This document shows, piece by piece, positions 1 to 64,000 of a DNA stretch of 64,000 bases; position 1 is the first letter of the stretch; every line of letters begins with the position of its first letter. The notes beneath the pieces were generated by a model. That model had not been told where the DNA came from. It ran no database searches and was given only the letters and a program-made list of their open reading frames with translations. A program made the position numbers and the translations under genes. This DNA is from Anaerohalosphaeraceae bacterium (GTDB lineage: Bacteria > Planctomycetota > Phycisphaerae > Sedimentisphaerales > Anaerohalosphaeraceae), in contig JBNRMN010000003.1 of the NCBI GenBank assembly GCA_050309605.1, positions 1-64,000 of the forward strand, given 5' to 3'.

Positions 1-122
1 CTTTCCTGAGGCTTCGCATAGCTCGTTACCTCACCATACGCCCAGTTCAGTTCCGGCCCGGTGGTTAGCCTTTAGCCGTGCTGGATTGTCCAGCTTGTCT
101 ATATTAGCTTTACTTGGCACAC
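1..122 (-). mobile_element. Probable group II intron, 5' end (domain I), continuing beyond the left edge of the window
   Basis: The minus strand from 122 reads GTGTGCCAAGTAAAGCTAATATAGACAAGCTGGACAATCCAGCACGGCTAAAGGCTAACCACCGGGCCGGAACTGAACTGGGCGTATGGTGAGGTAACGAGCTATGCGAAGCCTCAGG. It has a GUGYG start, a GCTGGA/TCCAGC hairpin and a GGTAAC (GNRA) stem followed by GAAGCC, as in bacterial group IIB domain I. Domain V and the RT ORF are not in the window. Confidence 0.62.
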
Positions 123-1714
123 TCATGATATATTTTCTTAATAATCGAGATAGCTTTTTCTACAGAAATGGTCTTTGACTCCATCATCTTTTTAAAACAA
201 TCGGCTTTGGCATACAAACAATAATCCGCATGTTTATAATAAGGGTGAACTTCAACGGATTTCGTAAATGCATCCGCCGCCAACCACCACTCACCAAGCT
301 GCCGATAACACAGTGCCATGAAATAATATGTCTTGCTTCGATTTTGGTAATGCCTTTCTGACAGCAGGGTCATATAAGTTTCCAAAAAAGATATCGTCAT
401 TTTGTAATTGACTTTTGCTTCTTCGGCATTGCCTATACTGCTCGCTTTTTGTGCCAAGTAATAATACTCCTCTCCTACACCAAATAGATGATAAACCAAG
501 TCGTCGGGATAATCCTTAAATCGTTCCAATATCTCATTTATTGTTGTTTCGGCTTCGGCATCTTTTCCCTGATGGACATACATTCGCGCCAGCGTCGTGT
601 AAGCGAACAGTTGGTCCGGACCCTCCGGAACTTGCTCAAAAATGTCCGATACAAGCTTCATTGCTTCATTTATTTCGCCCGCCCGCGCTGACTCTACCGC
701 TACGCGTGTAATCATTCGTGCCAACTCCCGACGCCCCGGATGATATGCAATATTGATGTTCAATGTTTCTCTGGCTGAAGCCATGTCTCCTATATCCGCA
801 TAGGTTTCTACGATTGCATCGCGTACTTCCGGAATCACACCATGCTCGGGAAATCGCTCCAGAAGCGTTTGATAAATGGAAAGAGCCTGTTGCGCGTATC
901 CCTGGCGGCGATAGTCTCGTGCCAGCCTTGCGGCCAGGCCGGGGGTGTTGGCCCGATGCGCATACTGGGTGAGCAACGCTTCCATTTCCTTGTCGGCAGT
1001 ATTTAAATCACCCTTCCGCAGAAATGCCTGAACAATGTGATATTGAAGATAAACCGCATTAGGATGATCGGGGTAACGCCGCAATCCCCGGCGGTATATC
1101 TCCGCCGCCGCCGCCAATCGACCCGCGCAGAAGTACCCCCAGCCAATGTCTTTCATCGCGTCCAAAAAATCTGATGCGATGCTTTCCTGCTCGTGGAGGA
1201 TTTGAATCTGTTGCTCAGCCTTCTCGAAATTCCCTTGGTGCGCATAGACCATCCCTTCCCACCCGATAAGCAACGTCTGGCGGGGATGGGTTGACAATTG
1301 ACGCTTTACCTCGTCGCAAATCGCTATGGCTTGAGGGTAGGCGTTGGCATACATACTGTCTTTGACTAAATCGGAAAGCAGACGGAATATCCCCCGGTGT
1401 TCGTAAAAAATCGGACACAGTTGGGCAACCAAAGGGGCAATTTGCTCGAACTGCTTCTCCTCGACATAAAGCCGGGCAACCTGCGCATAAGCATCAAACG
1501 CATAAGGTTTATCCGGATACGCTTGAATGATTTTTTCGTATTCAGCCCGTGCCCCTGTTAGATCACCCGCCTGATACAATTGGGTCGCCGCCTGCTGCCA
1601 GTCTTTGACCTGTTGCGGCACGGGCGGCTGTGCATAGAGACTTGCCGACAAATACAGCAAACCCGACATGAGGACAGACATTCCCCGCCGTGGTGATGAA
1701 GAAATCACGCCCAT
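110..1714 (-). CDS. Exported tetratricopeptide-repeat (BamD/CpoB-like repeat) protein, probably interrupted at its 3' end
   Basis: Repeated TPR helices ending in YP motifs (IIQAYPD, LRRYPDHP, LERFPEH, VEVHPYY) and an N-terminal signal-like segment. AAGGAG precedes ATGs at 1720 and 1714. Confidence 0.8.
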   Translation of the reverse strand: MGVISSSPRRGMSVLMSGLLYLSASLYAQPPVPQQVKDWQQAATQLYQAGDLTGARAEYEKIIQAYPDKPYAFDAYAQVARLYVEEKQFEQIAPLVAQLCPIFYEHRGIFRLLSDLVKDSMYANAYPQAIAICDEVKRQLSTHPRQTLLIGWEGMVYAHQGNFEKAEQQIQILHEQESIASDFLDAMKDIGWGYFCAGRLAAAAEIYRRGLRRYPDHPNAVYLQYHIVQAFLRKGDLNTADKEMEALLTQYAHRANTPGLAARLARDYRRQGYAQQALSIYQTLLERFPEHGVIPEVRDAIVETYADIGDMASARETLNINIAYHPGRRELARMITRVAVESARAGEINEAMKLVSDIFEQVPEGPDQLFAYTTLARMYVHQGKDAEAETTINEILERFKDYPDDLVYHLFGVGEEYYYLAQKASSIGNAEEAKVNYKMTISFLETYMTLLSERHYQNRSKTYYFMALCYRQLGEWWLAADAFTKSVEVHPYYKHADYCLYAKADCFKKMMESKTISVEKAISIIKKIYHECAK

Positions 1715-2088
1715 TGTCATTCTCCTTTCCGGCTGCGGCGGTATGGCCGCGCTGCAGCGCTCCTGCGGAAGCCGAAGACGCAAATCAAGTGGTGTCTCGC
1801 CCTCAAACGATGCGGCTGCTCTTCTGTCCTTCCTGTGTCCACTTTTCAAGCCCTTATGCCGCCCGCGGCGTCTCCCGCGGGCACGCAGACACTCGGACTG
1901 GCTGTCAATTCACTATATTAGATAAAACGACTTGTTTTGCGATGTCAAGAAAAAATTAAAAAACATACATACAACCGCGGATATATCAACATAACGTTCC
2001 ATTGAATCAAAACTTACGGCCGCGACAGCCGCACCGCCCATGATGCGTTCAACCCGGCCGTATCCAACCGTTCGGTGTCGGGTTTCGG

Positions 2089-2116
2089 TTGAAAAAACGC
2101 CGATCATCGGTATAAT
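2089..2116 (+). promoter_or_regulatory. Sigma70-type promoter of mutS (likely leaderless)
   Basis: TTGAAA-N16-TATAAT, with the ATG 8 nt after the -10 box. Confidence 0.65.
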
Positions 2117-2124
2117 CGCCCGCT

Positions 2125-4743
2125 ATGGCAAAGACGGCTGACAACCTGACGCCGGCGATGAAGCAGTTTCACCGTTTCAAACAAAAATATCCGGATGCGG
2201 TGCTGTTTTTTCGGATGGGCGATTTTTACGAGACGTTTTACGACGATGCGCAGATCTGCTCGCGTGTGCTGGGTCTGGCGCTGACCAGCCGCAACAAAAA
2301 CAGCGACAGCCCCATCCCGCTGGCCGGGCTGCCGTATCATGCCGTGGACGGCTACCTCAAAAAAATGCTCCAGGCCGGGTATAAAGTCGCCATTTGCGAA
2401 CAAGTTGAGGACCCCAAACAGGCCAAAGGCGTCGTTCAGCGCGATGTGGTGCGGGTGGTTACGCCGGGCACACTGACCGACGATATTCTGCTGGCGGCGC
2501 GGGAGGATAATTTTCTGGCGGCAGTCAGTCTGGGACGCAAAAGCGCGGCCCTGGCCTGGGTGGATATCTCGACGGGTCATTTTTTTGTGCAGGAACTGCC
2601 CGAATCGGCGGTGGTGGATGAATTGCTGCGGCTTTCGCCGCGGGAGGCGCTGCTGGCCGAGTGTCGCGGCGAGCTGTTCGAGGCCGAGCAGAAAAAACTG
2701 GCCGCGACGATTCGCCAACTGACCGGCGCGGTCATCACCGAACGGCCCGGCTGGTACTTTGACCCTTACACCGCGCGCGAAAAGCTGCTCAAACACTTCG
2801 GCACGCAAACGCTGGAGGGCTTTGGTATCGATTCGGACTTTGAAGGCGTGCGTGCGGCCGGGGCGATTCTGGAATATCTCGACGAAACGCAAAAGACCGC
2901 CCTGAACCATATCACCGCGATACATCCGGTGCAGCCGAGCCGGTTTTTGCAGATCGACCCGACCTCGCTGCGTTCACTGGAAGTGCTGCGAACAATCCGT
3001 TCCGAATCGACCAAAGGCACGCTGCTGGAGACAATCGACCAGACGCTCACGGCGATGGGGTCGCGGCTGCTGCGGGGATGGATCTGCCGCCCGCTGCGTG
3101 AGCCGGCGGCGATTGTCGCCCGTCAGGATGCGATTGCCGAACTGGTCGGCGACGACGCCCTGCTGAACCACCTGCGCGGACAACTCAGGCATATTGCCGA
3201 TCTGGAGCGCATCGTCGCCCGCATCAGCACCTTTCGCGCCGTACCCAAAGATCTGGTCGCATTGGGAATGACACTGCGGGCCATTCCGCACGTACGGGAT
3301 GCGCTGTCGGCCTGTCAGTCGGCGATGCTGCACGATCTGCACGCACGCTGCGACAGCATGGACGAGCTGGCCGATCTGCTCGAAGCGGCCATTGAGCCGG
3401 AACCGCCCTCTCATCTGCGCGATGGCGGGGTCATTCGCAGCGGCTTTCACGCCGAGCTGGACAAACTGCGGTCGATCTCCAAAGACGGCCAAAGCTGGCT
3501 GGCCGACTATCAGCAGCGTCAAATCCAGCGCACCGGCATCGACAAACTCAAGGTCGGCTTTAACAAGGTCTTCGGCTATTACATCGAGCTGAGCCGCGCA
3601 CACGCCGACCGGGTTCCAACCGATTATGTCCGCAAGCAAACGATTAAAAACGCCGAACGCTATATCACCGACGAACTGAAGCAATACGAAGAGCAGGCCC
3701 TCGGTGCAGCGGAAAAAGCGATTGCGCTGGAACAGCAACTGTTCGAGCAGATGCGAAACGAATGCGCCGGCTATATTCCGCGGCTGCAGGCGCTGGCCGA
3801 GGTCATCGCGATCGGCGACTGTCTGGCGGCGCTGGCGCATCTGGCTCGACAGAACCGCTACATTCGACCAACCATTACCGACGACAAAGAACTGCACATC
3901 CTTGAAGGCAAACACCCCGTCCTGGCGCAGATGCTCGGAGCCGAGTTCGTCCCCAATGATGTGACCCTCAGCACGGACGGCAAGGACATCGCCATCATCA
4001 CCGGCCCGAATATGGCCGGCAAAAGCACCTACATCCGTCAGGTCGCGCTGCTGGTTTTACTGGCGCAAACCGGCGCGTTCATTCCGGCCAAAGAAGCGCG
4101 AATCGGCGCAGCGGACCGCATCTTTACCCGCGTCGGCGCCTCGGATGAACTGGCGCGGGGACAGAGTACGTTCATGGTCGAGATGACCGAGACAGCCAAT
4201 ATTCTGAACAACGCCACGGAAAAGAGTCTGGTGATTCTTGACGAGGTCGGTCGCGGCACGAGTACCTACGACGGGCTTTCATTGGCCTGGGCGATTACCG
4301 AACATCTGGCCAATACGCTCCAATGCCGCACGCTGTTTGCAACGCATTATCACGAACTGACCGAACTGGGGCAGTTACTGGCCAATGTCAAAAATCTGAA
4401 TGTCGCGGTGCGCGAGTGGGCCGGGCAGGTGGTCTTTTTGCACAAGATCATCCCCGGCGGCACGGACAAAAGCTACGGCATTCACGTCGCCAAACTGGCC
4501 GGGCTGCCCAAATCCATCATTGCCCGCAGTCATGAGATTCTGGCCGATCTGGAAAGCACGTTTGCCAAAGAGGCCTCCGGCGATAAGCTGGCCCGTCATA
4601 AAACGGTATCGCAAGAGGAACTGCTGTTTGTGGAACGTCACAAGTCGGTACTGGACAAACTCAAGACGCTTGACATCAACCGCCTGACGCCGATTGAGGC
4701 GATCAATCTGCTCAATGAAATCCGCAACGAAATCGACCGCTGA
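2125..4743 (+). CDS. mutS: DNA mismatch repair protein MutS
   Basis: TPAMKQF..FFRMGDFYETF mismatch-binding motif, Walker A GPNMAGKS, STFMVEM, DEVGRGTS, SYGIHVAKLAG. Confidence 0.98.
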   Translation: MAKTADNLTPAMKQFHRFKQKYPDAVLFFRMGDFYETFYDDAQICSRVLGLALTSRNKNSDSPIPLAGLPYHAVDGYLKKMLQAGYKVAICEQVEDPKQAKGVVQRDVVRVVTPGTLTDDILLAAREDNFLAAVSLGRKSAALAWVDISTGHFFVQELPESAVVDELLRLSPREALLAECRGELFEAEQKKLAATIRQLTGAVITERPGWYFDPYTAREKLLKHFGTQTLEGFGIDSDFEGVRAAGAILEYLDETQKTALNHITAIHPVQPSRFLQIDPTSLRSLEVLRTIRSESTKGTLLETIDQTLTAMGSRLLRGWICRPLREPAAIVARQDAIAELVGDDALLNHLRGQLRHIADLERIVARISTFRAVPKDLVALGMTLRAIPHVRDALSACQSAMLHDLHARCDSMDELADLLEAAIEPEPPSHLRDGGVIRSGFHAELDKLRSISKDGQSWLADYQQRQIQRTGIDKLKVGFNKVFGYYIELSRAHADRVPTDYVRKQTIKNAERYITDELKQYEEQALGAAEKAIALEQQLFEQMRNECAGYIPRLQALAEVIAIGDCLAALAHLARQNRYIRPTITDDKELHILEGKHPVLAQMLGAEFVPNDVTLSTDGKDIAIITGPNMAGKSTYIRQVALLVLLAQTGAFIPAKEARIGAADRIFTRVGASDELARGQSTFMVEMTETANILNNATEKSLVILDEVGRGTSTYDGLSLAWAITEHLANTLQCRTLFATHYHELTELGQLLANVKNLNVAVREWAGQVVFLHKIIPGGTDKSYGIHVAKLAGLPKSIIARSHEILADLESTFAKEASGDKLARHKTVSQEELLFVERHKSVLDKLKTLDINRLTPIEAINLLNEIRNEIDR

Positions 4744-4790
4744 TCATCTTTGCAGCGGCGAGGCAACCATCTCAGCAATCGCCGGGGATG

Positions 4791-5291
4791 CTATTTAACG
4801 CGCCGTTTGAGCAGGACGACCACCGTCGCTTCAATCGCCTCTGCCTGACCAACGGGACCGAGACCTTCGGCGGTTTTGGCCTTGACGTTGACATTGGCAA
4901 AATCGGTATCAATCAGGCCGGCGATGCTGCGTCGAATCTGTCCTTTGTAAGGGCCGAGCTTCGGCAGTTCGGCGTGAACAATGATATCGACATTAACAAG
5001 CTGCCAGTGGTGTTTTTTGATTTGTTCGCGCACCCGCAAGAGCAGCTCGCCGCTGTCGGCGTCTTTCCACTGCGGGTCGGTATCGGGAAAAAACGCACCG
5101 ATATCGCCCAGACCGGCCGCCCCCAGCAGCGCGTCCATCACGGCATGCAGCACCACATCGCCGTCGCTGTGGCCCAGCAGCCCCAGCGGAAACGGAATGT
5201 GAACGCCGCCGAGCATCAGCCTGCGTTCCGGCACCAGCCGATGAATATCCGTGCCGATGCCGCTGCGATAGTCGTATTGAACCTCTGTCAC
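4791..5291 (-). CDS. ispF: 2-C-methyl-D-erythritol 2,4-cyclodiphosphate synthase
   Basis: GIGTDIH, GHSDGDVVLHAVMDALLGA, GDIG..FPDTD, NVKAKTAEGLG. GTG start overlaps the hisB stop. Confidence 0.96.
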   Translation of the reverse strand: MTEVQYDYRSGIGTDIHRLVPERRLMLGGVHIPFPLGLLGHSDGDVVLHAVMDALLGAAGLGDIGAFFPDTDPQWKDADSGELLLRVREQIKKHHWQLVNVDIIVHAELPKLGPYKGQIRRSIAGLIDTDFANVNVKAKTAEGLGPVGQAEAIEATVVVLLKRRVK

Positions 5292-5872
5292 AGTGTGCCC
5301 TTTGTGCTGGGAATCTCGCTGCCGACGATCTTGACCGCTGAACCGAGGGCCTGACCGAGGGCCTTGAAGATGGCCTCGGCGATGTGGTGGCTGTTGGCGC
5401 CGTAGGGCGATTCGACGTGCAGGTTGAACTTGCCGACTGTCGAGAAGCTGCGTAAAAACTCCTCAACGCACTCCACATCAAAGTCGCCGATTTTTTCGGT
5501 TTTGAACCCGGCCCGATACACCAGGTACGGCCGTCCGGACAAATCAACGGTAACCTCGGCCTTGGCATCTTCCATCGGTACCACACTGTGGCCGTAACGG
5601 GCGATGCCTTTCTTGTCGCCCAGCGCCGTTTCCAGCGCCTGGCCCAGCGCAATGCCCACATCCTCAATCGTATGATGCGCATCGACCTCCAAGTCGCCTT
5701 TGGCCCGGACGGTCATATCGATTCGGCTGTGCTTGCTCAGGTGCGCCAGCATATGGTCGAAAAACCCGACGCCGGTATTGATTGAGTAGTGCCCCTGCCC
5801 GTCCAGATTCAGATCGACGCGAATGTCCGTTTCATTGGTTTTGCGTTCGATGGTTGCTTGTCGCTGTGCCAT
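5288..5872 (-). CDS. hisB: Imidazoleglycerol-phosphate dehydratase
   Basis: RKTNETDI, TGVGFFDHML, DAHHTIED, NSHHIAEAIFKA, PSTKG. Confidence 0.97.
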   Translation of the reverse strand: MAQRQATIERKTNETDIRVDLNLDGQGHYSINTGVGFFDHMLAHLSKHSRIDMTVRAKGDLEVDAHHTIEDVGIALGQALETALGDKKGIARYGHSVVPMEDAKAEVTVDLSGRPYLVYRAGFKTEKIGDFDVECVEEFLRSFSTVGKFNLHVESPYGANSHHIAEAIFKALGQALGSAVKIVGSEIPSTKGTL

Positions 5873-5876
5873 GAGA

Positions 5877-6926
5877 TTATCCTTGCAAAATAGGGTTCAA
5901 AGCCGCCAGCAGCTTATCGTTCTGTTCGGGTGTACCGACCGTAATCCGCAGTTGATCTTCCAGCCCCGGCAAATCAAAGTAGCGGACATAAATCTGCTCT
6001 TTGGCCAATGCCTTGAAGACCGCCTCGGCGTCTTTGCCGACACAGCGGGCCAGCACGAAATTGGTCTGACTGTCCGGCACATCCAGTCCGAGCTGCCGCA
6101 GGGCCTCGGTCAGCCGCCGCCGCTCGGTCTTGATCTTCAAGATGTTTTCTTTGAAATAAATCTGGTCGGTCATGGCCGCCGCCGCCGCTCGCAGGGCCAA
6201 TACATCCACCGCGTAAGAATCCCGCACCTTCATCAGTCCCTCAATCAGAACCGGATCGGCCACGGCAAATCCGAATCGCAATCCGGCCAGTGAATACCCT
6301 TTGCTCATCGACCGCAGGATAATGACATTCGTAAATTCCCGTACCAGCCGCAGCGCGTTGTCATCAGCGAAATCCGCGTACGCCTCATCAATCAGCAGCA
6401 CACCGGACAGTTTCGAAGCCAGCTCGGCCAGCGCATCAATCGGCAGCAGCTCACACGTCGGGGCGTTGGGATTGCAGACCATCGTCAGTGCCGCGTCGGC
6501 CTGTGCCAGTTGGTCGAGGGCATCCGAAGCGTTTCGGTCGATCTCAATCGTCGGGCAGCCCTGAATCGCAGCCAGCACCGGATACAGCGAATACGTCGGC
6601 TGGGTAAACGCAGCCGGCCGGTCGGCGTCGCAGCAGGCACGCACGGCAATATTGAGCAAATCATCCCCGCCGTTGGTGCAGCAAATGTTTTCCGGCTGCA
6701 CATCCAGCACCCCGGCTGCGGCCCGTCGAAACACATCGCCGACCGGATCCGGATAGCGGCGAAGCTGCTCGGCGGTCGTGGTCTGAATCGCCTCCAGTAC
6801 CGCCGGCGAGGGCGGATACGGATTCTCGTTGGTGTTCAGCTTGACCACATCATCCTGTTTGGGCTGAAACCCCGGCACATACCCGGCCATCCGTTCAATA
6901 TTGTCTCGAAAATAAGCCATCTTCAT
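5877..6926 (-). CDS. hisC: Histidinol-phosphate aminotransferase
   Basis: KLNTNENPY, RYPD, NPNAPT, IDEAYADF, RSMSKGYSLAGLRFG PLP-lysine motif; next to hisB. Confidence 0.95.
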   Translation of the reverse strand: MKMAYFRDNIERMAGYVPGFQPKQDDVVKLNTNENPYPPSPAVLEAIQTTTAEQLRRYPDPVGDVFRRAAAGVLDVQPENICCTNGGDDLLNIAVRACCDADRPAAFTQPTYSLYPVLAAIQGCPTIEIDRNASDALDQLAQADAALTMVCNPNAPTCELLPIDALAELASKLSGVLLIDEAYADFADDNALRLVREFTNVIILRSMSKGYSLAGLRFGFAVADPVLIEGLMKVRDSYAVDVLALRAAAAAMTDQIYFKENILKIKTERRRLTEALRQLGLDVPDSQTNFVLARCVGKDAEAVFKALAKEQIYVRYFDLPGLEDQLRITVGTPEQNDKLLAALNPILQG

Positions 6927-6927
6927 T

Positions 6928-6985
6928 ATTTCCTATTACCTACGGTCTATTTCAAATTGGAGATATGAAATAGGAAATTTGAAAT
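6928..6985. repeat. Degenerate 7-nt repeats arranged as an inverted pair
   Basis: TTCCTAT-TACCTAC-GGTCTAT-TTCAAAT ... GAAATAG-GAAATTT-GAAAT; ATTTCCTAT pairs with ATAGGAAAT. Confidence 0.5.
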
Positions 6986-6988
6986 ATT

Positions 6989-7834
6989 CTATTTGCCGCA
7001 ATAGTCGATGAGCCGTCCGATTTCGCTGCGCAGGTCTTTGCGGTGGACGATCATATCGACAAAACCGTGTTCGACGAGGAACTCGGCCCGCTGGAAGCCT
7101 TCGGGCAGTTCAATTTTGATCGTTTGCTGGATGACGCGAGGACCGGTAAAGCCGATCAAAGCGCCGGGTTCGGCGATAATCACATCGCCCAGCATCGAAA
7201 AGCTGGCCGCCACACCGCCGGTCGTCGGGTCGGTCAGGATGGAGATGTACAACCCGCCGGCCTCATCATAGCGGGCCAGCGCGGCGCTGGTCTTGGCCAT
7301 CTGCTGCAAAGCAACGACGCCTTCATGCATGCGCGCCCCCCCGGAACAGCTCACCACCACCAGCGGCAGGTTTTCTTCGATGGCCCGATCCACGCCGCGG
7401 CAGAACTTTTCGCCGACGACCATGCCCATCGAACCGCCCAGAAACGAAAAATCCATCGCCGCCAAAACCACGCCGCGTCCGCGGATGAACGCCTTGCCGA
7501 CGAGCACGGCCTCGTGGGCGCGATGGGCTTTCGGATCCGCTTTGATACGGTCGCGGTAGTGCTTATCGCCCCAGACGAACGAAAGCGGATCACTGCTGGC
7601 CAGGTCCCGAGCCAGCTCTTCAAAGGAATCTTCATCGACAAGCTGCTGCACACGCGTCGGCCCGTCAATGCGAAAATGATGAGCACACTCCGGGCAGACG
7701 CCGAGATTCTGATCGACGGTTTTTCGATACAGCATATTCCGGCAGGAAGGACACGACAACCACAACCCTTCGGGCATTTCCTTGCGGGGTTTGAGCGAAA
7801 AACCGTCCCAGCCTGCTTTTTTATTTTTGGCCAT
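6989..7834 (-). CDS. accD: Acetyl-CoA carboxylase carboxyltransferase beta subunit
   Basis: Zinc finger [42 protein letters not shown]. Confidence 0.96.
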
Positions 7835-7929
7835 AGCGATCATTTCTTCTCAGCCGCCGGCCGCCGGCTTTGAGCTTCCCGGAGGAGACAGCCGGTCGCT
7901 GCAAGCGGGCCGCCGGACGCATTTTTGGA

Positions 7930-8610
7930 TTATCCATTCTCAATTGCCTGCCGTATCGCATTGATGGCCGCAGCCCGGTCAGACTGACCGAAGATGGCGT
8001 TGCCGGCCACAAACGTATCGGCGCCGTAGCGTTTGACCGTGCCGACGGTCGTTGGATCAATGCCGCCATCGACCTCAATCCGTACATCCGGCCCGACGAT
8101 CTGCCGCAGGCGAATACACTTCTGCGCCGCCTGATCCATAAACGACTGGCCGCCAAAACCGGGGTTAACTGTCATCACCAGCACCATATCGCACAACGGG
8201 GCGACCTGCTCGACCGCCTCAACCGGGGTATCGGGATTTAATGTCACCCCGGCCGATACGCCCAGATCGTGAAGCGCCTTGACGAACCCGGCCGGATCGC
8301 TGACCGTTTCGATATGAAACGTGATATGATCACTGCCGGCCTCGACAAACCGTTCGGCATACGGTTCAGGGTCGGTCATCATCAGATGCGTATCCAGCAC
8401 AGCATCGGTACATTGGCGAATCCAGGCCACCACCGGCGGGCCGAACGTCAGGTTCGGCACAAAATGCCCGTCCATCACATCCAGATGCACCACCTCGATC
8501 CCCGCGGCCGTGACCTGCGCAATTTCCGAGGCCAGACGCGCAAAATCGGCGCTGAGGATCGACGGTGCGATCTGAAACGTCCCGGCCTTCGGCAGTCTGC
8601 GTCTGTTCAT
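7930..8610 (-). CDS. rpe: Ribulose-phosphate 3-epimerase
   Basis: IAPSILSADF, HLDVMDGHFVPNLTFG, MTVNPGFGGQ, EVDGGI. Confidence 0.97.
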   Translation of the reverse strand: MNRRRLPKAGTFQIAPSILSADFARLASEIAQVTAAGIEVVHLDVMDGHFVPNLTFGPPVVAWIRQCTDAVLDTHLMMTDPEPYAERFVEAGSDHITFHIETVSDPAGFVKALHDLGVSAGVTLNPDTPVEAVEQVAPLCDMVLVMTVNPGFGGQSFMDQAAQKCIRLRQIVGPDVRIEVDGGIDPTTVGTVKRYGADTFVAGNAIFGQSDRAAAINAIRQAIENG

Positions 8611-8628
8611 CGTTTTCTGCTCTGTATT

Positions 8629-8711
8629 GCCACAGAAAACACAGAGGTCTCAGAGAGACAATTTTGAATTAAGACTTAAAAATTCACTCTGTGTCCTCTG
8701 CGACCAGTGGC
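8629..8711. repeat. Inverted arrays of 9-nt CACAGAGNN-type repeats around an AT-rich core
   Basis: GC-CACAGAAAA-CACAGAGGT-CTCAGAGAG ... CTCTGTG-TCCTCTGCG-ACCAGTGGC. Confidence 0.65.
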
Positions 8712-8714
8712 TTT

Positions 8715-9953
8715 TTATTTTTCGTCCAGAATTTCAAGGCATTTGAACTTCTTGCCTTCGAGAAACTCCAGACTCGCGCCGCCGCCGGTCGAGATGTGGC
8801 TGACGCGATCCTGCAAGCCAAGCTGCGCAATGGCGCTGGCGCTGTCGCCGCCGCCGATGATGCTGCGGGCGCCTTTGTCGGTCGCCTCGGCCACCGCAAT
8901 CGCCACCGCTTTGGTGCCGGCGTCGAACGGCTCCAATTCGAACACACCCATCGGCCCGTTCCAGACAATGGTCTTGGCGTTTTGCAGCTTCTCGGCAAAC
9001 AGGTTCTGGGTTTGGGGGCCGATATCCAGCCCTTCCCAGCCGTCTTCGATGTCGCCTTCAACGACCTTGTGCTCGGCGTTGGCCTTAAACTCTTTGGCGA
9101 CAACCGTATCAACCGGCAAGACAATTTGACAGCCGATTTCCTCGGCCTGCTTGAGCAGATCGCTCGCTTTGTCGGCAAAATCCGTTTCGCACAGGCTGTT
9201 GCCGACGCGCTTGCCCTGCGCCTTGAAAAAGGTATAGGCCATCGCTCCGCCGATGAGAATGCCATCGACCTTGCGCAGCAGGTTCTCAATGACGCCGATT
9301 TTGTCGGAGACCTTCGCCCCGCCCAGAATCGCCACAAACGGACGTTCCGGCTGCTCAAGGGTATCGCCGAGATACTTCAATTCTTTTTCAATCAAAAAGC
9401 CGATAACCCGATCCTTGCCTTCCATCAGCACCGGCACGGTGTACATCGAGGCGTTATCGCGATGGGCCGTGCCGAAGGCATCGTCCACATACACATCCGC
9501 CAACTCGGCCAACTGACGGGCAAACGCATCCTTGGCCTGACGCAATTGGGCATCTTCCTTGGCGGCCTTGTCTTTGATGGTTTCCTCTTTGTGAAAACGC
9601 ACATTTTCCAGCAGCATCACATCGCCGGGTTTCAGCGCGGCGGCTTTGGCCTTCACGTCCGGACCGATGCAGTCCTCGACAAAGATAACGGCCTTGCCCA
9701 GCAATTCGCCCAGCCGACCGGCGACCGGCGCCAGCGAAAATTTCGGATCCGGCGCGCCCTTGGGACGCCCCAAATGACTCATCAAAATCAGCGAACCGCC
9801 CTGCTCCAGGACGTGCTTGATGGTCGGCAGCGCCTGGACGATGCGGTTGTCGTTGGTGATATTCTGCTGGTCGTCGAGCGGCACATTAAAATCCACCCGC
9901 ATCAGCACCTTTTTGTCTTTGACATTAATATCTGCAACCGTTTTTTTGGCCAT
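8715..9953 (-). CDS. pgk: Phosphoglycerate kinase
   Basis: [51 protein letters not shown]. Confidence 0.98.
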
Positions 9954-10018
9954 AGACCTATCCTTTCAGACAATCCTTTGTTTGTCGTCTTGTATGGTTT
10001 GCCTTCGCATCCGTAAGC

Positions 10019-10048
10019 AAGAAAAGCCCGCGGCCAGGCGCGGGCTTT
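10019..10048 (-). terminator. Rho-independent terminator or attenuating hairpin between gap and pgk
   Basis: AAAGCCCGCG-N6-CGCGGGCTTT stem; U-rich tail TTTTCTT on the minus strand. Confidence 0.7.
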
Positions 10049-10092
10049 CGACTCTGTGACACGCATCGCGCCCGAACGGGCGAAAAGCTGTA

Positions 10093-11103
10093 TTACAGCT
10101 TCGCGATTTTGTCGATAATATCAACGGTACGGCAGGAATAACCCCATTCGTTGTCGTACCAACTGACGACCTTGACGGTCTTGCCCTGCACCATCGTGCA
10201 CAGCGAGTCAAAGATGCTCGAATGGGTGTTGCCAATGATGTCGCTGCTGACGATCGGCTCATCGCAATAGGCCAGAATCCCCTTGAGCGGACCTTCGGCG
10301 GCCTTCTTGACGACCGCGTTTACCTCTTCCTTGGTCACTTCCTTTTTCAGATCGGCCACCAAATCCACACAACTGCCGGTAATCACCGGCACGCGAAGGG
10401 CGTAACCGTCCAGCTTGCCGTTCAATTCAGGAATGACCTTGCCCACGGCCTTGGCGGCCCCGGTGGTGGTCGGAATGATGTTCTGTGCCGCAGCGCGTGC
10501 CCGACGCAGATCCTTGTGAATCTGATCGCACACATTCTGGTCGTTGGTGTAGCCGTGGACCGTGACCATCAGGCCTTTTTCCACACCGAACGCATCGTTC
10601 AGGGCCTTGGTCAGCGGGGCCAGACAGTTCGTAGTGCAGCTGGCGTTCGAGATAAACTGAGTGGACTTGGTGATGATGTTGTCGTTGACGCCCAGCACGA
10701 CAGTCGCCTCAATGTCGTCCTTGGCCGGAACGGTCAGGATCACCTTTTTGGCGCCGGCCTTGACGTGATCGCCGTAACCGCCCTTGGGCGAACTTTTCTC
10801 GCGGAAAATACCGGTCGATTCAATCACCACATCGACCCCCATCTTGCCCCACGGCAGATCAGCGGGGTTGCGCTCGGCAAGCGACTTGATGGATGTGCCG
10901 TTGATGATGATGCTGTCCTCAGTCGCCTCGACAGTGCCCTTCCACGGCCCGAACACCGTGTCATACTTGAACAAATGCGCCAGGCTCTTGTTATCAGCCA
11001 GGTCGTTGATCGCGACCAATTCCATATCTTTACGGTCCATAATGATCCGAGCCACCGCACGGCCGATACGACCAAATCCATTAATTGCAACCTTTGTTGC
11101 CAT
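10093..11103 (-). CDS. gap: Type I glyceraldehyde-3-phosphate dehydrogenase
   Basis: INGFGRIGR, catalytic [28 protein letters not shown]. Confidence 0.98.
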
Positions 11104-11181
11104 CGAAAATCTCCTTTTCGAAAGACGTTAACACTCTATTTGCATACACTCTCCGCAGTCATACGGATTCACAGAGTGCGT

Positions 11182-11210
11182 AATGTAGAGCCAATTACGC
11201 CCCCTGTCAA
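11182..11210 (-). promoter_or_regulatory. Sigma70-type promoter of the gap operon
   Basis: Minus strand TTGACA-N17-TACATT. Confidence 0.65.
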
Positions 11211-11339
11211 GATTTTTTGCCTGATTTCCGCAAAGTATCCCCCGTATAACCTGCGGATTGGAGATATTGATTTTTATATCTTGTTGTGTTAGACTGGGGT
11301 TTTGACGTGAAGATCATGCAATAGGTCGGGAGCCAATAT

Positions 11340-11600
11340 ATGCCCGTGATTTCAATGTTTTTTGGAATTATTGTTCGGATGTTTTATGACGACCACAATC
11401 CTCCACATATCCATGTTGAGTATCAAGACCAAAAAGCCGTCATTGATTTTCGTGGAAATATCGTTAAAGGAGATATTAAATCGAGAACCGCGTTGAGACT
11501 CATAAGGGAATGGATTGATTTGCATAGCGAGGATCTTATGTGCAATTGGGAATTGGCAAAAACAGGAGAAGAAATCAACAAAATCAATCCTTTGGAGTAA
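11340..11600 (+). CDS. DUF4160-family small protein (putative toxin-antitoxin component)
   Basis: [28 protein letters not shown]...[13 protein letters not shown] signature; low GC. Confidence 0.85.
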
Positions 11601-11604
11601 AAAT

Positions 11605-11862
11605 ATGTGGAATTGCAACGAACTGACCAAGATACAATATAAAAGAGACTATGTTTATCACTTGACTTTTGATGACAACACTTCGGGTGACGTCGATTTT
11701 TCTGCATATCTCCATAAAGGACCAATCTTTGCGCCATTAAAAGACAAGGCTTTTTTTAAGCAGGCTCAAATTGAAGGCGGCACGATTGCATGGCCTAATG
11801 GGGCAGATATAGCTCCGGAGACGCTTTATGATATGGTTTCTCAAGCGTCTTTATCTCGGTAG
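11605..11862 (+). CDS. DUF2442-family small protein (partner of DUF4160)
   Basis: [13 protein letters not shown]...[11 protein letters not shown]...[21 protein letters not shown] 4 nt after the DUF4160 stop. Confidence 0.85.
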
Positions 11863-13256
11863 AAAATATTAATTATGAGCACTTTTTTTGTTCGTTTTGA
11901 TACTTTTGCCCGATCATCCAGCCTCAACGGAGCCAGATAGAGGATTTTTTTTGCGTCAGCCAGTACAAAGATACGTCGTCTTTGCGGTTTGTGGATTTGG
12001 GAATCCTGCAAAAATCGGGCGACTTTTTTCTGATGGCCCAACCCTAAAGGGCAAAACCAGTCGCCCGGCCTGATTTGACGCACCACCAGCGGGCCATTGA
12101 TCCGCTCGGCGTCCAGCCATTCCGTAAAGGGGGGCTTATTGTGCAGATAATCAAAGAAATCTTTGCCTTCAATATCAATATAAAGCATCCGGATAGTATA
12201 GGGGCCAAAGTCAGTGTCCGTTCCGATAGAAACAGCCACCGGTTCACTCGGAAACACAGGGGGCTTCTCAGCGGGTGCAGAAAAGGTCAGCCTGTCGGCC
12301 TCCACGCTCACGGCAAGACGGCCCGGCCAGGTGATTTTCGCCGAATCCGCACGGGCGGCTTGCGCCATCAAATCTCGATAATGGCGACTGGTTACATCGC
12401 GTAGTCCGCCGCCCAATGCACAAATCGCCCGCCCGATCAATTCGACCTGTACCCACGGCGACTGCCGGATAAACTCGGAACGGCCGTATGACAAGGTATG
12501 CTCGCTGCGATCAACGGGCTTGACCGAATCGGCGCTCAATTCCACGCGGAGCCGCGCTGTATGGCTGGATTCTGCCAGCCGCCGCAGCCGGTCCGCCACA
12601 TCAGGCGATTGCGTTTGCAAGACCGGCAACAGCCGATGGCGAATCCGGTTTCGTGTAAACGCACACGACCGATTGGTCGCATCGTCGCGCCACACCCAAC
12701 CGCAATCCCTCAGATACGCTTCAATGTCCGCCCGCCGCACCGTCAGCAGCGGACGCACGAACCGCCGTCCGTTGAGCACCGTCATCGGCCGAATACCGCA
12801 CAGCCCGCCAAACGCCGTGCCCCGCATCAGTCGATGCACGACAGTCTCGGCCTGATCGTCGGCCTGATGGCCGGTCGCAACCGCCTGGCAGTCGGATTCG
12901 TTTGCCAGCGCCGCCAGCACATCGAGCCGCAAAGACCGTGCGGCGGTCTCAATCGACAGCTTCTGTTTGTGGGCACAACCGCGCACATCCACCCGCCGAC
13001 AAACACAGGGCAGACTCAGCCGCTCGGCCAGCGCTCGGACAAACGCCTCATCACCATCCGATGCGTCGCCGCGCAGCGTATGATTGACATGCCCGACGAC
13101 CAGCCGCACGTTGAGCCGTCCGGCGGCGACAAGCCGATGCAGCACCGCCGCCAAAGCCACGGAATCGGCCCCGCCGGAGACCGCCAGCAGCAGGCCGCTT
13201 ATCCCGTCAAGCAAACGGTGTGACGCGATCCATTGTGCCGCCTTGTCTTCGAACAT
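11841..13256 (-). CDS. tilS: tRNA(Ile)-lysidine synthetase
   Basis: [10 protein letters not shown]-loop, [32 protein letters not shown]-terminal TilS domain. Start moved to the ATG at 13256. Confidence 0.93.
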
Positions 13257-13263
13257 AACCCCC

Positions 13264-14544
13264 TTAGAAGCTGTATCGTACGGCGGCATAAATGTTGGTG
13301 TTGTCTTCGAACTGGCCGAAGAACGTGTGCGGTGATTTGCCGATAAAGACATTGGCGCCGGTTTCAAGCGCCAGATGATCCGTGGCCTTGTAGTGAAGAC
13401 TCGGACGCAGATAGGCGTCATTGTCGCTGGGGCTGTAGTACGTAAACATCGACACCTCAAGATTCTGATTCCACAGCAGTTGAGTCAGCCGCAGCGTCAT
13501 CACGTGCCGGTCGCGGTCGCGCAGCTTCGAGCCGGTCGGGTGCGAACGCTTATACGCACTGTAGTCCAGCATCTGTTCAATATAGTACTGCATGCCGGCG
13601 TTCAGATCAGCGACGATTTCCTGCGTGTAGCCGACCAGATAGCGCATTTCGGAATTGTTGATCAGCGGGTCTTTGCCGCTTTTGTCATCGGCGGATTCAT
13701 AGTAACCCACTTCCGCATGGGCAATGCCCGAACCGAGCGGACCTCGGACGCTGGCGCCGTACGCATTCAGATCCGGAAAAATCGGCCGGCCCGTCATTGG
13801 CGACTGTCCGGCGGGACTTTTCCAAAAGCCGCGGTAGCCGTACAGCGCCACCTCATAGGTGCTGATGGTGCGGTACAGCCGCACGGCAATTTCATCGTCA
13901 CGAAACCAGTCATCAGGCCGCTCGGCCGGCGTGCGTCGGTCGCGACCGGCACGCCGATTCTCAGGGGCATACCAATACGACAACCGCTCACCCCGAACAT
14001 ATCGGTCGGGGTCGAACTGCGGCGTATAGACGATATCAATATTGATCGGCTCGGTAAAAAAACTCAGTTTGGCCGCGTCGGACGGCGCTTTGAGGTAATC
14101 CACATCGCGCCCAATGAAAAACGCCTGCCAGTCTTTGGGAAACAGGTCATTGATAAACAGCAGGTCGCCCGTGCCCCAGGTCAGAATCTGCCGACCGATT
14201 TTGACATCCAGAAAATCAGTCGGACGGGCAAACACCCACCCCTCGCGAAAATCAAAATCGCCCTCTTCCAGCACAAAATCGCCCAGCAGATCGCCTTTGA
14301 ACTTGAAATCCGCCCAGTCAGTGAAGGTGGATGCCTCAAGCTGCAAGCGGGTTTCCATCATCGACTTGTCTTTCTGATAGCGGTCGTTCTGCGTGCGATA
14401 CCCCCCGCGCATCTCATAAAACCCGTGAATCTGGGGCGGGGAAAAGTCGTCCCAAAACGACCCGCCTTCATCGGCAAAGACAAGAGCGGACAGCAAAAAA
14501 GTCATTATTCCGAAACCTGTTTTCTTAAAGATTGCTCTGCCCAT
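13264..14544 (-). CDS. Outer-membrane beta-barrel protein (DUF1302-like)
   Basis: Signal peptide, KIGRQILTWG motif, amphipathic strands and C-terminal YAAVRYSF aromatic end; last gene of the MMPL/LolA-like unit. Confidence 0.72.
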   Translation of the reverse strand: MGRAIFKKTGFGIMTFLLSALVFADEGGSFWDDFSPPQIHGFYEMRGGYRTQNDRYQKDKSMMETRLQLEASTFTDWADFKFKGDLLGDFVLEEGDFDFREGWVFARPTDFLDVKIGRQILTWGTGDLLFINDLFPKDWQAFFIGRDVDYLKAPSDAAKLSFFTEPINIDIVYTPQFDPDRYVRGERLSYWYAPENRRAGRDRRTPAERPDDWFRDDEIAVRLYRTISTYEVALYGYRGFWKSPAGQSPMTGRPIFPDLNAYGASVRGPLGSGIAHAEVGYYESADDKSGKDPLINNSEMRYLVGYTQEIVADLNAGMQYYIEQMLDYSAYKRSHPTGSKLRDRDRHVMTLRLTQLLWNQNLEVSMFTYYSPSDNDAYLRPSLHYKATDHLALETGANVFIGKSPHTFFGQFEDNTNIYAAVRYSF

Positions 14545-14584
14545 CGTTAAACCTCTGGTATTATCTTCCGCCCCTTCGGGGTGT

Positions 14585-14615
14585 TTGCCTTTTACCTTTT
14601 ACCTTTTGCCTTTTG
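14585..14615. repeat. Tandem 7-nt repeat T(G/A)CCTTT x4
   Basis: TGCCTTT-TACCTTT-TACCTTT-TGCCTTT-TG. Confidence 0.75.
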
Positions 14616-14616
14616 T

Positions 14617-15450
14617 TTACCGCATCGCTTCGCGCGGGGGGCGTTTGAGATAGCGCTCGGTGAAGATAGTGTCGTTCAGACCCAGATTGTACTGGATATC
14701 GGAGAAGGTCATCTCGGTGGTGCTGCCGCTCTTGAGGTCTTTGACAACGGATTCGGTCACGGTGGGGTACGCGACTTCTTTGCCGTCTTCGGTCGCCTTG
14801 ATCATCTCGAGCGTTTTGGATTCGATAATGCGATAGAGCTTGTCTTCATTTTCATAATACTCCATCTTCATCGGCATAAACGTCGTCTTGTCGATAAAAA
14901 CCAGAAAATACGCAAACTCGACCGTCTCCGGTTTTTTGGGCACACTCTTTATGACATAGTGTTCCTCGGTGGTGCGAAGCAGCTCGTGTGTATCTTCGAG
15001 CAGACTGCGTCCGGACACATCCTCATACAAAAAATCCGACCCGACAAAGCTGGTGCGTTTGTCCCCGGCGGCAATGCGCCGCACCAAATCCAGATTCGGC
15101 AGATACAGCCAGCGGTCGTCGTCCTTGTCCGGAGCGGCGTACTTGTGCACCATAAACACCATCCGACGCACATCGGCGGGCGCCTGGAAATAGACAAAAT
15201 ACTTCTGGTCTTCTTTGTTCTCATCGTTCTTGCGCAGGATGATAAACTCACGGTTGCGCGTGCGCCCCTGTCGGTCGGTGATGGTCATCTTGACCTTGCT
15301 CTTGCCGTCCTGACCCTGATAATAGGCCACATGGTTGGCTTTTGTGACGATCTGATCGACCGTCGGCGTTTGCCCCGGCGCATGCGAACCCAAGGCGGTT
15401 AGGACAAAGAACAGACGTATCGAAAGCACATGGTTGATCAATCCTCTCAT
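14617..15450 (-). CDS. LolA-like outer-membrane lipoprotein-sorting family periplasmic protein
   Basis: Signal peptide; F.APADVR, DDDRWLYLPNLDLVRRIA, SFVGSDFLYED, IFTERYL motifs typical of the family. Confidence 0.85.
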   Translation of the reverse strand: MRGLINHVLSIRLFFVLTALGSHAPGQTPTVDQIVTKANHVAYYQGQDGKSKVKMTITDRQGRTRNREFIILRKNDENKEDQKYFVYFQAPADVRRMVFMVHKYAAPDKDDDRWLYLPNLDLVRRIAAGDKRTSFVGSDFLYEDVSGRSLLEDTHELLRTTEEHYVIKSVPKKPETVEFAYFLVFIDKTTFMPMKMEYYENEDKLYRIIESKTLEMIKATEDGKEVAYPTVTESVVKDLKSGSTTEMTFSDIQYNLGLNDTIFTERYLKRPPREAMR

Positions 15451-15479
15451 TATAGCACCTCACTTTCACCCTTTCAGGG

Positions 15480-18317
15480 TTATGGGTTTTCCGTTGCATT
15501 TGTTTTACACGCCTGTCGCCGCGCCATCAGGCCGCAGGCCAGTATCAACACCGGCACCACAGCCAGACTGACGACTGTCAGCGTCGTAACGCCCATTTGC
15601 CAGTACTGATGCAGATTCAGCGCAATCAGCGCCACCACGGCGATGGAAATAACCAAACAAAAACCGCAGTTGCAGGACATCGATTCAATTTGAGCGGCCT
15701 TCTTGAACAGCCGCGATTCGGAAACCGCCATCACCGCCGGCAGCGCCAGCAGAGTGACAATACCCGATACGGCCATTATCGCACACAGAAAAATACCAAC
15801 GGTCTTGTACGGCACCAGCGGCGCAGCCAGCAGCGGCAGAAATCCGATTGCAATGACCAGTACATTACGACTGATCGCGCGGGCCGGCTCGCCGAACATC
15901 TCCGGCGCAGTTTCGGCCCAGGAGCCGGTCTTCTTGTGCATCTCCCGGCTGCGCTGGAGAAAGTGAATCGCAAAGTCCACCGCCATCCCCAGCGTCAGCG
16001 CACTGAGCACCGCCACCGGCATATCGTAATCCTTGCCGATAAACCCGATCACGCCGTAAATCGCCGCAATGGTAATGGTCAACGGAACCATACACAGCAG
16101 CCCCCACAACGGCGAACGGAACAAAATCGACATCATAATAAAGACCACCAGGAAACTGCCGAGAAACGATTGCAGCATCCCCCAGACCATCTTTTCCTGC
16201 CAGATAATATTGATATAGGTCAGCCCCGCCCAGTGGTGCTCCAGCGGAACCGGCGGCGCGTGTTCCTGAAAATACGCATCGACCGCCTCGACGACCCGTT
16301 CCATATCCTTGTTGTCGCCGCTGGTCAACTGCATCCAGATCACAGCGTGCCGATAATCCGGCGTGACCATATGCCACAAATCACCGGGGCGGTGGCTTTG
16401 CTGGTACTGGATATAACACTCGGCCACCCCCTGAAGACGGTCGGGAATGCGGTAACTTTCGGGCCGTCCGTCGATCAATTCCTGGTTGACCTTGCGCACA
16501 ATGTCGGCGATTGAATTGCTCTTTCCGACCAGACCGACCTGTTCCAAATGCCCCTGCAAATCGGCCATATACCGCAGCACATCGGGACGCTTGAAGCTGT
16601 TCAGGCGTTCTTTTTCCACGCCCAAAATCGTCCGCAGTTCCTCCCAGGCGTAAAAGGCGTCATCGTCGGCGTCCAGCGATTGCTCGTCAATCCACGCCAT
16701 GGCCGCGTCAAGAAATACCGGCTGCGACAGCCCGTCATCGGCCAGATCGTTCAGCCGCTGCGTGAGCCGCTCGGCAAACGCCGGCGCCGCTGGAAACGCC
16801 TCGTTCAGTGTACGGACTTCCTCGAATACCCGCTCGTTAATGGATTTGACATAGGCCACATCCGCCGGCAGGTCGCCGCCGCCTTCCAGCACCAGATAGG
16901 CCATATACGTGCCGCCGAAATGATCGTTCAGGGCGGTATCGGCCACGCGAATCGGATGGCGGCGGGAGAACCACTTGACGGGATTGTCGTTGATTTCGAT
17001 GCGGGTGATACCGTAGATCGAGACGCCGACGAGGATGACCAGCACCGTCAGAATCGGCTTAGCAAAGCGCGTCGTCAGTACCCCCGTTTGCCGCAGCAGG
17101 CGGGTCAGCGGCGTTTCTTTTCTGTCGTGCTGCACGGCCAGGCCGAAATTCTCAAGCTGTCGGTCGGGAATGAACATCACATACGCCGGCACAAACAGAA
17201 TGGTAAACAGCCAGGCCAGCATAATCCCAACGGCCACAAACACGCCGAAGACCTGCACCGGCGGAATCGGCGTCAGCGCCAGCGACAAAAACCCCGCCGC
17301 CGACGTCAGCGACGTATAAAGCATCGGCACGAACAACTCGTGCATCACTTCTTCAATGGTTTTGCGCCGCCCTTTTTCCTTGGTATAAAGATCAAAAAAT
17401 TCCGACAGGATATGCACCGAATCGACCACCGCTATCGGCATCAGAAAAATCGGAATCATCGAACTCATAATATGCACCGGATACCCGAACCCGATCAGCA
17501 GCCCCATCGTCGAAATAACCGAGACCATCGCCACGATCATCGGCGAAATGACCAGGACCAGTTTGCGGAAAAACAGCAGCATCAGCACAAAAATCGTCGC
17601 CATTGCCAGCGGCGCCGAAATCGCCATCTGAATGAACATCACCACGCCGAATGTGTCCTCGGCCACCGGCAATCCGGTAATGTGATAGTCCTCATCGCCG
17701 CCCAGCTCGGCAATCTTTTTGTTTAAGGCGGTATAGACGCGATAGCTCAGATGCTTGTCGGTCAACGGGATAAGCAGCATCATCGCCCTGCCGTCTTCAG
17801 AGACCATCGTCCCCTTGAACATGGGATTGCTCAGGACCTTATCGCGAATCTCCAGGGCTTGTTCCTGTGTTGTCGGCGGCTGCGGCATCAGCCATTCGAA
17901 GGTAATCATCCCCGGCGCATCCTGCGAAATATGATCGACCAGCGACGGGGCAATCATATCCACTTCCACCACGCCGATGGTCTTTTCCGGATCGTGCGGA
18001 TCCGGCCAGCGCAAGTCTTTGGCAAACTCGGTCAATTCATAAATCCGCCCCAGCGTGTCGGGGTTGAATACGCCTTCGGGATGCTGTTCGTTGATCACGC
18101 CGAGCACCACGATATCGCTCAGATCGAACGTCTGCTTGGTCTGATTATGAAAAACGCGAACCGGCTCGTCCCTGCTGAGCATATTCTCCGGATCGGTATC
18201 GACCTGAATCAGCGGAATAAACGCCCCGCAAATCAGCGTAAAGACCACCATCCCGACAGTCACCAAAACAGGATGATGGGCAGCCCAGTGCGCCAGCGTG
18301 TCCTTAAATCTGTTCAT
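15480..18317 (-). CDS. MMPL-family (RND superfamily) transporter with a C-terminal Cys-containing 2-TM extension
   Basis: Two MMPL repeats (IAVVDSVHIL / GMAVDFAIHF), DTDPENML, GLPVAEDTFG. GAGGGG precedes the ATG at 18317. Confidence 0.9.
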   Translation of the reverse strand: MNRFKDTLAHWAAHHPVLVTVGMVVFTLICGAFIPLIQVDTDPENMLSRDEPVRVFHNQTKQTFDLSDIVVLGVINEQHPEGVFNPDTLGRIYELTEFAKDLRWPDPHDPEKTIGVVEVDMIAPSLVDHISQDAPGMITFEWLMPQPPTTQEQALEIRDKVLSNPMFKGTMVSEDGRAMMLLIPLTDKHLSYRVYTALNKKIAELGGDEDYHITGLPVAEDTFGVVMFIQMAISAPLAMATIFVLMLLFFRKLVLVISPMIVAMVSVISTMGLLIGFGYPVHIMSSMIPIFLMPIAVVDSVHILSEFFDLYTKEKGRRKTIEEVMHELFVPMLYTSLTSAAGFLSLALTPIPPVQVFGVFVAVGIMLAWLFTILFVPAYVMFIPDRQLENFGLAVQHDRKETPLTRLLRQTGVLTTRFAKPILTVLVILVGVSIYGITRIEINDNPVKWFSRRHPIRVADTALNDHFGGTYMAYLVLEGGGDLPADVAYVKSINERVFEEVRTLNEAFPAAPAFAERLTQRLNDLADDGLSQPVFLDAAMAWIDEQSLDADDDAFYAWEELRTILGVEKERLNSFKRPDVLRYMADLQGHLEQVGLVGKSNSIADIVRKVNQELIDGRPESYRIPDRLQGVAECYIQYQQSHRPGDLWHMVTPDYRHAVIWMQLTSGDNKDMERVVEAVDAYFQEHAPPVPLEHHWAGLTYINIIWQEKMVWGMLQSFLGSFLVVFIMMSILFRSPLWGLLCMVPLTITIAAIYGVIGFIGKDYDMPVAVLSALTLGMAVDFAIHFLQRSREMHKKTGSWAETAPEMFGEPARAISRNVLVIAIGFLPLLAAPLVPYKTVGIFLCAIMAVSGIVTLLALPAVMAVSESRLFKKAAQIESMSCNCGFCLVISIAVVALIALNLHQYWQMGVTTLTVVSLAVVPVLILACGLMARRQACKTNATENP

Positions 18318-18448
18318 TGTCGGTCCCCTCGATACGCTGTTAAGTGGTTCGTCAGACCGGTGTGCTCCACGACAACCACGACACGGCCCGTCGTCCGTAC
18401 TCTTATTAGAACACCGCCCAACAGTAAACTCAAGCGTTTGATTATCAT
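18314..18448 (-). CDS. Possible 44-aa coupled small ORF
   Basis: ATG 3 nt after the ArsR stop; its TGA overlaps the MMPL ATG (ATGA). Sequence MIIKRLSLLLGGVLIRVRTTGRVVVVVEHTGLTNHLTAYRGDRQ. Confidence 0.3.
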   Translation of the reverse strand: MIIKRLSLLLGGVLIRVRTTGRVVVVVEHTGLTNHLTAYRGDRQ

Positions 18449-18451
18449 TTT

Positions 18452-18775
18452 TCAAATCCTTTCCGAAAAGGTGTTACTCGTCCGGTCGTAATCGGCTGGA
18501 TCACAATGGTCATACACACAATGCAGCAGATGGATAACATTTCGATTCAGAATACGGTAGTAAACCTTAGTCCCCTCGCGACGACAGCCCAAAATCCCTT
18601 TATCTTTCATCAGGCCCAGATGCTGACTAATCGCCGACTGGGGATGTCCTGTTTTGGCGACAATCTGGCCCACGCAGCATTCGCCGTCTTCCAGTGCCTC
18701 GACAATCTGCAGGCGAACAGGGTGAGCCACCGCCTTGAGAACGTCCGCAACGTGTTGTGCTGTAAGCAGTTTCAT
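18452..18775 (-). CDS. ArsR/SmtB-family transcriptional repressor
   Basis: LKAVAHPVRLQIVEAL, QSAISQHL, RREGTKVYY; five Cys. Confidence 0.92.
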   Translation of the reverse strand: MKLLTAQHVADVLKAVAHPVRLQIVEALEDGECCVGQIVAKTGHPQSAISQHLGLMKDKGILGCRREGTKVYYRILNRNVIHLLHCVYDHCDPADYDRTSNTFSERI

Positions 18776-18790
18776 TCTTAGAACCCGTTG

Positions 18791-18825
18791 TATTAGAATA
18801 TTCAAATATATAGATTATTGAATAT
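18791..18825. promoter_or_regulatory. Candidate ArsR operator
   Basis: Near-palindrome TATTAGAATATTCAAATA (18791-18808) overlapping ATATTCAA-N12-TTGAATAT (18798-18825), just upstream of arsR. Confidence 0.55.
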
Positions 18826-19017
18826 AATAATATTCGAAAAACACACAAGAATGTTCTCTAAAATTAAAAAAATTCTGAAATTTGGTAACGCTTGGCCGTC
18901 TAACGTGTTTATATAACATATGAATCCTCTTTTCATCGCCGTCGGAGAGGTTAAAATAGAGCATCGCAAAGCCGGATACAGGGGCCTCTTAGGGACATAT
19001 TTATTGAAAGGTCGCGC

Positions 19018-20412
19018 GTGAAAAAACTCATTATTGGTATTATTATTATCGTTGCAGTTATCTTTGGCCTGTTTTCATACAAAAAACATCGCGAACTCAA
19101 AGCCACCCAAAACACCGGACCGGTTGTGCGTCTGGAAACGGTTCAGCGCGGCGAGTTTGTCGAGATTGTCAGTGCACCGGGCCAGATTGAACCCAAGACC
19201 GAGGTGGAAATCAGCGCCAAGATAGCGGGGCGGATTTTGGAACTGCCCTGTCCGGAAGGAGCACACGTCACCAAAGGCGATCCGACCGCCGCTCCGCCGA
19301 AACCGCCGTCGATACTGGTGCAACTGGATGCGGCGGATATGGAAAGTCAACTGCGCAGTGCCGAGGCGACGCGCGACGCCCAAAAGGCCCAGATTGAGGT
19401 TGAAAAGGCCCGCATCGCCGCCCAAAAGGCCTCGCTCGAAGGCCTGGCCGCGACGGTCAACCGCGCCCGGCTGGAATATGAACGCCAGCAACGCCTGCGC
19501 GAAAGCCGCGACATCAGTCAGGCGGCATTTGAGCAAACCGAGTTTACATATCAGGAACTTAAGGCCCAATACGAATCGGCGGCCCACAACATCGCCGCGG
19601 CCGAGCTGAATCTGGTTGTGATGGAGCATAATCTTCAGGCCGGCCAGGCCCGCGTCGATCAGGCCCGCGAGACGCTCAGCTATACCACCATCACCTCGCC
19701 CATCGACGGCGTCGTGACCCAGCTCAACGCCGAGGTCGGCGAGGTCGTGATGACCGGCACAATGAACAACCCCGGCACGGTCATTATGAAAGTGGCCGAT
19801 CTGGGGGTGATGATGCTGGTGGCCGAGGTGGACGAGGCCAACGTCGGGCTGCTGCGGGTCGGCCAGCCGGCCAAAGTCCGCGTCCAGGCGTTTTGGGACG
19901 AAGCGTTCGACGGGACGGTCGAATCCATCGCCCTGACGCATCGGTTTTCCTCGTCGGGCGTCAAATACTACCGCACGCGGATTCTGCTGAGCGGCGACGT
20001 ACACAAGCTCTATACCGGCCTGACCGGCACAGTAGAGATTGAAACGCGGCGTCATCCCGATGTGCTTAAGGTTCCCAGCCAGGCCGTGCTCGGATACGAG
20101 GTGGATACCCTGCCGGCCGCGATTCGCGACGACAACCCGCTGGTGGACGAACGCAAAACCGAAACCCCTGTGGTCTTTCGCTTCATCGACGGCAAGGCAG
20201 TCGTTACGCCGGTGGACATCGGCCCCAGCGACCTGACCCATACCCTTATTCGCGACGGACTGAACGAAGACGACCGCATCATCATCGGGCCGTACAATGT
20301 GCTGGAAACACTGCGGCACGATGCACCCGTCCGCAAAGAAGGCGACAACGCCGCGGTCACCGCCGAGGCAGAGGCCGTCGGCAATCCCCGCCCGCCCAGA
20401 GGTCAGCGATGA
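19018..20412 (+). CDS. MacA-like periplasmic adaptor (membrane fusion protein)
   Basis: N-terminal TM, long coiled-coil hairpin, [19 protein letters not shown] start. Confidence 0.9.
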
Positions 20413-21140
20413 GTGACGCCAAGCCGTTGATTGAGATTCGCCAACTGGAGCGGACGTATGCCATCGGCACTGAAAAAGTCCGTGCGCTGCGTGGTGTGGA
20501 CTTGACGGTGCACGCCAATGAATACGTCGCGGTGATGGGCCACAGCGGATCGGGCAAGAGCACGCTGATGAATGTGCTGGGCTGTCTGGATCGCGCCGAC
20601 AAAGGGACGTATCATCTCAACGGCATCAACACCACCCGAATGAGCGAAGGGCAGCTCGCACATATCCGCAATCGTCAAATCGGGTTTGTGTTTCAATCGT
20701 TTGAGCTGATGGGACGGCTCAGCGCCCTGAAAAACGTCGAATTGCCGCTGATTTATTCGAATATCCCGTTCTGGAAGCGGCGGCGAATGGCCAAAGACGC
20801 CCTTCAGCGGGTCGGACTGGGCGGACGCATCGGCCACAAGCCCAACCAGCTCAGCGGCGGCGAAAAACAGCGCGTCGCCGTGGCACGCGCCCTGGTCAAT
20901 CAGCCCAGCCTGCTGCTGGCCGACGAACCGACCGGCAATCTCGACACCACAACCAGCGATGGGATTATGCAGCTTTTTGAACAGCTTTATGAAGAAGGCC
21001 AAACCATCATTATGGTCACACACGAGGCCGACATTGCCGCCCGTGCTCGACGGGTCGTGCGGATGCGAGACGGACAAATCGTCAGCGACGAAGGGCCAAC
21101 CCGACAAACATCCCACCAGGCCGAAGGAGTCGGACAATGA
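20409..21140 (+). CDS. MacB/LolD-like ABC transporter ATP-binding protein
   Basis: [39 protein letters not shown]. Confidence 0.95.
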
Positions 21141-22405
21141 AACAAATTGTGCTCTTTCCGCTGTATCTGCTGCGGCTGGCCGTGCAAAGCGCCTTGTTGG
21201 CGCTGGGACAAATCTGGGTCAACAAAACCCGCAGCATCCTGACGACACTGGGCATCATCATCGGTGTTGCCTCGGTCGCGGCGGTGATCGCGGCGATGGA
21301 AGGAATGAACCGCAAGATTTTGGAAAACTTTGAACTGTTCGGCACCCGCAAAATCTTCATCTGGCCCGAACGCCCGCAGACCGGCCCGCAGAAAAATACC
21401 CCGCACTGGCAGCTTCGTTTTGAGCCGCACCATTTCGACGGTTTGCTCGAGCATTGTCCGTCCGTCGAATACGTATCTCTGATGACCAATATCGGGCGAT
21501 TTCCGGGACGGTTTATGGATCGTACGGTCGATTCGGTATCGGTCACCGGCGTGGACGCAAGCTGGTTCAAGATTGAAAACCGCCCCATCATTTACGGCCG
21601 GCCGTTCGCGCTGCTCGACGAAACACAGGGTCGCTATGTCTGCATTATCACCACTCAGCTTCGCGACAAACTTCAGATGGACCGCGATTGCTCCGGCCAG
21701 ATCATTCAGCTTGGCTCCAACTCGTATGTGGTGGCCGGTGTGGTCGATGACAAACCCAATACCGGTATGATGTTTGGCGGCGCAGGCGAACAACTGGAAG
21801 CATTCATTCCCTACACTACCGCCGCCAAGCTGATTCGCACACCGTGGATCCGCGTGATGGCAAGCTGTCGGGATTCAACCGTCGCCGAGGAGGCACGGGC
21901 CGAGATACGTTTTTATCTGCGTCGAACACGCGGCCTCAAGCCCGGCGACCCGGACAACTTCGGCGTCTTCCTGATGGAAAACGAGGTCCGTCAGTTCAAA
22001 CAGGTGATGGGGATGATTACGCTGGTGGCCGCCGGCGTCGTCAGCATCTCGCTGCTGGTCGGCGGCGTAGGGATTATGAATATTATGCTCGTCTCGGTCT
22101 CGGAGCGCACCCGTGAAATCGGGCTGCGCAAAGCGGTCGGAGCGCGACCGGCGGCGATTTTGACGCAGTTTCTGGTCGAAGCGGTGGTCCTGTGTATGAT
22201 CGGCGGCCTGATCGGTGTGGGACTGGGGCATCTGCTGGCCGGAGCCATCTCCAAATCCGCCCCGCTGATGGAACAAACACAAGTACCCGCCTGGGCGATT
22301 GCGGTGGCGTTTGGTTTTTCGGCCGGCGTCGGCGTGGTCTTTGGGATGTTCCCGGCGATGAAGGCCGCGCGACTGAACCCCATCGAGGCCCTGCGGCATG
22401 AATAG
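21137..22405 (+). CDS. MacB/FtsX-type ABC transporter permease
   Basis: [59 protein letters not shown]. Confidence 0.95.
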
Positions 22406-22449
22406 ACAGGCCATGCGGCACGAATAAGGAGAGGTCGGATGTCAAATAG

Positions 22450-22513
22450 GAAATCTGAAATCTGAAATTTGAAATTGAGATTCAAGATGTATGATATGTA
22501 ATATATGATATGA
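22450..22513. repeat. AT-rich 7-nt tandem repeats
   Basis: GAAATCT-GAAATCT-GAAATTT-GAAATTG, then GATGTAT-GATATGT-AATATAT-GATATGA. Confidence 0.7.
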
Positions 22514-22521
22514 GACATTGA

Positions 22522-24162
22522 ATGGACAGGATGGCTATGCGACACCTTACAGCACTGATCCTAATCCCGACAGTGAGTCTGTGCGGCTGCGGACTGGATG
22601 ATCCGCACCAACGGCTTGTCGAGCCGACGCAGTTGACTCGAATCGACTCGATGCCGCTGCCGGAAGGCCGACATCTTGAGACGTTTGACCAGTCGCCCAG
22701 GCCGTTGTTTGCCGATCCGAACGACGGGCAAGTGGCGCTGACGCTGGAGCAGTGCCGGGCGATGGCGCTGCAAAACAATCTGGACGTTCAGGCGGCGCTG
22801 ATCGGGCCGAAAATCGCACAGGCCGCCGTACAGGCCGAGGAGGCCAAATTTGAAGCGGCTTTTGTGAGCAACATCAATTACAGCAAAACCGACTCCCCCA
22901 CGGCCACGCTGCTGACCGCCTCAAAAGAAGAACGGACGCAAGCCAGCCTGGGCGTTCAAATGCCCCTGCAAACCGGCGGCACGCTTCAGTTTTCATTGGC
23001 CGATTACTGGAGCAAAACCAACAACCCCTTCTCCATTCTCAACCCGGCCTACAGCAGCGGCTTTATCACATCCATCAGTCAGCCGCTGCTGCGCAACGCC
23101 GGGCGGCGCGACAACCTGCATACAATCCGCGTGGCGCGCTACAACCGGCAGATCGCCGATGCACGTACCAAACTGGAGATCATCCGTGTATTGGCCGATG
23201 TTGAGCGGTATTACTGGCGGTTGTACGCCGCACGCGAAGTCCTGACCGTCCGACGGCAGCAATACGCCCTGGCCGAGGCCCAGCTTGAACGGGCCAAACG
23301 GTTTGTCGAGGCCGGCACACACGCCCCCATCGAAATCATCCGTGCCGAGGCGGGACTGGCCACGCAGATTGAAGCGATTATTCTGGCCGAAAACGACACC
23401 CGCATCCGCCAGCGGGAATTAAAACAGCTCCTAAGGCAGCCGGACTTTCTGCCCGATTCACCGATTCGCATTCGTCCGCAAACCGAACCGGACCCGATTT
23501 ATTATGAACTGAATCCGCAAACGCTGGTACGTCTGGCTGAGGAAAACCGCACCGAGCTGCTCGACGCGGAGTTCCAGCTCGCTCGCCAGGTCAGCACGAT
23601 AGATTATCTGCGCAATCAGGCCCTGCCGCTGGTCAATCTGGACTATAGCTACAACATCAGCGGTCTGGGCGGCACGCGCGGCGCGGCCTATAACATGCTC
23701 GGCGACAATCGCTTTGCCGATCAACGGCTGGGCGTGCAGCTTGTCGTGCCGCTGGGCAACGCCGCGGCCAAAAACCGGCTGCTGGGCGCGTTTCACGAAC
23801 GAGCGCAGATTTTAGCCACTACACAAAGCCGCCGCTCGCTGATTGAAATGGAAGTGCTCAACGCCATCGACCGCGTCGAGGCCAACTGGCAGCGAATTCT
23901 GGCCGGACGCCAGAACACCCTCCTGCAGGCCCGGCTCTATGAAGCCGAGCTGCGGCAGTTTGAAGTGGGGCTGCGCACCAGTACCGATGTCCTGGAGGCA
24001 CAAACACGATTGGCCGAGGCCCAGCGCGCCGAAATCGCCGCTTTGACGGACTATCAAATCGCACTGGTGGATGCCGCTCACGCAACCGGGACACTGCTCG
24101 GTGCGGCAAAAATTGAATTGGATTCGGACGACTCAGCCGGGACCGGAGCCGTCGATTCTTGA
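22522..24162 (+). CDS. TolC-family outer-membrane efflux lipoprotein
   Basis: Lipobox-like SLCGC, LTLEQC..MALQNNLDV, ISQPLLR, DVLEAQ repeats; follows the MacAB genes. Confidence 0.88.
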   Translation: MDRMAMRHLTALILIPTVSLCGCGLDDPHQRLVEPTQLTRIDSMPLPEGRHLETFDQSPRPLFADPNDGQVALTLEQCRAMALQNNLDVQAALIGPKIAQAAVQAEEAKFEAAFVSNINYSKTDSPTATLLTASKEERTQASLGVQMPLQTGGTLQFSLADYWSKTNNPFSILNPAYSSGFITSISQPLLRNAGRRDNLHTIRVARYNRQIADARTKLEIIRVLADVERYYWRLYAAREVLTVRRQQYALAEAQLERAKRFVEAGTHAPIEIIRAEAGLATQIEAIILAENDTRIRQRELKQLLRQPDFLPDSPIRIRPQTEPDPIYYELNPQTLVRLAEENRTELLDAEFQLARQVSTIDYLRNQALPLVNLDYSYNISGLGGTRGAAYNMLGDNRFADQRLGVQLVVPLGNAAAKNRLLGAFHERAQILATTQSRRSLIEMEVLNAIDRVEANWQRILAGRQNTLLQARLYEAELRQFEVGLRTSTDVLEAQTRLAEAQRAEIAALTDYQIALVDAAHATGTLLGAAKIELDSDDSAGTGAVDS

Positions 24163-25608
24163 CGGTTCCGGTGATGGATTGCCCTCCGCCGCCGCGGGGA
24201 CCAAGATGACAAAGGTACTGCCTCGGCCCAATTCGGATTCAACCTCGATGGCCCCTCCCAGACGATCCAAAATCCGCAGCACAATACTTAGCCCCAGCCC
24301 TTCGCCGTTGGTTTTATCCTGGGCATTGAGACGATAGAAAATCTCAAAGATCTTGTGCTGATGCTCCGGCGCAATGCCGATCCCGTTATCAGCCACTCGA
24401 TAGACACACATTGTGCCGTCCCGATGACCGCTGATGTGGATTTCGGGCGGCCGCTGCGGATCGCGGTATTTCAGGGCGTTGTCCAGAAGATTGGTAAAGA
24501 CCTGGTTGATCAGACGCGCATCGGCCTGACACGAAGGCAGGGCCTCGACCGTAACGGTCGCCCCGGCCTGCTGAATTTGATAATGCATACTCGAGACGAT
24601 ATGCTTGAGAATGCGATTCATCTCCAGCGGCTGAACACGCAGCGAGGCGGTGCCGATGCGCGAAATCTCCAGCAGGCCGTCGATCAGCGCCTGCATCTTG
24701 GCCGCTCCGGCGTCAATAAAATAGAGCGACTCGTTTACTTGTTCCAGCAGCGGCGACAGCGCCTCGGTCAGTTTTGTATCCGCGTGGCGACCCACGGCTG
24801 CTTCAAGCGATTCGCAGGCCTTTCGCAATTCGCCGCCGAACCCGCGGATATTGACCAGCGGCGTGCGCATATCATGCGAGGCGGCATATACAATGCTCTC
24901 CAGTTCTTTGTTCTTCATCTCCAGCACATGCAGGAGCAGTTCCCTGTCTTCCTGGGCTTTTTTCATCTCGGTAATGTCGCGTCCGACCGCTACAATCGCC
25001 TCAATGTGGCCTTTTTTGTCCACGATGGCCTTGTCCGCCCAGAACAGCCAGCGCCACCCGTTGACGGTATTGGCACGCTGTTCAACATAACAGATATGCG
25101 GAGGACGCTTAAGCTGCTGCATTCGTTCCAGCGTCGTCGGCAGATCGTCCGGATGGACCAGCGGTATAAACGATTGGCCCAGCAGTTCCTGCTCGCTTTT
25201 TCCAAACGTTCGGCAATACGACGGGCTGACAAATAAAAACCGTCCGTCCGCGTCGGTCCGCACCACCATATCCGATTGATTTTCAACCAGCAGGCGATAT
25301 TTGGCCTCGCTTTCTTCCACATCACGCCGGGACAAAAACATAAAAAATGCGTAAAAGATATTCCCGAACAGCATCGGCTCCAGCAACTGCGTAAAATCTT
25401 CCAGATAATCCAGCGCATCGGTGATCTGAGACCATTCAAGCAAATTGCTGACGCAGTTAAACAGCCCCAGCAACACCAATCCGATCAGCAGCAGCGCCAT
25501 ATCGCGCGGAATGGGATGGCGGGAAAATCGGAGCATCACCCCGCCTATGATCGAGACGGCCGCGCCGGCGCCGATCAGATTGAGCAGTACGATCAGTTGC
25601 TCATACAT
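24133..25608 (-). CDS. Membrane-bound PAS-domain sensor histidine kinase
   Basis: About 3 N-terminal TMs, PAS (VHPDD..AVGRDITE), H-box ASHDMRTPL, NLLDNALKY, DNGIGI, GEGLGL. Confidence 0.93.
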   Translation of the reverse strand: MYEQLIVLLNLIGAGAAVSIIGGVMLRFSRHPIPRDMALLLIGLVLLGLFNCVSNLLEWSQITDALDYLEDFTQLLEPMLFGNIFYAFFMFLSRRDVEESEAKYRLLVENQSDMVVRTDADGRFLFVSPSYCRTFGKSEQELLGQSFIPLVHPDDLPTTLERMQQLKRPPHICYVEQRANTVNGWRWLFWADKAIVDKKGHIEAIVAVGRDITEMKKAQEDRELLLHVLEMKNKELESIVYAASHDMRTPLVNIRGFGGELRKACESLEAAVGRHADTKLTEALSPLLEQVNESLYFIDAGAAKMQALIDGLLEISRIGTASLRVQPLEMNRILKHIVSSMHYQIQQAGATVTVEALPSCQADARLINQVFTNLLDNALKYRDPQRPPEIHISGHRDGTMCVYRVADNGIGIAPEHQHKIFEIFYRLNAQDKTNGEGLGLSIVLRILDRLGGAIEVESELGRGSTFVILVPAAAEGNPSPEPSRIDGSGPG

Positions 25609-25879
25609 CGCTCGACTCCCTCTGACGATAGAGAAGCCTGCTCCAGATTGCCAGCAGCAGCAGCGCAACGGTATAACAGAGATGTTCCAGCGCATTGAAA
25701 ACCCGCTCCAGCCAAAGCCCTTCACAGACGGTAAACACATTGGACAGCAGAAAAAAAAGCAGCGAAGACAGCAGCAGGTTGCTGCGCGGGATGCGCACCA
25801 CGGAACGATAATTGACCAGAACGAACAGCACCACCCCCACCGTCAGAATACACGAAATGACTTCATTTTCCTGTAACAT
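25601..25879 (-). CDS. Small 3-TM membrane protein coupled to the kinase
   Basis: 92 aa with three hydrophobic helices; its stop overlaps the kinase start. Confidence 0.75.
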   Translation of the reverse strand: MLQENEVISCILTVGVVLFVLVNYRSVVRIPRSNLLLSSLLFFLLSNVFTVCEGLWLERVFNALEHLCYTVALLLLAIWSRLLYRQRESSDV

Positions 25880-26018
25880 CGTATGCTCGCCCTAAAAAGA
25901 GTTCAAGAGCCAGTATGGCTTTTTTCTGTGAAAAACAATTTTAGCACGCCCGCCCGTCCAGGGCAACCCCTTTTTGAAATCGGCGGATCAGCCGTCTGTT
26001 TTTCGGTTCAAAAGATGA

Positions 26019-26046
26019 TTGAATCCTTTTTACGTCCGGTTATAAT
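26019..26046 (+). promoter_or_regulatory. Sigma70-type promoter of metXW (likely leaderless)
   Basis: TTGAAT-N16-TATAAT, with the ATG 8 nt downstream. Confidence 0.65.
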
Positions 26047-26054
26047 CGCCGGTT

Positions 26055-27875
26055 ATGGAAAATCAACAGAACAATCCAGCCGGGCTGGTACGAACGGAAA
26101 AAGTTCGGGTCGTCCAGGCCGATGCGCCGCTGATGCTGCGTTGCGGCAAGCATCTGGGGCCGATTGATGTCGCCTATGAAACCTATGGCCGGCTGTCTCC
26201 GGAAAAAGACAACGTGATTCTCATCTGTCATGCCCTCAGCGGCAACGCCCATGTGGCCGGCTACAACAGCCCCGATGACCGCAAGCCGGGCTGGTGGGAT
26301 GTGATGGTCGGCCCCGGCAAACCCATCGACACGGAACGGTATTTTGTCATCTGCTCCAACGTGCTGGGCGGCTGCAGCGGCACGACCGGCCCATCGGAAA
26401 TCAACCCGGCCACCGGCAAGCCGTATGGGTTGGATTTTCCGATCATTACGATTGAGGATATGGTTCATGTCCAGAAACGATTGCTTGAGGCGCTGGACAT
26501 TGACCACCTGCTGGCCGTCATCGGCGGCTCAATGGGTGGGATGCAAGTGCTTCAGTGGGCCGTGACGTATCCGGACGTGGTGGATGCGGCCCTATGTATC
26601 GCTTCCACCACACGCCTGAACGCCCAGTCGATTGCCTTTGACGCCGTCGGACGCAACGCGATTCTGAACGATCCCAACTTTCACAGCGGCCAATATCACG
26701 ACTGTACCGGCCCCAACCGCGGCCTGGCCATTGCCCGAATGATCGGCCATATTACCTATCTGTCGGAATTGTCGATGCGCAACAAGTTCGGACGGCAGCT
26801 TCGCACCGCCAAGGAATACCAATACGAATTCAACTCCGAATTCGCCGTCGAGACCTATCTCGATTATCAGGGCCAGACCTTCATCGAACGGTTTGACGCC
26901 AACAGCTACCTGTATATCACCAAGGCAATGGATTATTTCGACCTGATGCGGGAATACGGCACGCTGCGGCTGGCCTTTACCACATGTCGCTGCCGGTTTC
27001 TGGTGGCCAGTTTTTCCAGCGATTGGCTGTTTACACCGGCCCAGTCGGAAGAAATCGTCGAGGCGCTGGCCGCCGAAGGAAAAGACGTAACATACTGCAA
27101 CATTGAATCGTCATACGGACACGATGCATTTTTGCTGGAGGCCGAAAAACTCGGTGCGCTGATCGGCGGCTTTTTGAACAGCACCCTGCAGCGCATCCGG
27201 ACGGGCCGTCGTATTGTGGCTGAACACAAAAACGGACCGAACAAGTTCAAAATGTTTGAACGCGCCAAACGCGCCCGGGTGGACTACGAATTAATCGATT
27301 CGCTTATCGAACCGGGTAGCCGTGTGCTGGATTTGGGCTGCGGAGACGGCGAGCTGCTGGCCCGGCTGATTGAAGATAAAAACATCCTCGGCGAGGGGAT
27401 TGAGATTGATGAGGATATGGTCATTCATTGCACACAGCGGGGCCTGTCCGTGATTCATCGCGACATCGAACGCGGACTGGAAATGTATCCCAATGACACG
27501 TTTGACTACGCCGTCTTATCACAGACCATTCAGACGCTGCGCGATCCGCAAAAGGTGCTCATTGAGCTGCATCGCGTCGCACGCAAAGTCATCGTCAGTT
27601 TTCCGAACTTCGCCCACTGGCTCTGTCGGCTGCAATTGCTTTTCGGCGGTCGGGCGCCGCAAACGCGGCAATTGCCGTTTCGCTGGTACAATTCACCCAA
27701 TATCCATGTCCTGTCGCTGAAGGATTTTGACCGCTTCTGCGCCGAGCTGGATATCAAGGTCGAAAAACGCATTCCGCTGGGCAAAAAGTCCATCTGGCCG
27801 GTGCGGCTTTTGCCCAACCTGCTGGCCCCCCAGGCGGTCTATGTCACCAGTAAATACCAGCCGGAAACAATTTGA
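26055..27875 (+). CDS. metX: Homoserine O-acyltransferase MetX fused to a MetW-like SAM-binding domain
   Basis: ICHALSG, GGSMGG nucleophile, SSDWLF, YGHDAFL; C-terminal VDYELI..SRVLDLGCGDG..IVSFPNFAHW..WYNSPNIH MetW signature. Confidence 0.93.
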   Translation: MENQQNNPAGLVRTEKVRVVQADAPLMLRCGKHLGPIDVAYETYGRLSPEKDNVILICHALSGNAHVAGYNSPDDRKPGWWDVMVGPGKPIDTERYFVICSNVLGGCSGTTGPSEINPATGKPYGLDFPIITIEDMVHVQKRLLEALDIDHLLAVIGGSMGGMQVLQWAVTYPDVVDAALCIASTTRLNAQSIAFDAVGRNAILNDPNFHSGQYHDCTGPNRGLAIARMIGHITYLSELSMRNKFGRQLRTAKEYQYEFNSEFAVETYLDYQGQTFIERFDANSYLYITKAMDYFDLMREYGTLRLAFTTCRCRFLVASFSSDWLFTPAQSEEIVEALAAEGKDVTYCNIESSYGHDAFLLEAEKLGALIGGFLNSTLQRIRTGRRIVAEHKNGPNKFKMFERAKRARVDYELIDSLIEPGSRVLDLGCGDGELLARLIEDKNILGEGIEIDEDMVIHCTQRGLSVIHRDIERGLEMYPNDTFDYAVLSQTIQTLRDPQKVLIELHRVARKVIVSFPNFAHWLCRLQLLFGGRAPQTRQLPFRWYNSPNIHVLSLKDFDRFCAELDIKVEKRIPLGKKSIWPVRLLPNLLAPQAVYVTSKYQPETI

Positions 27876-27971
27876 GACGATAGAATTGAATTGATATACT
27901 GCTCCTTCCAAACAATTCTCATGTATCAAGCTCCTGAAACAATTCTTCCACACTGGATATTTCGTGCAGGC

Positions 27972-30900
27972 CTATCCCGGCCAATGCGTCGCGGCATCTT
28001 CGATTTTGTGCTCGATATCGACCGCCTTTTCCTTGGTGCGCTGCACGACGACGTAAAAAACCGGAATCATAAACACACCGAGAACCGTCGCAGCAATCAT
28101 ACCGCCGAATACAGTGGTTCCCAATGATTTTCGCGCCTCGGCACCGGCACCGGTGGCAATCGCCAATGGCAGCATCCCCAACGCGGTTGTCAATGCCGTC
28201 ATTAAAATCGGACGAAACCGCAAACGCGCCGCCTCAATGGCCGACTCATAGACCGAATAGCCCTCTTCGTGGTGCTGTTTGGCAAACTCCACCAGCAGGA
28301 TGGCCGTCTTGCAAACTACACCGATCAGCAAAACGATTCCCATCTGCATATAAATATTGTTGTCAAACATTCTCAGCCAGGTAAAACCGACCGCTCCGAG
28401 AAGCCCCAGCGGTACCGACAGCACAATCGCAATTGGAATCGACCAGCTTTCATACTGCGCTGCCAAAAACAGATAGGCAAATAACGCCGCCAGCAGGAAC
28501 AGATAAATGGTTTTACCGCCCGCTTCAATTTCTTGAAGGCTCATCCCCGACCACTCATAGCCCATTGTCTCAGGCAACGTCTCCTCCAGCAATTCGGCCA
28601 CGCGGGCAATCGCCTGCCCGGAACTGTAGCCCGGTTGAGGATTTCCGGTGATGGTCGTAGCTGGATACATATTATATCGTGTAATCGACTGCGGTCCGGC
28701 CGTGTCACGAATCGTCGCCAGTGTTCGAATCGGAACCATCTGGCCGGTGCGGTTACGCACTTCCAGCCGCCCGATATCGTCGGCCGACGCCCGAAAATGC
28801 GGCTCGGCCTGTGCAATTACACGAAACGTGCGACCGTACAGATTAAAGTCATTGACATACGTACTGCCCAAATAGGTTTGAAGCGTGTTAAACAACGTTC
28901 CCAAAGGAACATCCATTGTTTGTGTCTTGACGCGATCCACATCGATATACAATTGCGGTACGTTCACTCGAAACGAATTATTCAAACGCGTAATCACCGG
29001 ATCGGCCATGGCGTTCTGAAGAAACGCATTGCCGGTTTGGGCCAGAGCCGCCAGCCCGGCTCCGCCCCGGTCCTGAACACGCACCTCAAAACCGCCCGCG
29101 ATGCCTATCCCCATAATCGGCGGCGGCTGCAACGCCAGAACCAGTGCTTCGGGAATCGCACCCAATTGCCCCTGAAGGCGCTGAATGATTTGCTTAATAT
29201 GAAGCGCCGGAGCAGTGCGTTTTGACCACGGCTCCAAATTCACAAAACACGCCCCGCCGTTGGACGCAATCCCCATATCCAGCATCGAAAACCCGCTGAT
29301 GGTAACATATTCAGCAACGCCTTCAGTCTGCCTGAGAATCTCATCAATCTGCAACATCACCTTATCCGTCCGCCGCAGCGACGCCCCTTCCGGAAGACGC
29401 ACGCCGATCATGATCGTGCCTTCATCTTCTTCCGGCAAAAATCCCGTCGGAAGACGATCAAACCCAACCACCGCCACACTTGTCGCAATCGCAAACAGCA
29501 GCAATCCAATCGCTGTTTTGCGGATAATGATCTTGACGATATCCGCATAGATAGAAGTCGTTCGCCGCATAAACCGATCAAACAGTTTGAAGATACCACC
29601 ATGTTCTTTCTCTTTGCTGCGCAGCAACACCCCGCATAAGGCCGGGCTGAGCGTCAGCGCAATCGTTGACGAAATCCAAACGGCCACCACGATCGTAAAC
29701 GCAAATTGCTGATACAGCATTCCGGTAATACCGCCGGACAGTACCGTCGGCACAAACACAGAGGTCAGCACCAGCGTGGTCGCAACAATCGGGCCGGTGA
29801 CCTGACGCATCGCTTTGGCGGCCGCTTCTTTGGGCCGCAGGCCCTCGTCAGCAATAATACGCACCGTATTTTCCACCACCACAATCGCATCATCTACCAC
29901 AATCCCAATCGCCAGCACCAATCCGAACAGCGTCATCGTGTTGATCGACATTCCTAATGCCATCATCAGCGCAAATGTCCCGATCAGCGCCACAGGAATG
30001 GAAATCGATGGAATCAGTGTCGCTCGCCAGTCAGCCAGAAAGACAAACACCGTCATCACCACCAGAGCCACCACCAACATGAGGGTATTGACCACTTCAC
30101 GGATAGATTCGCGAATAAACAACGTCGGACTGTACGGTTCAGTATAAGACAGCCCTTCGGGAAATGACGGCGCCAGTTCAGCCAGCGCCTCGCGCACACC
30201 GTCCACCACCTCCAGCGCATTGGCCCCCGGCATCGCGTAAATCGCTACCACAACTGTGGGCTGGCCCATATAACGCGCATTCCAGAAATATTCCTCAGCG
30301 CCCAATTCCACCCGCGCCACCTCACCGAGCCGAAGCAGACGACCGCCCGGATCCGAGCGGATGATAATATCCTCAAACTCTTGAGCGGTGCTCAACCGTC
30401 CCAGTGTTTTGACTGTAAATTGAAACTGTTGATCCGTCGGGCTGGGCATACCGCCGATCTGGCCGGCAGCCACTTGGATATTCTGTTCCCGAATCGCCGC
30501 CAGCACGTCGTCGGTCGTCAGGTCGTGGGCGCGAAGGCGCGTCGGATCCAGCCAGATGCGCATACCGAAACTCTTGGCACCCATCAGGCTGACTTCGCCA
30601 ACTCCCGGCACGCGAGACAGAACGTCTTTCACGTATAATGTGATATAGTTGCTCATATAGATGTCGTCAAACCGGCCCTCTTCGGCGTAAAAAGACAGCA
30701 TCATTGCAATATTAGTCGAACGCTTCTGGGTGGTCACTCCCTGACGAATGACTTCTTCCGGCAGCAACGGCTCAGCCAACGCCACACGGTTCTGTACCAG
30801 CACCGTGGCCATATCGATGTCCGTTCCCACCTCAAATGTCACTGTCAACTGCATGATCCCGTTATCACTGCTGTTGGAGGACATATAGATCATCCCGTCC

Positions 30901-31118
30901 ACTCCGTTGATGGCCTCTTCCAGGGGCGTAGCCACCGTTTCGGCCACCGTTTCGGCATTGGCACCGGGATAGGTTGCCTGCACCATCACGGTCGGCGGGG
31001 TAATATCCGGCGTCTTTTCCACCGGCAGCAGCGGCAAACAAATCAGCCCCACCAGCAAAATGACAATCGCAATGACACTTGCAAAAATCGGCCGATCAAT
31101 AAAAAACTTACTGAACAT
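27972..31118 (-). CDS. HAE1/AcrB-family RND efflux permease
   Basis: FFIDRPIFA, GIVVDDAIVVVEN, KTAILLVEFA, RFRPILMT. Confidence 0.96.
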   Translation of the reverse strand: MFSKFFIDRPIFASVIAIVILLVGLICLPLLPVEKTPDITPPTVMVQATYPGANAETVAETVATPLEEAINGVDGMIYMSSNSSDNGIMQLTVTFEVGTDIDMATVLVQNRVALAEPLLPEEVIRQGVTTQKRSTNIAMMLSFYAEEGRFDDIYMSNYITLYVKDVLSRVPGVGEVSLMGAKSFGMRIWLDPTRLRAHDLTTDDVLAAIREQNIQVAAGQIGGMPSPTDQQFQFTVKTLGRLSTAQEFEDIIIRSDPGGRLLRLGEVARVELGAEEYFWNARYMGQPTVVVAIYAMPGANALEVVDGVREALAELAPSFPEGLSYTEPYSPTLFIRESIREVVNTLMLVVALVVMTVFVFLADWRATLIPSISIPVALIGTFALMMALGMSINTMTLFGLVLAIGIVVDDAIVVVENTVRIIADEGLRPKEAAAKAMRQVTGPIVATTLVLTSVFVPTVLSGGITGMLYQQFAFTIVVAVWISSTIALTLSPALCGVLLRSKEKEHGGIFKLFDRFMRRTTSIYADIVKIIIRKTAIGLLLFAIATSVAVVGFDRLPTGFLPEEDEGTIMIGVRLPEGASLRRTDKVMLQIDEILRQTEGVAEYVTISGFSMLDMGIASNGGACFVNLEPWSKRTAPALHIKQIIQRLQGQLGAIPEALVLALQPPPIMGIGIAGGFEVRVQDRGGAGLAALAQTGNAFLQNAMADPVITRLNNSFRVNVPQLYIDVDRVKTQTMDVPLGTLFNTLQTYLGSTYVNDFNLYGRTFRVIAQAEPHFRASADDIGRLEVRNRTGQMVPIRTLATIRDTAGPQSITRYNMYPATTITGNPQPGYSSGQAIARVAELLEETLPETMGYEWSGMSLQEIEAGGKTIYLFLLAALFAYLFLAAQYESWSIPIAIVLSVPLGLLGAVGFTWLRMFDNNIYMQMGIVLLIGVVCKTAILLVEFAKQHHEEGYSVYESAIEAARLRFRPILMTALTTALGMLPLAIATGAGAEARKSLGTTVFGGMIAATVLGVFMIPVFYVVVQRTKEKAVDIEHKIEDAATHWPG

Positions 31119-31183
31119 AAAATGATCCTGTTAAGTTGTCAGGTTTTTAATTCCATACTTTATGCTATTTGTGCAACACCGTA

Positions 31184-32440
31184 TCAATCCTCGGTTTGCT
31201 TTGGTTCTGCCGCATCCGACTGATCATCAACAACACGGGCCCCCATGGCCCCCGTCGCCTCCGACGGCATCTGGTCGCCGCTGATCGGCTGAATCGGCAT
31301 ACCCGGCCGGGCGATATGAAACCCGCCAATAATGAATGTCTCACTGCCGTCTAATCCATCCGTGACCAAACGCAGCGAACCGTAACTGGTGCCAAGTTGA
31401 ATATCACGTCGCTGGAGCGTATTGTCCTGGTCAACGATCAGCACATATTTACCGCTCAAATCGGTATGCACCGCCTGTTCTGAAATCAACACCGCGTTCT
31501 TACGCTGCCGTACCGGCAGACTGACCCGCACGAACATCCCCGGCAACAGCGAGCCATCCTCATTGGCCAGTCGGCCGCGAATATAGACCGTACCGGTACG
31601 CGGATCAACGGTATTGTCCAGAAAATCAACCACTCCCTCATACGGATACCCATCCTGATTGGGCAGTCCGACTTGAACGGTCATTGGTTTCACATCATCA
31701 CCGCCCTGAAGCCGGCGCAGCAGATCACCTTCAAGCAGATGCTCACTGATATAAAAAAATACATACATCGGATCAACCTGCCGAACTGTGGTCAAGACGG
31801 TACGATCCAATGCGCCGACCAGATTGCCCACGTCCACCAGCCGCCGACCGATGCGACCGGTAATGGGACTGCGAATCGCGGTATAACTGAGATTCAGCTC
31901 GGCCATCTCCAGCGCGGCCTGAGCGCCAAGCACCTGCGCCTGCGCCGTGTCGTAGGCGGCCTGAGCGCGGGTCAGTTCCTGACGGCTGACCGAACCGCTG
32001 CTGACGGCCTTTTGGATACGCTCCAAATCTTCCTCCGCTCGCTTTAATTCGGTTTGGGCGGCGTTCAATGCCGATAAGGCCTCATCGCGACGGGAGCGAT
32101 AAATATCCGGCTCAATCGTAAACAACAACTGATCCCTTTCGACCAGACTGCCGTCGGTAAAGTGAATCTGCTCAAGATAGCCTTCCACACGAGCACGAAT
32201 CTCAACTACATTGACCGCCTCGGTCGTGCCGGTAAACTCCAGAAAGTCGGTAACATCTTTAATGGTGCATTCATCGACCGGCAGCGGGACCGGACCCTCT
32301 GTTCCGCCGCCGGCGGCATACTGAGCGATCATTTCCATGACGCCTTGCCGCATAGTCCAGTACCAGTAGCCTCCAAATCCCAAGCCGCCGACAATCAAAA
32401 TCAGAATCAGCCAAATAATAATTTTCTTCAATATCGCCAT
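31184..32440 (-). CDS. RND membrane fusion protein
   Basis: VEIRARVEGYL, YTAIRSPITGRIG, DNTVDPRTGT, LLPGMFV. Confidence 0.93.
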   Translation of the reverse strand: MAILKKIIIWLILILIVGGLGFGGYWYWTMRQGVMEMIAQYAAGGGTEGPVPLPVDECTIKDVTDFLEFTGTTEAVNVVEIRARVEGYLEQIHFTDGSLVERDQLLFTIEPDIYRSRRDEALSALNAAQTELKRAEEDLERIQKAVSSGSVSRQELTRAQAAYDTAQAQVLGAQAALEMAELNLSYTAIRSPITGRIGRRLVDVGNLVGALDRTVLTTVRQVDPMYVFFYISEHLLEGDLLRRLQGGDDVKPMTVQVGLPNQDGYPYEGVVDFLDNTVDPRTGTVYIRGRLANEDGSLLPGMFVRVSLPVRQRKNAVLISEQAVHTDLSGKYVLIVDQDNTLQRRDIQLGTSYGSLRLVTDGLDGSETFIIGGFHIARPGMPIQPISGDQMPSEATGAMGARVVDDQSDAAEPKQTED

Positions 32441-32454
32441 AAACCCTGTCCTTA

Positions 32455-33891
32455 TCAAAATGAGTCCTGTTGATTGTTCTGCACATCCCAGCCGCCGCCA
32501 AGTGCCTTGTACAGCGCAATGGTCTGCTGTATAATCTGGCCCTCGCTGACAGCCAGCCGATCTTCCTGCTGCGACAGCGACCGCTGCACATCGAGTACAT
32601 TTTGGAAATTGGTCAGCCCATTGCGATACAGTGTTTCGACTTTCTCAAGCGAATCGCGCGCCGCCTGGACCGACCGCCTCAGCGCTGCGGCCCGCTGCTG
32701 TTCCTGAACCAAACCGACCAGGGCGTTTTCCACCTCTTCCACGGCCCGCAGCACGGTCGCCTCATACGCCGCGGCAAGCTGTTTCGTACGGGCTTCTTCA
32801 ACCGCCGCCAGACTGCGCAGACGATTGCCGTCGAACAACGTCCACCGTACCTGGGGACCAAAACCAAACGTCCGGCTCGACCAATTACCTATATCCGAAA
32901 ACTGCAATGCTTCCACTCCCAGTGTTCCGGCCAGCGAAAATGACGGATACCGCTGCGCCTCGGCCAGTCCGATGCGCGCCGTCTGCGCCGCCAGCGCCCG
33001 CTCGGCGCTGCGGATATCGGGACGACGGCGCAGCAGCTCGGCCGGCAGTCCGGCTCTCAACGGCGTCTGGAGCTCCGGCAGCGTACCCGGCTCAAGCAGT
33101 TTGGTTCTCAGGGTGTGGGGCGTAGTACCCACCAGCACCGCCAGCCGATTGATCGCCGCAGTCTCGGCAATTCGAAGCGAGGGGATTTCCGACTCGGTAT
33201 TGGCCAGAATCAGTTGTGCCTGGACCACATCCAGCTCCGGTGCGATCTCGGCGGCGTAGCGGTTTTGGGTCAGCTCAAGCATTTTGCGCTGAATGTCAAC
33301 ATTGGCCGCGGCATAGTGAAGCCGTGCCTGAGCCGTGCGAAGTTCAATATAATTTCGCGCCACCTCGGCGCGTAAGCTCAAACGAACATCGTGATAATCC
33401 TCCACGCTTTGTTCCAGAGCCGCCTGAGCCGACTCCACCGTCCGACGAATCCGACCAAACAAGTCCAGCTCCCAGAAGGCATCAAATCCGGCGGTGTAAA
33501 GGCTGTGTTCGCCCCCGATCGCCGTCATCCCGTTGGCACTGGAACGAGTGCGGATATAGCCGCCGGTCGCGTCCACCGCCGGCCATTGCTCGCCGGCAGC
33601 GTAGGCGCGCTGCGCTCGGGACTGCTCAATCCGCGCCACGGCCGCCTGCAAGTCCAGGCTGCCTTCATCGGCCCGGGCAATCAGATCGGTCAACACCGGG
33701 TCCTCAAAGGCCGTCCACCACTGCTCCAGGGCCGCCACATCAACCGGCTCGGTCGGCGCCGTACCGCTCCACTGCTGCGGCAGTTCCATCTCCGGCCGCT
33801 CATAATCCGGCCCAACCGTGCAGCCGACCACGGCCAGCAGTGCCAGCCCGGCCACGCCCGGTCCGCATAAAGACTTCAAAGAGTTCAACAT
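32455..33891 (-). CDS. NodT/OprM-family outer-membrane efflux lipoprotein
   Basis: VVGCTVGPDYERP lipobox, WELDLFGR, LLRRRPDI, LYKALGGGW. Confidence 0.95.
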   Translation of the reverse strand: MLNSLKSLCGPGVAGLALLAVVGCTVGPDYERPEMELPQQWSGTAPTEPVDVAALEQWWTAFEDPVLTDLIARADEGSLDLQAAVARIEQSRAQRAYAAGEQWPAVDATGGYIRTRSSANGMTAIGGEHSLYTAGFDAFWELDLFGRIRRTVESAQAALEQSVEDYHDVRLSLRAEVARNYIELRTAQARLHYAAANVDIQRKMLELTQNRYAAEIAPELDVVQAQLILANTESEIPSLRIAETAAINRLAVLVGTTPHTLRTKLLEPGTLPELQTPLRAGLPAELLRRRPDIRSAERALAAQTARIGLAEAQRYPSFSLAGTLGVEALQFSDIGNWSSRTFGFGPQVRWTLFDGNRLRSLAAVEEARTKQLAAAYEATVLRAVEEVENALVGLVQEQQRAAALRRSVQAARDSLEKVETLYRNGLTNFQNVLDVQRSLSQQEDRLAVSEGQIIQQTIALYKALGGGWDVQNNQQDSF

Positions 33892-33953
33892 TGGTTAATC
33901 CTTTTCACTATAAACACACCACAGGCTGCCTTCAAACCTCTTGTGCCCCGATT

Positions 33954-34562
33954 TCACCCGTTGGACGGCGACAAATACACGCGAAACATCTTCAGCAATG
34001 ACGCCGCCTCGCGCTGCGGGTCAAAGTCGCCCAGTTCAGGCACCATACACAGCGTCCCGATCATGGCACGCTGGAAAAAATCAGCCGCTTTTTTCGGATT
34101 GACCGCCTTAAAAAGGCCGTCCTCGGCTCCCTTTTGAATGATGCTTGACATCAGCACCTTTTCCCGATTGACATGGTCGTGTTTGACAGCCATATCGATC
34201 TTGCAATAGACTTGTGCCTGATCCAAAAAACGAAAATACGCGATATTTCGTGAAAAAAACGTAAATGTCGCTTCCAAAAGAGCATACAACTTTTTGGCCG
34301 GCGTCTTGGCCGCCCCGACAGCCTCGCGCTGATGATGGCGAATCTGATCAAAGAGCCGAACCGCGGTGTAAACCAGCAAGGCGTCTTTGTCCTTGAAATA
34401 GTTATACAACGTCCCTGTTCCAATGCCGGCCGCCGCCGCCACCCGCTGCACGGTTAATTTCTCAAGTCCATATTTTTTAAGGACTTCAAGCACCGCCGCA
34501 TACGCCGACTCCCGAATATACTGCTCTGTAAATGCCTGTCGTTTTTGGGATAATTGTCCCAT
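33954..34562 (-). CDS. TetR/AcrR-family regulator
   Basis: HTH LTVQRVAAAAGIGTGTLYNYFKDKDAL; heads the RND operon. Confidence 0.95.
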   Translation of the reverse strand: MGQLSQKRQAFTEQYIRESAYAAVLEVLKKYGLEKLTVQRVAAAAGIGTGTLYNYFKDKDALLVYTAVRLFDQIRHHQREAVGAAKTPAKKLYALLEATFTFFSRNIAYFRFLDQAQVYCKIDMAVKHDHVNREKVLMSSIIQKGAEDGLFKAVNPKKAADFFQRAMIGTLCMVPELGDFDPQREAASLLKMFRVYLSPSNG

Positions 34563-34583
34563 AGATTCACCTTATCTGTAATA

Positions 34584-34627
34584 AATGAATGGCCGTTCAC
34601 CGTAATGAACAACGGTTCACAAGTCAA
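34584..34627 (-). promoter_or_regulatory. tetR promoter with two tandem operators
   Basis: TGAA-N6-TTCA at 34586-34599 and 34606-34619 (20-bp period), overlapping minus-strand TTGACT-N17-TACGGT. Confidence 0.7.
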
Positions 34628-34796
34628 GAAAAAAATGGTGGAATTTGAATGCTGCTTGCCTTGAGATTTTCGGTGGACAGCAAGATAAGTGTAGAAATAC
34701 GGGTAATTTTGGTATTTTTCCGGCCCCAAAACCGGTATCATCAACCCGCAGACAATTTAGTATGGATGTGAAAACTTTGGGTCAGGAGACAAAGCA

Positions 34797-37238
34797 ATGG
34801 CAGGACAGCGGCTTCGGGACTATCTGAAGGCGGGTAAATTTGCAGTTACAGCCGAGCTGACCAGCGGGCCGGGCTATCAGGTTGGACCGTTTGTTCAGTT
34901 CCTGAAGGACTGGCAAACATCGGACAAACAAATGCCGCAGGGGTTCCACTTTGCCGGCATCACATTCCCCCAAAACCCCGGCGGCGCGGCCAATCTCGAT
35001 CCGGCCGACGCCCTGGCGGTGATGGCCGCTGACGGACTGCTGGACGGCCTGGACTATATCCCCCATATCAGCTGCAAAGACAGCAATACCGATGCGCTGA
35101 TCAGTACACTGGTCGGCTACCGCACGCGCGGCATCGAAAGCGTGCTGGCCCTGACCGGCGATAAACCGCTGACGGCCAAGGGCGTCTTCGAGGTCGAATC
35201 GGTCGGCCTGCTGGCGATGATTCAGAAACTCAATCGCGACGCGCTGCTCAAGGCCAAATCCGGCCAATGGGACGCCGTGCATCGCTTTTTTGCCGGGGCG
35301 GCGGTTTCGCCGTTCAAGTACACCGAGGCCTCGCTGATGCAGCAGTACTATAAAATGGAAAAAAAAATCGCCGCCGGAGCGCAGTTTCTTATTACCCAGG
35401 TCGGCTGGGACTGGAAAAAGTCCGTCGAGCTGATGCGCTACCTGAAGGACAACGCCATCGACACCCCGGTCATCGGGAATGTCTATTGGCTGACCACCCG
35501 CACACCGGCGCCGCGGCTGATGCACGACATCAAGCTGCCCGGCTGTTACGTCAGCGACGCCCTGCTGGCTCGACTGCAATCCGAAAGCGTTGATGAGCAC
35601 ATTGAACGCGCCGCCCAGCAGACCGCCATGTACAAGGCCATCGGGGCCGCAGGCGTGGACATCGGCGGTGTTCACGACGTTGAGATTTTTATGCGCATCC
35701 TCAATCGAGCCGCCGAAATCGGCGATCAGTGGGAACAATACAAAGACAACCTCTGCTGGCCCGCTGAAAAGGCGTTCTATCTGTATGACGACAACGGCAA
35801 ACAGACGGCGTTATCGGCGCCGAAGAAAAAATGCAACGAACGGTTCTTTAACCTCATGCACCGGGCGATTTTGGACCCGACGTATTGCGGTTTTCGGGCG
35901 TTTCGGGCAACGCTGCGGGCGTTTCGAGCCGACCGCGACGGCAGTTTCAGCAACAAGGCCTTTAACGGGATCGAAAAACCGATCAAGTACTGGCTGTTCG
36001 AATGCGAAGAATGCGGCGATTGCTACTTGCCCGAAAACTTCAGCTATTGTACAATCGGCGGCTGTGAAAAAGGGCTGGACAATGCCCCGTGCGGCGATGC
36101 CACGGTTGACGGCCGGTGCGGCAATAACCTTGAACGGCTGTGTATCGGCGAAAAAATTTATGATTCCGCCGCCGCTGAACCGAACGGGCGCCAGACACTG
36201 CGCCGGCAGATTAACCGCCCGCGCAAGCCGGAACTGGAACATACCAGTTCGATTATTAATTATCTGTTTGGAAAGGATCATACGATGACAACACCGCTGC
36301 TCGGCATCGGTGAGGCCATTCACGCCTCAATTCCGAAAACAGGACAGGTGATGCGCGAGCTGGACGCCCTCGGCCCGGACGCCTATACCGCCTCCAGCGG
36401 TCCGCTGGATTATATCCGCGCCCTGATTGAACAGCAGGCCGACGACGGAGCCGCTTATATCGCCGTCAACCTGGACGCCTTCGGCGAGACCGATCCGCAG
36501 CGGGCGGTGAAGATGATGGTGCAGTACGCCCGTCTCGTACGCCGCTGGGGCAAAGGCGTGCCGCTGTGCGCAGACAGCAGCAACGACGATGTGCTCAAGG
36601 CCGGCCTGAAGGAATGGTACAATACCGATCAGGCCGTCAAGCCGCCGCTGTTGAACTCGATCAAGGTCTATACCGCCGATGCGATGATGCCGCTGAAAAA
36701 GGAATACGACTTTGCCTTCATCGGGCTGCTGGTCAGTGAAGACAAACCCACCGGCCCCGGCGGTTCGCATTCGGTTGAGGAATTGGTCAGTCTGGCCAAA
36801 ACCCTGTTCGACAAGGCGATGCAGCACGGCTTTAAGCCTCACGAGATATTCTTTGACTCGACCGTCTTCCCGATCGCCATTGATATGCCGATGGAGCCGG
36901 GCGTGCCGGGGTACACCTATCGGGCGTTTGAAACCATCAAACGCATCAAGAATGATCCGCAGATGAAAGATTGCCACTGTTCGCTGGGCATCAGCAACTG
37001 CTGCCGCGACCTGCCGGGACGCAAGATCGGCATCTGCCGTGCCTATGTCGCCAAGGCGATGGAATACGGACTGGACGCCGGCATCGTCAACACCGCCCAC
37101 CGCTACGGCGAAAAAGACCCCGACCCGGAACTGGTCAAGCTCATCGACGCCTATGCCAAACTGGACGGCTCACCGGAACGACTCAACGAGGCGATGACGC
37201 TGATGGGCCAATTTTGCGCCGCGACGCGAAAAGCCTGA
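34797..37238 (+). CDS. Fusion: MetF-like methylene-THF reductase + MetV-like Cys cluster + pterin-binding (AcsE/MetH-type) methyltransferase domain
   Basis: N-terminal PHISCKDSN, LALTGD, KKIAAGAQFLITQ. Middle CEECGDC..CTIGGCEKGLDNAPCG..GRC..C. C-terminal IGEAIHASIP, DSSN, LLNSI, FDSTVFPIA, LGISN, GLDAGIVN. CAGGAG RBS. Confidence 0.85.
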   Translation: MAGQRLRDYLKAGKFAVTAELTSGPGYQVGPFVQFLKDWQTSDKQMPQGFHFAGITFPQNPGGAANLDPADALAVMAADGLLDGLDYIPHISCKDSNTDALISTLVGYRTRGIESVLALTGDKPLTAKGVFEVESVGLLAMIQKLNRDALLKAKSGQWDAVHRFFAGAAVSPFKYTEASLMQQYYKMEKKIAAGAQFLITQVGWDWKKSVELMRYLKDNAIDTPVIGNVYWLTTRTPAPRLMHDIKLPGCYVSDALLARLQSESVDEHIERAAQQTAMYKAIGAAGVDIGGVHDVEIFMRILNRAAEIGDQWEQYKDNLCWPAEKAFYLYDDNGKQTALSAPKKKCNERFFNLMHRAILDPTYCGFRAFRATLRAFRADRDGSFSNKAFNGIEKPIKYWLFECEECGDCYLPENFSYCTIGGCEKGLDNAPCGDATVDGRCGNNLERLCIGEKIYDSAAAEPNGRQTLRRQINRPRKPELEHTSSIINYLFGKDHTMTTPLLGIGEAIHASIPKTGQVMRELDALGPDAYTASSGPLDYIRALIEQQADDGAAYIAVNLDAFGETDPQRAVKMMVQYARLVRRWGKGVPLCADSSNDDVLKAGLKEWYNTDQAVKPPLLNSIKVYTADAMMPLKKEYDFAFIGLLVSEDKPTGPGGSHSVEELVSLAKTLFDKAMQHGFKPHEIFFDSTVFPIAIDMPMEPGVPGYTYRAFETIKRIKNDPQMKDCHCSLGISNCCRDLPGRKIGICRAYVAKAMEYGLDAGIVNTAHRYGEKDPDPELVKLIDAYAKLDGSPERLNEAMTLMGQFCAATRKA

Positions 37239-37285
37239 GACCGGGGTGAAGCCAGCCTTTCGGAACGTTGGCCTCGCATTTACTT

Positions 37286-37939
37286 TTAAGACGGTTTGGC
37301 GTGTCGCCCAATCAGCCAGTCGCACCAGGTGTCAAACCCCTGTCCGGTTTCAGCAGAGACCTGCAAAATCGATGCATCAGGATTGACAGCCTGAATATCG
37401 GCCAGCACCCGCTCCAACCGAAACGGGATATAGTCCATCAGGTCAATCTTGTTGATGAGCACCACATCCACTCCCGCAAACGTCCCGGGATATTTGGCGG
37501 GCTTGTCGTCGCCTTCCGGCACACTCAACAGCACCACCCGCCCCGATTCGCCCAGATCAAAGGCGGACGGACACACCAAATTTCCTACATTTTCGATAAA
37601 AATAATATCTTTTGAGGCCGCATCCATCGCTTTCAGGGCCGTGGCAACCTGCTCGGCGCTGAGATGGCAGGCCCCCTGCGTTTCGATCTGAACCGCCTCA
37701 GCACCGGTTTCCCGAATCCGTTGGGCATCGTGATCGGTACGGATGTCGCCTTCGATCACCGCCATGTGCAATCGATCGTGCAGCCGCCGGATGGTCCGGG
37801 CCAGCAGCGTCGTCTTGCCCGAACCGGGCGAGGAAATCACATTCAGACACAAAATGCCGTTTTCAGCAAAAAAGGCTCGATTTTTTTGGGCAAATTGGTC
37901 GTTTCGACTCAAAATCTTCTGATTCAATGAAACTTTCAT
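37286..37939 (-). CDS. hypB: HypB-like nickel-insertion GTPase
   Basis: SSPGSGKT, VIEGD, GACHL, ENVGNLVCP..FDLGE, EGDDKPAKYP, NKIDL. Confidence 0.92.
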   Translation of the reverse strand: MKVSLNQKILSRNDQFAQKNRAFFAENGILCLNVISSPGSGKTTLLARTIRRLHDRLHMAVIEGDIRTDHDAQRIRETGAEAVQIETQGACHLSAEQVATALKAMDAASKDIIFIENVGNLVCPSAFDLGESGRVVLLSVPEGDDKPAKYPGTFAGVDVVLINKIDLMDYIPFRLERVLADIQAVNPDASILQVSAETGQGFDTWCDWLIGRHAKPS

Positions 37940-37968
37940 ACCGGTTCCGTCTTTGTTGTCCCTACTTG

Positions 37969-38985
37969 CTATACGATTAACTCATTGCCGACTTTACGGG
38001 CACGCTGCGGTTTGTCAAGGTTGATGTTCAGTGCCATACCGATTTCGACCAGCAGATTCCAGCCCGCACACAGGAACACATACGGATTCAGCGCCCCGGC
38101 ATCCGGCACGCGGATTGTCTCAAAACGGGTATCGCGAGCGGCAATGGCCACGACCTTCAGCCCGACGCCCTTGACGAGTACGTCCTCAAATTTTTCTTCC
38201 TCATCGGCAATCGGATCGACCACAAATACCACATCCTGCGGGTCCATCACCTCTTCGATGCCGTGAACGGCGTAGGTTCCTTCGAGAAAGTCGCTCTTTT
38301 TGCGGGTAATCTCGTTGGTCTTGAGCGTCAATTCCTCGGCCACCCCGTCATTGTAGCCGGCAAAATAGATCGTCGGCGCTGCGGCGGCAGCCTTGACGAT
38401 CGCGGCCTCAATCGGCAGCGTCAGGGCGGTTTCGATCTTGTCCGCCAGCGCCGCACAGGCCAAGGCGTCAATCGACCCGTCGATGTGCCTTACGATGGAC
38501 TCGTAAAAGAGCGCCTGTTCGACGACGCTTTTCGTCGCTGCGACCGCCTGCTCCCAGCCGCATGTCAGGACAAATGTTTGCGTGCAGGCCTCCTCCAGCA
38601 GCGTGCCGGCATTGGCCGTCAGTCCAAATCGATTGGCGTTGCCCGACTCGGCCAGTTTTTTCGCCAGCAGCACCACTTCCTTCGTCCGACCCGAATTGGA
38701 CGCGCAGAACACCGCAAACTTCGACAGATCGTATTGAAACGCCTGCCGCGAACCTTCGGTGTGCAGACTCACATCCAGCCCCCGCGTCAGCGCTTTGCGA
38801 ATCGCGTTCTTGGCCGGGAAAATGCGGCTGGACCCCTCGCCGGTCATCAGCAGCCGACCGACCGAAGCGACCCGAGCGGCCGCGTCCTTGGCCTGTTCGC
38901 GGTCAAATTCCCTGACAATGCCGACCGTCTCCATCATCTCCTGTACCAACGCATACTGTGCGTATCTTTGATCCTGTGTGTTCAT
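37969..38985 (-). CDS. Double-SIS sugar-phosphate isomerase/deaminase-like protein (GlmS isomerase module without glutaminase)
   Basis: TGEGSS, SNSGRTKE, EQAVAATKS, EELTLKTNE, C-terminal LDKPQRARKVGN. GAGGG RBS. Confidence 0.8.
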   Translation of the reverse strand: MNTQDQRYAQYALVQEMMETVGIVREFDREQAKDAAARVASVGRLLMTGEGSSRIFPAKNAIRKALTRGLDVSLHTEGSRQAFQYDLSKFAVFCASNSGRTKEVVLLAKKLAESGNANRFGLTANAGTLLEEACTQTFVLTCGWEQAVAATKSVVEQALFYESIVRHIDGSIDALACAALADKIETALTLPIEAAIVKAAAAAPTIYFAGYNDGVAEELTLKTNEITRKKSDFLEGTYAVHGIEEVMDPQDVVFVVDPIADEEEKFEDVLVKGVGLKVVAIAARDTRFETIRVPDAGALNPYVFLCAGWNLLVEIGMALNINLDKPQRARKVGNELIV

Positions 38986-39044
38986 GTGTGCCCTCATTTC
39001 TGCAATAGTTTGAATTTGGTTAATGATTTCAGCAAATTCTCTTT

Positions 39045-39229
39045 CGCCCCGAAGGGGCAATATAAACCAGCCCAGGGCAACGCCCTATCGGGCGGCTCGC
39101 GCCGCCGCGCTGTTGTAATGTGCTCCCCTCCTTACCAAGGAGGGGATGTCCTGCGTCAGCAGGACAGGGGTGGTTGCGTCATTCACAGCGCTACGCCCCA
39201 TCGGGCGGCTCGCGCCGCCGCGCTGTTGT
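39045..39229. repeat. Composite REP-like palindromic element cluster
   Basis: GCCCCGAAGGGGC, AGCCCAGGGCAACGCCCT, an exact 30-nt direct repeat (39087-39116 = 39200-39229), CCCCTCCTT-ACC-AAGGAGGGG, TGTCCTGC-GTCA-GCAGGACA. Confidence 0.8.
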
Positions 39230-41440
39230 TTAGTTTACCTCCTTTTTGAGCAAGCGTTCAACCTGCTGCTTATACTGCTCGGTTTGCTCCTGCACGAGCC
39301 GAACAAATTCATTATCCTGGACCGTACCAATAGCAGCGGTCATCTCCTCAAGATGGCGATACGTCGCCTGCCGGAAGGGATTGTCAAAATCCTTTTTTCG
39401 CGAGTCATACACCCGACGGCAAATCAGCTCCTGTATCGCAACCGATTGCCTCAGCGCATCAAGCCATTGCGTCCGGCTGAGCATCTCGGTCTCGTACAGC
39501 CCGCACAGCACGGCAAAGGCGTGTTTCTGTTTTTCCAGCGGATAGGCCGCCCACAACTGGTCATAGCGACGGTGAATCGCCTCCCACGAATCCAGCACGC
39601 CCGCACCGATATCGGCCCGCAGCTTATCCACATCGCCGGCCGGCACAAGCTGACCGCCCAGATTGACCCACTGGGCGACGCGCGGGCCGCGCAGCGCCTT
39701 CTGTACCGCCTCAAAATCCGCTTCGGGATTGGCCTGCATATATGCCAGCACGTTGCGCACGGCGTAATAATAGAGCATCTGCACGTAGGCTTCATCGCCT
39801 TTCTGCGGCTTGCAAATGACCGCCTTGCGAGATGATTTTTCCAGGTGTTCGCCGAGCACCTCAAGGCCGTTGACTGCCTCGGCCGGGCCGTTCAGCAACG
39901 CACGCCCCTGCCGGATCAACGCATCCTCGCTTAAGGCATCGACCGATTGTCCCGCTCGGCGGGCGGCGGCCTTGCCCGTCCACAACGCCAGCAGCCTGCG
40001 AGCGCTGAGAATCTCTTCAACCGTATCCGGCGCCAGCGGGTCGATCTCAATATGCTGGACTTTCTTCAGGCGTTTGTCGCGACTTTGAAATTTCCACGAA
40101 TTGCGCGCCAGTGCATACATATTCGACCGCCACCAAAACGCCGGAATCACCTCAAGCTGATCACAGGACACGTTGTTATTCAGCAGGCTGAACGGCAGCG
40201 GAATATCCAATTCCGCCGGATAATCGCCCTTGGCCAGCAGTACAAACGACGCGAACCGGCTGGAATGCTTGATGCTCGTACACAGTCCCGGCCAAAAGCC
40301 GCGCCCGGCCTGAACCTCATTGTCATTGGCCCGGCTGTTGTGATTCGATCCGATGGTCGCCCCGGCGGCCATGTTGCTCTGGCCCAGCACGACCGCCGCA
40401 ATCAAAAATGAATTGTTATGATGCTGTTCGTGCGCCGGAAAAATCAGATTGTTCAGCACCTCGCAGCAGGAAATCGTCGAGTTGTCGCCCAGAAAGGAAT
40501 TAATCAGCCGCGCGCCGTACTTGAGATTCGAATGGTCGGCCAGCACAAACCGCACCGCCTTGCAGCCGTAAAAAATATGGCAGCCGTAGCCGATAATGCC
40601 GTTGACCAGCTCGACGCCTTCGCCGATCTGCGTGGGTTCCTGAGACGAGGAATTGAGAGTCAGATTTTTGAGCTTGTTGGCGCCCTTGATATAGGCGTGC
40701 GAGCCGATCTTGACATCCTTGAGAATCCGCGAGTTTTTGATCACGCACTGATCGCCCACCGTTCCGTAATACCCCCGCCGGGCATCAAATTTATTCTGCG
40801 TATAGTGTTTGAACTTCTCCTGCATCGCCGTGTCATCGCGGTATTTGGCCCACAGATAGGCGTCCGCCGCAATCATTCCGTCAAACGGCATCACACGACG
40901 ACCTCCGGCCTCATTCATCAGATCCAGCCAGACGCGCACCGACTCCGGCTCACCGTCTTTGAGGATACCGTTTCCGAATTTGGCGTGGTTGGTCGTGTGC
41001 ATCTCGTCGATATTGGCCAGAATACACCGGTCGCCGATGATGTAGTGCGCCAGATAACTGACATTGTGAATCGCCGCGTCATTGCCGATGTCGCAGGCGA
41101 CAATCTGACTGTTCCAGATACCCGTCGGAAGCTGCAGGTCGTGATGCTCCAGCACCGCGCTGCACAATCGACCGATTCGAACCAGGCCGAAAAAACTGCT
41201 GTTCTTCACCTGGCCGGGGTCAAACTCGTCGGTCACCAGCAGTTCATCCCAGTTCTCAGCGTTATTGCCGTTTTTGACAAGCTGTTCCAGCTCATCGGCG
41301 CGCAGATGACGCCACGGCGGGAGCGGCTGAGGGTTTTGCTGATTGCGAAGGGTGTACTCATCCTGCCCGGAACGCAGATACTCCGAAGGCACAAAATCCC
41401 GACCGATGCCGCCGGCAGATTTAATCAAGACATGTTCCAT
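39230..41440 (-). CDS. DUF4954-family protein (left-handed beta-helix repeats)
   Basis: RHLRADELEQLVKNGN N-terminus, hexapeptide-like repeats, HEQHHNNSFL, GATIGSNHNSR. Confidence 0.78.
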   Translation of the reverse strand: MEHVLIKSAGGIGRDFVPSEYLRSGQDEYTLRNQQNPQPLPPWRHLRADELEQLVKNGNNAENWDELLVTDEFDPGQVKNSSFFGLVRIGRLCSAVLEHHDLQLPTGIWNSQIVACDIGNDAAIHNVSYLAHYIIGDRCILANIDEMHTTNHAKFGNGILKDGEPESVRVWLDLMNEAGGRRVMPFDGMIAADAYLWAKYRDDTAMQEKFKHYTQNKFDARRGYYGTVGDQCVIKNSRILKDVKIGSHAYIKGANKLKNLTLNSSSQEPTQIGEGVELVNGIIGYGCHIFYGCKAVRFVLADHSNLKYGARLINSFLGDNSTISCCEVLNNLIFPAHEQHHNNSFLIAAVVLGQSNMAAGATIGSNHNSRANDNEVQAGRGFWPGLCTSIKHSSRFASFVLLAKGDYPAELDIPLPFSLLNNNVSCDQLEVIPAFWWRSNMYALARNSWKFQSRDKRLKKVQHIEIDPLAPDTVEEILSARRLLALWTGKAAARRAGQSVDALSEDALIRQGRALLNGPAEAVNGLEVLGEHLEKSSRKAVICKPQKGDEAYVQMLYYYAVRNVLAYMQANPEADFEAVQKALRGPRVAQWVNLGGQLVPAGDVDKLRADIGAGVLDSWEAIHRRYDQLWAAYPLEKQKHAFAVLCGLYETEMLSRTQWLDALRQSVAIQELICRRVYDSRKKDFDNPFRQATYRHLEEMTAAIGTVQDNEFVRLVQEQTEQYKQQVERLLKKEVN

Positions 41441-41523
41441 TGGCTGCTCTCGCTATACAAATTCAAAACCTGAATTCTCGAACACTATATGATTCGGCCG
41501 CCGCTTCTATGAATCGGCAAAAA

Positions 41524-41552
41524 AGTGTAGCGAAAACACCCGAAAATCGCAA
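41524..41552 (-). promoter_or_regulatory. Candidate promoter of the DUF4954 cluster
   Basis: Minus strand TTGCGA-N17-TACACT. Confidence 0.5.
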
Positions 41553-41558
41553 GAAATA

Positions 41559-42644
41559 TCACTCGGCGGGAATAATTTGCATCGCTTGGAGCTGGATCGG
41601 ATAGGTGATCTTCCGGCAAAACGCCTGATACTCTTGATCCATCACAGCCGGATCCTTTCCGAAATAATGGGCAAACAAGGCACGGGAAATCTGTATATTC
41701 CAGCCGACGGTCAGGGCCATATCGCGATCGGCGGCGATACGAAGCAGTCTCTCATCCATCGGCCAGTCGCCGTGCGCCGCCCCATGCAGCATGGCATGAT
41801 AAGCCCGCAGGCGCATACCATATCCTTCCTCGCGCAAAAAGCGAACCAGGGCATACACCTGCGCATAAAACGACGCCGCCCCGTGAGGATCGCCGTTGTA
41901 GCCGCTGAGCATTTGCCCGGGATGGAGCACCAGCAGCTCATTGAGAGAAATCAGCCGTCCCTCAAGCGATTGCAGCTTGAGCGTGCCGAGCCGCATCATA
42001 TTGGACGTCGGCTGAAAGACAAACCGGCCCCGCTCATAGCGGCAAGTCTCAAACAATGTGGCAATGCCCTCATCCAGCCAGCTTGGCAGACGATAAGCAA
42101 AATACTGCTGGGTAAATTGATGCCAGCCCTCATGGCCGAGCACCGAGAAGGTCTGCCGACGACCGATATCATACGCCACACATACGCCGTCGGCGACATA
42201 CGCCCCGGCCTGGATTTGAAGGTAAACATCCGCATTGTCGCCGGCGGTATCGCGAGTGAAGGCTTCCCACTGGTCGCGCGTACCGAACAAGTACACGACC
42301 AGCGGCTCGGAACTGGTCAGCGGCCGGGTCAGTTGACTTTGGTACGCCCGAAATGCCGACTCAAGAAAAGACGGCACCTGGCGCAGCATCAGCGGCTCCA
42401 GGAGAGTTGAATGAATACGGTAGTGGGCGGTTTCAATCTCCACACCCTGGCCGTAAGGATTGTCCCATGCGTGAACGTGCCGCACGGTCGGCTCGGCTCG
42501 TAAATACTCCGCAAGCCCTTCAGGGGTCGTCAACTTCGACGATGACGAATCTGAGGCGGGCGAAATAAAAGAGGAAACAGAAGGCGATGCGCAGCCCATC
42601 CACCCCATCAGAAAACAGAGGATCAGAACAGTCAATAGAGGCAT
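41559..42644 (-). CDS. Gluzincin-type zinc metallopeptidase-like lipoprotein (DUF1570/peptidase MA-like)
   Basis: HEGWHQF zinc motif, PSWLDEGIA third ligand, FYAQVYALVRFL; lipobox-like WMGC. Start uncertain (42644 or 42731). Confidence 0.75.
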   Translation of the reverse strand: MPLLTVLILCFLMGWMGCASPSVSSFISPASDSSSSKLTTPEGLAEYLRAEPTVRHVHAWDNPYGQGVEIETAHYRIHSTLLEPLMLRQVPSFLESAFRAYQSQLTRPLTSSEPLVVYLFGTRDQWEAFTRDTAGDNADVYLQIQAGAYVADGVCVAYDIGRRQTFSVLGHEGWHQFTQQYFAYRLPSWLDEGIATLFETCRYERGRFVFQPTSNMMRLGTLKLQSLEGRLISLNELLVLHPGQMLSGYNGDPHGAASFYAQVYALVRFLREEGYGMRLRAYHAMLHGAAHGDWPMDERLLRIAADRDMALTVGWNIQISRALFAHYFGKDPAVMDQEYQAFCRKITYPIQLQAMQIIPAE

Positions 42645-42813
42645 TGACGCCCCACAGAGCCGTCGCCTATAGCCTGGAAATAATAGTCCATTAGTTTTCG
42701 TCACCTGCACTCCAGATGTCGATCCATTCATTCGGTTAACCCTCCGCCTCGCTGTCGCGTTCGTGGCACCACTATCGCGTTTTATGGACGCGGCATACAC
42801 ATCAAGAAGTCCT

Positions 42814-42842
42814 ATAATAGCAAACACAACCGTTTGTGTCAA
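42814..42842 (-). promoter_or_regulatory. Near-consensus sigma70 promoter with extended -10
   Basis: TTGACA-N17-TATTAT, with TG preceding the -10. Confidence 0.7.
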
Positions 42843-43218
42843 GAAACTTCTTTGTTTCGGAAAAACCCGACTTAACACATCCTGTCTTAATAAATTATTC
42901 CGGATACACAACTCCGTTTCTCATACCACGATTGTAACTTAAACTGACCGAAAACCGAATCCATTATGATATAACTATAGTCTATAAAAGATGTTACAGT
43001 GTTCTCAAAAAAGCCGTAATGAAGGCTCGCTCTAAAGGGCGAATCCTCAATTTTGATCTATACTCTTTGATTTGTGATCTCTCAAGCTGACCATCGGTCA
43101 AATTGAGAATGATAATTCGTTGATACCCACAAGAGGCAGCATAAGTTCGCATTATTTTAGTCCTATATTATCACTGTTCTGCTCCCCAAAAGCAACAACA
43201 TCCTCGTTACCGTGATTT

Positions 43219-44220
43219 TCAGGGGATCCGCTGAGCCGGCACGCCCTCAAACGTGATCTGAACCGGCTTGATGAATCCGTCCCGGTCGAATTCCATTATA
43301 TCAATGCAGGTCACGCGGTGATTATGGTGCGTCTCGGTCAGCGGACGGCGGTGATAGACAATGTACCACCGGTCTGTGCCGGGCACATGCAGCACCGAAT
43401 GATGGCCGGCGCCGGTGGCCACGTTCGGATCCTGCTTGAGGATCTTGTCAATGCGTTCGAACGGCCCCAGCGGCGAATCGGCAATCGCATAAGCCACGCT
43501 GTAATCCGGCCCGCCCCAGCCGCCTTCGGACCACATAAAATAGTATTTCCCATCCTTTTTGAACATAAATGGCCCCTCGACATAGCCTTTAGGGGTAACC
43601 TCTTTATAAAGGCTCCCGTCGTCGAACGGTACCAGATCGGTAAATTCGTCATTGAGCTTGACCACATTGCAGTGCCTCCATCCGCCGTAGTACATATAAT
43701 GCGTCCCGTCCTCGTCGCGAAAGATGTACTGGTCAATCGGCTGCGCGCCGTTGACAATGTCGTTAATCAGCGGCCGGCCCAATAGATCGTGATACGGCCC
43801 CTGCGGCCGGTCGGCCACCGCCACGCCGATACCGCCAACCTGCCCCGGGTGCACGTCATTGGCCGCAAAGAACAAGTAGTACGTGCCGTCCTTTTCAATC
43901 ACGCCCGGCGCCCACATCGCCCGCCGTGCCCACGTGACCCGCTCGCTGTCCAGGATACGCTCATGTTTGGTCCACGTCACCAGATCCTCGGACGAAAAAC
44001 AGTCAAAATGAAGCTGCTTGTCGTACTCATCCGAATACGTCGGGAAAATCCAGTACGTCTTGTCGTAAATGATCGCCTCCGGATCGGCATACCACCCCTC
44101 AAACAATGGATTGCCCGACATCGCCGGCTCGCTCGGCTCCGGTTCCACACACCCGACAAACCCCAGCCCCCCCGCTGCCGCCAACATAACCAAGCCAACT
44201 TTCTGATGGATATTCGACAT
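43219..44220 (-). CDS. Glycoside hydrolase family 43 lipoprotein
   Basis: NPLFEGWYADP, WAP, QPIDQ, VEGPF, GHHS; lipobox FVGC. Confidence 0.92.
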   Translation of the reverse strand: MSNIHQKVGLVMLAAAGGLGFVGCVEPEPSEPAMSGNPLFEGWYADPEAIIYDKTYWIFPTYSDEYDKQLHFDCFSSEDLVTWTKHERILDSERVTWARRAMWAPGVIEKDGTYYLFFAANDVHPGQVGGIGVAVADRPQGPYHDLLGRPLINDIVNGAQPIDQYIFRDEDGTHYMYYGGWRHCNVVKLNDEFTDLVPFDDGSLYKEVTPKGYVEGPFMFKKDGKYYFMWSEGGWGGPDYSVAYAIADSPLGPFERIDKILKQDPNVATGAGHHSVLHVPGTDRWYIVYHRRPLTETHHNHRVTCIDIMEFDRDGFIKPVQITFEGVPAQRIP

Positions 44221-44240
44221 GATTCTGTATCCTTTCGGTT

Positions 44241-44807
44241 TCAATCTTCAATCTCATTCCACATCGCCCCGAAAACCTCGGCGCTGAACAGGTAGGTTTC
44301 GATGTCTTTTTGTTTCCAGGCGTCCCAGTCCAGCCCGGCTTTATGGGCACAGCAATAACCGAGGAATTCTTCTTTACTCCAGCCGGTCTCGGTCGCCACC
44401 TGGGGCAGAAAGCAGCCGCTGTGCAGACCGTCGGTGATATAAATGCCGTCGATGCCCAGCCGCAGGCTCAGGGGATCGTCGGTTTTTTGCATCGGCGTCA
44501 GGGCCGAAATCTCAATATGCAGATCGGACAGTTCGGCTGTCGTAATCGGGTCGTGCACAAAACGCGGGTCGCGGCGGGCCGCGGCAACGGCCATCTGCGC
44601 GACCATCTGACACAGCGGTTTTTCGGCCTCAAACTGTCCGATGCAGCCGCGCAACTGCGCGCCGTTTTTCAGCGTCACAAAACACCCCCGCGGCTCGTTC
44701 AGCGCCGGATCGTCGCACACCTCCGCCGGCGGTGCGCTCCCCCTCACGGCCGCGGCAACCGCCCGCTTGGCAATCCGCAACAACGTCTGTTTTTGTGTCT
44801 CATTCAT
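44241..44807 (-). CDS. AMMECR1-domain protein (AmmeMemoRadiSam protein A type)
   Basis: GCFVTL..LRGCIG, DPRF, IEISAL, FLPQVA, KAGL. Confidence 0.92.
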   Translation of the reverse strand: MNETQKQTLLRIAKRAVAAAVRGSAPPAEVCDDPALNEPRGCFVTLKNGAQLRGCIGQFEAEKPLCQMVAQMAVAAARRDPRFVHDPITTAELSDLHIEISALTPMQKTDDPLSLRLGIDGIYITDGLHSGCFLPQVATETGWSKEEFLGYCCAHKAGLDWDAWKQKDIETYLFSAEVFGAMWNEIED

Positions 44808-44839
44808 AAACAACTCCATAAATCCTGAAACAAAAAGAC

Positions 44840-44925
44840 GCACCGAAGGTGCACTTTAATTTTAGCCCAGGGCAACGCCCTGGGTTAAAGACGTTCCATC
44901 GGATTCGTTCTGAAAGAGCAACATA
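44840..44925. repeat. REP-like palindromic element, same family as 39045-39086
   Basis: GCACCGAAGGTGC ... AGCCCAGGGCAACGCCCTGGGTT ... GTTCTGAAAGAGCAAC. Confidence 0.75.
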
Positions 44926-44956
44926 CCCTTCCGCTAATCTGGCTTGTACTGTGTTT

Positions 44957-45640
44957 TTAGTCGAACATATGTCCGAGTTTTCGGATAAGATACACCAGCC
45001 CGGCCAGCAGGACAATCAGAACGACAGTCGCAGTGTTGAAATATTTTTCGATGAGCTGTCGAGCGCGCAGGCCGAACAGACGAAACAGCAGCCCCTCGCC
45101 GCCGAACCGCATCGTTCGAAACACCAGACTCACGCCGATGAACTTGACCGGCGACACCTCGGCCATCCCGCCGACCCAGCTAAACAGCATATACGGCACC
45201 GGCGTCAGCGCCGAGATGGCAATCGCCCAAAAGTCGTATCGCTGATAATACTCCAGCGCCAACTGCGCCTTGTCGCCCAGCGCCAGCGGCCCGACGCTGA
45301 CGGCCTCAAAGAACGCCACCACCCGCTCCGGACCGATCGCCAGCCCCAGCAGAAACGCGATCGTCCCGCCCAGCACTGAAAACACCGAACAGATCAGCCC
45401 GTAATGAATCGCCTTGCGGGGCTTGCCCATGCCCAGCCCGACCACCAGCACATCGGCCGGGATCGGCACACAAATCGGCTCGACAATCGCCAGCACAATC
45501 AGCGCCGGCACGCCGTACTTCGTATCCGCCCAGCCGATGACCCAGTCATACAGCCGCCGATGCCATTGCCACCAGGCGTACGTTTTGGCGGGGCTGTTGT
45601 CCGTTGGATTTGCCGAAGTCGTCTGCGTAGTCAACTGCAT
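44957..45640 (-). CDS. YqaA/DedA (VTT-domain) membrane protein
   Basis: RRLYDWV, PIPADVL, SVLGG, LTPVPY, RTMRF. Confidence 0.85.
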   Translation of the reverse strand: MQLTTQTTSANPTDNSPAKTYAWWQWHRRLYDWVIGWADTKYGVPALIVLAIVEPICVPIPADVLVVGLGMGKPRKAIHYGLICSVFSVLGGTIAFLLGLAIGPERVVAFFEAVSVGPLALGDKAQLALEYYQRYDFWAIAISALTPVPYMLFSWVGGMAEVSPVKFIGVSLVFRTMRFGGEGLLFRLFGLRARQLIEKYFNTATVVLIVLLAGLVYLIRKLGHMFD

Positions 45641-45665
45641 ACCGTCCTTTTGAATTGTGTTCTCA

Positions 45666-46622
45666 TTACTGCACACCGCAGACGTTCATTTGCAATGTAT
45701 AAACGGCCGGGCCGGCGGTGATGAACAACGTCCGGCGGTCTTTGCCGCCGAAGGTCACGTTGGCCGTCCAGCGCTGGGGGACTTTGATGTGTTCAATCTG
45801 TTCGCCGTCGGGATTGAACACCAGCACGCCGTCGCCGGTCAGATACAAATTGCCGCAGCAATCCAGCGTCATTCCGTCGGACCCCGGCTCGCAGAACAGC
45901 CGCTTGCCCGTCAGTGATCCGTCCGGCTCAATGGCATAGGCCCAGGTCTTGCGATCCTGAATATCGGCCACATACAGCGTCCTGCCGTCGGGCGTGCCGA
46001 TGATGCCGTTGGGCTTGACCAGGTCATCGATGACGCGGACCAGGTTCGTCCCGTCGGCGTCGATACGATAGACACCCTCGACGGATTGTTCAGGGGCGGG
46101 GTCGCGGTCCCACCATGGCCGCCGATACAAGGGATCGGTAAAATAGATCCACCTTTTTTGCGGATGCACCCAGGCGTCGTTGGGGCCGTTCAGCAGACCG
46201 CCGTCATAGCGCTGCGCCAGGACATGGTGCTCTTTGGTGCGCACGTTAATCCGCCACAGCTCGTTGTGTTCGTCCGCGCAGGCAATCAGCATCCCGTCGG
46301 AATCGAAGACCATCCCGTTGCTGCGGCCGGCCGGCTGCATAAAGGTCTTAAGCCGTTTGTCAATGGTGTAAATCATAATCTGATCATTCGGCTGGTCGGT
46401 AAAATACACATTGCCCGCCGCGTCTGCCGTCGGCCCCTCGGTAAACCGAAATTCCGAAGACACCTCCACCAGTTCCGCACCGGGTGCAATGATCCCTTCG
46501 ACCGCGGACACCGGCCCGCAGCCGCACGTGGCCGCACACCCGCTCAGCGCCGCCATAACCAACACCACCGCCGCGGCAGCCAGGGCACTTGCCATTCGAT
46601 ATTTCCAATAATTTTGCTTCAT
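45666..46622 (-). CDS. SMP-30/gluconolactonase-family lipoprotein
   Basis: [26 protein letters not shown]; lipobox LSGC. Start overlaps the purB stop. Confidence 0.9.
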
Positions 46623-48052
46623 ACCTTTAACTCTACCTTTCTATTCAATACGTTTCGGTATTTTCGTCGGATGGGGGTGACGATTTCGGCAATGAATTCA
46701 TCGACCTGTTCGGGGGCGCGGCCGATGTAGTCTTTGGGATTCATCACGTCGGCAAAGTTGACGTTCGCAAACGCGGCGTCGGCTTTGAGGCGGTCGATCA
46801 GATCGTTGGGTTGGCCGTGCTGTTTGACCTGTGCGGCCGCGGCGTGGGAGTGGACGCGAATCGCCTCGTGAAGCTGCTGCCGGTCGCCGCCGGCCCGCAC
46901 CCCGGCCATCAGGATATTCTCCGTCGCCATAAACGGCAGTTCCGCCTGGACCCGAGCGGCAATGACCTTCGGATACACCACCAGTCCCGATGCGACATTG
47001 ATGAGAATCTCCAGAATGCCGTCGGCGGCCAAAAATGCCTCGGCAATGCTCACCCGCCGGTTGGCCGAATCGTCCAGCGTGCGCTCCAGCCACTGCTCGG
47101 CGCAGGTCATGGCCGGGCTGGACGCCAGGCTCATCACCAGCCGGGCCAGGCCCGTCGTTCGCTCGCAGCGCATCGGATTGCGCTTGTACGCCATCGCCGA
47201 GGACCCGATCTGCGATGTTTCAAACGGCTCTTCCAGCTCTTTCAGATTGGCCAGCAGTCGGATGTCGTTGCACATCTTATGCGCCGACGCGGCCGCCGAG
47301 GCCAACACATCGACAATGTATTTATCGATCTTGCGCGGGTAGGTCTGGCCCGTGACCACGCACCTGCGCGAAAAGCCGAATGCCTTGGCCACCATCTCAT
47401 CGAGCTTGCGTACCTTGGCATGATCGCCTTCAAACAGCGCCAGAAACGACGCCTGCGTGCCGGTCGTGCCTTTGGCCCCGCGAAACGGCAGCGTCTCGAT
47501 CCGCCGCTGGAGTTCCTCCAGATCCATCGCAAAATCATACGCCCACAGTGTCGCCCGCTTGCCGACGGTGGTCAGCTGCGCCGGCTGATAGTGGGTAAAG
47601 CCCAGCGTCGGCATCGCGCGGTATTGTTTGGCAAATTTTCCCAGCCGGTCGATCAGCGCCGCCAGTTTGCCGGCCAGCAGCCGCATCCCCTCGCGCATGA
47701 TGATCAAATCCGCGTTGTCGCCCACATAGCAGCTTGTCGCACCCAGATGAATGATCGGCGCCGCCTTGGGCGCCGCGTCGCCGAACGTATGCACGTGCGC
47801 CATCACATCATGGCGAAACGTCTTTTCATACGCCGCGGCCTTTTTGTAGTCAATGTCCGTCAGATGCGCTTCCATCTCGGCAAGCTGGGCGTCGGTGATC
47901 TGCAGACCCAGTTTCTTTTCGGCCCGCGCCAATTCCAGCCACAACCGGCGCCACGTGGTAAACTTCATATCCGCCCCGAACAGCTCGGCCATCTCCTTCG
48001 AGGCGTTCCGCTCCACCAGCGGGCTGGTGTAAATATCCGTATGTTGTGTCAT
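46619..48052 (-). CDS. purB: Adenylosuccinate lyase
   Basis: [41 protein letters not shown]. Confidence 0.96.
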
Positions 48053-48069
48053 CGCAATTCCTTTATTCA

Positions 48070-48132
48070 GACACAGTATCACACTGATTTAACAGATTAT
48101 TCATTCTGTGTTTATCTGCGTTAATCTGTGTC
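48070..48132. repeat. Inverted arrays of about 9-nt ACACAGATT-type repeats
   Basis: GACACAGTATCACACTGATTTAACAGATT ... TCTGTGTTTATCTGCGTTAATCTGTGTC. Confidence 0.6.
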
Positions 48133-49072
48133 AAAGTATGTTTTCGATTTCCCTGATCGTTTCCTCATCCAGCGTCCAGTCGCCGGCGGCCAGGGTTTCC
48201 TGAATTTGTTCGGGTCTGCGGGCGCCGACGATGGCGCTGGTGACTTCTTCTCTGCGCAGCACCCACGCAATCGCCAATTGGGCGACGGTCTTGCCGTGCC
48301 GGTCGGCAATGGCGCGCAGCGCTTCGACCGTCTTTAAGTTTCGCTCAAACTGTTCACCCTGAAAATTCGGGTCGCCGCGTCGATGATCATCCGGAGCCAG
48401 CGTGTTGAGATATTCCTTTGTGAATTTTCCGGTCAGCAGGCCCTTTTGCATCGGGCTGTAGCAGACCACGCCGATGCCGTGCTCTTTGCAATAGCCCAGC
48501 AGGTCGTTTTCAATATCCCGCCGCAGCAGACTGTACGGCGGCTGAATCGCCGCAACCGGATGCACTGAAGCCAGCCGCTCCAGATGATTGACCGTCACAT
48601 TGGACGCCCCCAGATAGCGCACCTTGCCCTGTTTGACGCAGCGGGCCATCGCTTCCCAGGCCTCTTCGATCTGCTCGTCGGGGTCGGGCCAGTGCATCTG
48701 ATACAGGTCGATGGTTTCCACCCCCAGCCGCCGCAGGCTGTCGTCGCATTCCCGCAAGATGCTCCGGGCGTCCAGACAGCCATACTTTTCGCGCCGGTCG
48801 TTCCAGAGCAGGCCGCACTTGGTGGCGATCAGCGGTTGTGGCTTCATTTCCCGCAATGCCTGCCCGACGACTTCCTCGGAGTGTCCGCAGCCGTAGATCG
48901 GAGCGGTATCGATCCAGTTAATCCCCCCCTCAATGGCCGCGATGATCGTCCGCACCGACTCGGCGTCGTCCTGCGGCCCCCAGCCGAATTCCCACGGCCC
49001 GCCGATGGCCCACGTGCCCAGCCCGATGGTCGTCAATCTCAAATCCGTTTGTCCCATTGGTCGTGTTCGCAT
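48131..49072 (-). CDS. Aldo/keto reductase
   Basis: IGLGTWAIGG, IDTAPIYG, IATKCG, DLYQMHWP, YSPMQKGLLTGK. Confidence 0.95.
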   Translation of the reverse strand: MRTRPMGQTDLRLTTIGLGTWAIGGPWEFGWGPQDDAESVRTIIAAIEGGINWIDTAPIYGCGHSEEVVGQALREMKPQPLIATKCGLLWNDRREKYGCLDARSILRECDDSLRRLGVETIDLYQMHWPDPDEQIEEAWEAMARCVKQGKVRYLGASNVTVNHLERLASVHPVAAIQPPYSLLRRDIENDLLGYCKEHGIGVVCYSPMQKGLLTGKFTKEYLNTLAPDDHRRGDPNFQGEQFERNLKTVEALRAIADRHGKTVAQLAIAWVLRREEVTSAIVGARRPEQIQETLAAGDWTLDEETIREIENIL

Positions 49073-49231
49073 CGCAGTTTCTCCCATTTATAGTGTTCAA
49101 AATCCATTATTATCCTAAAATCGCATACCATCCTGTGCAGTGTACCAGACGGCCCCCTGTTCGGCAAGATTTGCTTTCAGTGCCGACAGACCATCGCGCC
49201 CAGCGCCACGGGTCTTTTGTGCGGACAATTG

Positions 49232-49260
49232 TTGCAATCCGTCCGCCGAACGCCTAAGAT
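49232..49260 (+). promoter_or_regulatory. Promoter of deoC (likely leaderless)
   Basis: TTGCAA-N17-TAAGAT, ATG 6 nt downstream, no SD. Confidence 0.55.
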
Positions 49261-49266
49261 ACCGCC

Positions 49267-49965
49267 ATGATTCCAAAAACGAAAAAAGAACTGGCACGGT
49301 ATTTCGACCATACCCTGCTGCATCCTACCGCCGTGGAGGCCGACGTCCGTCGGCACTGCGATGAGGCGCTCCGGTATGGGTTTTACAGCGTTTGCGTCCA
49401 GCCCCGATGGGTCAGCGTGTGTGCGGACCTCCTGCACGCCACCGACGTTCAGGTTGTCTCCGTCGCGGGGTTTCCCTTTGGCGCAGACAGGCCGCAAATC
49501 AAGGCGGCCCAGGCCGAGGCGGTCATTCAGGACGGCGCCGACGAGGTGGACTTCGTCGCCGATCTGGCCTCCATCCTGACCGGCGACGCGACGTATTTGA
49601 GTCGCGAATTCGCGAGCGTGCGGCGAGCGTGCCGAAAGATGCATCCGCCGGTCGTCCTGAAGGTCATCATCGAATCGGCGGCCCTGACCGATGAGCAAAT
49701 CCGCTTTGTCTGCGGCATCGCACAGGCCGCGGGCATTGACTTCGTCAAGACCGGCACCGGCTTTCTGCCGGACGGCGGCGCACGGGTCGAGCACGTTCGT
49801 TTGATGGCACAGGCCGCGCCGAAATGCAAAATCAAAGCCGCCGGCGGCATCAAGACCGCCGAGCAGGCCCTGGCGATGATTGGCGCCGGCGCGGCGCGTA
49901 TCGGCGCCTCGGCCTCGGTACATATCGTCGATCAGTTTCAACCCCACGATGACATCGCGCACTGA
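49267..49965 (+). CDS. deoC: Deoxyribose-phosphate aldolase
   Basis: DHTLL, GFPFG, GADEVD, LKVIIE, FVKTGTGF, IKAAGGI, RIGAS. Confidence 0.93.
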   Translation: MIPKTKKELARYFDHTLLHPTAVEADVRRHCDEALRYGFYSVCVQPRWVSVCADLLHATDVQVVSVAGFPFGADRPQIKAAQAEAVIQDGADEVDFVADLASILTGDATYLSREFASVRRACRKMHPPVVLKVIIESAALTDEQIRFVCGIAQAAGIDFVKTGTGFLPDGGARVEHVRLMAQAAPKCKIKAAGGIKTAEQALAMIGAGAARIGASASVHIVDQFQPHDDIAH

Positions 49966-51370
49966 AAACCCGATACGGTGTCGCCCGCACCTGCGCCCCG
50001 GCGACGTCAAGGCCGATCTTGAGTCGTTGGCACAAGTCGTCGCCGCCAAAGACGCCCCGGCGATTGTGGGCGGCAACGCGTCCGTCAAAGGCGTCAGCAT
50101 TTTCGCCGCCGAACCGGTCGAAACCTTTGAGTTTCATCTCCACGAAAGCCGCCCGTTTGAAAAACTGCGGCGTTTCTTGTCCCGATACACACTGACCCCA
50201 ACCGATTGGCCCAACGGCCTTTTCAGCGGCGGCTGGATCGGTTATTTCGGCTATGAACTGGGGCGTTTCATTGAAACCCTGCCGCAGCGAGCCTGCGACG
50301 ATATCGGTCTGCCGGTCATCCGTCTGGCGTTTTATGACAAGGCGATCCTCTATGACCACACCCATCACACATTTGCATTTGTCGCCGTTGAGATGGACGA
50401 CCATGAGTCGGTCGAATCCAAATTCGCCGTGCTGGCCGGGTGGCTCAATGAAGCGGCGCACACCCCCGCCCATCCACTCGAACATATCAAGCCCTATGAG
50501 TACGCCCCTTCGGCCTTCCAAATCAATATGACCCAAGCGGCGTATTTTGCGGCCTTGCGGCGTATCCATCGGCACATCATCGACGGCGACGTCTATCAAA
50601 TCAACTTTTCGCAGCGATTTTCGACGCCGTTTTCCGCTCGCTGCATCGATTTATTCCGTCGGGTGAATCACAACAACCCCAGCCCCTATGCGGCCTATCT
50701 GGCCTGGGACAACTCAGCCGTCGTCAGCGCCTCGCCGGAGCTGTTTCTCGACGTTCGCAAAGACCGCGTCCGCACCTGCCCGATCAAAGGAACCCGCCCG
50801 CGAAATCCCATGCTGCCGGACAGCGCCCCGACCAATCAGGCGCACTGCACCGCCCTGCTTGACAGCGAAAAAGACCGGGCTGAATTGGCGATGATTGTTG
50901 ATCTGGAGCGTAACGATCTGGCGCGGGTGTGTGTACCCGGCAGCCGTTACGTCTCTTGTCCGCGTCGAATCGAAATCTTCCCCACGGTCTATCACGCCGT
51001 CGCCGAGGTCGAAGGCCGTCTGGCCCAACCGCCCGGCCCCGACCGCATTGAAGTCTTACTCAGGGCGACCTTCCCCGGCGGCTCCATTACCGGCGCACCC
51101 AAAATCCGAGCAATGGAAATTATTGACGTCCTCGAACCGACCGCACGCAGCATCTATACCGGCAGCATCGGCTGGATCGGCCTGAATTTCGATATGTGCC
51201 TGAACATTGCTATAAGGACCGTCGTCGTCCACAACGAAGTCGCCTTTGTTCAAACCGGCGGCGGCATCGTCGCTGATTCCGACCCGCAATCCGAGCGGGA
51301 TGAGTCCCTGACCAAAGCCGGGGCATTGCTGGCGGGGATACAAAACACACCAATACATATTCAAATATGA
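49949..51370 (+). CDS. pabB: Chorismate-binding enzyme, aminodeoxychorismate synthase component I-like
   Basis: GWIGYFGYE, GDVYQINF, SPELF, PIKGTRPR, MIVDLERNDL, FPGGSITGAPK. Confidence 0.8.
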   Translation: MTSRTENPIRCRPHLRPGDVKADLESLAQVVAAKDAPAIVGGNASVKGVSIFAAEPVETFEFHLHESRPFEKLRRFLSRYTLTPTDWPNGLFSGGWIGYFGYELGRFIETLPQRACDDIGLPVIRLAFYDKAILYDHTHHTFAFVAVEMDDHESVESKFAVLAGWLNEAAHTPAHPLEHIKPYEYAPSAFQINMTQAAYFAALRRIHRHIIDGDVYQINFSQRFSTPFSARCIDLFRRVNHNNPSPYAAYLAWDNSAVVSASPELFLDVRKDRVRTCPIKGTRPRNPMLPDSAPTNQAHCTALLDSEKDRAELAMIVDLERNDLARVCVPGSRYVSCPRRIEIFPTVYHAVAEVEGRLAQPPGPDRIEVLLRATFPGGSITGAPKIRAMEIIDVLEPTARSIYTGSIGWIGLNFDMCLNIAIRTVVVHNEVAFVQTGGGIVADSDPQSERDESLTKAGALLAGIQNTPIHIQI

Positions 51371-51388
51371 ATATGTATGTTCTTTTTT
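51353..51388 (+). terminator. AT-rich 11-bp inverted repeat with U-tract (terminator or operator)
   Basis: ATACATATTCA-AATA-TGAATATGTAT followed by GTTCTTTTTT; overlaps the pabB stop. Confidence 0.5.
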
Positions 51389-51503
51389 GGGACAATGCAT
51401 AAATTATTTTGACTTGATTGCATTATTATGAGAAAGTAGGGCGTTATTTTGGAGGGGGAGTCGTTGCATGATTCACGGTGATACGATTTCGGAAAGGACC
51501 ACA

Positions 51504-52949
51504 ATGCAGCTCATCAAGCGTCGTGATTTTATGAAACAGTCCGCCGCCGTTACAGCGGGACTGATGACCGCATCACTGCCGAGCCGTATTCTCGGCGCCA
51601 ATGAAGATATTCGCGTCGGCGTCATCGGCGTCGGCCTGAACGGTTCCAACCTGGCCGAGCGCGTCAGCAGAATCCGCGGCGCCCGGCTGGTCGCCATGGC
51701 CGATCCTGACCCGGCCTATCAAATGCAATCCCTCAAAGACAAATTGGCCGGCGCCGATAATCCGGTTCATGTCGAGACCATGACCGATTTTCGTCGGCTG
51801 CTCGACCGCAAAGATATTGACGCGGTCATTATTGCTTCGTGCAATCACTGGCACGTGCTGCACAGTATTTACGCCCTGCAGGCCGGCAAACACGTGTATG
51901 TTGAAAAACCCCTCTCGCACAATGTATGGGAGGGGCGTCAACTGCTCAATTTGGTCAATAAGACCGATCTGGTTGTCGAAACAGGCGTTCACCATCGGTC
52001 GCGGGAATGCTGGCCGCAGATCAGGGAATTTCTCAAAGAAGGCAAGCTCGGACGTGTGCTGGCCTCGCGCGGGTTATGCTACCGGCTCCGCGACGGCATC
52101 GGCAAGCTGGATACACCCCGCACCCCCCCGGCCACCTGCGATTACGACCTGTGGCTCGGCCCGGCGGACGATGAACCGCTGATGCGTCCGCAGTTCCATT
52201 ACGACTGGCATTGGGTCTGGAACACCGGCAACGGAGACATCGGCAATCAGGGTATCCATCAGGTCGATATCAGCCGGTGGCTGATTGATCAGGACCGCTA
52301 TCCGGAGCACATCTTCAGTATCGGCGGACGACTGGGAGTTGACGACGCCGCCGAAACACCCAACACACAAGTGATTTACTTTGATTATAAGCCCATCCCG
52401 CTGATCTTTGAAGTCCGCAATCTGCCCGTGGAGCCGGGCATCCGCGCCATGCCGGTCTATAAAAACGCCCGCGTCGGCTCCATTCTTGAATGCGAAGAAG
52501 GGTTTATTTCCGAGTCGGCCGCCTATGACAAAAACGGACGACGCATTCAGCAATTCGAAGATCGCGGCGGCGGCAACCATTTGCCCAACTTTATTGAAGC
52601 GGTCCGCAGCAATCGGCCCGACAAGGTCGCCTGCCCCATTCGGGACAGCCATTTATCCTCGGCCCTGTGCCATTTCGGCAATATCTCCCATCGCATCGGA
52701 CAAGCCGCCTCTCCGGTGAAAATCGCCGAGATCATGCAGTATAATCCGCTGGTCGCCGAGGCCTGGCATCGCGGTCTTGACAATCTCAAGATCAATCACG
52801 TTGATGTACAAAAAGACAACGCCGTGCTCGGCGCTGTCCTGCGCATCGACAACGACGCTGAACAAATCACCGGCCCCTTTGCCGAGCTGGGCAACCCCCT
52901 GCTCAAACGCACCGGCCGATCACCCTGGGTGATACCGGAAATCACATAA
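51504..52949 (+). CDS. Tat-exported Gfo/Idh/MocA oxidoreductase
   Basis: KRRDFMK twin-arginine signal, VIGVG, GKHVYVEKP, YDLWLGPA, GDIGNQGIH; AAGGA RBS. Confidence 0.92.
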   Translation: MQLIKRRDFMKQSAAVTAGLMTASLPSRILGANEDIRVGVIGVGLNGSNLAERVSRIRGARLVAMADPDPAYQMQSLKDKLAGADNPVHVETMTDFRRLLDRKDIDAVIIASCNHWHVLHSIYALQAGKHVYVEKPLSHNVWEGRQLLNLVNKTDLVVETGVHHRSRECWPQIREFLKEGKLGRVLASRGLCYRLRDGIGKLDTPRTPPATCDYDLWLGPADDEPLMRPQFHYDWHWVWNTGNGDIGNQGIHQVDISRWLIDQDRYPEHIFSIGGRLGVDDAAETPNTQVIYFDYKPIPLIFEVRNLPVEPGIRAMPVYKNARVGSILECEEGFISESAAYDKNGRRIQQFEDRGGGNHLPNFIEAVRSNRPDKVACPIRDSHLSSALCHFGNISHRIGQAASPVKIAEIMQYNPLVAEAWHRGLDNLKINHVDVQKDNAVLGAVLRIDNDAEQITGPFAELGNPLLKRTGRSPWVIPEIT

Positions 52950-53016
52950 GACAAACTGCTTCCCGGCCGCGGCCAACACCCAAACCGCAGGCCGGAACCC
53001 GGACAAACGCGAGAAA

Positions 53017-53322
53017 TCAGAGGATTTCGTTGCGCGTTTTGCCATCCATGGCGCCGTCTTCGCCGTCGATGATCTCAACCATCTTTCGGATTTCTTCGTC
53101 GTCCAGAATCCCTTTGCCGGTCAGCAGACGAATCAGCGCCGCAATGTACAACTTCAGTTGGTCGCATTCCCGCTGAACCGCCATCAGTTCCGCATCCTGC
53201 GACTGGCCTTCGTCGTGCATCTGCATCAGCGATTCTTTTAGTACCTTGATGTCCTTTTCGCACTCGGCGATATCCAGCCGATTGCCGACATCACCCAAAA
53301 AAAATGTACGTCCCCAGCCCAT
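53017..53322 (-). CDS. Hypothetical coiled-coil protein, 101 aa
   Basis: AAGGA RBS, heptad pattern; co-oriented with the upstream genes. Confidence 0.7.
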   Translation of the reverse strand: MGWGRTFFLGDVGNRLDIAECEKDIKVLKESLMQMHDEGQSQDAELMAVQRECDQLKLYIAALIRLLTGKGILDDEEIRKMVEIIDGEDGAMDGKTRNEIL

Positions 53323-53382
53323 AAAGATCCTTTATCATTAAGATTGGCACGGTCAAACATCGTCTTAACGCTTAAACAGACG

Positions 53383-55221
53383 TTAATTCGATGTCTCCGG
53401 TGGTGCGGGAATATCCATCATCTCCATCAAAAAGCCGTCCGGACGGGTGCGAATCCAACTGAGACTCAGCCCGAAATAGGAACGCACTTTTTCAAAGTCC
53501 GGAAGCGCTTCAAACGCCGGCAGCAGGGAAGCAACCCAGTCATTTTGAATATCCAGTTCAATCAGGCCGCTCAGTTTGCCGCTTTTCAGAGTGGCCCAGG
53601 CCTGTTGTCCGGCCATCTGCATATGCTCAATCGTCGCCATTCCCGCATCGGGCGGAACCTGTGACATCGCCCGACGATACCACGCCTTCTCGCTCAGCGA
53701 TTCGGCCTGCGGCCGGCTCAGACGCTGAATCGCCTTTTCCACGGCAATCTGCCCGCCCCAGAGCAGATGCGTCTGGGTCACGGCCAGCGCCAAAGCGTTT
53801 TCGCGCGTCTGCTGCGTATCCATTCCCGTCATAAGCAAACTCTCCAGCGGAATCGCATACAGCGTATAACCCAGATAGTCCCGCTGCAACTCCGGACGAC
53901 CGGCGGCCAGAAACTGGCTGTGCAGCCCCGCGACGGACCGATTGAGCCGCTCGGCGTTGCGTACCGCTACGGCAAACAGTTGCTCTTCGCGAAAACCGTC
54001 CTCTTTCGTCGGGTCGGTCTCAACGCTGCTGAAATAGATCATCTGGTCGCCCAAATTGTCCAGCAGGTCGTCTTTAAGAATGACGCCGGGTGACCCGTCG
54101 GCCTGCGGCGGCGTAATCGGATTGTTCATCACGGCCGCAAACATCGGATTGATCGCCGTCAGCATCCGAAACAACTCCGCCGTTGCGGACGGAATGTCGA
54201 GATTGATGAAGGCCATCTGCCCGGCCTGCGGATCAACAAACACCGGCGGACGAAACGGCTTGCCGGCCATTTCCAGCATTTTCAAGATGCCGCGACGGGG
54301 ACTGCCGGCAGCCAGCAGGGCTTTGATGCTGCAATCCGTCCCGACCGACGGCGCAATCGCCATCGCCGCCGACAAGCCGGACAAACCGTCCAGACCCAGT
54401 GACGCCAATTCCTTGCGCATAGCGCCGGCGGCCTCTTCATCGCCGGACATAAAAGCCTTTTCCAGCAGCAGCCGTAAATTCAAGTACAGCTCCGCATCAT
54501 ACCGCGGCCCGACCGCCCGGCGCGACCGCTGATAGTCCGCATCATCGGCCAGGGTCCGGCTTTGCGCCCCGCCGAGCTGGCCCAGCGTAAATTGAACCGC
54601 CGCCAGATCGTTGCTGACCAAAAGGCTGTCGTCAAAAAAACAATAATAAGTCGGCCTCGGCTCAGGCGGATCCATAGCAGGACTTTGCGAGTCTGCCTCG
54701 AGCGCCGGAGCGGGCTTTTGCATCGTGATGATGTCATAACCGCGATAGCGTTCCAGTTTTCGGTGAGCACCATCATCAACCTGCTTTTGAAATCCTCTTT
54801 CGATGATCTCGCGCACCTGCTGACTGTGCCGGCCCCACTGCACCAGCCCCAGCAAAGACGGCTCGGATTCCCATAGCGGTTGGTCTTTCGGAAAACGGGC
54901 CGCCAACAGGAGCCGTCCGGGCGGCAGCAGGCCGTCCTGGGCCATCACGCGCAGCAGCTCATCATTGTGCTCCTGAACAAACGAGTCAAGCTGCGTTTTA
55001 AGTTTGTCAACAAACGGCTGCATGGACGGATCTTTATACAGGCCATACAAACGGGTTTTCTCCAGTTGCTCTATCGCCTGCTCAGCGTAGTTGACAGTCA
55101 GCATCATCACCGTATCCGGCCCAAGCAGTTGCGCACTGTCCGGCAGAACGGTAGGTTGGGCACACACCATCGAAATCATCGACATCAAAAATCCGGCCGG
55201 CAATCCGTAAATCCGCAGCAT
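53383..55221 (-). CDS. Exported hypothetical protein, 612 aa
   Basis: AAGGAG RBS, signal peptide, two similar beta-rich halves (ERYRGYDI / RDYLGYTL). Confidence 0.75.
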   Translation of the reverse strand: MLRIYGLPAGFLMSMISMVCAQPTVLPDSAQLLGPDTVMMLTVNYAEQAIEQLEKTRLYGLYKDPSMQPFVDKLKTQLDSFVQEHNDELLRVMAQDGLLPPGRLLLAARFPKDQPLWESEPSLLGLVQWGRHSQQVREIIERGFQKQVDDGAHRKLERYRGYDIITMQKPAPALEADSQSPAMDPPEPRPTYYCFFDDSLLVSNDLAAVQFTLGQLGGAQSRTLADDADYQRSRRAVGPRYDAELYLNLRLLLEKAFMSGDEEAAGAMRKELASLGLDGLSGLSAAMAIAPSVGTDCSIKALLAAGSPRRGILKMLEMAGKPFRPPVFVDPQAGQMAFINLDIPSATAELFRMLTAINPMFAAVMNNPITPPQADGSPGVILKDDLLDNLGDQMIYFSSVETDPTKEDGFREEQLFAVAVRNAERLNRSVAGLHSQFLAAGRPELQRDYLGYTLYAIPLESLLMTGMDTQQTRENALALAVTQTHLLWGGQIAVEKAIQRLSRPQAESLSEKAWYRRAMSQVPPDAGMATIEHMQMAGQQAWATLKSGKLSGLIELDIQNDWVASLLPAFEALPDFEKVRSYFGLSLSWIRTRPDGFLMEMMDIPAPPETSN

Positions 55222-55254
55222 GAAAGCTCCTTTTCAGTTTAAGAGTGTGATATA

Positions 55255-56235
55255 TTAAAATTCTGACAAATCAGGCGTTTCCTTATTGAGCCGTGCATCG
55301 GGCTGTAAATAGCGGTATCCGGTATTGGGATTGTCTTTGTCATAAGCGAAGGACTCATAGTGGTCGATAAAGTCGCGCACGTAGTGAATCGGAATCGCAA
55401 AGCCCAGCCCGCCGAATTGTCGGGCGCTCATATTGGCCACGCCGATCACGCGCCCGGCCATATCAAACAGCGGCCCGCCGGAGTTGCCCGGATTCAGGTC
55501 GGCGTTGGTCTGGATATAAACCAGCCCCTCAAACGCCCGACTGACCGTCGTAATGGTCCCCTCGCTCAGGGAACGTTCCAGCCCCAGCGGATTGCCCACG
55601 GCAAATGTGCTCTGCCCGACTTGAACCGTACCCGGACGGGACAGCGAAACAAACGGAAAGGCCTCCGTCGCATCGTCCTGTACCTTCAGCAGCGCCAAAT
55701 CGATAAACGGATTGAGCGCAACAATACGGACATCGCGAAAATTCCGGCGTTCAAAACCGCTGCGGCTCTGTTCAAACAGCGTCACCGTAATCTGCGTCTC
55801 CCGTTCGATGACGTGGTAATTGGTAATCAAATACCCCTGGGGGTTGATGAAAAATCCCGACCCCAGACCGACCGGCGTCGAAACCATCACCACCGCGGGA
55901 CTGACCATTTTGTAGCACTCTTCCAGCGTTCTGATTTGCGACTCGGCGGTATGATACAGGCTGTCTGCGGCAACGAATGCCGGAACGCCTTCTTCGGGAT
56001 CCGGCTGGTTCGGGTCATGCGCGCTCACTTCCGGCTCCAGGGCGACAATATGTGCTTTGGGAACAACCAGGACCGTGTATCCCAAATCCAAAACCACCCC
56101 TGACGCACGATCCGCCAGAACCGGCGCTGTCAGCCGTGCCCCCGAATCAAGCACAAGAGTGTCCGCTTTGACGAGAACCCCCAAAAACAGCATCATCCCC
56201 GCCGCATACATCGCTAAGAATTGTTTGTGTGCCAT
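55255..56235 (-). CDS. Exported trypsin-like (S1C) serine protease without PDZ domain
   Basis: GSGFFI, TNYHV, DLALL, GNPLG, NPGNSGGPL triad; CAGGAG RBS. Confidence 0.92.
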   Translation of the reverse strand: MAHKQFLAMYAAGMMLFLGVLVKADTLVLDSGARLTAPVLADRASGVVLDLGYTVLVVPKAHIVALEPEVSAHDPNQPDPEEGVPAFVAADSLYHTAESQIRTLEECYKMVSPAVVMVSTPVGLGSGFFINPQGYLITNYHVIERETQITVTLFEQSRSGFERRNFRDVRIVALNPFIDLALLKVQDDATEAFPFVSLSRPGTVQVGQSTFAVGNPLGLERSLSEGTITTVSRAFEGLVYIQTNADLNPGNSGGPLFDMAGRVIGVANMSARQFGGLGFAIPIHYVRDFIDHYESFAYDKDNPNTGYRYLQPDARLNKETPDLSEF

Positions 56236-56832
56236 GATCAGGCTCCTGAACAATACAGATTATGGATTCTTTAATTATAAGGTTTTTGCCGATTCGAGAA
56301 ACGCAAAATTTCACGATTTCGAAAAAATCGACTTATGAACTCTATCGGCTCATGCCGGTCGAAACATAAGTCTTCCAGCAGGTCCGATAGTATCCTGCCT
56401 GAGCGGGATGAATAGAAAGGGTGTTAAGTTATGCAAACATCGCAAGATATTGTGTATTACCTACATTTTCCAGCTTGCCATTGAACAATAGAATCAGTAG
56501 TCGATACACAAGGGCCGGATAACGTTTTTCTGGATTAAAATAAGGATTTTCCCGATTTATTCGAGATAAAGTACTGAGTATAAAAGATTAAAGGTTTTTA
56601 GAAAAAAATTGAAGTTTGACGGTTCGAACTGACGATATCAGTATTGCAACGGTTGCATATGCGTAATTGCAGCCGACAAATGACATACAAGATGTTGTGG
56701 GTGAAGAAAAAGCAAGAGGCCTCATAAGGATTCGAGGACGCAATGAACGCAGGCGACAGACACGCTGTTGCCGGTCGCTGATACGGCAGGGAAGGCCGAA
56801 TGAGCGATCCATCATGAGGTTGGATTAAAGAT

Positions 56833-57147
56833 ATGGAAAATTCGAAAACAAGACGATTTCAATTGGAGATGCGGCGACTGGCGGAACGGCAATGTCGGGT
56901 ACGCATCGGCAAAGCCGAGCAGCAGTTGTGCTGGGCCTCGCCCGATTTTCCGACCGAGCGCGTTATCCATCATCTTGAAACCAATCCGATTGGGCGCCTG
57001 TTGAAGCTGATTGCCGCCCTGCCGGAGGTTCGCTACGAAAAAATCAAACACGCCCGACGGCAGCTTTCACTGTCCGACGAGGCGCTCAATGAACGGCTGG
57101 ATTTGGCGCTCGACCGCGTGCTTGAAGAATTGACGACCGAAGGATAA
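56833..57147 (+). CDS. FlgM-like (anti-sigma-28-like) small protein
   Basis: C-terminal LIAALPEVRYEKIKHARRQL...ERLDLALDRVLEEL resembles the FlgM sigma-binding tail. Confidence 0.5.
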   Translation: MENSKTRRFQLEMRRLAERQCRVRIGKAEQQLCWASPDFPTERVIHHLETNPIGRLLKLIAALPEVRYEKIKHARRQLSLSDEALNERLDLALDRVLEELTTEG

Positions 57148-57246
57148 CACCGACAACGCAAACCCGCTTCACCGCGGTCAAACATCGGTTCCCACGTTCA
57201 GCGGACGGGAGAGGACAGTCTTCGGCGTCGAGGAGAGCAATTCCGA

Positions 57247-57687
57247 TCAATGATGCGACTCATCGGAATGATAGTCGTCTTCATCCAGACTGACCGGCTT
57301 ATAGCCCGGCTGTTTGGAACGTTCCACTTCCTCATCAAACGCGCGAAGGACAGTCTCCTGAATCAGCCGGCGACATTTGGCGTTGATGGGATGTGCGATG
57401 TCGGCGTGAAGCTTCGTTCGACCCTGCGAATCCGGATGGATGCGGTTGTCCGGCAGTTTGGCGCCGCACGTATTGCAAAATTTAGCCCGCAGGTAATTTT
57501 TCCCGCCGCACCGCGGACAATGATCGCTCATTTTGCGAGAGGGCATCGCAACGAACAAGCCGCCGGCGCCTTCGATGACTTTGATGTCCCGAATGACGAA
57601 TTCATTGTCGATGGTCATCGAGCAAAAGGCCTTGAGACGGTCGTCCGGGTTGGACACAAGTTTGACTCTGACTTCGCTGATTTCCAT
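57247..57687 (-). CDS. spoVG: SpoVG-family nucleic-acid-binding protein with zinc-ribbon insert
   Basis: [42 protein letters not shown]; insert CPRC..CNTC. Confidence 0.92.
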
Positions 57688-57705
57688 AGTCTGCCTCGCA
57701 TTTAA

Positions 57706-58596
57706 TTACCACCTATTGTCGTTGACGAACCTGCTGTCGCAGTTGAACGTGTCTTTGAGCCAACGCTGCAGCCGAGGCATCCGCTGTCGGTCGGGATTCA
57801 GGATATACATAGCCGATCCGCTTCCGCTCAGGCAGACCTTTTGGCCGCAGAAGGCTTGGCACTGTTGTTTCAGCTCTGCCAGCTCCCGATGTAACGAAAA
57901 ACAGCTTGTTTCCAGCATATTTGCGCATATTTGCACGATAGAATCAATACTCTTTTTCGCCGCGAGGGGTTTTATTTGAGCCGCCCAGCGCTCATAGGCG
58001 GTCTGATCGTGCGTGTAGTTTTCGTAAACACTTTTTGTTGAAACACTTACATTTGGCGTCAAAACCAGCGCCTCAAAGGCAATTTTTTGTTCCAACGGAC
58101 GGATTTTTTCGCCGCGTCCGGAACAAAAAGACGCCGGTCCATACAGAAAAAACGGAATGTCGCTGCCCAGTTCCGAGGCGATCTCGTGCAGCAGTTCCCT
58201 CGGCTGGCCCAGTGCGGCAAAGCGATTCAGCCCCAGCAAGGCCGCGGCTGCGTCGCTGCTGGCGCTGCCCAGACCGGTACCGGCAGGGATTTTTTTAGTC
58301 AGCGTAATCCGCAGCGGCGTGGAGCGATTGGCCGCTTCCAGCAGCCGACGGCACGCCCGATACACCAGGTTGTCCGGCCCGTCCGGTGCCCAGTGCGGCC
58401 CGGTACAGATCAGCTCAATCCCGTCGGTTCGACCCGGCTCAAACAGCAGCTCGTCATACCAGTTGATCTTGGCCATCAGCGTCTCAAGCTCATGAAACCC
58501 GTCCGGCCGCTTGCCGGCCACCAGCAAAAACAGATTGAGCTTGGCCGGCGCATACACCAGCAGCCCCCGCTCGGTCGTATTGAACTGTTCGGCCAT
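57706..58596 (-). CDS. ispE: 4-diphosphocytidyl-2-C-methyl-D-erythritol kinase
   Basis: APAKLNLFL, GFHEL, KKIPAGTGLGSASSDAA, LGSDIPFF, LSGSGS. Confidence 0.95.
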   Translation of the reverse strand: MAEQFNTTERGLLVYAPAKLNLFLLVAGKRPDGFHELETLMAKINWYDELLFEPGRTDGIELICTGPHWAPDGPDNLVYRACRRLLEAANRSTPLRITLTKKIPAGTGLGSASSDAAAALLGLNRFAALGQPRELLHEIASELGSDIPFFLYGPASFCSGRGEKIRPLEQKIAFEALVLTPNVSVSTKSVYENYTHDQTAYERWAAQIKPLAAKKSIDSIVQICANMLETSCFSLHRELAELKQQCQAFCGQKVCLSGSGSAMYILNPDRQRMPRLQRWLKDTFNCDSRFVNDNRW

Positions 58597-58682
58597 CGCA
58601 TTCCTTATGCTGAATTTCAGATGCGCTTTTTCTTTATTTTACCGCTGTGATTCATACAACGCAAATGATGTTCAGGGTGGGC

Positions 58683-58714
58683 AAAAAAAAGGGCGAACAC
58701 GTCGGTTCGCCCTT
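58683..58714 (-). terminator. Rho-independent terminator after the kinase gene
   Basis: AAGGGCGAAC-N6-GTTCGCCCTT stem with an 8-U tail on the minus strand. Confidence 0.85.
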
Positions 58715-58748
58715 CTGAAATTGTCAGGGTCTTGGGGCGGTGTCGCGA

Positions 58749-59828
58749 TCAGCGTTTGACGCGGGCGTTGCCCTGCCAGATGCTCCAGACCTGCTCTTCG
58801 TCGGCCGGCTGGCCGTAGTCAGTCAGCATGGTCGTGGCCAGTGCGCCGGTGGCCCAGCCGAACTGTGCCCATTTTTGTGAGTCCCAGCCTTTGAGGATGG
58901 CATAGAGCATACCGCCGACAAAGCCATCGCCGCCGCCGATGCGGTCCAGCACGGTAATTTCGCGCGGCTCGATGACGTGCCACTCGTCGCCGGCGGCCAT
59001 AATCGCTCCCCACAGGTGCAGATTAACGCTGACGACCTGCCGCAGCGTGGTCGCAAAGACCGACGCATTCGGAAAGGCCTTTTTGGCATTGTTGATCATG
59101 CCTTTGAAGCTTTCGATCTTGGCGGCGATGTCTTTTCCCCCGGCCTCCGGACCTTCCAGCCCCAGACACAACTGGAAATCTTCCTCATTGCCGACCAGAA
59201 TATCCGAGGCCTGAGCGATTTCGGTAAAAATCTCCCGCAGTTCCTGCTGGCGATCCTTCCAGAACGAAGCCCGATAGTTCAGGTCAAACGAGATGCGCGT
59301 GCCGTATTTTTTTGCCGTGCGGGCCAGTTCCAGACAAAATGTGCCCGTCTCCGGCGACAGGGCGGCAATCAGGCCGGACATATGCACAATCTGGACGCCC
59401 TCTTTGCCGAACAGACGGTCGAGGTCAAAATCCCTGACATTGAGCGTTCGCCCGACCTCGCCGGCCCGGTCGTTGTGCACCCGCGGCCCGCGGCTGCCGT
59501 AACCGCTGTCGGCCAGATTGAATTGATGCCGATAGCCCCACGGTCCGCCCTGCGGAACTTCTTTACCCTCGTAGTCCATATGGCGGCTGGCGAGATTATC
59601 TTTGATGAATCGGGCAATCGGGCTGTCCTTGACAAACGTCGTCAGCACCTTGACCGGAAGCCCCAGATACGATGCGACGCTGGCGACATTGGTCTCGGCG
59701 CTGGTGGCCTGCATCATCAGCATCTGGCCGCAATGCATCGGCTGGCCGTTGGTCGGCGTCAGACGAACACCCATACTGGTCGGCACAACAAGACTGTATT
59801 GGTACTCTTTTTTAAGTTCAATACTCAT
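58749..59828 (-). CDS. PfkB-family carbohydrate kinase (2-keto-3-deoxygluconate kinase-like)
   Basis: SFDLNYRASFW, GNEEDF, DRIGGGDGF. Confidence 0.88.
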   Translation of the reverse strand: MSIELKKEYQYSLVVPTSMGVRLTPTNGQPMHCGQMLMMQATSAETNVASVASYLGLPVKVLTTFVKDSPIARFIKDNLASRHMDYEGKEVPQGGPWGYRHQFNLADSGYGSRGPRVHNDRAGEVGRTLNVRDFDLDRLFGKEGVQIVHMSGLIAALSPETGTFCLELARTAKKYGTRISFDLNYRASFWKDRQQELREIFTEIAQASDILVGNEEDFQLCLGLEGPEAGGKDIAAKIESFKGMINNAKKAFPNASVFATTLRQVVSVNLHLWGAIMAAGDEWHVIEPREITVLDRIGGGDGFVGGMLYAILKGWDSQKWAQFGWATGALATTMLTDYGQPADEEQVWSIWQGNARVKR

Positions 59829-59906
59829 AACGACTTCCTTTCAATTGGCTCTAATTCGTGCGTTTACTGTGGCCGCATTTCTCTGTTATTGCTCACGACT
59901 TGAGGT

Positions 59907-59935
59907 ATTTTACAGTATCCGCCGCGGACAATCAA
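59907..59935 (-). promoter_or_regulatory. Promoter of the PfkB kinase gene
   Basis: Minus strand TTGATT-N17-TAAAAT. Confidence 0.55.
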
Positions 59936-60123
59936 GAGGCAAGTTTCAATCCGAGCGCACAATCAGACTGCTGATCTCCTGTCGGCCCACGTGTTAACGT
60001 TTTTTTTCGGTTTTTCCCGCAACGGCAGCCAGTCGGCGGCATCATTTGAATAGAAACTTCGAAAAAAGGTTGCAATTGCACAGAGGAATACTACAATTCC
60101 AGGCAATTGCAAAGGAGATGCCC

Positions 60124-60723
60124 ATGCTGTCGTTTATTGATGAAATGAGCGGTCTTGAACTGCTGTTTGTCACCTGTGCGGCCTTTGGTACCATTCTGTT
60201 TGTCATCCGGCTGGTGCTGATGTTTCTCGGAGGCGACGCCGAGACCGGCGATGCCGACGGACTGGACGGCGCCGACGGGGCAGACGGGATCGATACCGAC
60301 TTTTCCGATTCCGATCTGAGTTTCAAGGTGCTGTCGCTGCAGGGCATAACCGCCTTTTTTATGATGTTCGGACTGGTCGGCTGGGCCTTGGTCAGACAGG
60401 GCAATATCTCACCCCTTTTTTCCATCCTCGGCGGGACGATCGCGGGACTGGCGACGGTCTGGGTAATGAAGAAGATTTTTCAGATGGCCGGAGCATTGCA
60501 ATCCAGCGGCACCATCAACCTGCAAAACGCCGTCGGTCAGGAAGGGCACGTGTATCTGACCATCCGACCCGGCCAGACCGGCAAGGTTCAGCTCACCGTT
60601 CAGGGCCGCTTGTCCGTCTTGAACGCCATGGCCGAGGGCAGCGAAGAAATCAAAACCGGACAGCGCGTTCGGGTGGTGCGCGTCAGCGCCGACACATTGG
60701 TCGTCGAAACACTGAATTCATAA
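60124..60723 (+). CDS. NfeD-like (YuaF/YqiJ-type) membrane partner of flotillin
   Basis: TM - acidic D/G loop - 2 TM - C-terminal OB-fold (GHVYLTI..GKVQL); AAGGAG RBS. Confidence 0.85.
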   Translation: MLSFIDEMSGLELLFVTCAAFGTILFVIRLVLMFLGGDAETGDADGLDGADGADGIDTDFSDSDLSFKVLSLQGITAFFMMFGLVGWALVRQGNISPLFSILGGTIAGLATVWVMKKIFQMAGALQSSGTINLQNAVGQEGHVYLTIRPGQTGKVQLTVQGRLSVLNAMAEGSEEIKTGQRVRVVRVSADTLVVETLNS

Positions 60724-60745
60724 GGATGGACTCTAACAGGAAGGA

Positions 60746-62431
60746 ATGACTATGCCGTCTTCAACGATTATCTGGCTGTTTGTAATTCTTGCGTTCGTCA
60801 TTCTGGTCTTATCAACGCTGATGTTTCTGGCGTCGCGGTATAAACGCTGCGCTTCGGACCAGATTCTCGTTACATATGGTCGCGTCGGCAAGAATCAATC
60901 CGCACGCTGCATCCACGGCGGCGGCACGTTCGTCTGGCCGCTGATTCAGGACTATGCCTATATGAGCCTGACGCCGATGACGATCACGATTCCGCTGGAA
61001 AACGCCCTGTCGCTGCAAAACATCCGCATCAACGTGCCCAGCACGTTTACCGTCGGCATCAGCACCGAGCCGGGGATTATGAACAACGCCGCCGAGCGTC
61101 TGCTGCGGATCAGTCCGCGCCAGATCGAGGAAATGGCCAAGGAAATCATCTTCGGCCAACTGCGTCTGACGGTCGCCTCGCTGACCATTGAACAGATCAA
61201 CCAGGACCGTGAAAGTTTTCTGGAGTCCATCCGAAAGAACGTCGAGCCGGAACTGAACAAGATCGGGCTGTATCTGATCAATGTCAACATCACCGACATT
61301 ACCGACGGCTCCAATTATATTGAAAGCATCGGCAAAAAGGCCGCCGCCGAGGCCATCAATACGGCCAAGATCGATGTGGCCGAACAGGAAAAGCTGGGCG
61401 CCATCGGCGAGGCGCAAGCCGTTCGCGAGCGAACCATCCGCGTGGCCGAAAACGCCGCCGAATCGGAAAAAGGCGAGAAAAAAGCCGAAGCCGACAAGCG
61501 CGTCTTTGTGCGTCAGCAGGAAACCTCCGCCTCGGTGGGTGAGGCTGAAGCCGACCGGGAAAAAGCCATCCGGCTGGCCGAGAATATGGCCCAGGCCGAT
61601 AAGGGCCAAAAGAAAGCCGAAGCCGACAAACGCATCTATGTGCAGCAGCAGGAGGCCGAAGCCGTCAAGGGCGAAAAGAAGGCCGTCGCCGAGCAGCGCA
61701 TTTATGTCCAGCAGCAGGAAGCGCTGGCGGTCTCCGGTGAGAACAAGGCCAAGGCCGACATCGCCGACGCCGACGCCCTGCTGGCCATCAAACGGGCCGA
61801 AGCACAGCAGAAAGGCGAGGTCGCCAAGCGTCAGGCCGAAGTGGAAATCCAAAAAGCCCAGTATTTGGCCGAACAGCAGCGGCTCAACGCCGAAGTCATC
61901 GTTCGTCAGGAAACCGAAAAACGCAAAGTCGAGATCGAAGCCGAGGCCGAAGCCGAACGTCTCCGCCGCGAGGCCAGAGGGCAGGCCGACGCGGTACTGG
62001 CCAAATACGAAGCCGAGGCCAAGGGTATCCGGCAGGTGCTGGACAGCAAGGCCGCCGGTTACGCCTCACTGGTCAAAAGCTGCAACGGCGACGCCAAGGC
62101 CGCGTCCACACTGCTGATGATTGAAAAACTCGAAGAAATCGTCGCCCGTCAGGTCGATGCCATCAAGAATCTCAAGATCGACAAGATCACCGTCTGGGAC
62201 AGCGGCGCCGGCGACAAAGGCGGCTCGTCCACCTCCCACTTTCTGTCCAGTATGATCAAGGCCATCCCCCCGCTGCAGGATGTCGCCGGCATGGCGGGCG
62301 TGCAGTTGCCCGACTATCTGGGACGAATGGCCGAACACACAGAAGGCAAAGCCGAGGACAAAGGCCAATCCGAATCGTCAACACCGACCGCCAACAAAGA
62401 CGCCAAAGGCATCAAACCCGCTACAGAATAA
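60746..62431 (+). CDS. Flotillin/SPFH-domain protein
   Basis: N-terminal TM, GGGTFVWPLIQ SPFH domain, long AEA-rich coil, KIDKITVWD. Confidence 0.93.
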   Translation: MTMPSSTIIWLFVILAFVILVLSTLMFLASRYKRCASDQILVTYGRVGKNQSARCIHGGGTFVWPLIQDYAYMSLTPMTITIPLENALSLQNIRINVPSTFTVGISTEPGIMNNAAERLLRISPRQIEEMAKEIIFGQLRLTVASLTIEQINQDRESFLESIRKNVEPELNKIGLYLINVNITDITDGSNYIESIGKKAAAEAINTAKIDVAEQEKLGAIGEAQAVRERTIRVAENAAESEKGEKKAEADKRVFVRQQETSASVGEAEADREKAIRLAENMAQADKGQKKAEADKRIYVQQQEAEAVKGEKKAVAEQRIYVQQQEALAVSGENKAKADIADADALLAIKRAEAQQKGEVAKRQAEVEIQKAQYLAEQQRLNAEVIVRQETEKRKVEIEAEAEAERLRREARGQADAVLAKYEAEAKGIRQVLDSKAAGYASLVKSCNGDAKAASTLLMIEKLEEIVARQVDAIKNLKIDKITVWDSGAGDKGGSSTSHFLSSMIKAIPPLQDVAGMAGVQLPDYLGRMAEHTEGKAEDKGQSESSTPTANKDAKGIKPATE

Positions 62432-62442
62432 TCTCAGCGTGC

Positions 62443-62946
62443 TCAGTAGTAATAGGTCAGCGTCATATCGACGCGCCAATTGTCTTTGCCCTGCGGCAGT
62501 TTCTCGAAGCTGAGCTGTTCGCACTGCAGCTCCGGCCAGCGAACCAGCATCGTCGAGAGGAACTTGGCGGTTCGTTCGATGTCGATGGTGCGAATCGAAA
62601 GCGTCGCTGAACGCGCTCGTTTTCCCGCACGTCGTGTTTCGCCGCGGGTATTCAGCGTGAAATTGGCCGGGGGAATAGAAAACAGCGTCGCGAACTGATT
62701 GACCGCCTGCGTAAAATCAAAGTCGCCGGCGGCGGCGCCGTCTTCCTGCTGATGGGTCAAACGCTGCGGCTCAATCGTGATGATCTGAGCCAGCAGCTCT
62801 TCGGCCGCCTCATAATCGTTTTTTTCGTTTTCCCACGCCGTCGCCGCACGGGGATAAAACACCGCGGCGGCCGCAACCGCCCACACGCCGGTCACCACGG
62901 GAATCGCAATATAATAAAACAACGGATTCTTCAGATAATCTTTCAT
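62443..62946 (-). CDS. GspM/PilO-like secretion/pilus assembly protein
   Basis: Single N-terminal TM, short coil and ferredoxin-like C-terminus; downstream of a GspL/PilN-like gene. Confidence 0.5.
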   Translation of the reverse strand: MKDYLKNPLFYYIAIPVVTGVWAVAAAAVFYPRAATAWENEKNDYEAAEELLAQIITIEPQRLTHQQEDGAAAGDFDFTQAVNQFATLFSIPPANFTLNTRGETRRAGKRARSATLSIRTIDIERTAKFLSTMLVRWPELQCEQLSFEKLPQGKDNWRVDMTLTYYY

Positions 62947-62954
62947 CGCGGACC

Positions 62955-64000
62955 TCATTGTACCGGTTCAACCGTAAATTCAAAACTGTCGCGATTGCCC
63001 GCCATCGACATCCGTTCCTGGCCGAATCGCAAACGGGGATGTTTCTTAATGGACTCAAACAAATCCAGCGTCGCGCGCCGACCGTTGGTATCGCCTCGGA
63101 CCCGCATCGTGCGTTCCGTGAGGGTGATCTGCTGGATGATGACATCCACCGAAGGCGGCGCGTTGTTGACCGCTTCCAGCAGAAACGTCAGCTTGGCCGG
63201 TACCGATTTGTCGTCGCCGGGGCCGAGACCTTCCTGCACCCGACGGACATTGATCAAGGTACGCCGCAGGCGCGATGTAATCGCCTCGGTCGTCGGCGGG
63301 TTGCTGCCGTACATGGCCGCGCGATACTCCTGGGCCAATTTGGTGTTGAGCGTCTGGGCATAGGCATTCATTCGCCAGGTGCGGGACTGAAAATAAATCG
63401 CAATGGCCGCCAGCAGGATCGTCAGTGAAATGCCGGCCAGGCGCAAGCTGGATTCCATCATCTTGCGCTTGCCTTGGTAGGGCATAAAATCATGCCGAAA
63501 ATCGGCCGTGATCTCCCGTTCCAGCGGCGCCATAGCCGCGCCGACAGCCATCAGCATGACCCCGCCCGATATATCGCGATCAGATGGTGTTTCGAAATTC
63601 AGCTTCTCGACAGCCGATTCGACGCGAACCGCCAGCCCCGTTCGTTCAGCCAGCGCCTGGCGATCCACCCCCTCCGGCGCGTGGACAAACACCGCGTTTT
63701 TGAGCGGCTGTTCTTCCCCGGCGCCGGCGACGGCCAGCAATATCTCGCGCGTTAACGCGGCGGTGCGCTGCTGTTGGCCCTGCAGCAAAAACGACCGCAT
63801 TTTCGGCGCATATCCGTCTTGACCGGGCTGGATAAAATAGCCGTTGTTCTCGGTCGCCAGAATATACAGCGTATCGGGGTGTTTTGAGATGCCCAGCGTT
63901 CGCTCCAGCACGCGCGCCAGACACACCGCGTCCGGCTCAATCATCTCCGGATCCAGCCCGCCTTCCTGAATATCCAGCAAAATATCCGTAACCGTTTGAC
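62955..64000 (-). CDS. GspL/PilM-PilN-like protein (5'-partial)
   Basis: Frame is open to the window edge; GLDPEMIEPD actin-like segment, TM, coil and PilN-like C-terminus. Confidence 0.6.
   Translation of the reverse strand, partial: QTVTDILLDIQEGGLDPEMIEPDAVCLARVLERTLGISKHPDTLYILATENNGYFIQPGQDGYAPKMRSFLLQGQQQRTAALTREILLAVAGAGEEQPLKNAVFVHAPEGVDRQALAERTGLAVRVESAVEKLNFETPSDRDISGGVMLMAVGAAMAPLEREITADFRHDFMPYQGKRKMMESSLRLAGISLTILLAAIAIYFQSRTWRMNAYAQTLNTKLAQEYRAAMYGSNPPTTEAITSRLRRTLINVRRVQEGLGPGDDKSVPAKLTFLLEAVNNAPPSVDVIIQQITLTERTMRVRGDTNGRRATLDLFESIKKHPRLRFGQERMSMAGNRDSFEFTVEPVQ

Follow-up and report, generated by a model that had tools for sequence, protein, structure and literature searches.

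The window, i.e. the whole stretch of 64,000 nucleotides analyzed in this work (contig JBNRMN010000003.1 of an Anaerohalosphaeraceae bacterium, assembly GCA_050309605.1), contains a gene whose single product combines a MetF-like reductase, a MetV-like Cys-rich module and a MeTr-type pterin-binding barrel. The features referred to below are as follows.

34797..37238, + strand: MetF-MetV-MeTr fusion gene (P0001), 813 aa, recognized from the ORF, its translation, three Pfam domains and full-length homologs
34785..34788, + strand: putative ribosome-binding site GGAG, 9 nt 5′ of the fusion ATG, read from the sequence
34797..35786, + strand: MetF-like MTHFR TIM barrel, aa ~1-330 (Pfam, HMMER alignment, invariant columns, Foldseek)
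35949..36179, + strand: MetV-like module, DUF5981, aa 385-461 (Pfam, invariant Cys)
36285..37235, + strand: MeTr/AcsE-type pterin-binding TIM barrel, aa 497-813 (Pfam, NCBIfam, PDB alignments, Foldseek)
26055..27875, + strand: metX-metW fusion, homoserine O-acetyltransferase joined to MetW (Pfam Abhydrolase_1 and MetW)

The ATG marks the start of the fusion ORF, which is translated as one chain of 813 amino acids. All three Pfam matches exceed their cut-offs: MTHFR (PF02219) at aa 83-275 with 59.8 bits (cut-off 24), DUF5981 'MTHFR C-terminal' (PF12225) at aa 385-461 with 49.8 bits (cut-off 23) and Pterin_bind (PF00809) at aa 539-735 with 37.9 bits (cut-off 25.5). For the C-terminus the top NCBIfam model is PRK07535, 'methyltetrahydrofolate:corrinoid/iron-sulfur protein methyltransferase', with a score of 90 bits that lies below its cut-off of 259. 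Both barrels are confidently modelled by AlphaFold2 (pLDDT 89.7, pTM 0.90 for the fusion). Foldseek comparison with the PDB matched the N-terminal barrel to the E. coli and T. thermophilus MTHFRs (TM-score on target 0.71-0.78) and the C-terminal barrel to MeTr and the MetH folate domain (about 0.8). A sequence scan found no DxHxxG motif in the protein, and neither a B12-binding nor a homocysteine-binding domain was detected in its 813 residues. Neither the fusion gene nor any partner locus searched (the window, L013-L016 and L031) was found to be preceded by a SAM, B12 or other riboswitch. The search matched only a tRNA and a fluoride riboswitch, both located elsewhere.

Conservation of residues was scored over 27 family members, down to 29% identity. 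Within the MetF-like barrel no family member deviates at E20, H90, D122, K174 or Q183. The HMMER alignment pairs PHISCKD/LALTGDKP of the fusion with PHLTCID/VALRGDLP of E. coli MetF, with H90 aligned to 'PH' and D122 to the D of 'RGD'. The catalytic acid/base residues of the E. coli enzyme are Glu28 and Asp120; judging from its location at the end of strand 1, E20 would be the counterpart of Glu28. The MetV-like module contains eight invariant Cys residues (aa 403, 406, 409, 418, 423, 432, 441 and 449; nt 36003-36143) and the motif N-A-P-C-G-D at aa 429-434. An NGPCGG signature together with two [4Fe4S] sites has been reported for C. ljungdahlii MetV (PMC8515935). The module of the fusion fits the N-G/A-P-C-G signature and the two-[4Fe4S] ligand set; such clusters would be its probable cofactors. 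In the C-terminal domain (C-domain) D593, N620, D687, N734 and R748 are each either invariant or conserved to at least 90%, and they align to LCLDSTN, INS, IDP, GLSN and INRT, respectively, of M. thermoacetica MeTr (2e7f). The folate-binding/activating residues of MeTr are D75, N96, D160, N199 and R207. Both the catalytic and the folate-binding residues are retained in the fusion.

The C-domain aligned with MeTr (2yci, 2e7f), the MetH folate domain (3k13) and the O-demethylase MT II (4o0q) in the PDB. All 15 of its 15 PDB sequence matches belong to MeTr, MetH or O-demethylase MT II, C. hydrogenoformans MeTr 2yci being the best one. Entry 4o0q carries the deposited name 'DHPS', yet its title is that of an O-demethylation methyltransferase. 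A DHPS-like function of the C-domain was considered and rejected, since NCBIfam returned MeTr and metH models and no DHPS model, and the PDB matches agree. The preliminary description of this DNA had proposed the three-part architecture with an eight-Cys cluster and without a cobalamin- or homocysteine-binding domain, which has been confirmed in each of these points. Its reservation that the C-domain might group with DHPS or lack folate-binding residues is removed.

The homology search, conducted over 8000 candidates, gave 960 proteins at E ≤ 1e-3. The best 120 of these 960 homologs are 753-835 aa long, and all but one (119/120) carry the three Pfam domains. The fusion is full length in many homologs and in 15 of the 151 genomes of the class sample, which rules out an assembly artefact, another doubt raised beforehand; it also recurs in records that bear the titles Kiritimatiellales, Lentisphaerales and Verrucomicrobiota. 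Isolates whose records are titled Anaerohalosphaeraceae U12dextr (L044) and Pontiellaceae B12227 (L098) possess the gene. The parts occur in other arrangements as well. A permuted fusion with the order Pterin-MTHFR-DUF5981 (P0146) was found, and among the loci with MetFV only a pterin methyltransferase gene adjoins MetF-MetV, in both orders, in four out of nine. In G174 the gene order is HcyMT-MTHFR (HcyMT, homocysteine methyltransferase), MetF-MetV, pterin methyltransferase. Four genomes (G103, G096, G110 and G117) have no MetFV part, either lost or never present, and keep a stand-alone ortholog of the C-domain with 45-57% identity, which in G110 and G117 is located 12 bp upstream of an HcyMT-MTHFR gene. 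According to tblastn with the partners from the studied genome, a corrinoid protein and RACo lie near the fusion in only 2 of 80 related loci. The TetR, cobW-like GTPase and SIS genes lie near it in none of the 80, so the immediate neighbours of the fusion in the window are not conserved.

The genome to which the window belongs is 99.73% complete. Its only Pterin_bind matches are a DHPS-like gene (locus C92, 297.9 bits) and the fusion gene. No match to MetE was found in it, and the matches to MetH (TIGR02082) are homocysteine-domain pieces only, the best with E of 4.4e-53. Searches of the same genome for CdhC/ACS, for CdhD (the family that includes the CoFeSP large subunit and the HgcA corrinoid domain), for MttB and MtaB, and for a homolog of the URO-D-family protein of G060 also gave no match. 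The pterin, corrinoid and homocysteine modules are all encoded in this genome as separate units. A corrinoid protein of 208 aa of the His-on type, with cap and B12 domains and the motif DLHDIG, is located at G000:C67:143618-144244, a stand-alone HcyMT at C21 and an HcyMT-MTHFR fusion with a conventional MTHFR at C17. A RACo/RamA-type activator is encoded at C63 and a DUF1638 protein at C34. None of these proposed partners adjoins the fusion gene. Three URO-D genes are present, all in sugar-type loci without a corrinoid protein. The metX-metW fusion, already pointed out at about 7 kb, lies 6.9 kb upstream of the MetF-MetV-MeTr gene; its presence implies a de novo methionine pathway, for which a methionine synthase is needed.

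We consider it more likely than not that the fusion is a bifunctional enzyme leading from CH2-THF through CH3-THF to a methyl-corrinoid protein, that is, the folate module of a split B12-dependent methionine synthase. The MetF barrel with the fused MetV would constitute a methylene-THF reductase of the clostridial MetFV type, interconverting 5,10-CH2-THF and 5-CH3-THF with electrons probably delivered by ferredoxin or flavodoxin. An EtfB-EtfA fusion is encoded divergently beside the corrinoid-protein gene in the studied genome and in four of the eight relatives examined. It was dropped as an electron partner because the same arrangement occurs in G103, which has no MetFV, leaving no basis for a specific link between the two. 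The MeTr-type barrel would move methyl groups from CH3-THF to the cob(I)amide carried by another polypeptide, or back; the His-on corrinoid protein of C67 is the most likely candidate. The overall route would thus run CH2-THF → CH3-THF → CH3-Co(III)-corrinoid protein, possibly with channelling within the chain. The methyl group would then pass to homocysteine via the C21 HcyMT or the C17 HcyMT-MTHFR fusion, and cob(II) would be repaired by the ATP-dependent RACo/RamA-type activator of C63 together with the DUF1638 protein of C34. The preliminary description had suggested both a split methionine synthase and the coupling of folate redox to methyl exchange with a corrinoid protein whose gene lies elsewhere. 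Both suggestions are supported by the genome, which gave no match to MetH or MetE and encodes a stand-alone corrinoid protein, the HcyMTs, RACo and DUF1638.

The distribution of these genes in the class is consistent with the split methionine synthase. A MetH with a pterin domain is lacking in 11 of the 15 fusion-bearing genomes of the class sample, and no MetH was found in the four genomes with only the C-domain ortholog. Each of the 19 genomes that have either the fusion or an ortholog of the C-domain also encodes DUF1638, whose distribution over the 151 genomes largely complements that of full MetH (both in 16, MetH only in 58, DUF1638 only in 59, neither in 18), counts that are descriptive only because the genomes are related. 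Clustering of the parts in G110/G117, G174 and G016 lends indirect support to the idea that they act together, as does a structure prediction. In it the C-domain forms a complex with the corrinoid protein of C67, with a score of 0.68 against 0.21 for the best control. The score passes a mark that 116 of 157 solved complexes reach, against 2 of 215 mismatched pairs, a pass that may reflect likeness only since MetH Fol/Cob and MeTr-CoFeSP complexes have already been solved. Three runs share at least 87% of contacts, pLDDT of the partner is at least 85, and the predicted interface adjoins the DxHxxG loop.

Systems of this kind have been described before. The cobalamin-dependent methionine synthase of Phaeobacter inhibens consists of three parts and is reactivated by a RamA-like and a DUF1638 protein (Price et al. 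2018, PMC5764234). As in this synthase and in the related MtgBCDE hub of Ruegeria pomeroyi (PMC12478193), the pterin, corrinoid and homocysteine modules reside here on separate polypeptides. A RACo/RamA-type activator and DUF1638 are likewise present, the parts examined have no PF02965 reactivation domain, and the corrinoid protein may act as a hub for more than one methyltransferase. Unlike in Phaeobacter and Ruegeria, the pterin module is covalently joined to a MetF-MetV reductase and the genes are scattered in the studied genome; the hosts are strict-anaerobe-type PVC bacteria, in contrast to the aerobic Rhodobacterales. We therefore regard the fusion as a new combination within a known kind of system, and the earlier designation 'new system' as overstated. 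The view that the architecture had not been characterized agrees with our search of the openly accessible literature, in which no published account of a MetF/MetV-pterin-methyltransferase fusion was found.

The individual modules resemble known enzymes to a different extent. The MetF TIM barrel followed by an eight-Cys MetV with N-x-P-C-G is shared with the C. ljungdahlii-type MetFV (PMC8515935), and neither has an NAD(P)H-binding extension. Unlike the two-subunit acetogen enzyme, F precedes V in one chain that continues into a methyltransferase barrel, and unlike acetogens with MetFV, the studied genome has no acetyl-CoA synthase. With MeTr/AcsE, the MetH folate domain and MT II (2yci, 2e7f, 3k13, 5von, 4o0q) the C-domain shares the TIM-barrel fold (TM-score on target 0.74-0.83) and the Asp/Asn/Asp/Asn/Arg folate-binding set; it differs by an identity of only ~20% and by being the C-terminal part of a reductase. 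In contrast to MeTr, it would work with a small His-on corrinoid protein of the MetH type and not with CoFeSP. The YitJ-type HcyMT/MTHFR (PRK08645) is another case of an MTHFR fused to a reaction module of methionine synthase, which occurs in the same genome (C17) and, in G110 and G117, shares an operon with the adjacent C-domain ortholog. There the homocysteine end is joined to a conventional MetF, whereas here the folate end is joined to MetFV.

Several observations speak against the split methionine synthase. The fusion coexists with full MetH in G089, G151, G152 and G154, and with a MetH piece (323/325-1182) and a separate homocysteine piece in G018, G082 and G138. Its occurrence alongside folate-domain methionine synthases in these seven genomes means that it is not simply a replacement of MetH. 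A second, fused MTHFR is left unexplained beside the conventional MTHFR of C17, the partners are scattered in the genome and no riboswitch precedes the fusion gene. Moreover, the FolD-FTHFS operon of L098 and L095 has the look of an inducible route for bulk C1 flow rather than of a housekeeping pathway.

The last point leads to an alternative that we hold to be possible, at rather long odds, namely that the fusion works in reverse, oxidizing methyl groups to formate, with methionine synthesis as a side branch of a shared corrinoid hub. The C-domain would then act as 'MT II', transferring the methyl group from the corrinoid protein to THF, the fused MetFV would oxidize CH3-THF to CH2-THF at once, and FolD with FTHFS would yield formate for export with a gain of ATP. 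In L098 (titled Pontiellaceae) an AraC/PocR-type regulator is followed by FolD, the fusion, a formate/nitrite transporter, FTHFS, a corrinoid protein 53% identical to the C67 protein, RACo and DUF1638. L095 (titled Kiritimatiellales) has an operon of the same type with a URO-D-family protein added. Of 80 loci, five that represent at least three lineages (L034, L095, L098, L102, L106) have FolD and/or FTHFS beside the fusion. In G016, G060, L095, L131 and L135 URO-D-family genes are found beside either the corrinoid protein or the MetFV-pterin pair. In G016 the pterin methyltransferase and MetF-MetV are clustered with a URO-D-family methyltransferase, a corrinoid protein, RACo, an unknown protein of 467 aa and HcyMT, and in G060 a URO-D-family gene lies directly 5′ of the corrinoid-protein ortholog with an AraC/PocR regulator divergent. 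The retention of the fusion in genomes with full MetH also fits this direction of flux. Related activities have precedents: the MetFV-type reductase of acetogens is of the catabolic type (PMC8515935), and a reversible pterin methyltransferase acting on a corrinoid hub has been proposed in Ruegeria, whose MtgBCDE system has methionine synthesis as such a side branch (PMC12478193). S6MTHFR of Sphingobium lignivorans, an MTHFR-family enzyme coupled to THF-dependent demethylases, is documented to oxidize CH3-THF downstream of them (PMC11868366). Its likeness to the fusion would lie in its dedication to a methyl-transfer system and in this possible direction; it differs in being aerobic, corrinoid-independent, single-domain and unfused.

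Against the oxidative direction, the studied genome has no assignable substrate-side methyltransferase, the searches for MttB, MtaB and the G060-type URO-D having given no match, and the L098 operon itself contains no MT I. The C73-type URO-D of the studied genome, to which the clustered URO-D of G016 is only 35% identical, was discarded as a companion of MetFV in the class: its orthologs occur in 26 of 151 genomes, including G103, G110 and G117 without MetFV, and were not found in G036, G131 and G096. The electron donor of the characterized two-subunit MetFV is reduced ferredoxin (PMC8515935), so oxidation of CH3-THF would be thermodynamically unfavourable unless another acceptor is used. In addition, four relatives keep the C-domain without MetFV. 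The suggestion of a funnel for O-methyl groups has indirect support at most and is weak for the studied genome.

A broader version of the oxidative scheme, which we put forward as somewhat more speculative still, would place the fusion at the core of an unrecognized 'methyl fermentation' that depends on corrinoids and takes place in anaerobic PVC bacteria degrading polysaccharides (Phycisphaerae, Kiritimatiellales, Lentisphaerales). Methylated substrates, possibly O-methylated sugars processed by the URO-D-family proteins of the sugar loci, would give up their methyl groups to a small corrinoid protein. Transfer to THF and oxidation would both be carried out by the fusion, FolD/FTHFS would give exported formate and ATP, and the same hub would also supply methionine synthesis.

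Two further explanations fare worse. That one of the barrels is catalytically dead, leaving either an MTHFR that carries an appendage for folate binding or regulation, or a methyltransferase only, could be argued from the modest Pfam scores (38-60 bits) and NCBIfam scores far under the equivalog cut-offs. It is nevertheless very improbable given the key residues invariant or at least 90% conserved in 27 members and aligned with active-site motifs, the high-confidence models of both barrels and the stand-alone orthologs of each half, often encoded by adjacent genes. A Wood-Ljungdahl-type methyl branch (MetFV with AcsE) delivering methyl groups to CoFeSP/ACS or to HgcA for mercury methylation, in spite of the best NCBIfam model of the C-terminus, the closest PDB sequence (2yci) and the acetogen type of the reductase, is hardly credible and was rejected, as this nearly complete genome gave no match to CdhC/ACS or CdhD.

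If the favoured split methionine synthase is correct, a whole order of anaerobic Phycisphaerae would make methionine by a split corrinoid-protein system, and automated tools would wrongly score that order as devoid of methionine synthase. This would bear on predictions of auxotrophy and B12-dependence for bacteria abundant in sediments and digesters. The folate module of the synthase would be joined to a ferredoxin-type MTHFR, providing a natural single-chain MetF-MetV for biochemical and structural studies; the electron partner of MetFV is a long-standing question of acetogen bioenergetics. The fusions in both orders and the adjacent genes would form a Rosetta-stone link tying MetFV to MeTr-type methyltransferases outside the Wood-Ljungdahl pathway, and the FolD-FocA-FTHFS-corrinoid operons of Kiritimatiellales would suggest a possible methyl-to-formate (or formate-to-methyl) route in these bacteria.

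The fusion of MetF, MetV and MeTr-type parts is encoded by a single open reading frame with an ATG start and 813 codons; GGAG can be read 9 nt 5′ of the ATG. All three Pfam domains of the product exceed their gathering cut-offs:

34797-37238 (+), MetF-MetV-MeTr fusion gene
residues 83-275, MTHFR domain, 59.8 bits
residues 385-461, DUF5981 'MTHFR C-terminal' (MetV family) domain, 49.8 bits
residues 539-735, Pterin_bind domain, 37.9 bits

Residues 403-449 contain exactly eight Cys, and no DxHxxG motif occurs in the fusion sequence. The preliminary description was accurate in all details checked (open reading frame, three domains, eight Cys, lack of DxHxxG), and the metX-metW fusion that it placed near the gene lies 6.9 kb upstream. 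The top NCBIfam match of the C-terminal part is the methyl-THF:corrinoid/iron-sulfur protein methyltransferase model; every NCBIfam match is well under its equivalog cut-off, so the fusion is claimed by no curated family. In the AlphaFold2 model built from 27 family members (pLDDT 89.7, pTM 0.90) a helical, Cys-rich linker connects two TIM barrels, the N-terminal one resembling MTHFR of E. coli and T. thermophilus (Foldseek, TM-score on target 0.71-0.78) and the C-terminal one MeTr, the MetH folate domain and O-demethylase MT II (0.74-0.83).

Upstream and divergent from the gene lies an RND efflux operon with a TetR regulator (27972-34562, -; AcrB-type 1048 aa, HlyD-type 424 aa, OEP 478 aa). 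Convergent with it (37286-41440, -) are genes for a 217-aa CobW/HypB/UreG-type GTPase, a 363-aa SIS-domain protein and a 736-aa DUF4954/DUF6819 protein. Conservation of the neighbours was absent in 80 related loci, and the GTPase, SIS and DUF4954 genes were linked with the fusion in none of the 80.

Conservation was assessed in 27 full-length fusion members of 29-86% identity to the query. All eight Cys are invariant, as are E20, H90, D122, K174 and Q183 of the MetF part and D593 of the methyltransferase part; for N620, D687, N734 and R748 conservation is at least 90%. HMMER aligned PHLTCID/VALRGDLP of E. coli MetF with PHISCKD/LALTGDKP of the fusion, which makes H90 and D122 the counterparts of the His and the catalytic Asp of E. 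coli MetF. The five methyltransferase residues (D593, N620, D687, N734, R748) align with LCLDSTN, INS, IDP, GLSN and INRT of M. thermoacetica MeTr, where the paired residues form the folate-binding/activating set. The linker motif N-A-P-C-G-D matches the 'NGPCGG' signature of MetV. Work on the C. ljungdahlii enzyme (PMC8515935) describes this signature and two [4Fe4S] sites in MetV, and FMN and a need for reduced ferredoxin in MetFV. By analogy, the eight Cys of the fusion linker would fit two [4Fe4S] sites. By the membership tests that could be run, each domain belongs to its family (MTHFR, MetV, MeTr / MetH folate domain); cofactor content and activity we infer.

Among 8000 scored candidates from a 90%-identity cluster database, 960 proteins matched with E<=1e-3; the best 120 of these are 753-835 aa long and 119 of them have all three Pfam domains. 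The 50%-identity clusters added at least seven more tri-domain representatives, down to 32% identity. An assembly artefact was ruled out: the fusion recurs full length and is not rare. One protein, P0146 (849 aa), has the circularly permuted order Pterin_bind-MTHFR-DUF5981, which points to a separate fusion event joining the same two enzymes. Of 151 sampled genomes of the class, 15 have a full-length copy: all but one of the 14 family mates, G036, and the genome under study itself. Species-representative genomes yielded 401 relatives. Most record titles among the best 80 name Phycisphaerae, Sedimentisphaerales or Anaerohalosphaeraceae, and some name Kiritimatiellales, Pontiellaceae, Verrucomicrobiota or Lentisphaerales. 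A sample of 101 genomes from the class of G151, a genome titled Pontiellaceae isolate, has the tri-domain protein in 4 and MetF-MetV only in 11. The sole source annotation of the homologs is 'methylenetetrahydrofolate reductase (C-terminal domain-containing protein)'.

The own assembly (3.40 Mb, 97 contigs, 99.73% complete) contains two Pterin_bind matches only, a DHPS-like gene and the fusion. Searches of this genome gave no match for MetE, ACS/CdhC, CdhD/CoFeSP/HgcA, MttB or MtaB, and for MetH nothing beyond homocysteine-domain pieces. By elimination, the sole folate-to-methionine route in this genome would pass through the C-terminal methyltransferase domain (C-domain) of the fusion. The inventory comprises:

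window 26055-27875 (+), metX-metW, one 606-aa open reading frame of MetX (alpha/beta hydrolase, homoserine O-acetyltransferase type) and MetW (Pfam)
contig C21, adjoining cysS, stand-alone homocysteine methyltransferase (HcyMT), 298 aa
C17, HcyMT-MTHFR (YitJ-type) fusion, 626 aa
C67, corrinoid protein, 208 aa, cap and B12 domains, DLHDIG
C52:42464-43213 (+) (L015:6464-7213), second cap and B12-binding protein, 249 aa, without the DxHxxG His ligand motif
C63, RACo/RamA-type activator (Fer2, Raco_middle, RACo_C)
C34, DUF1638 protein
C66, FTHFS
C73, C32 and C65 (L028:7274-8341, L029:6767-7852, L030:1131-2381), three URO-D-family genes in sugar-type loci

De novo methionine synthesis begins with the MetXW step, which the window encodes too. 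At the level of sequence, the whole system would qualify as a split cobalamin-dependent methionine synthase. The three URO-D loci also hold AraC regulators, GFO/IDH/MocA oxidoreductases, ThuA, DUF6807, an MFS transporter and a xylose-isomerase-like TIM barrel, and their URO-D proteins could be sugar-acting methyltransferases or decarboxylases. Divergent from the C67 gene, whose product is a His-on corrinoid protein, is a 739-aa open reading frame of fused EtfB-like and EtfA-like halves (C67:141168-143387, -; L014:5168-7387), a possible electron donor in corrinoid reactivation; the pairing occurs in four of eight relatives examined (G138, G103, G089, G145), one of them without MetFV. The scan of partner loci also revealed a fluoride riboswitch on C21 (L013:13710-13772, -; 52 bits, gathering score 34).

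The C-domain (residues 495-813) and the C67 protein gave a predicted complex with a score of 0.68 versus 0.21 for the best of three controls, passing a mark that 116 of 157 solved complexes attained, as did 2 of 215 mismatched pairs. Three runs agreed in at least 87% of contacts, with a partner pLDDT of at least 85, and the predicted contacts join C-domain loops after D687 and N734 to C67 residues adjoining the DxHxxG loop. Complexes of like kind, MetH Fol/Cob and MeTr-CoFeSP, have already been solved, and because of this the pass may reflect mere likeness to them.

In four relatives from the same order the C-domain ortholog stands alone (G103, 57% identity; G096, 48%; G110 and G117, 45%), with no MetFV match and no pterin-containing MetH in any of them. 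In G110 and G117 the HcyMT-MTHFR gene starts 12 bp after the end of this ortholog; in G103 it follows ThiD2-ThiE, the position of the full fusion in G138. G174, of the class of G151, has the order HcyMT-MTHFR, MetF-MetV, pterin methyltransferase. Among the 15 genomes that carry the fusion, 11 have no further folate-domain methyltransferase. DUF1638 accompanies the fusion or a C-domain ortholog in every one of the 19 genomes concerned and is largely complementary to full MetH across the 151 genomes (both 16, MetH only 58, DUF1638 only 59, neither 18), counts that are descriptive, without a test, since the genomes are related; several of the 18 have two-piece MetH forms. Orthologs of the C67 protein occur in 92 of the 151 genomes, including all 19, and by coordinates often adjoin DUF1638 (e.g. 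G054, G064, G128) and once HcyMT (G127). In five genomes of family f14 (G017, G027, G051, G067, G088) MetH is two adjacent genes split at model position ~612/613 into homocysteine plus folate and B12 plus activation halves.

That the fusion is the folate module of methionine synthase is the reading that we rank first and hold to be rather probable. Ranked second, and doubtful by our estimate, is the reverse run, in which methyl groups would be oxidized through the fusion to formate with gain of ATP; the two can both hold. Oxidation is favoured by the retention of the fusion alongside a full MetH. Seven genomes combine the fusion with folate-domain methionine synthases: full-length MetH in G089, full MetH in G151, G152 and G154 (the genomes of L098, L095 and L099), and in G018, G082 and G138 a MetH piece at model positions 323/325-1182 with a separate homocysteine piece. 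Oxidation is also favoured by the inducible type of regulator, the formate channel and, in some clusters, the URO-D-type candidate MT I genes seen in these arrangements:

L098 (G151), divergent AraC/PocR-type regulator; FolD > fusion > formate/nitrite transporter > FTHFS > corrinoid protein (53% identical to C67) > RACo > DUF1638
L095 (Kiritimatiellales), order as L098, with an additional URO-D-family protein that has a thioredoxin-like domain
G016, compact cluster, pterin methyltransferase < MetF-MetV; URO-D-family methyltransferase, corrinoid protein (52% to C67), RACo, 467-aa open reading frame, HcyMT (43% to C21)

The G016 genome has full MetH too, and its 467-aa frame (L023:13854-15257, +), between RACo and HcyMT, is without a Pfam match. 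The corrinoid-protein ortholog of G060 has a URO-D-family gene directly 5′ of it. FolD and/or FTHFS are neighbours of the fusion at 5 of 80 loci (L034, L095, L098, L102, L106), many of those loci being short contigs. At nine MetF-MetV-only loci the immediate neighbour is a pterin methyltransferase in four, in both orders, FolD in one and FTHFS in one; none of the queried partner genes was near three divergent tri-domain loci. The clusters of L098/L095, G016 and G060 fit a corrinoid hub of the kind of MtgBCDE in Ruegeria, where one corrinoid protein serves a substrate methyltransferase, a homocysteine methyltransferase and a pterin methyltransferase proposed to be reversible (PMC12478193); they are also compatible with a bulk flow of C1 units from formate to methyl-corrinoid or back. 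Several points speak against oxidation, at least in the own genome. It has no assignable MT I, and no G060-type URO-D was found in it. Its C73-type URO-D, which has orthologs in 26 of the 151 sampled genomes, does not follow the distribution of the MetFV part. The four relatives do without MetFV while keeping the C-domain, and the characterised two-subunit MetFV is driven by reduced ferredoxin (PMC8515935), favouring reduction. These arguments place the methionine-synthase reading first. A Wood-Ljungdahl or HgcA role is highly improbable, because ACS, CoFeSP and HgcA-type genes are absent from the own genome.

Full-text searches of the open literature, judged largely from abstracts and listings, yielded no description of a MetFV-methyltransferase fusion. 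According to Price et al. 2021 (PMC7857596), characterised MetF proteins have PF02219 as the sole domain, and the fusion is not among the split MetH forms in the GapMind account (PMC7311316). Unlike all described cases found, the MetFV-type reductase is here covalently joined to the methyltransferase, and the fusion is present in genomes without acetyl-CoA synthase. If the methionine-synthase reading is right, pathway predictions for many anaerobes, a large group, would need correcting; the fusion also makes a single-chain MetFV available for study and, in Kiritimatiellales, points to a testable C1 module.
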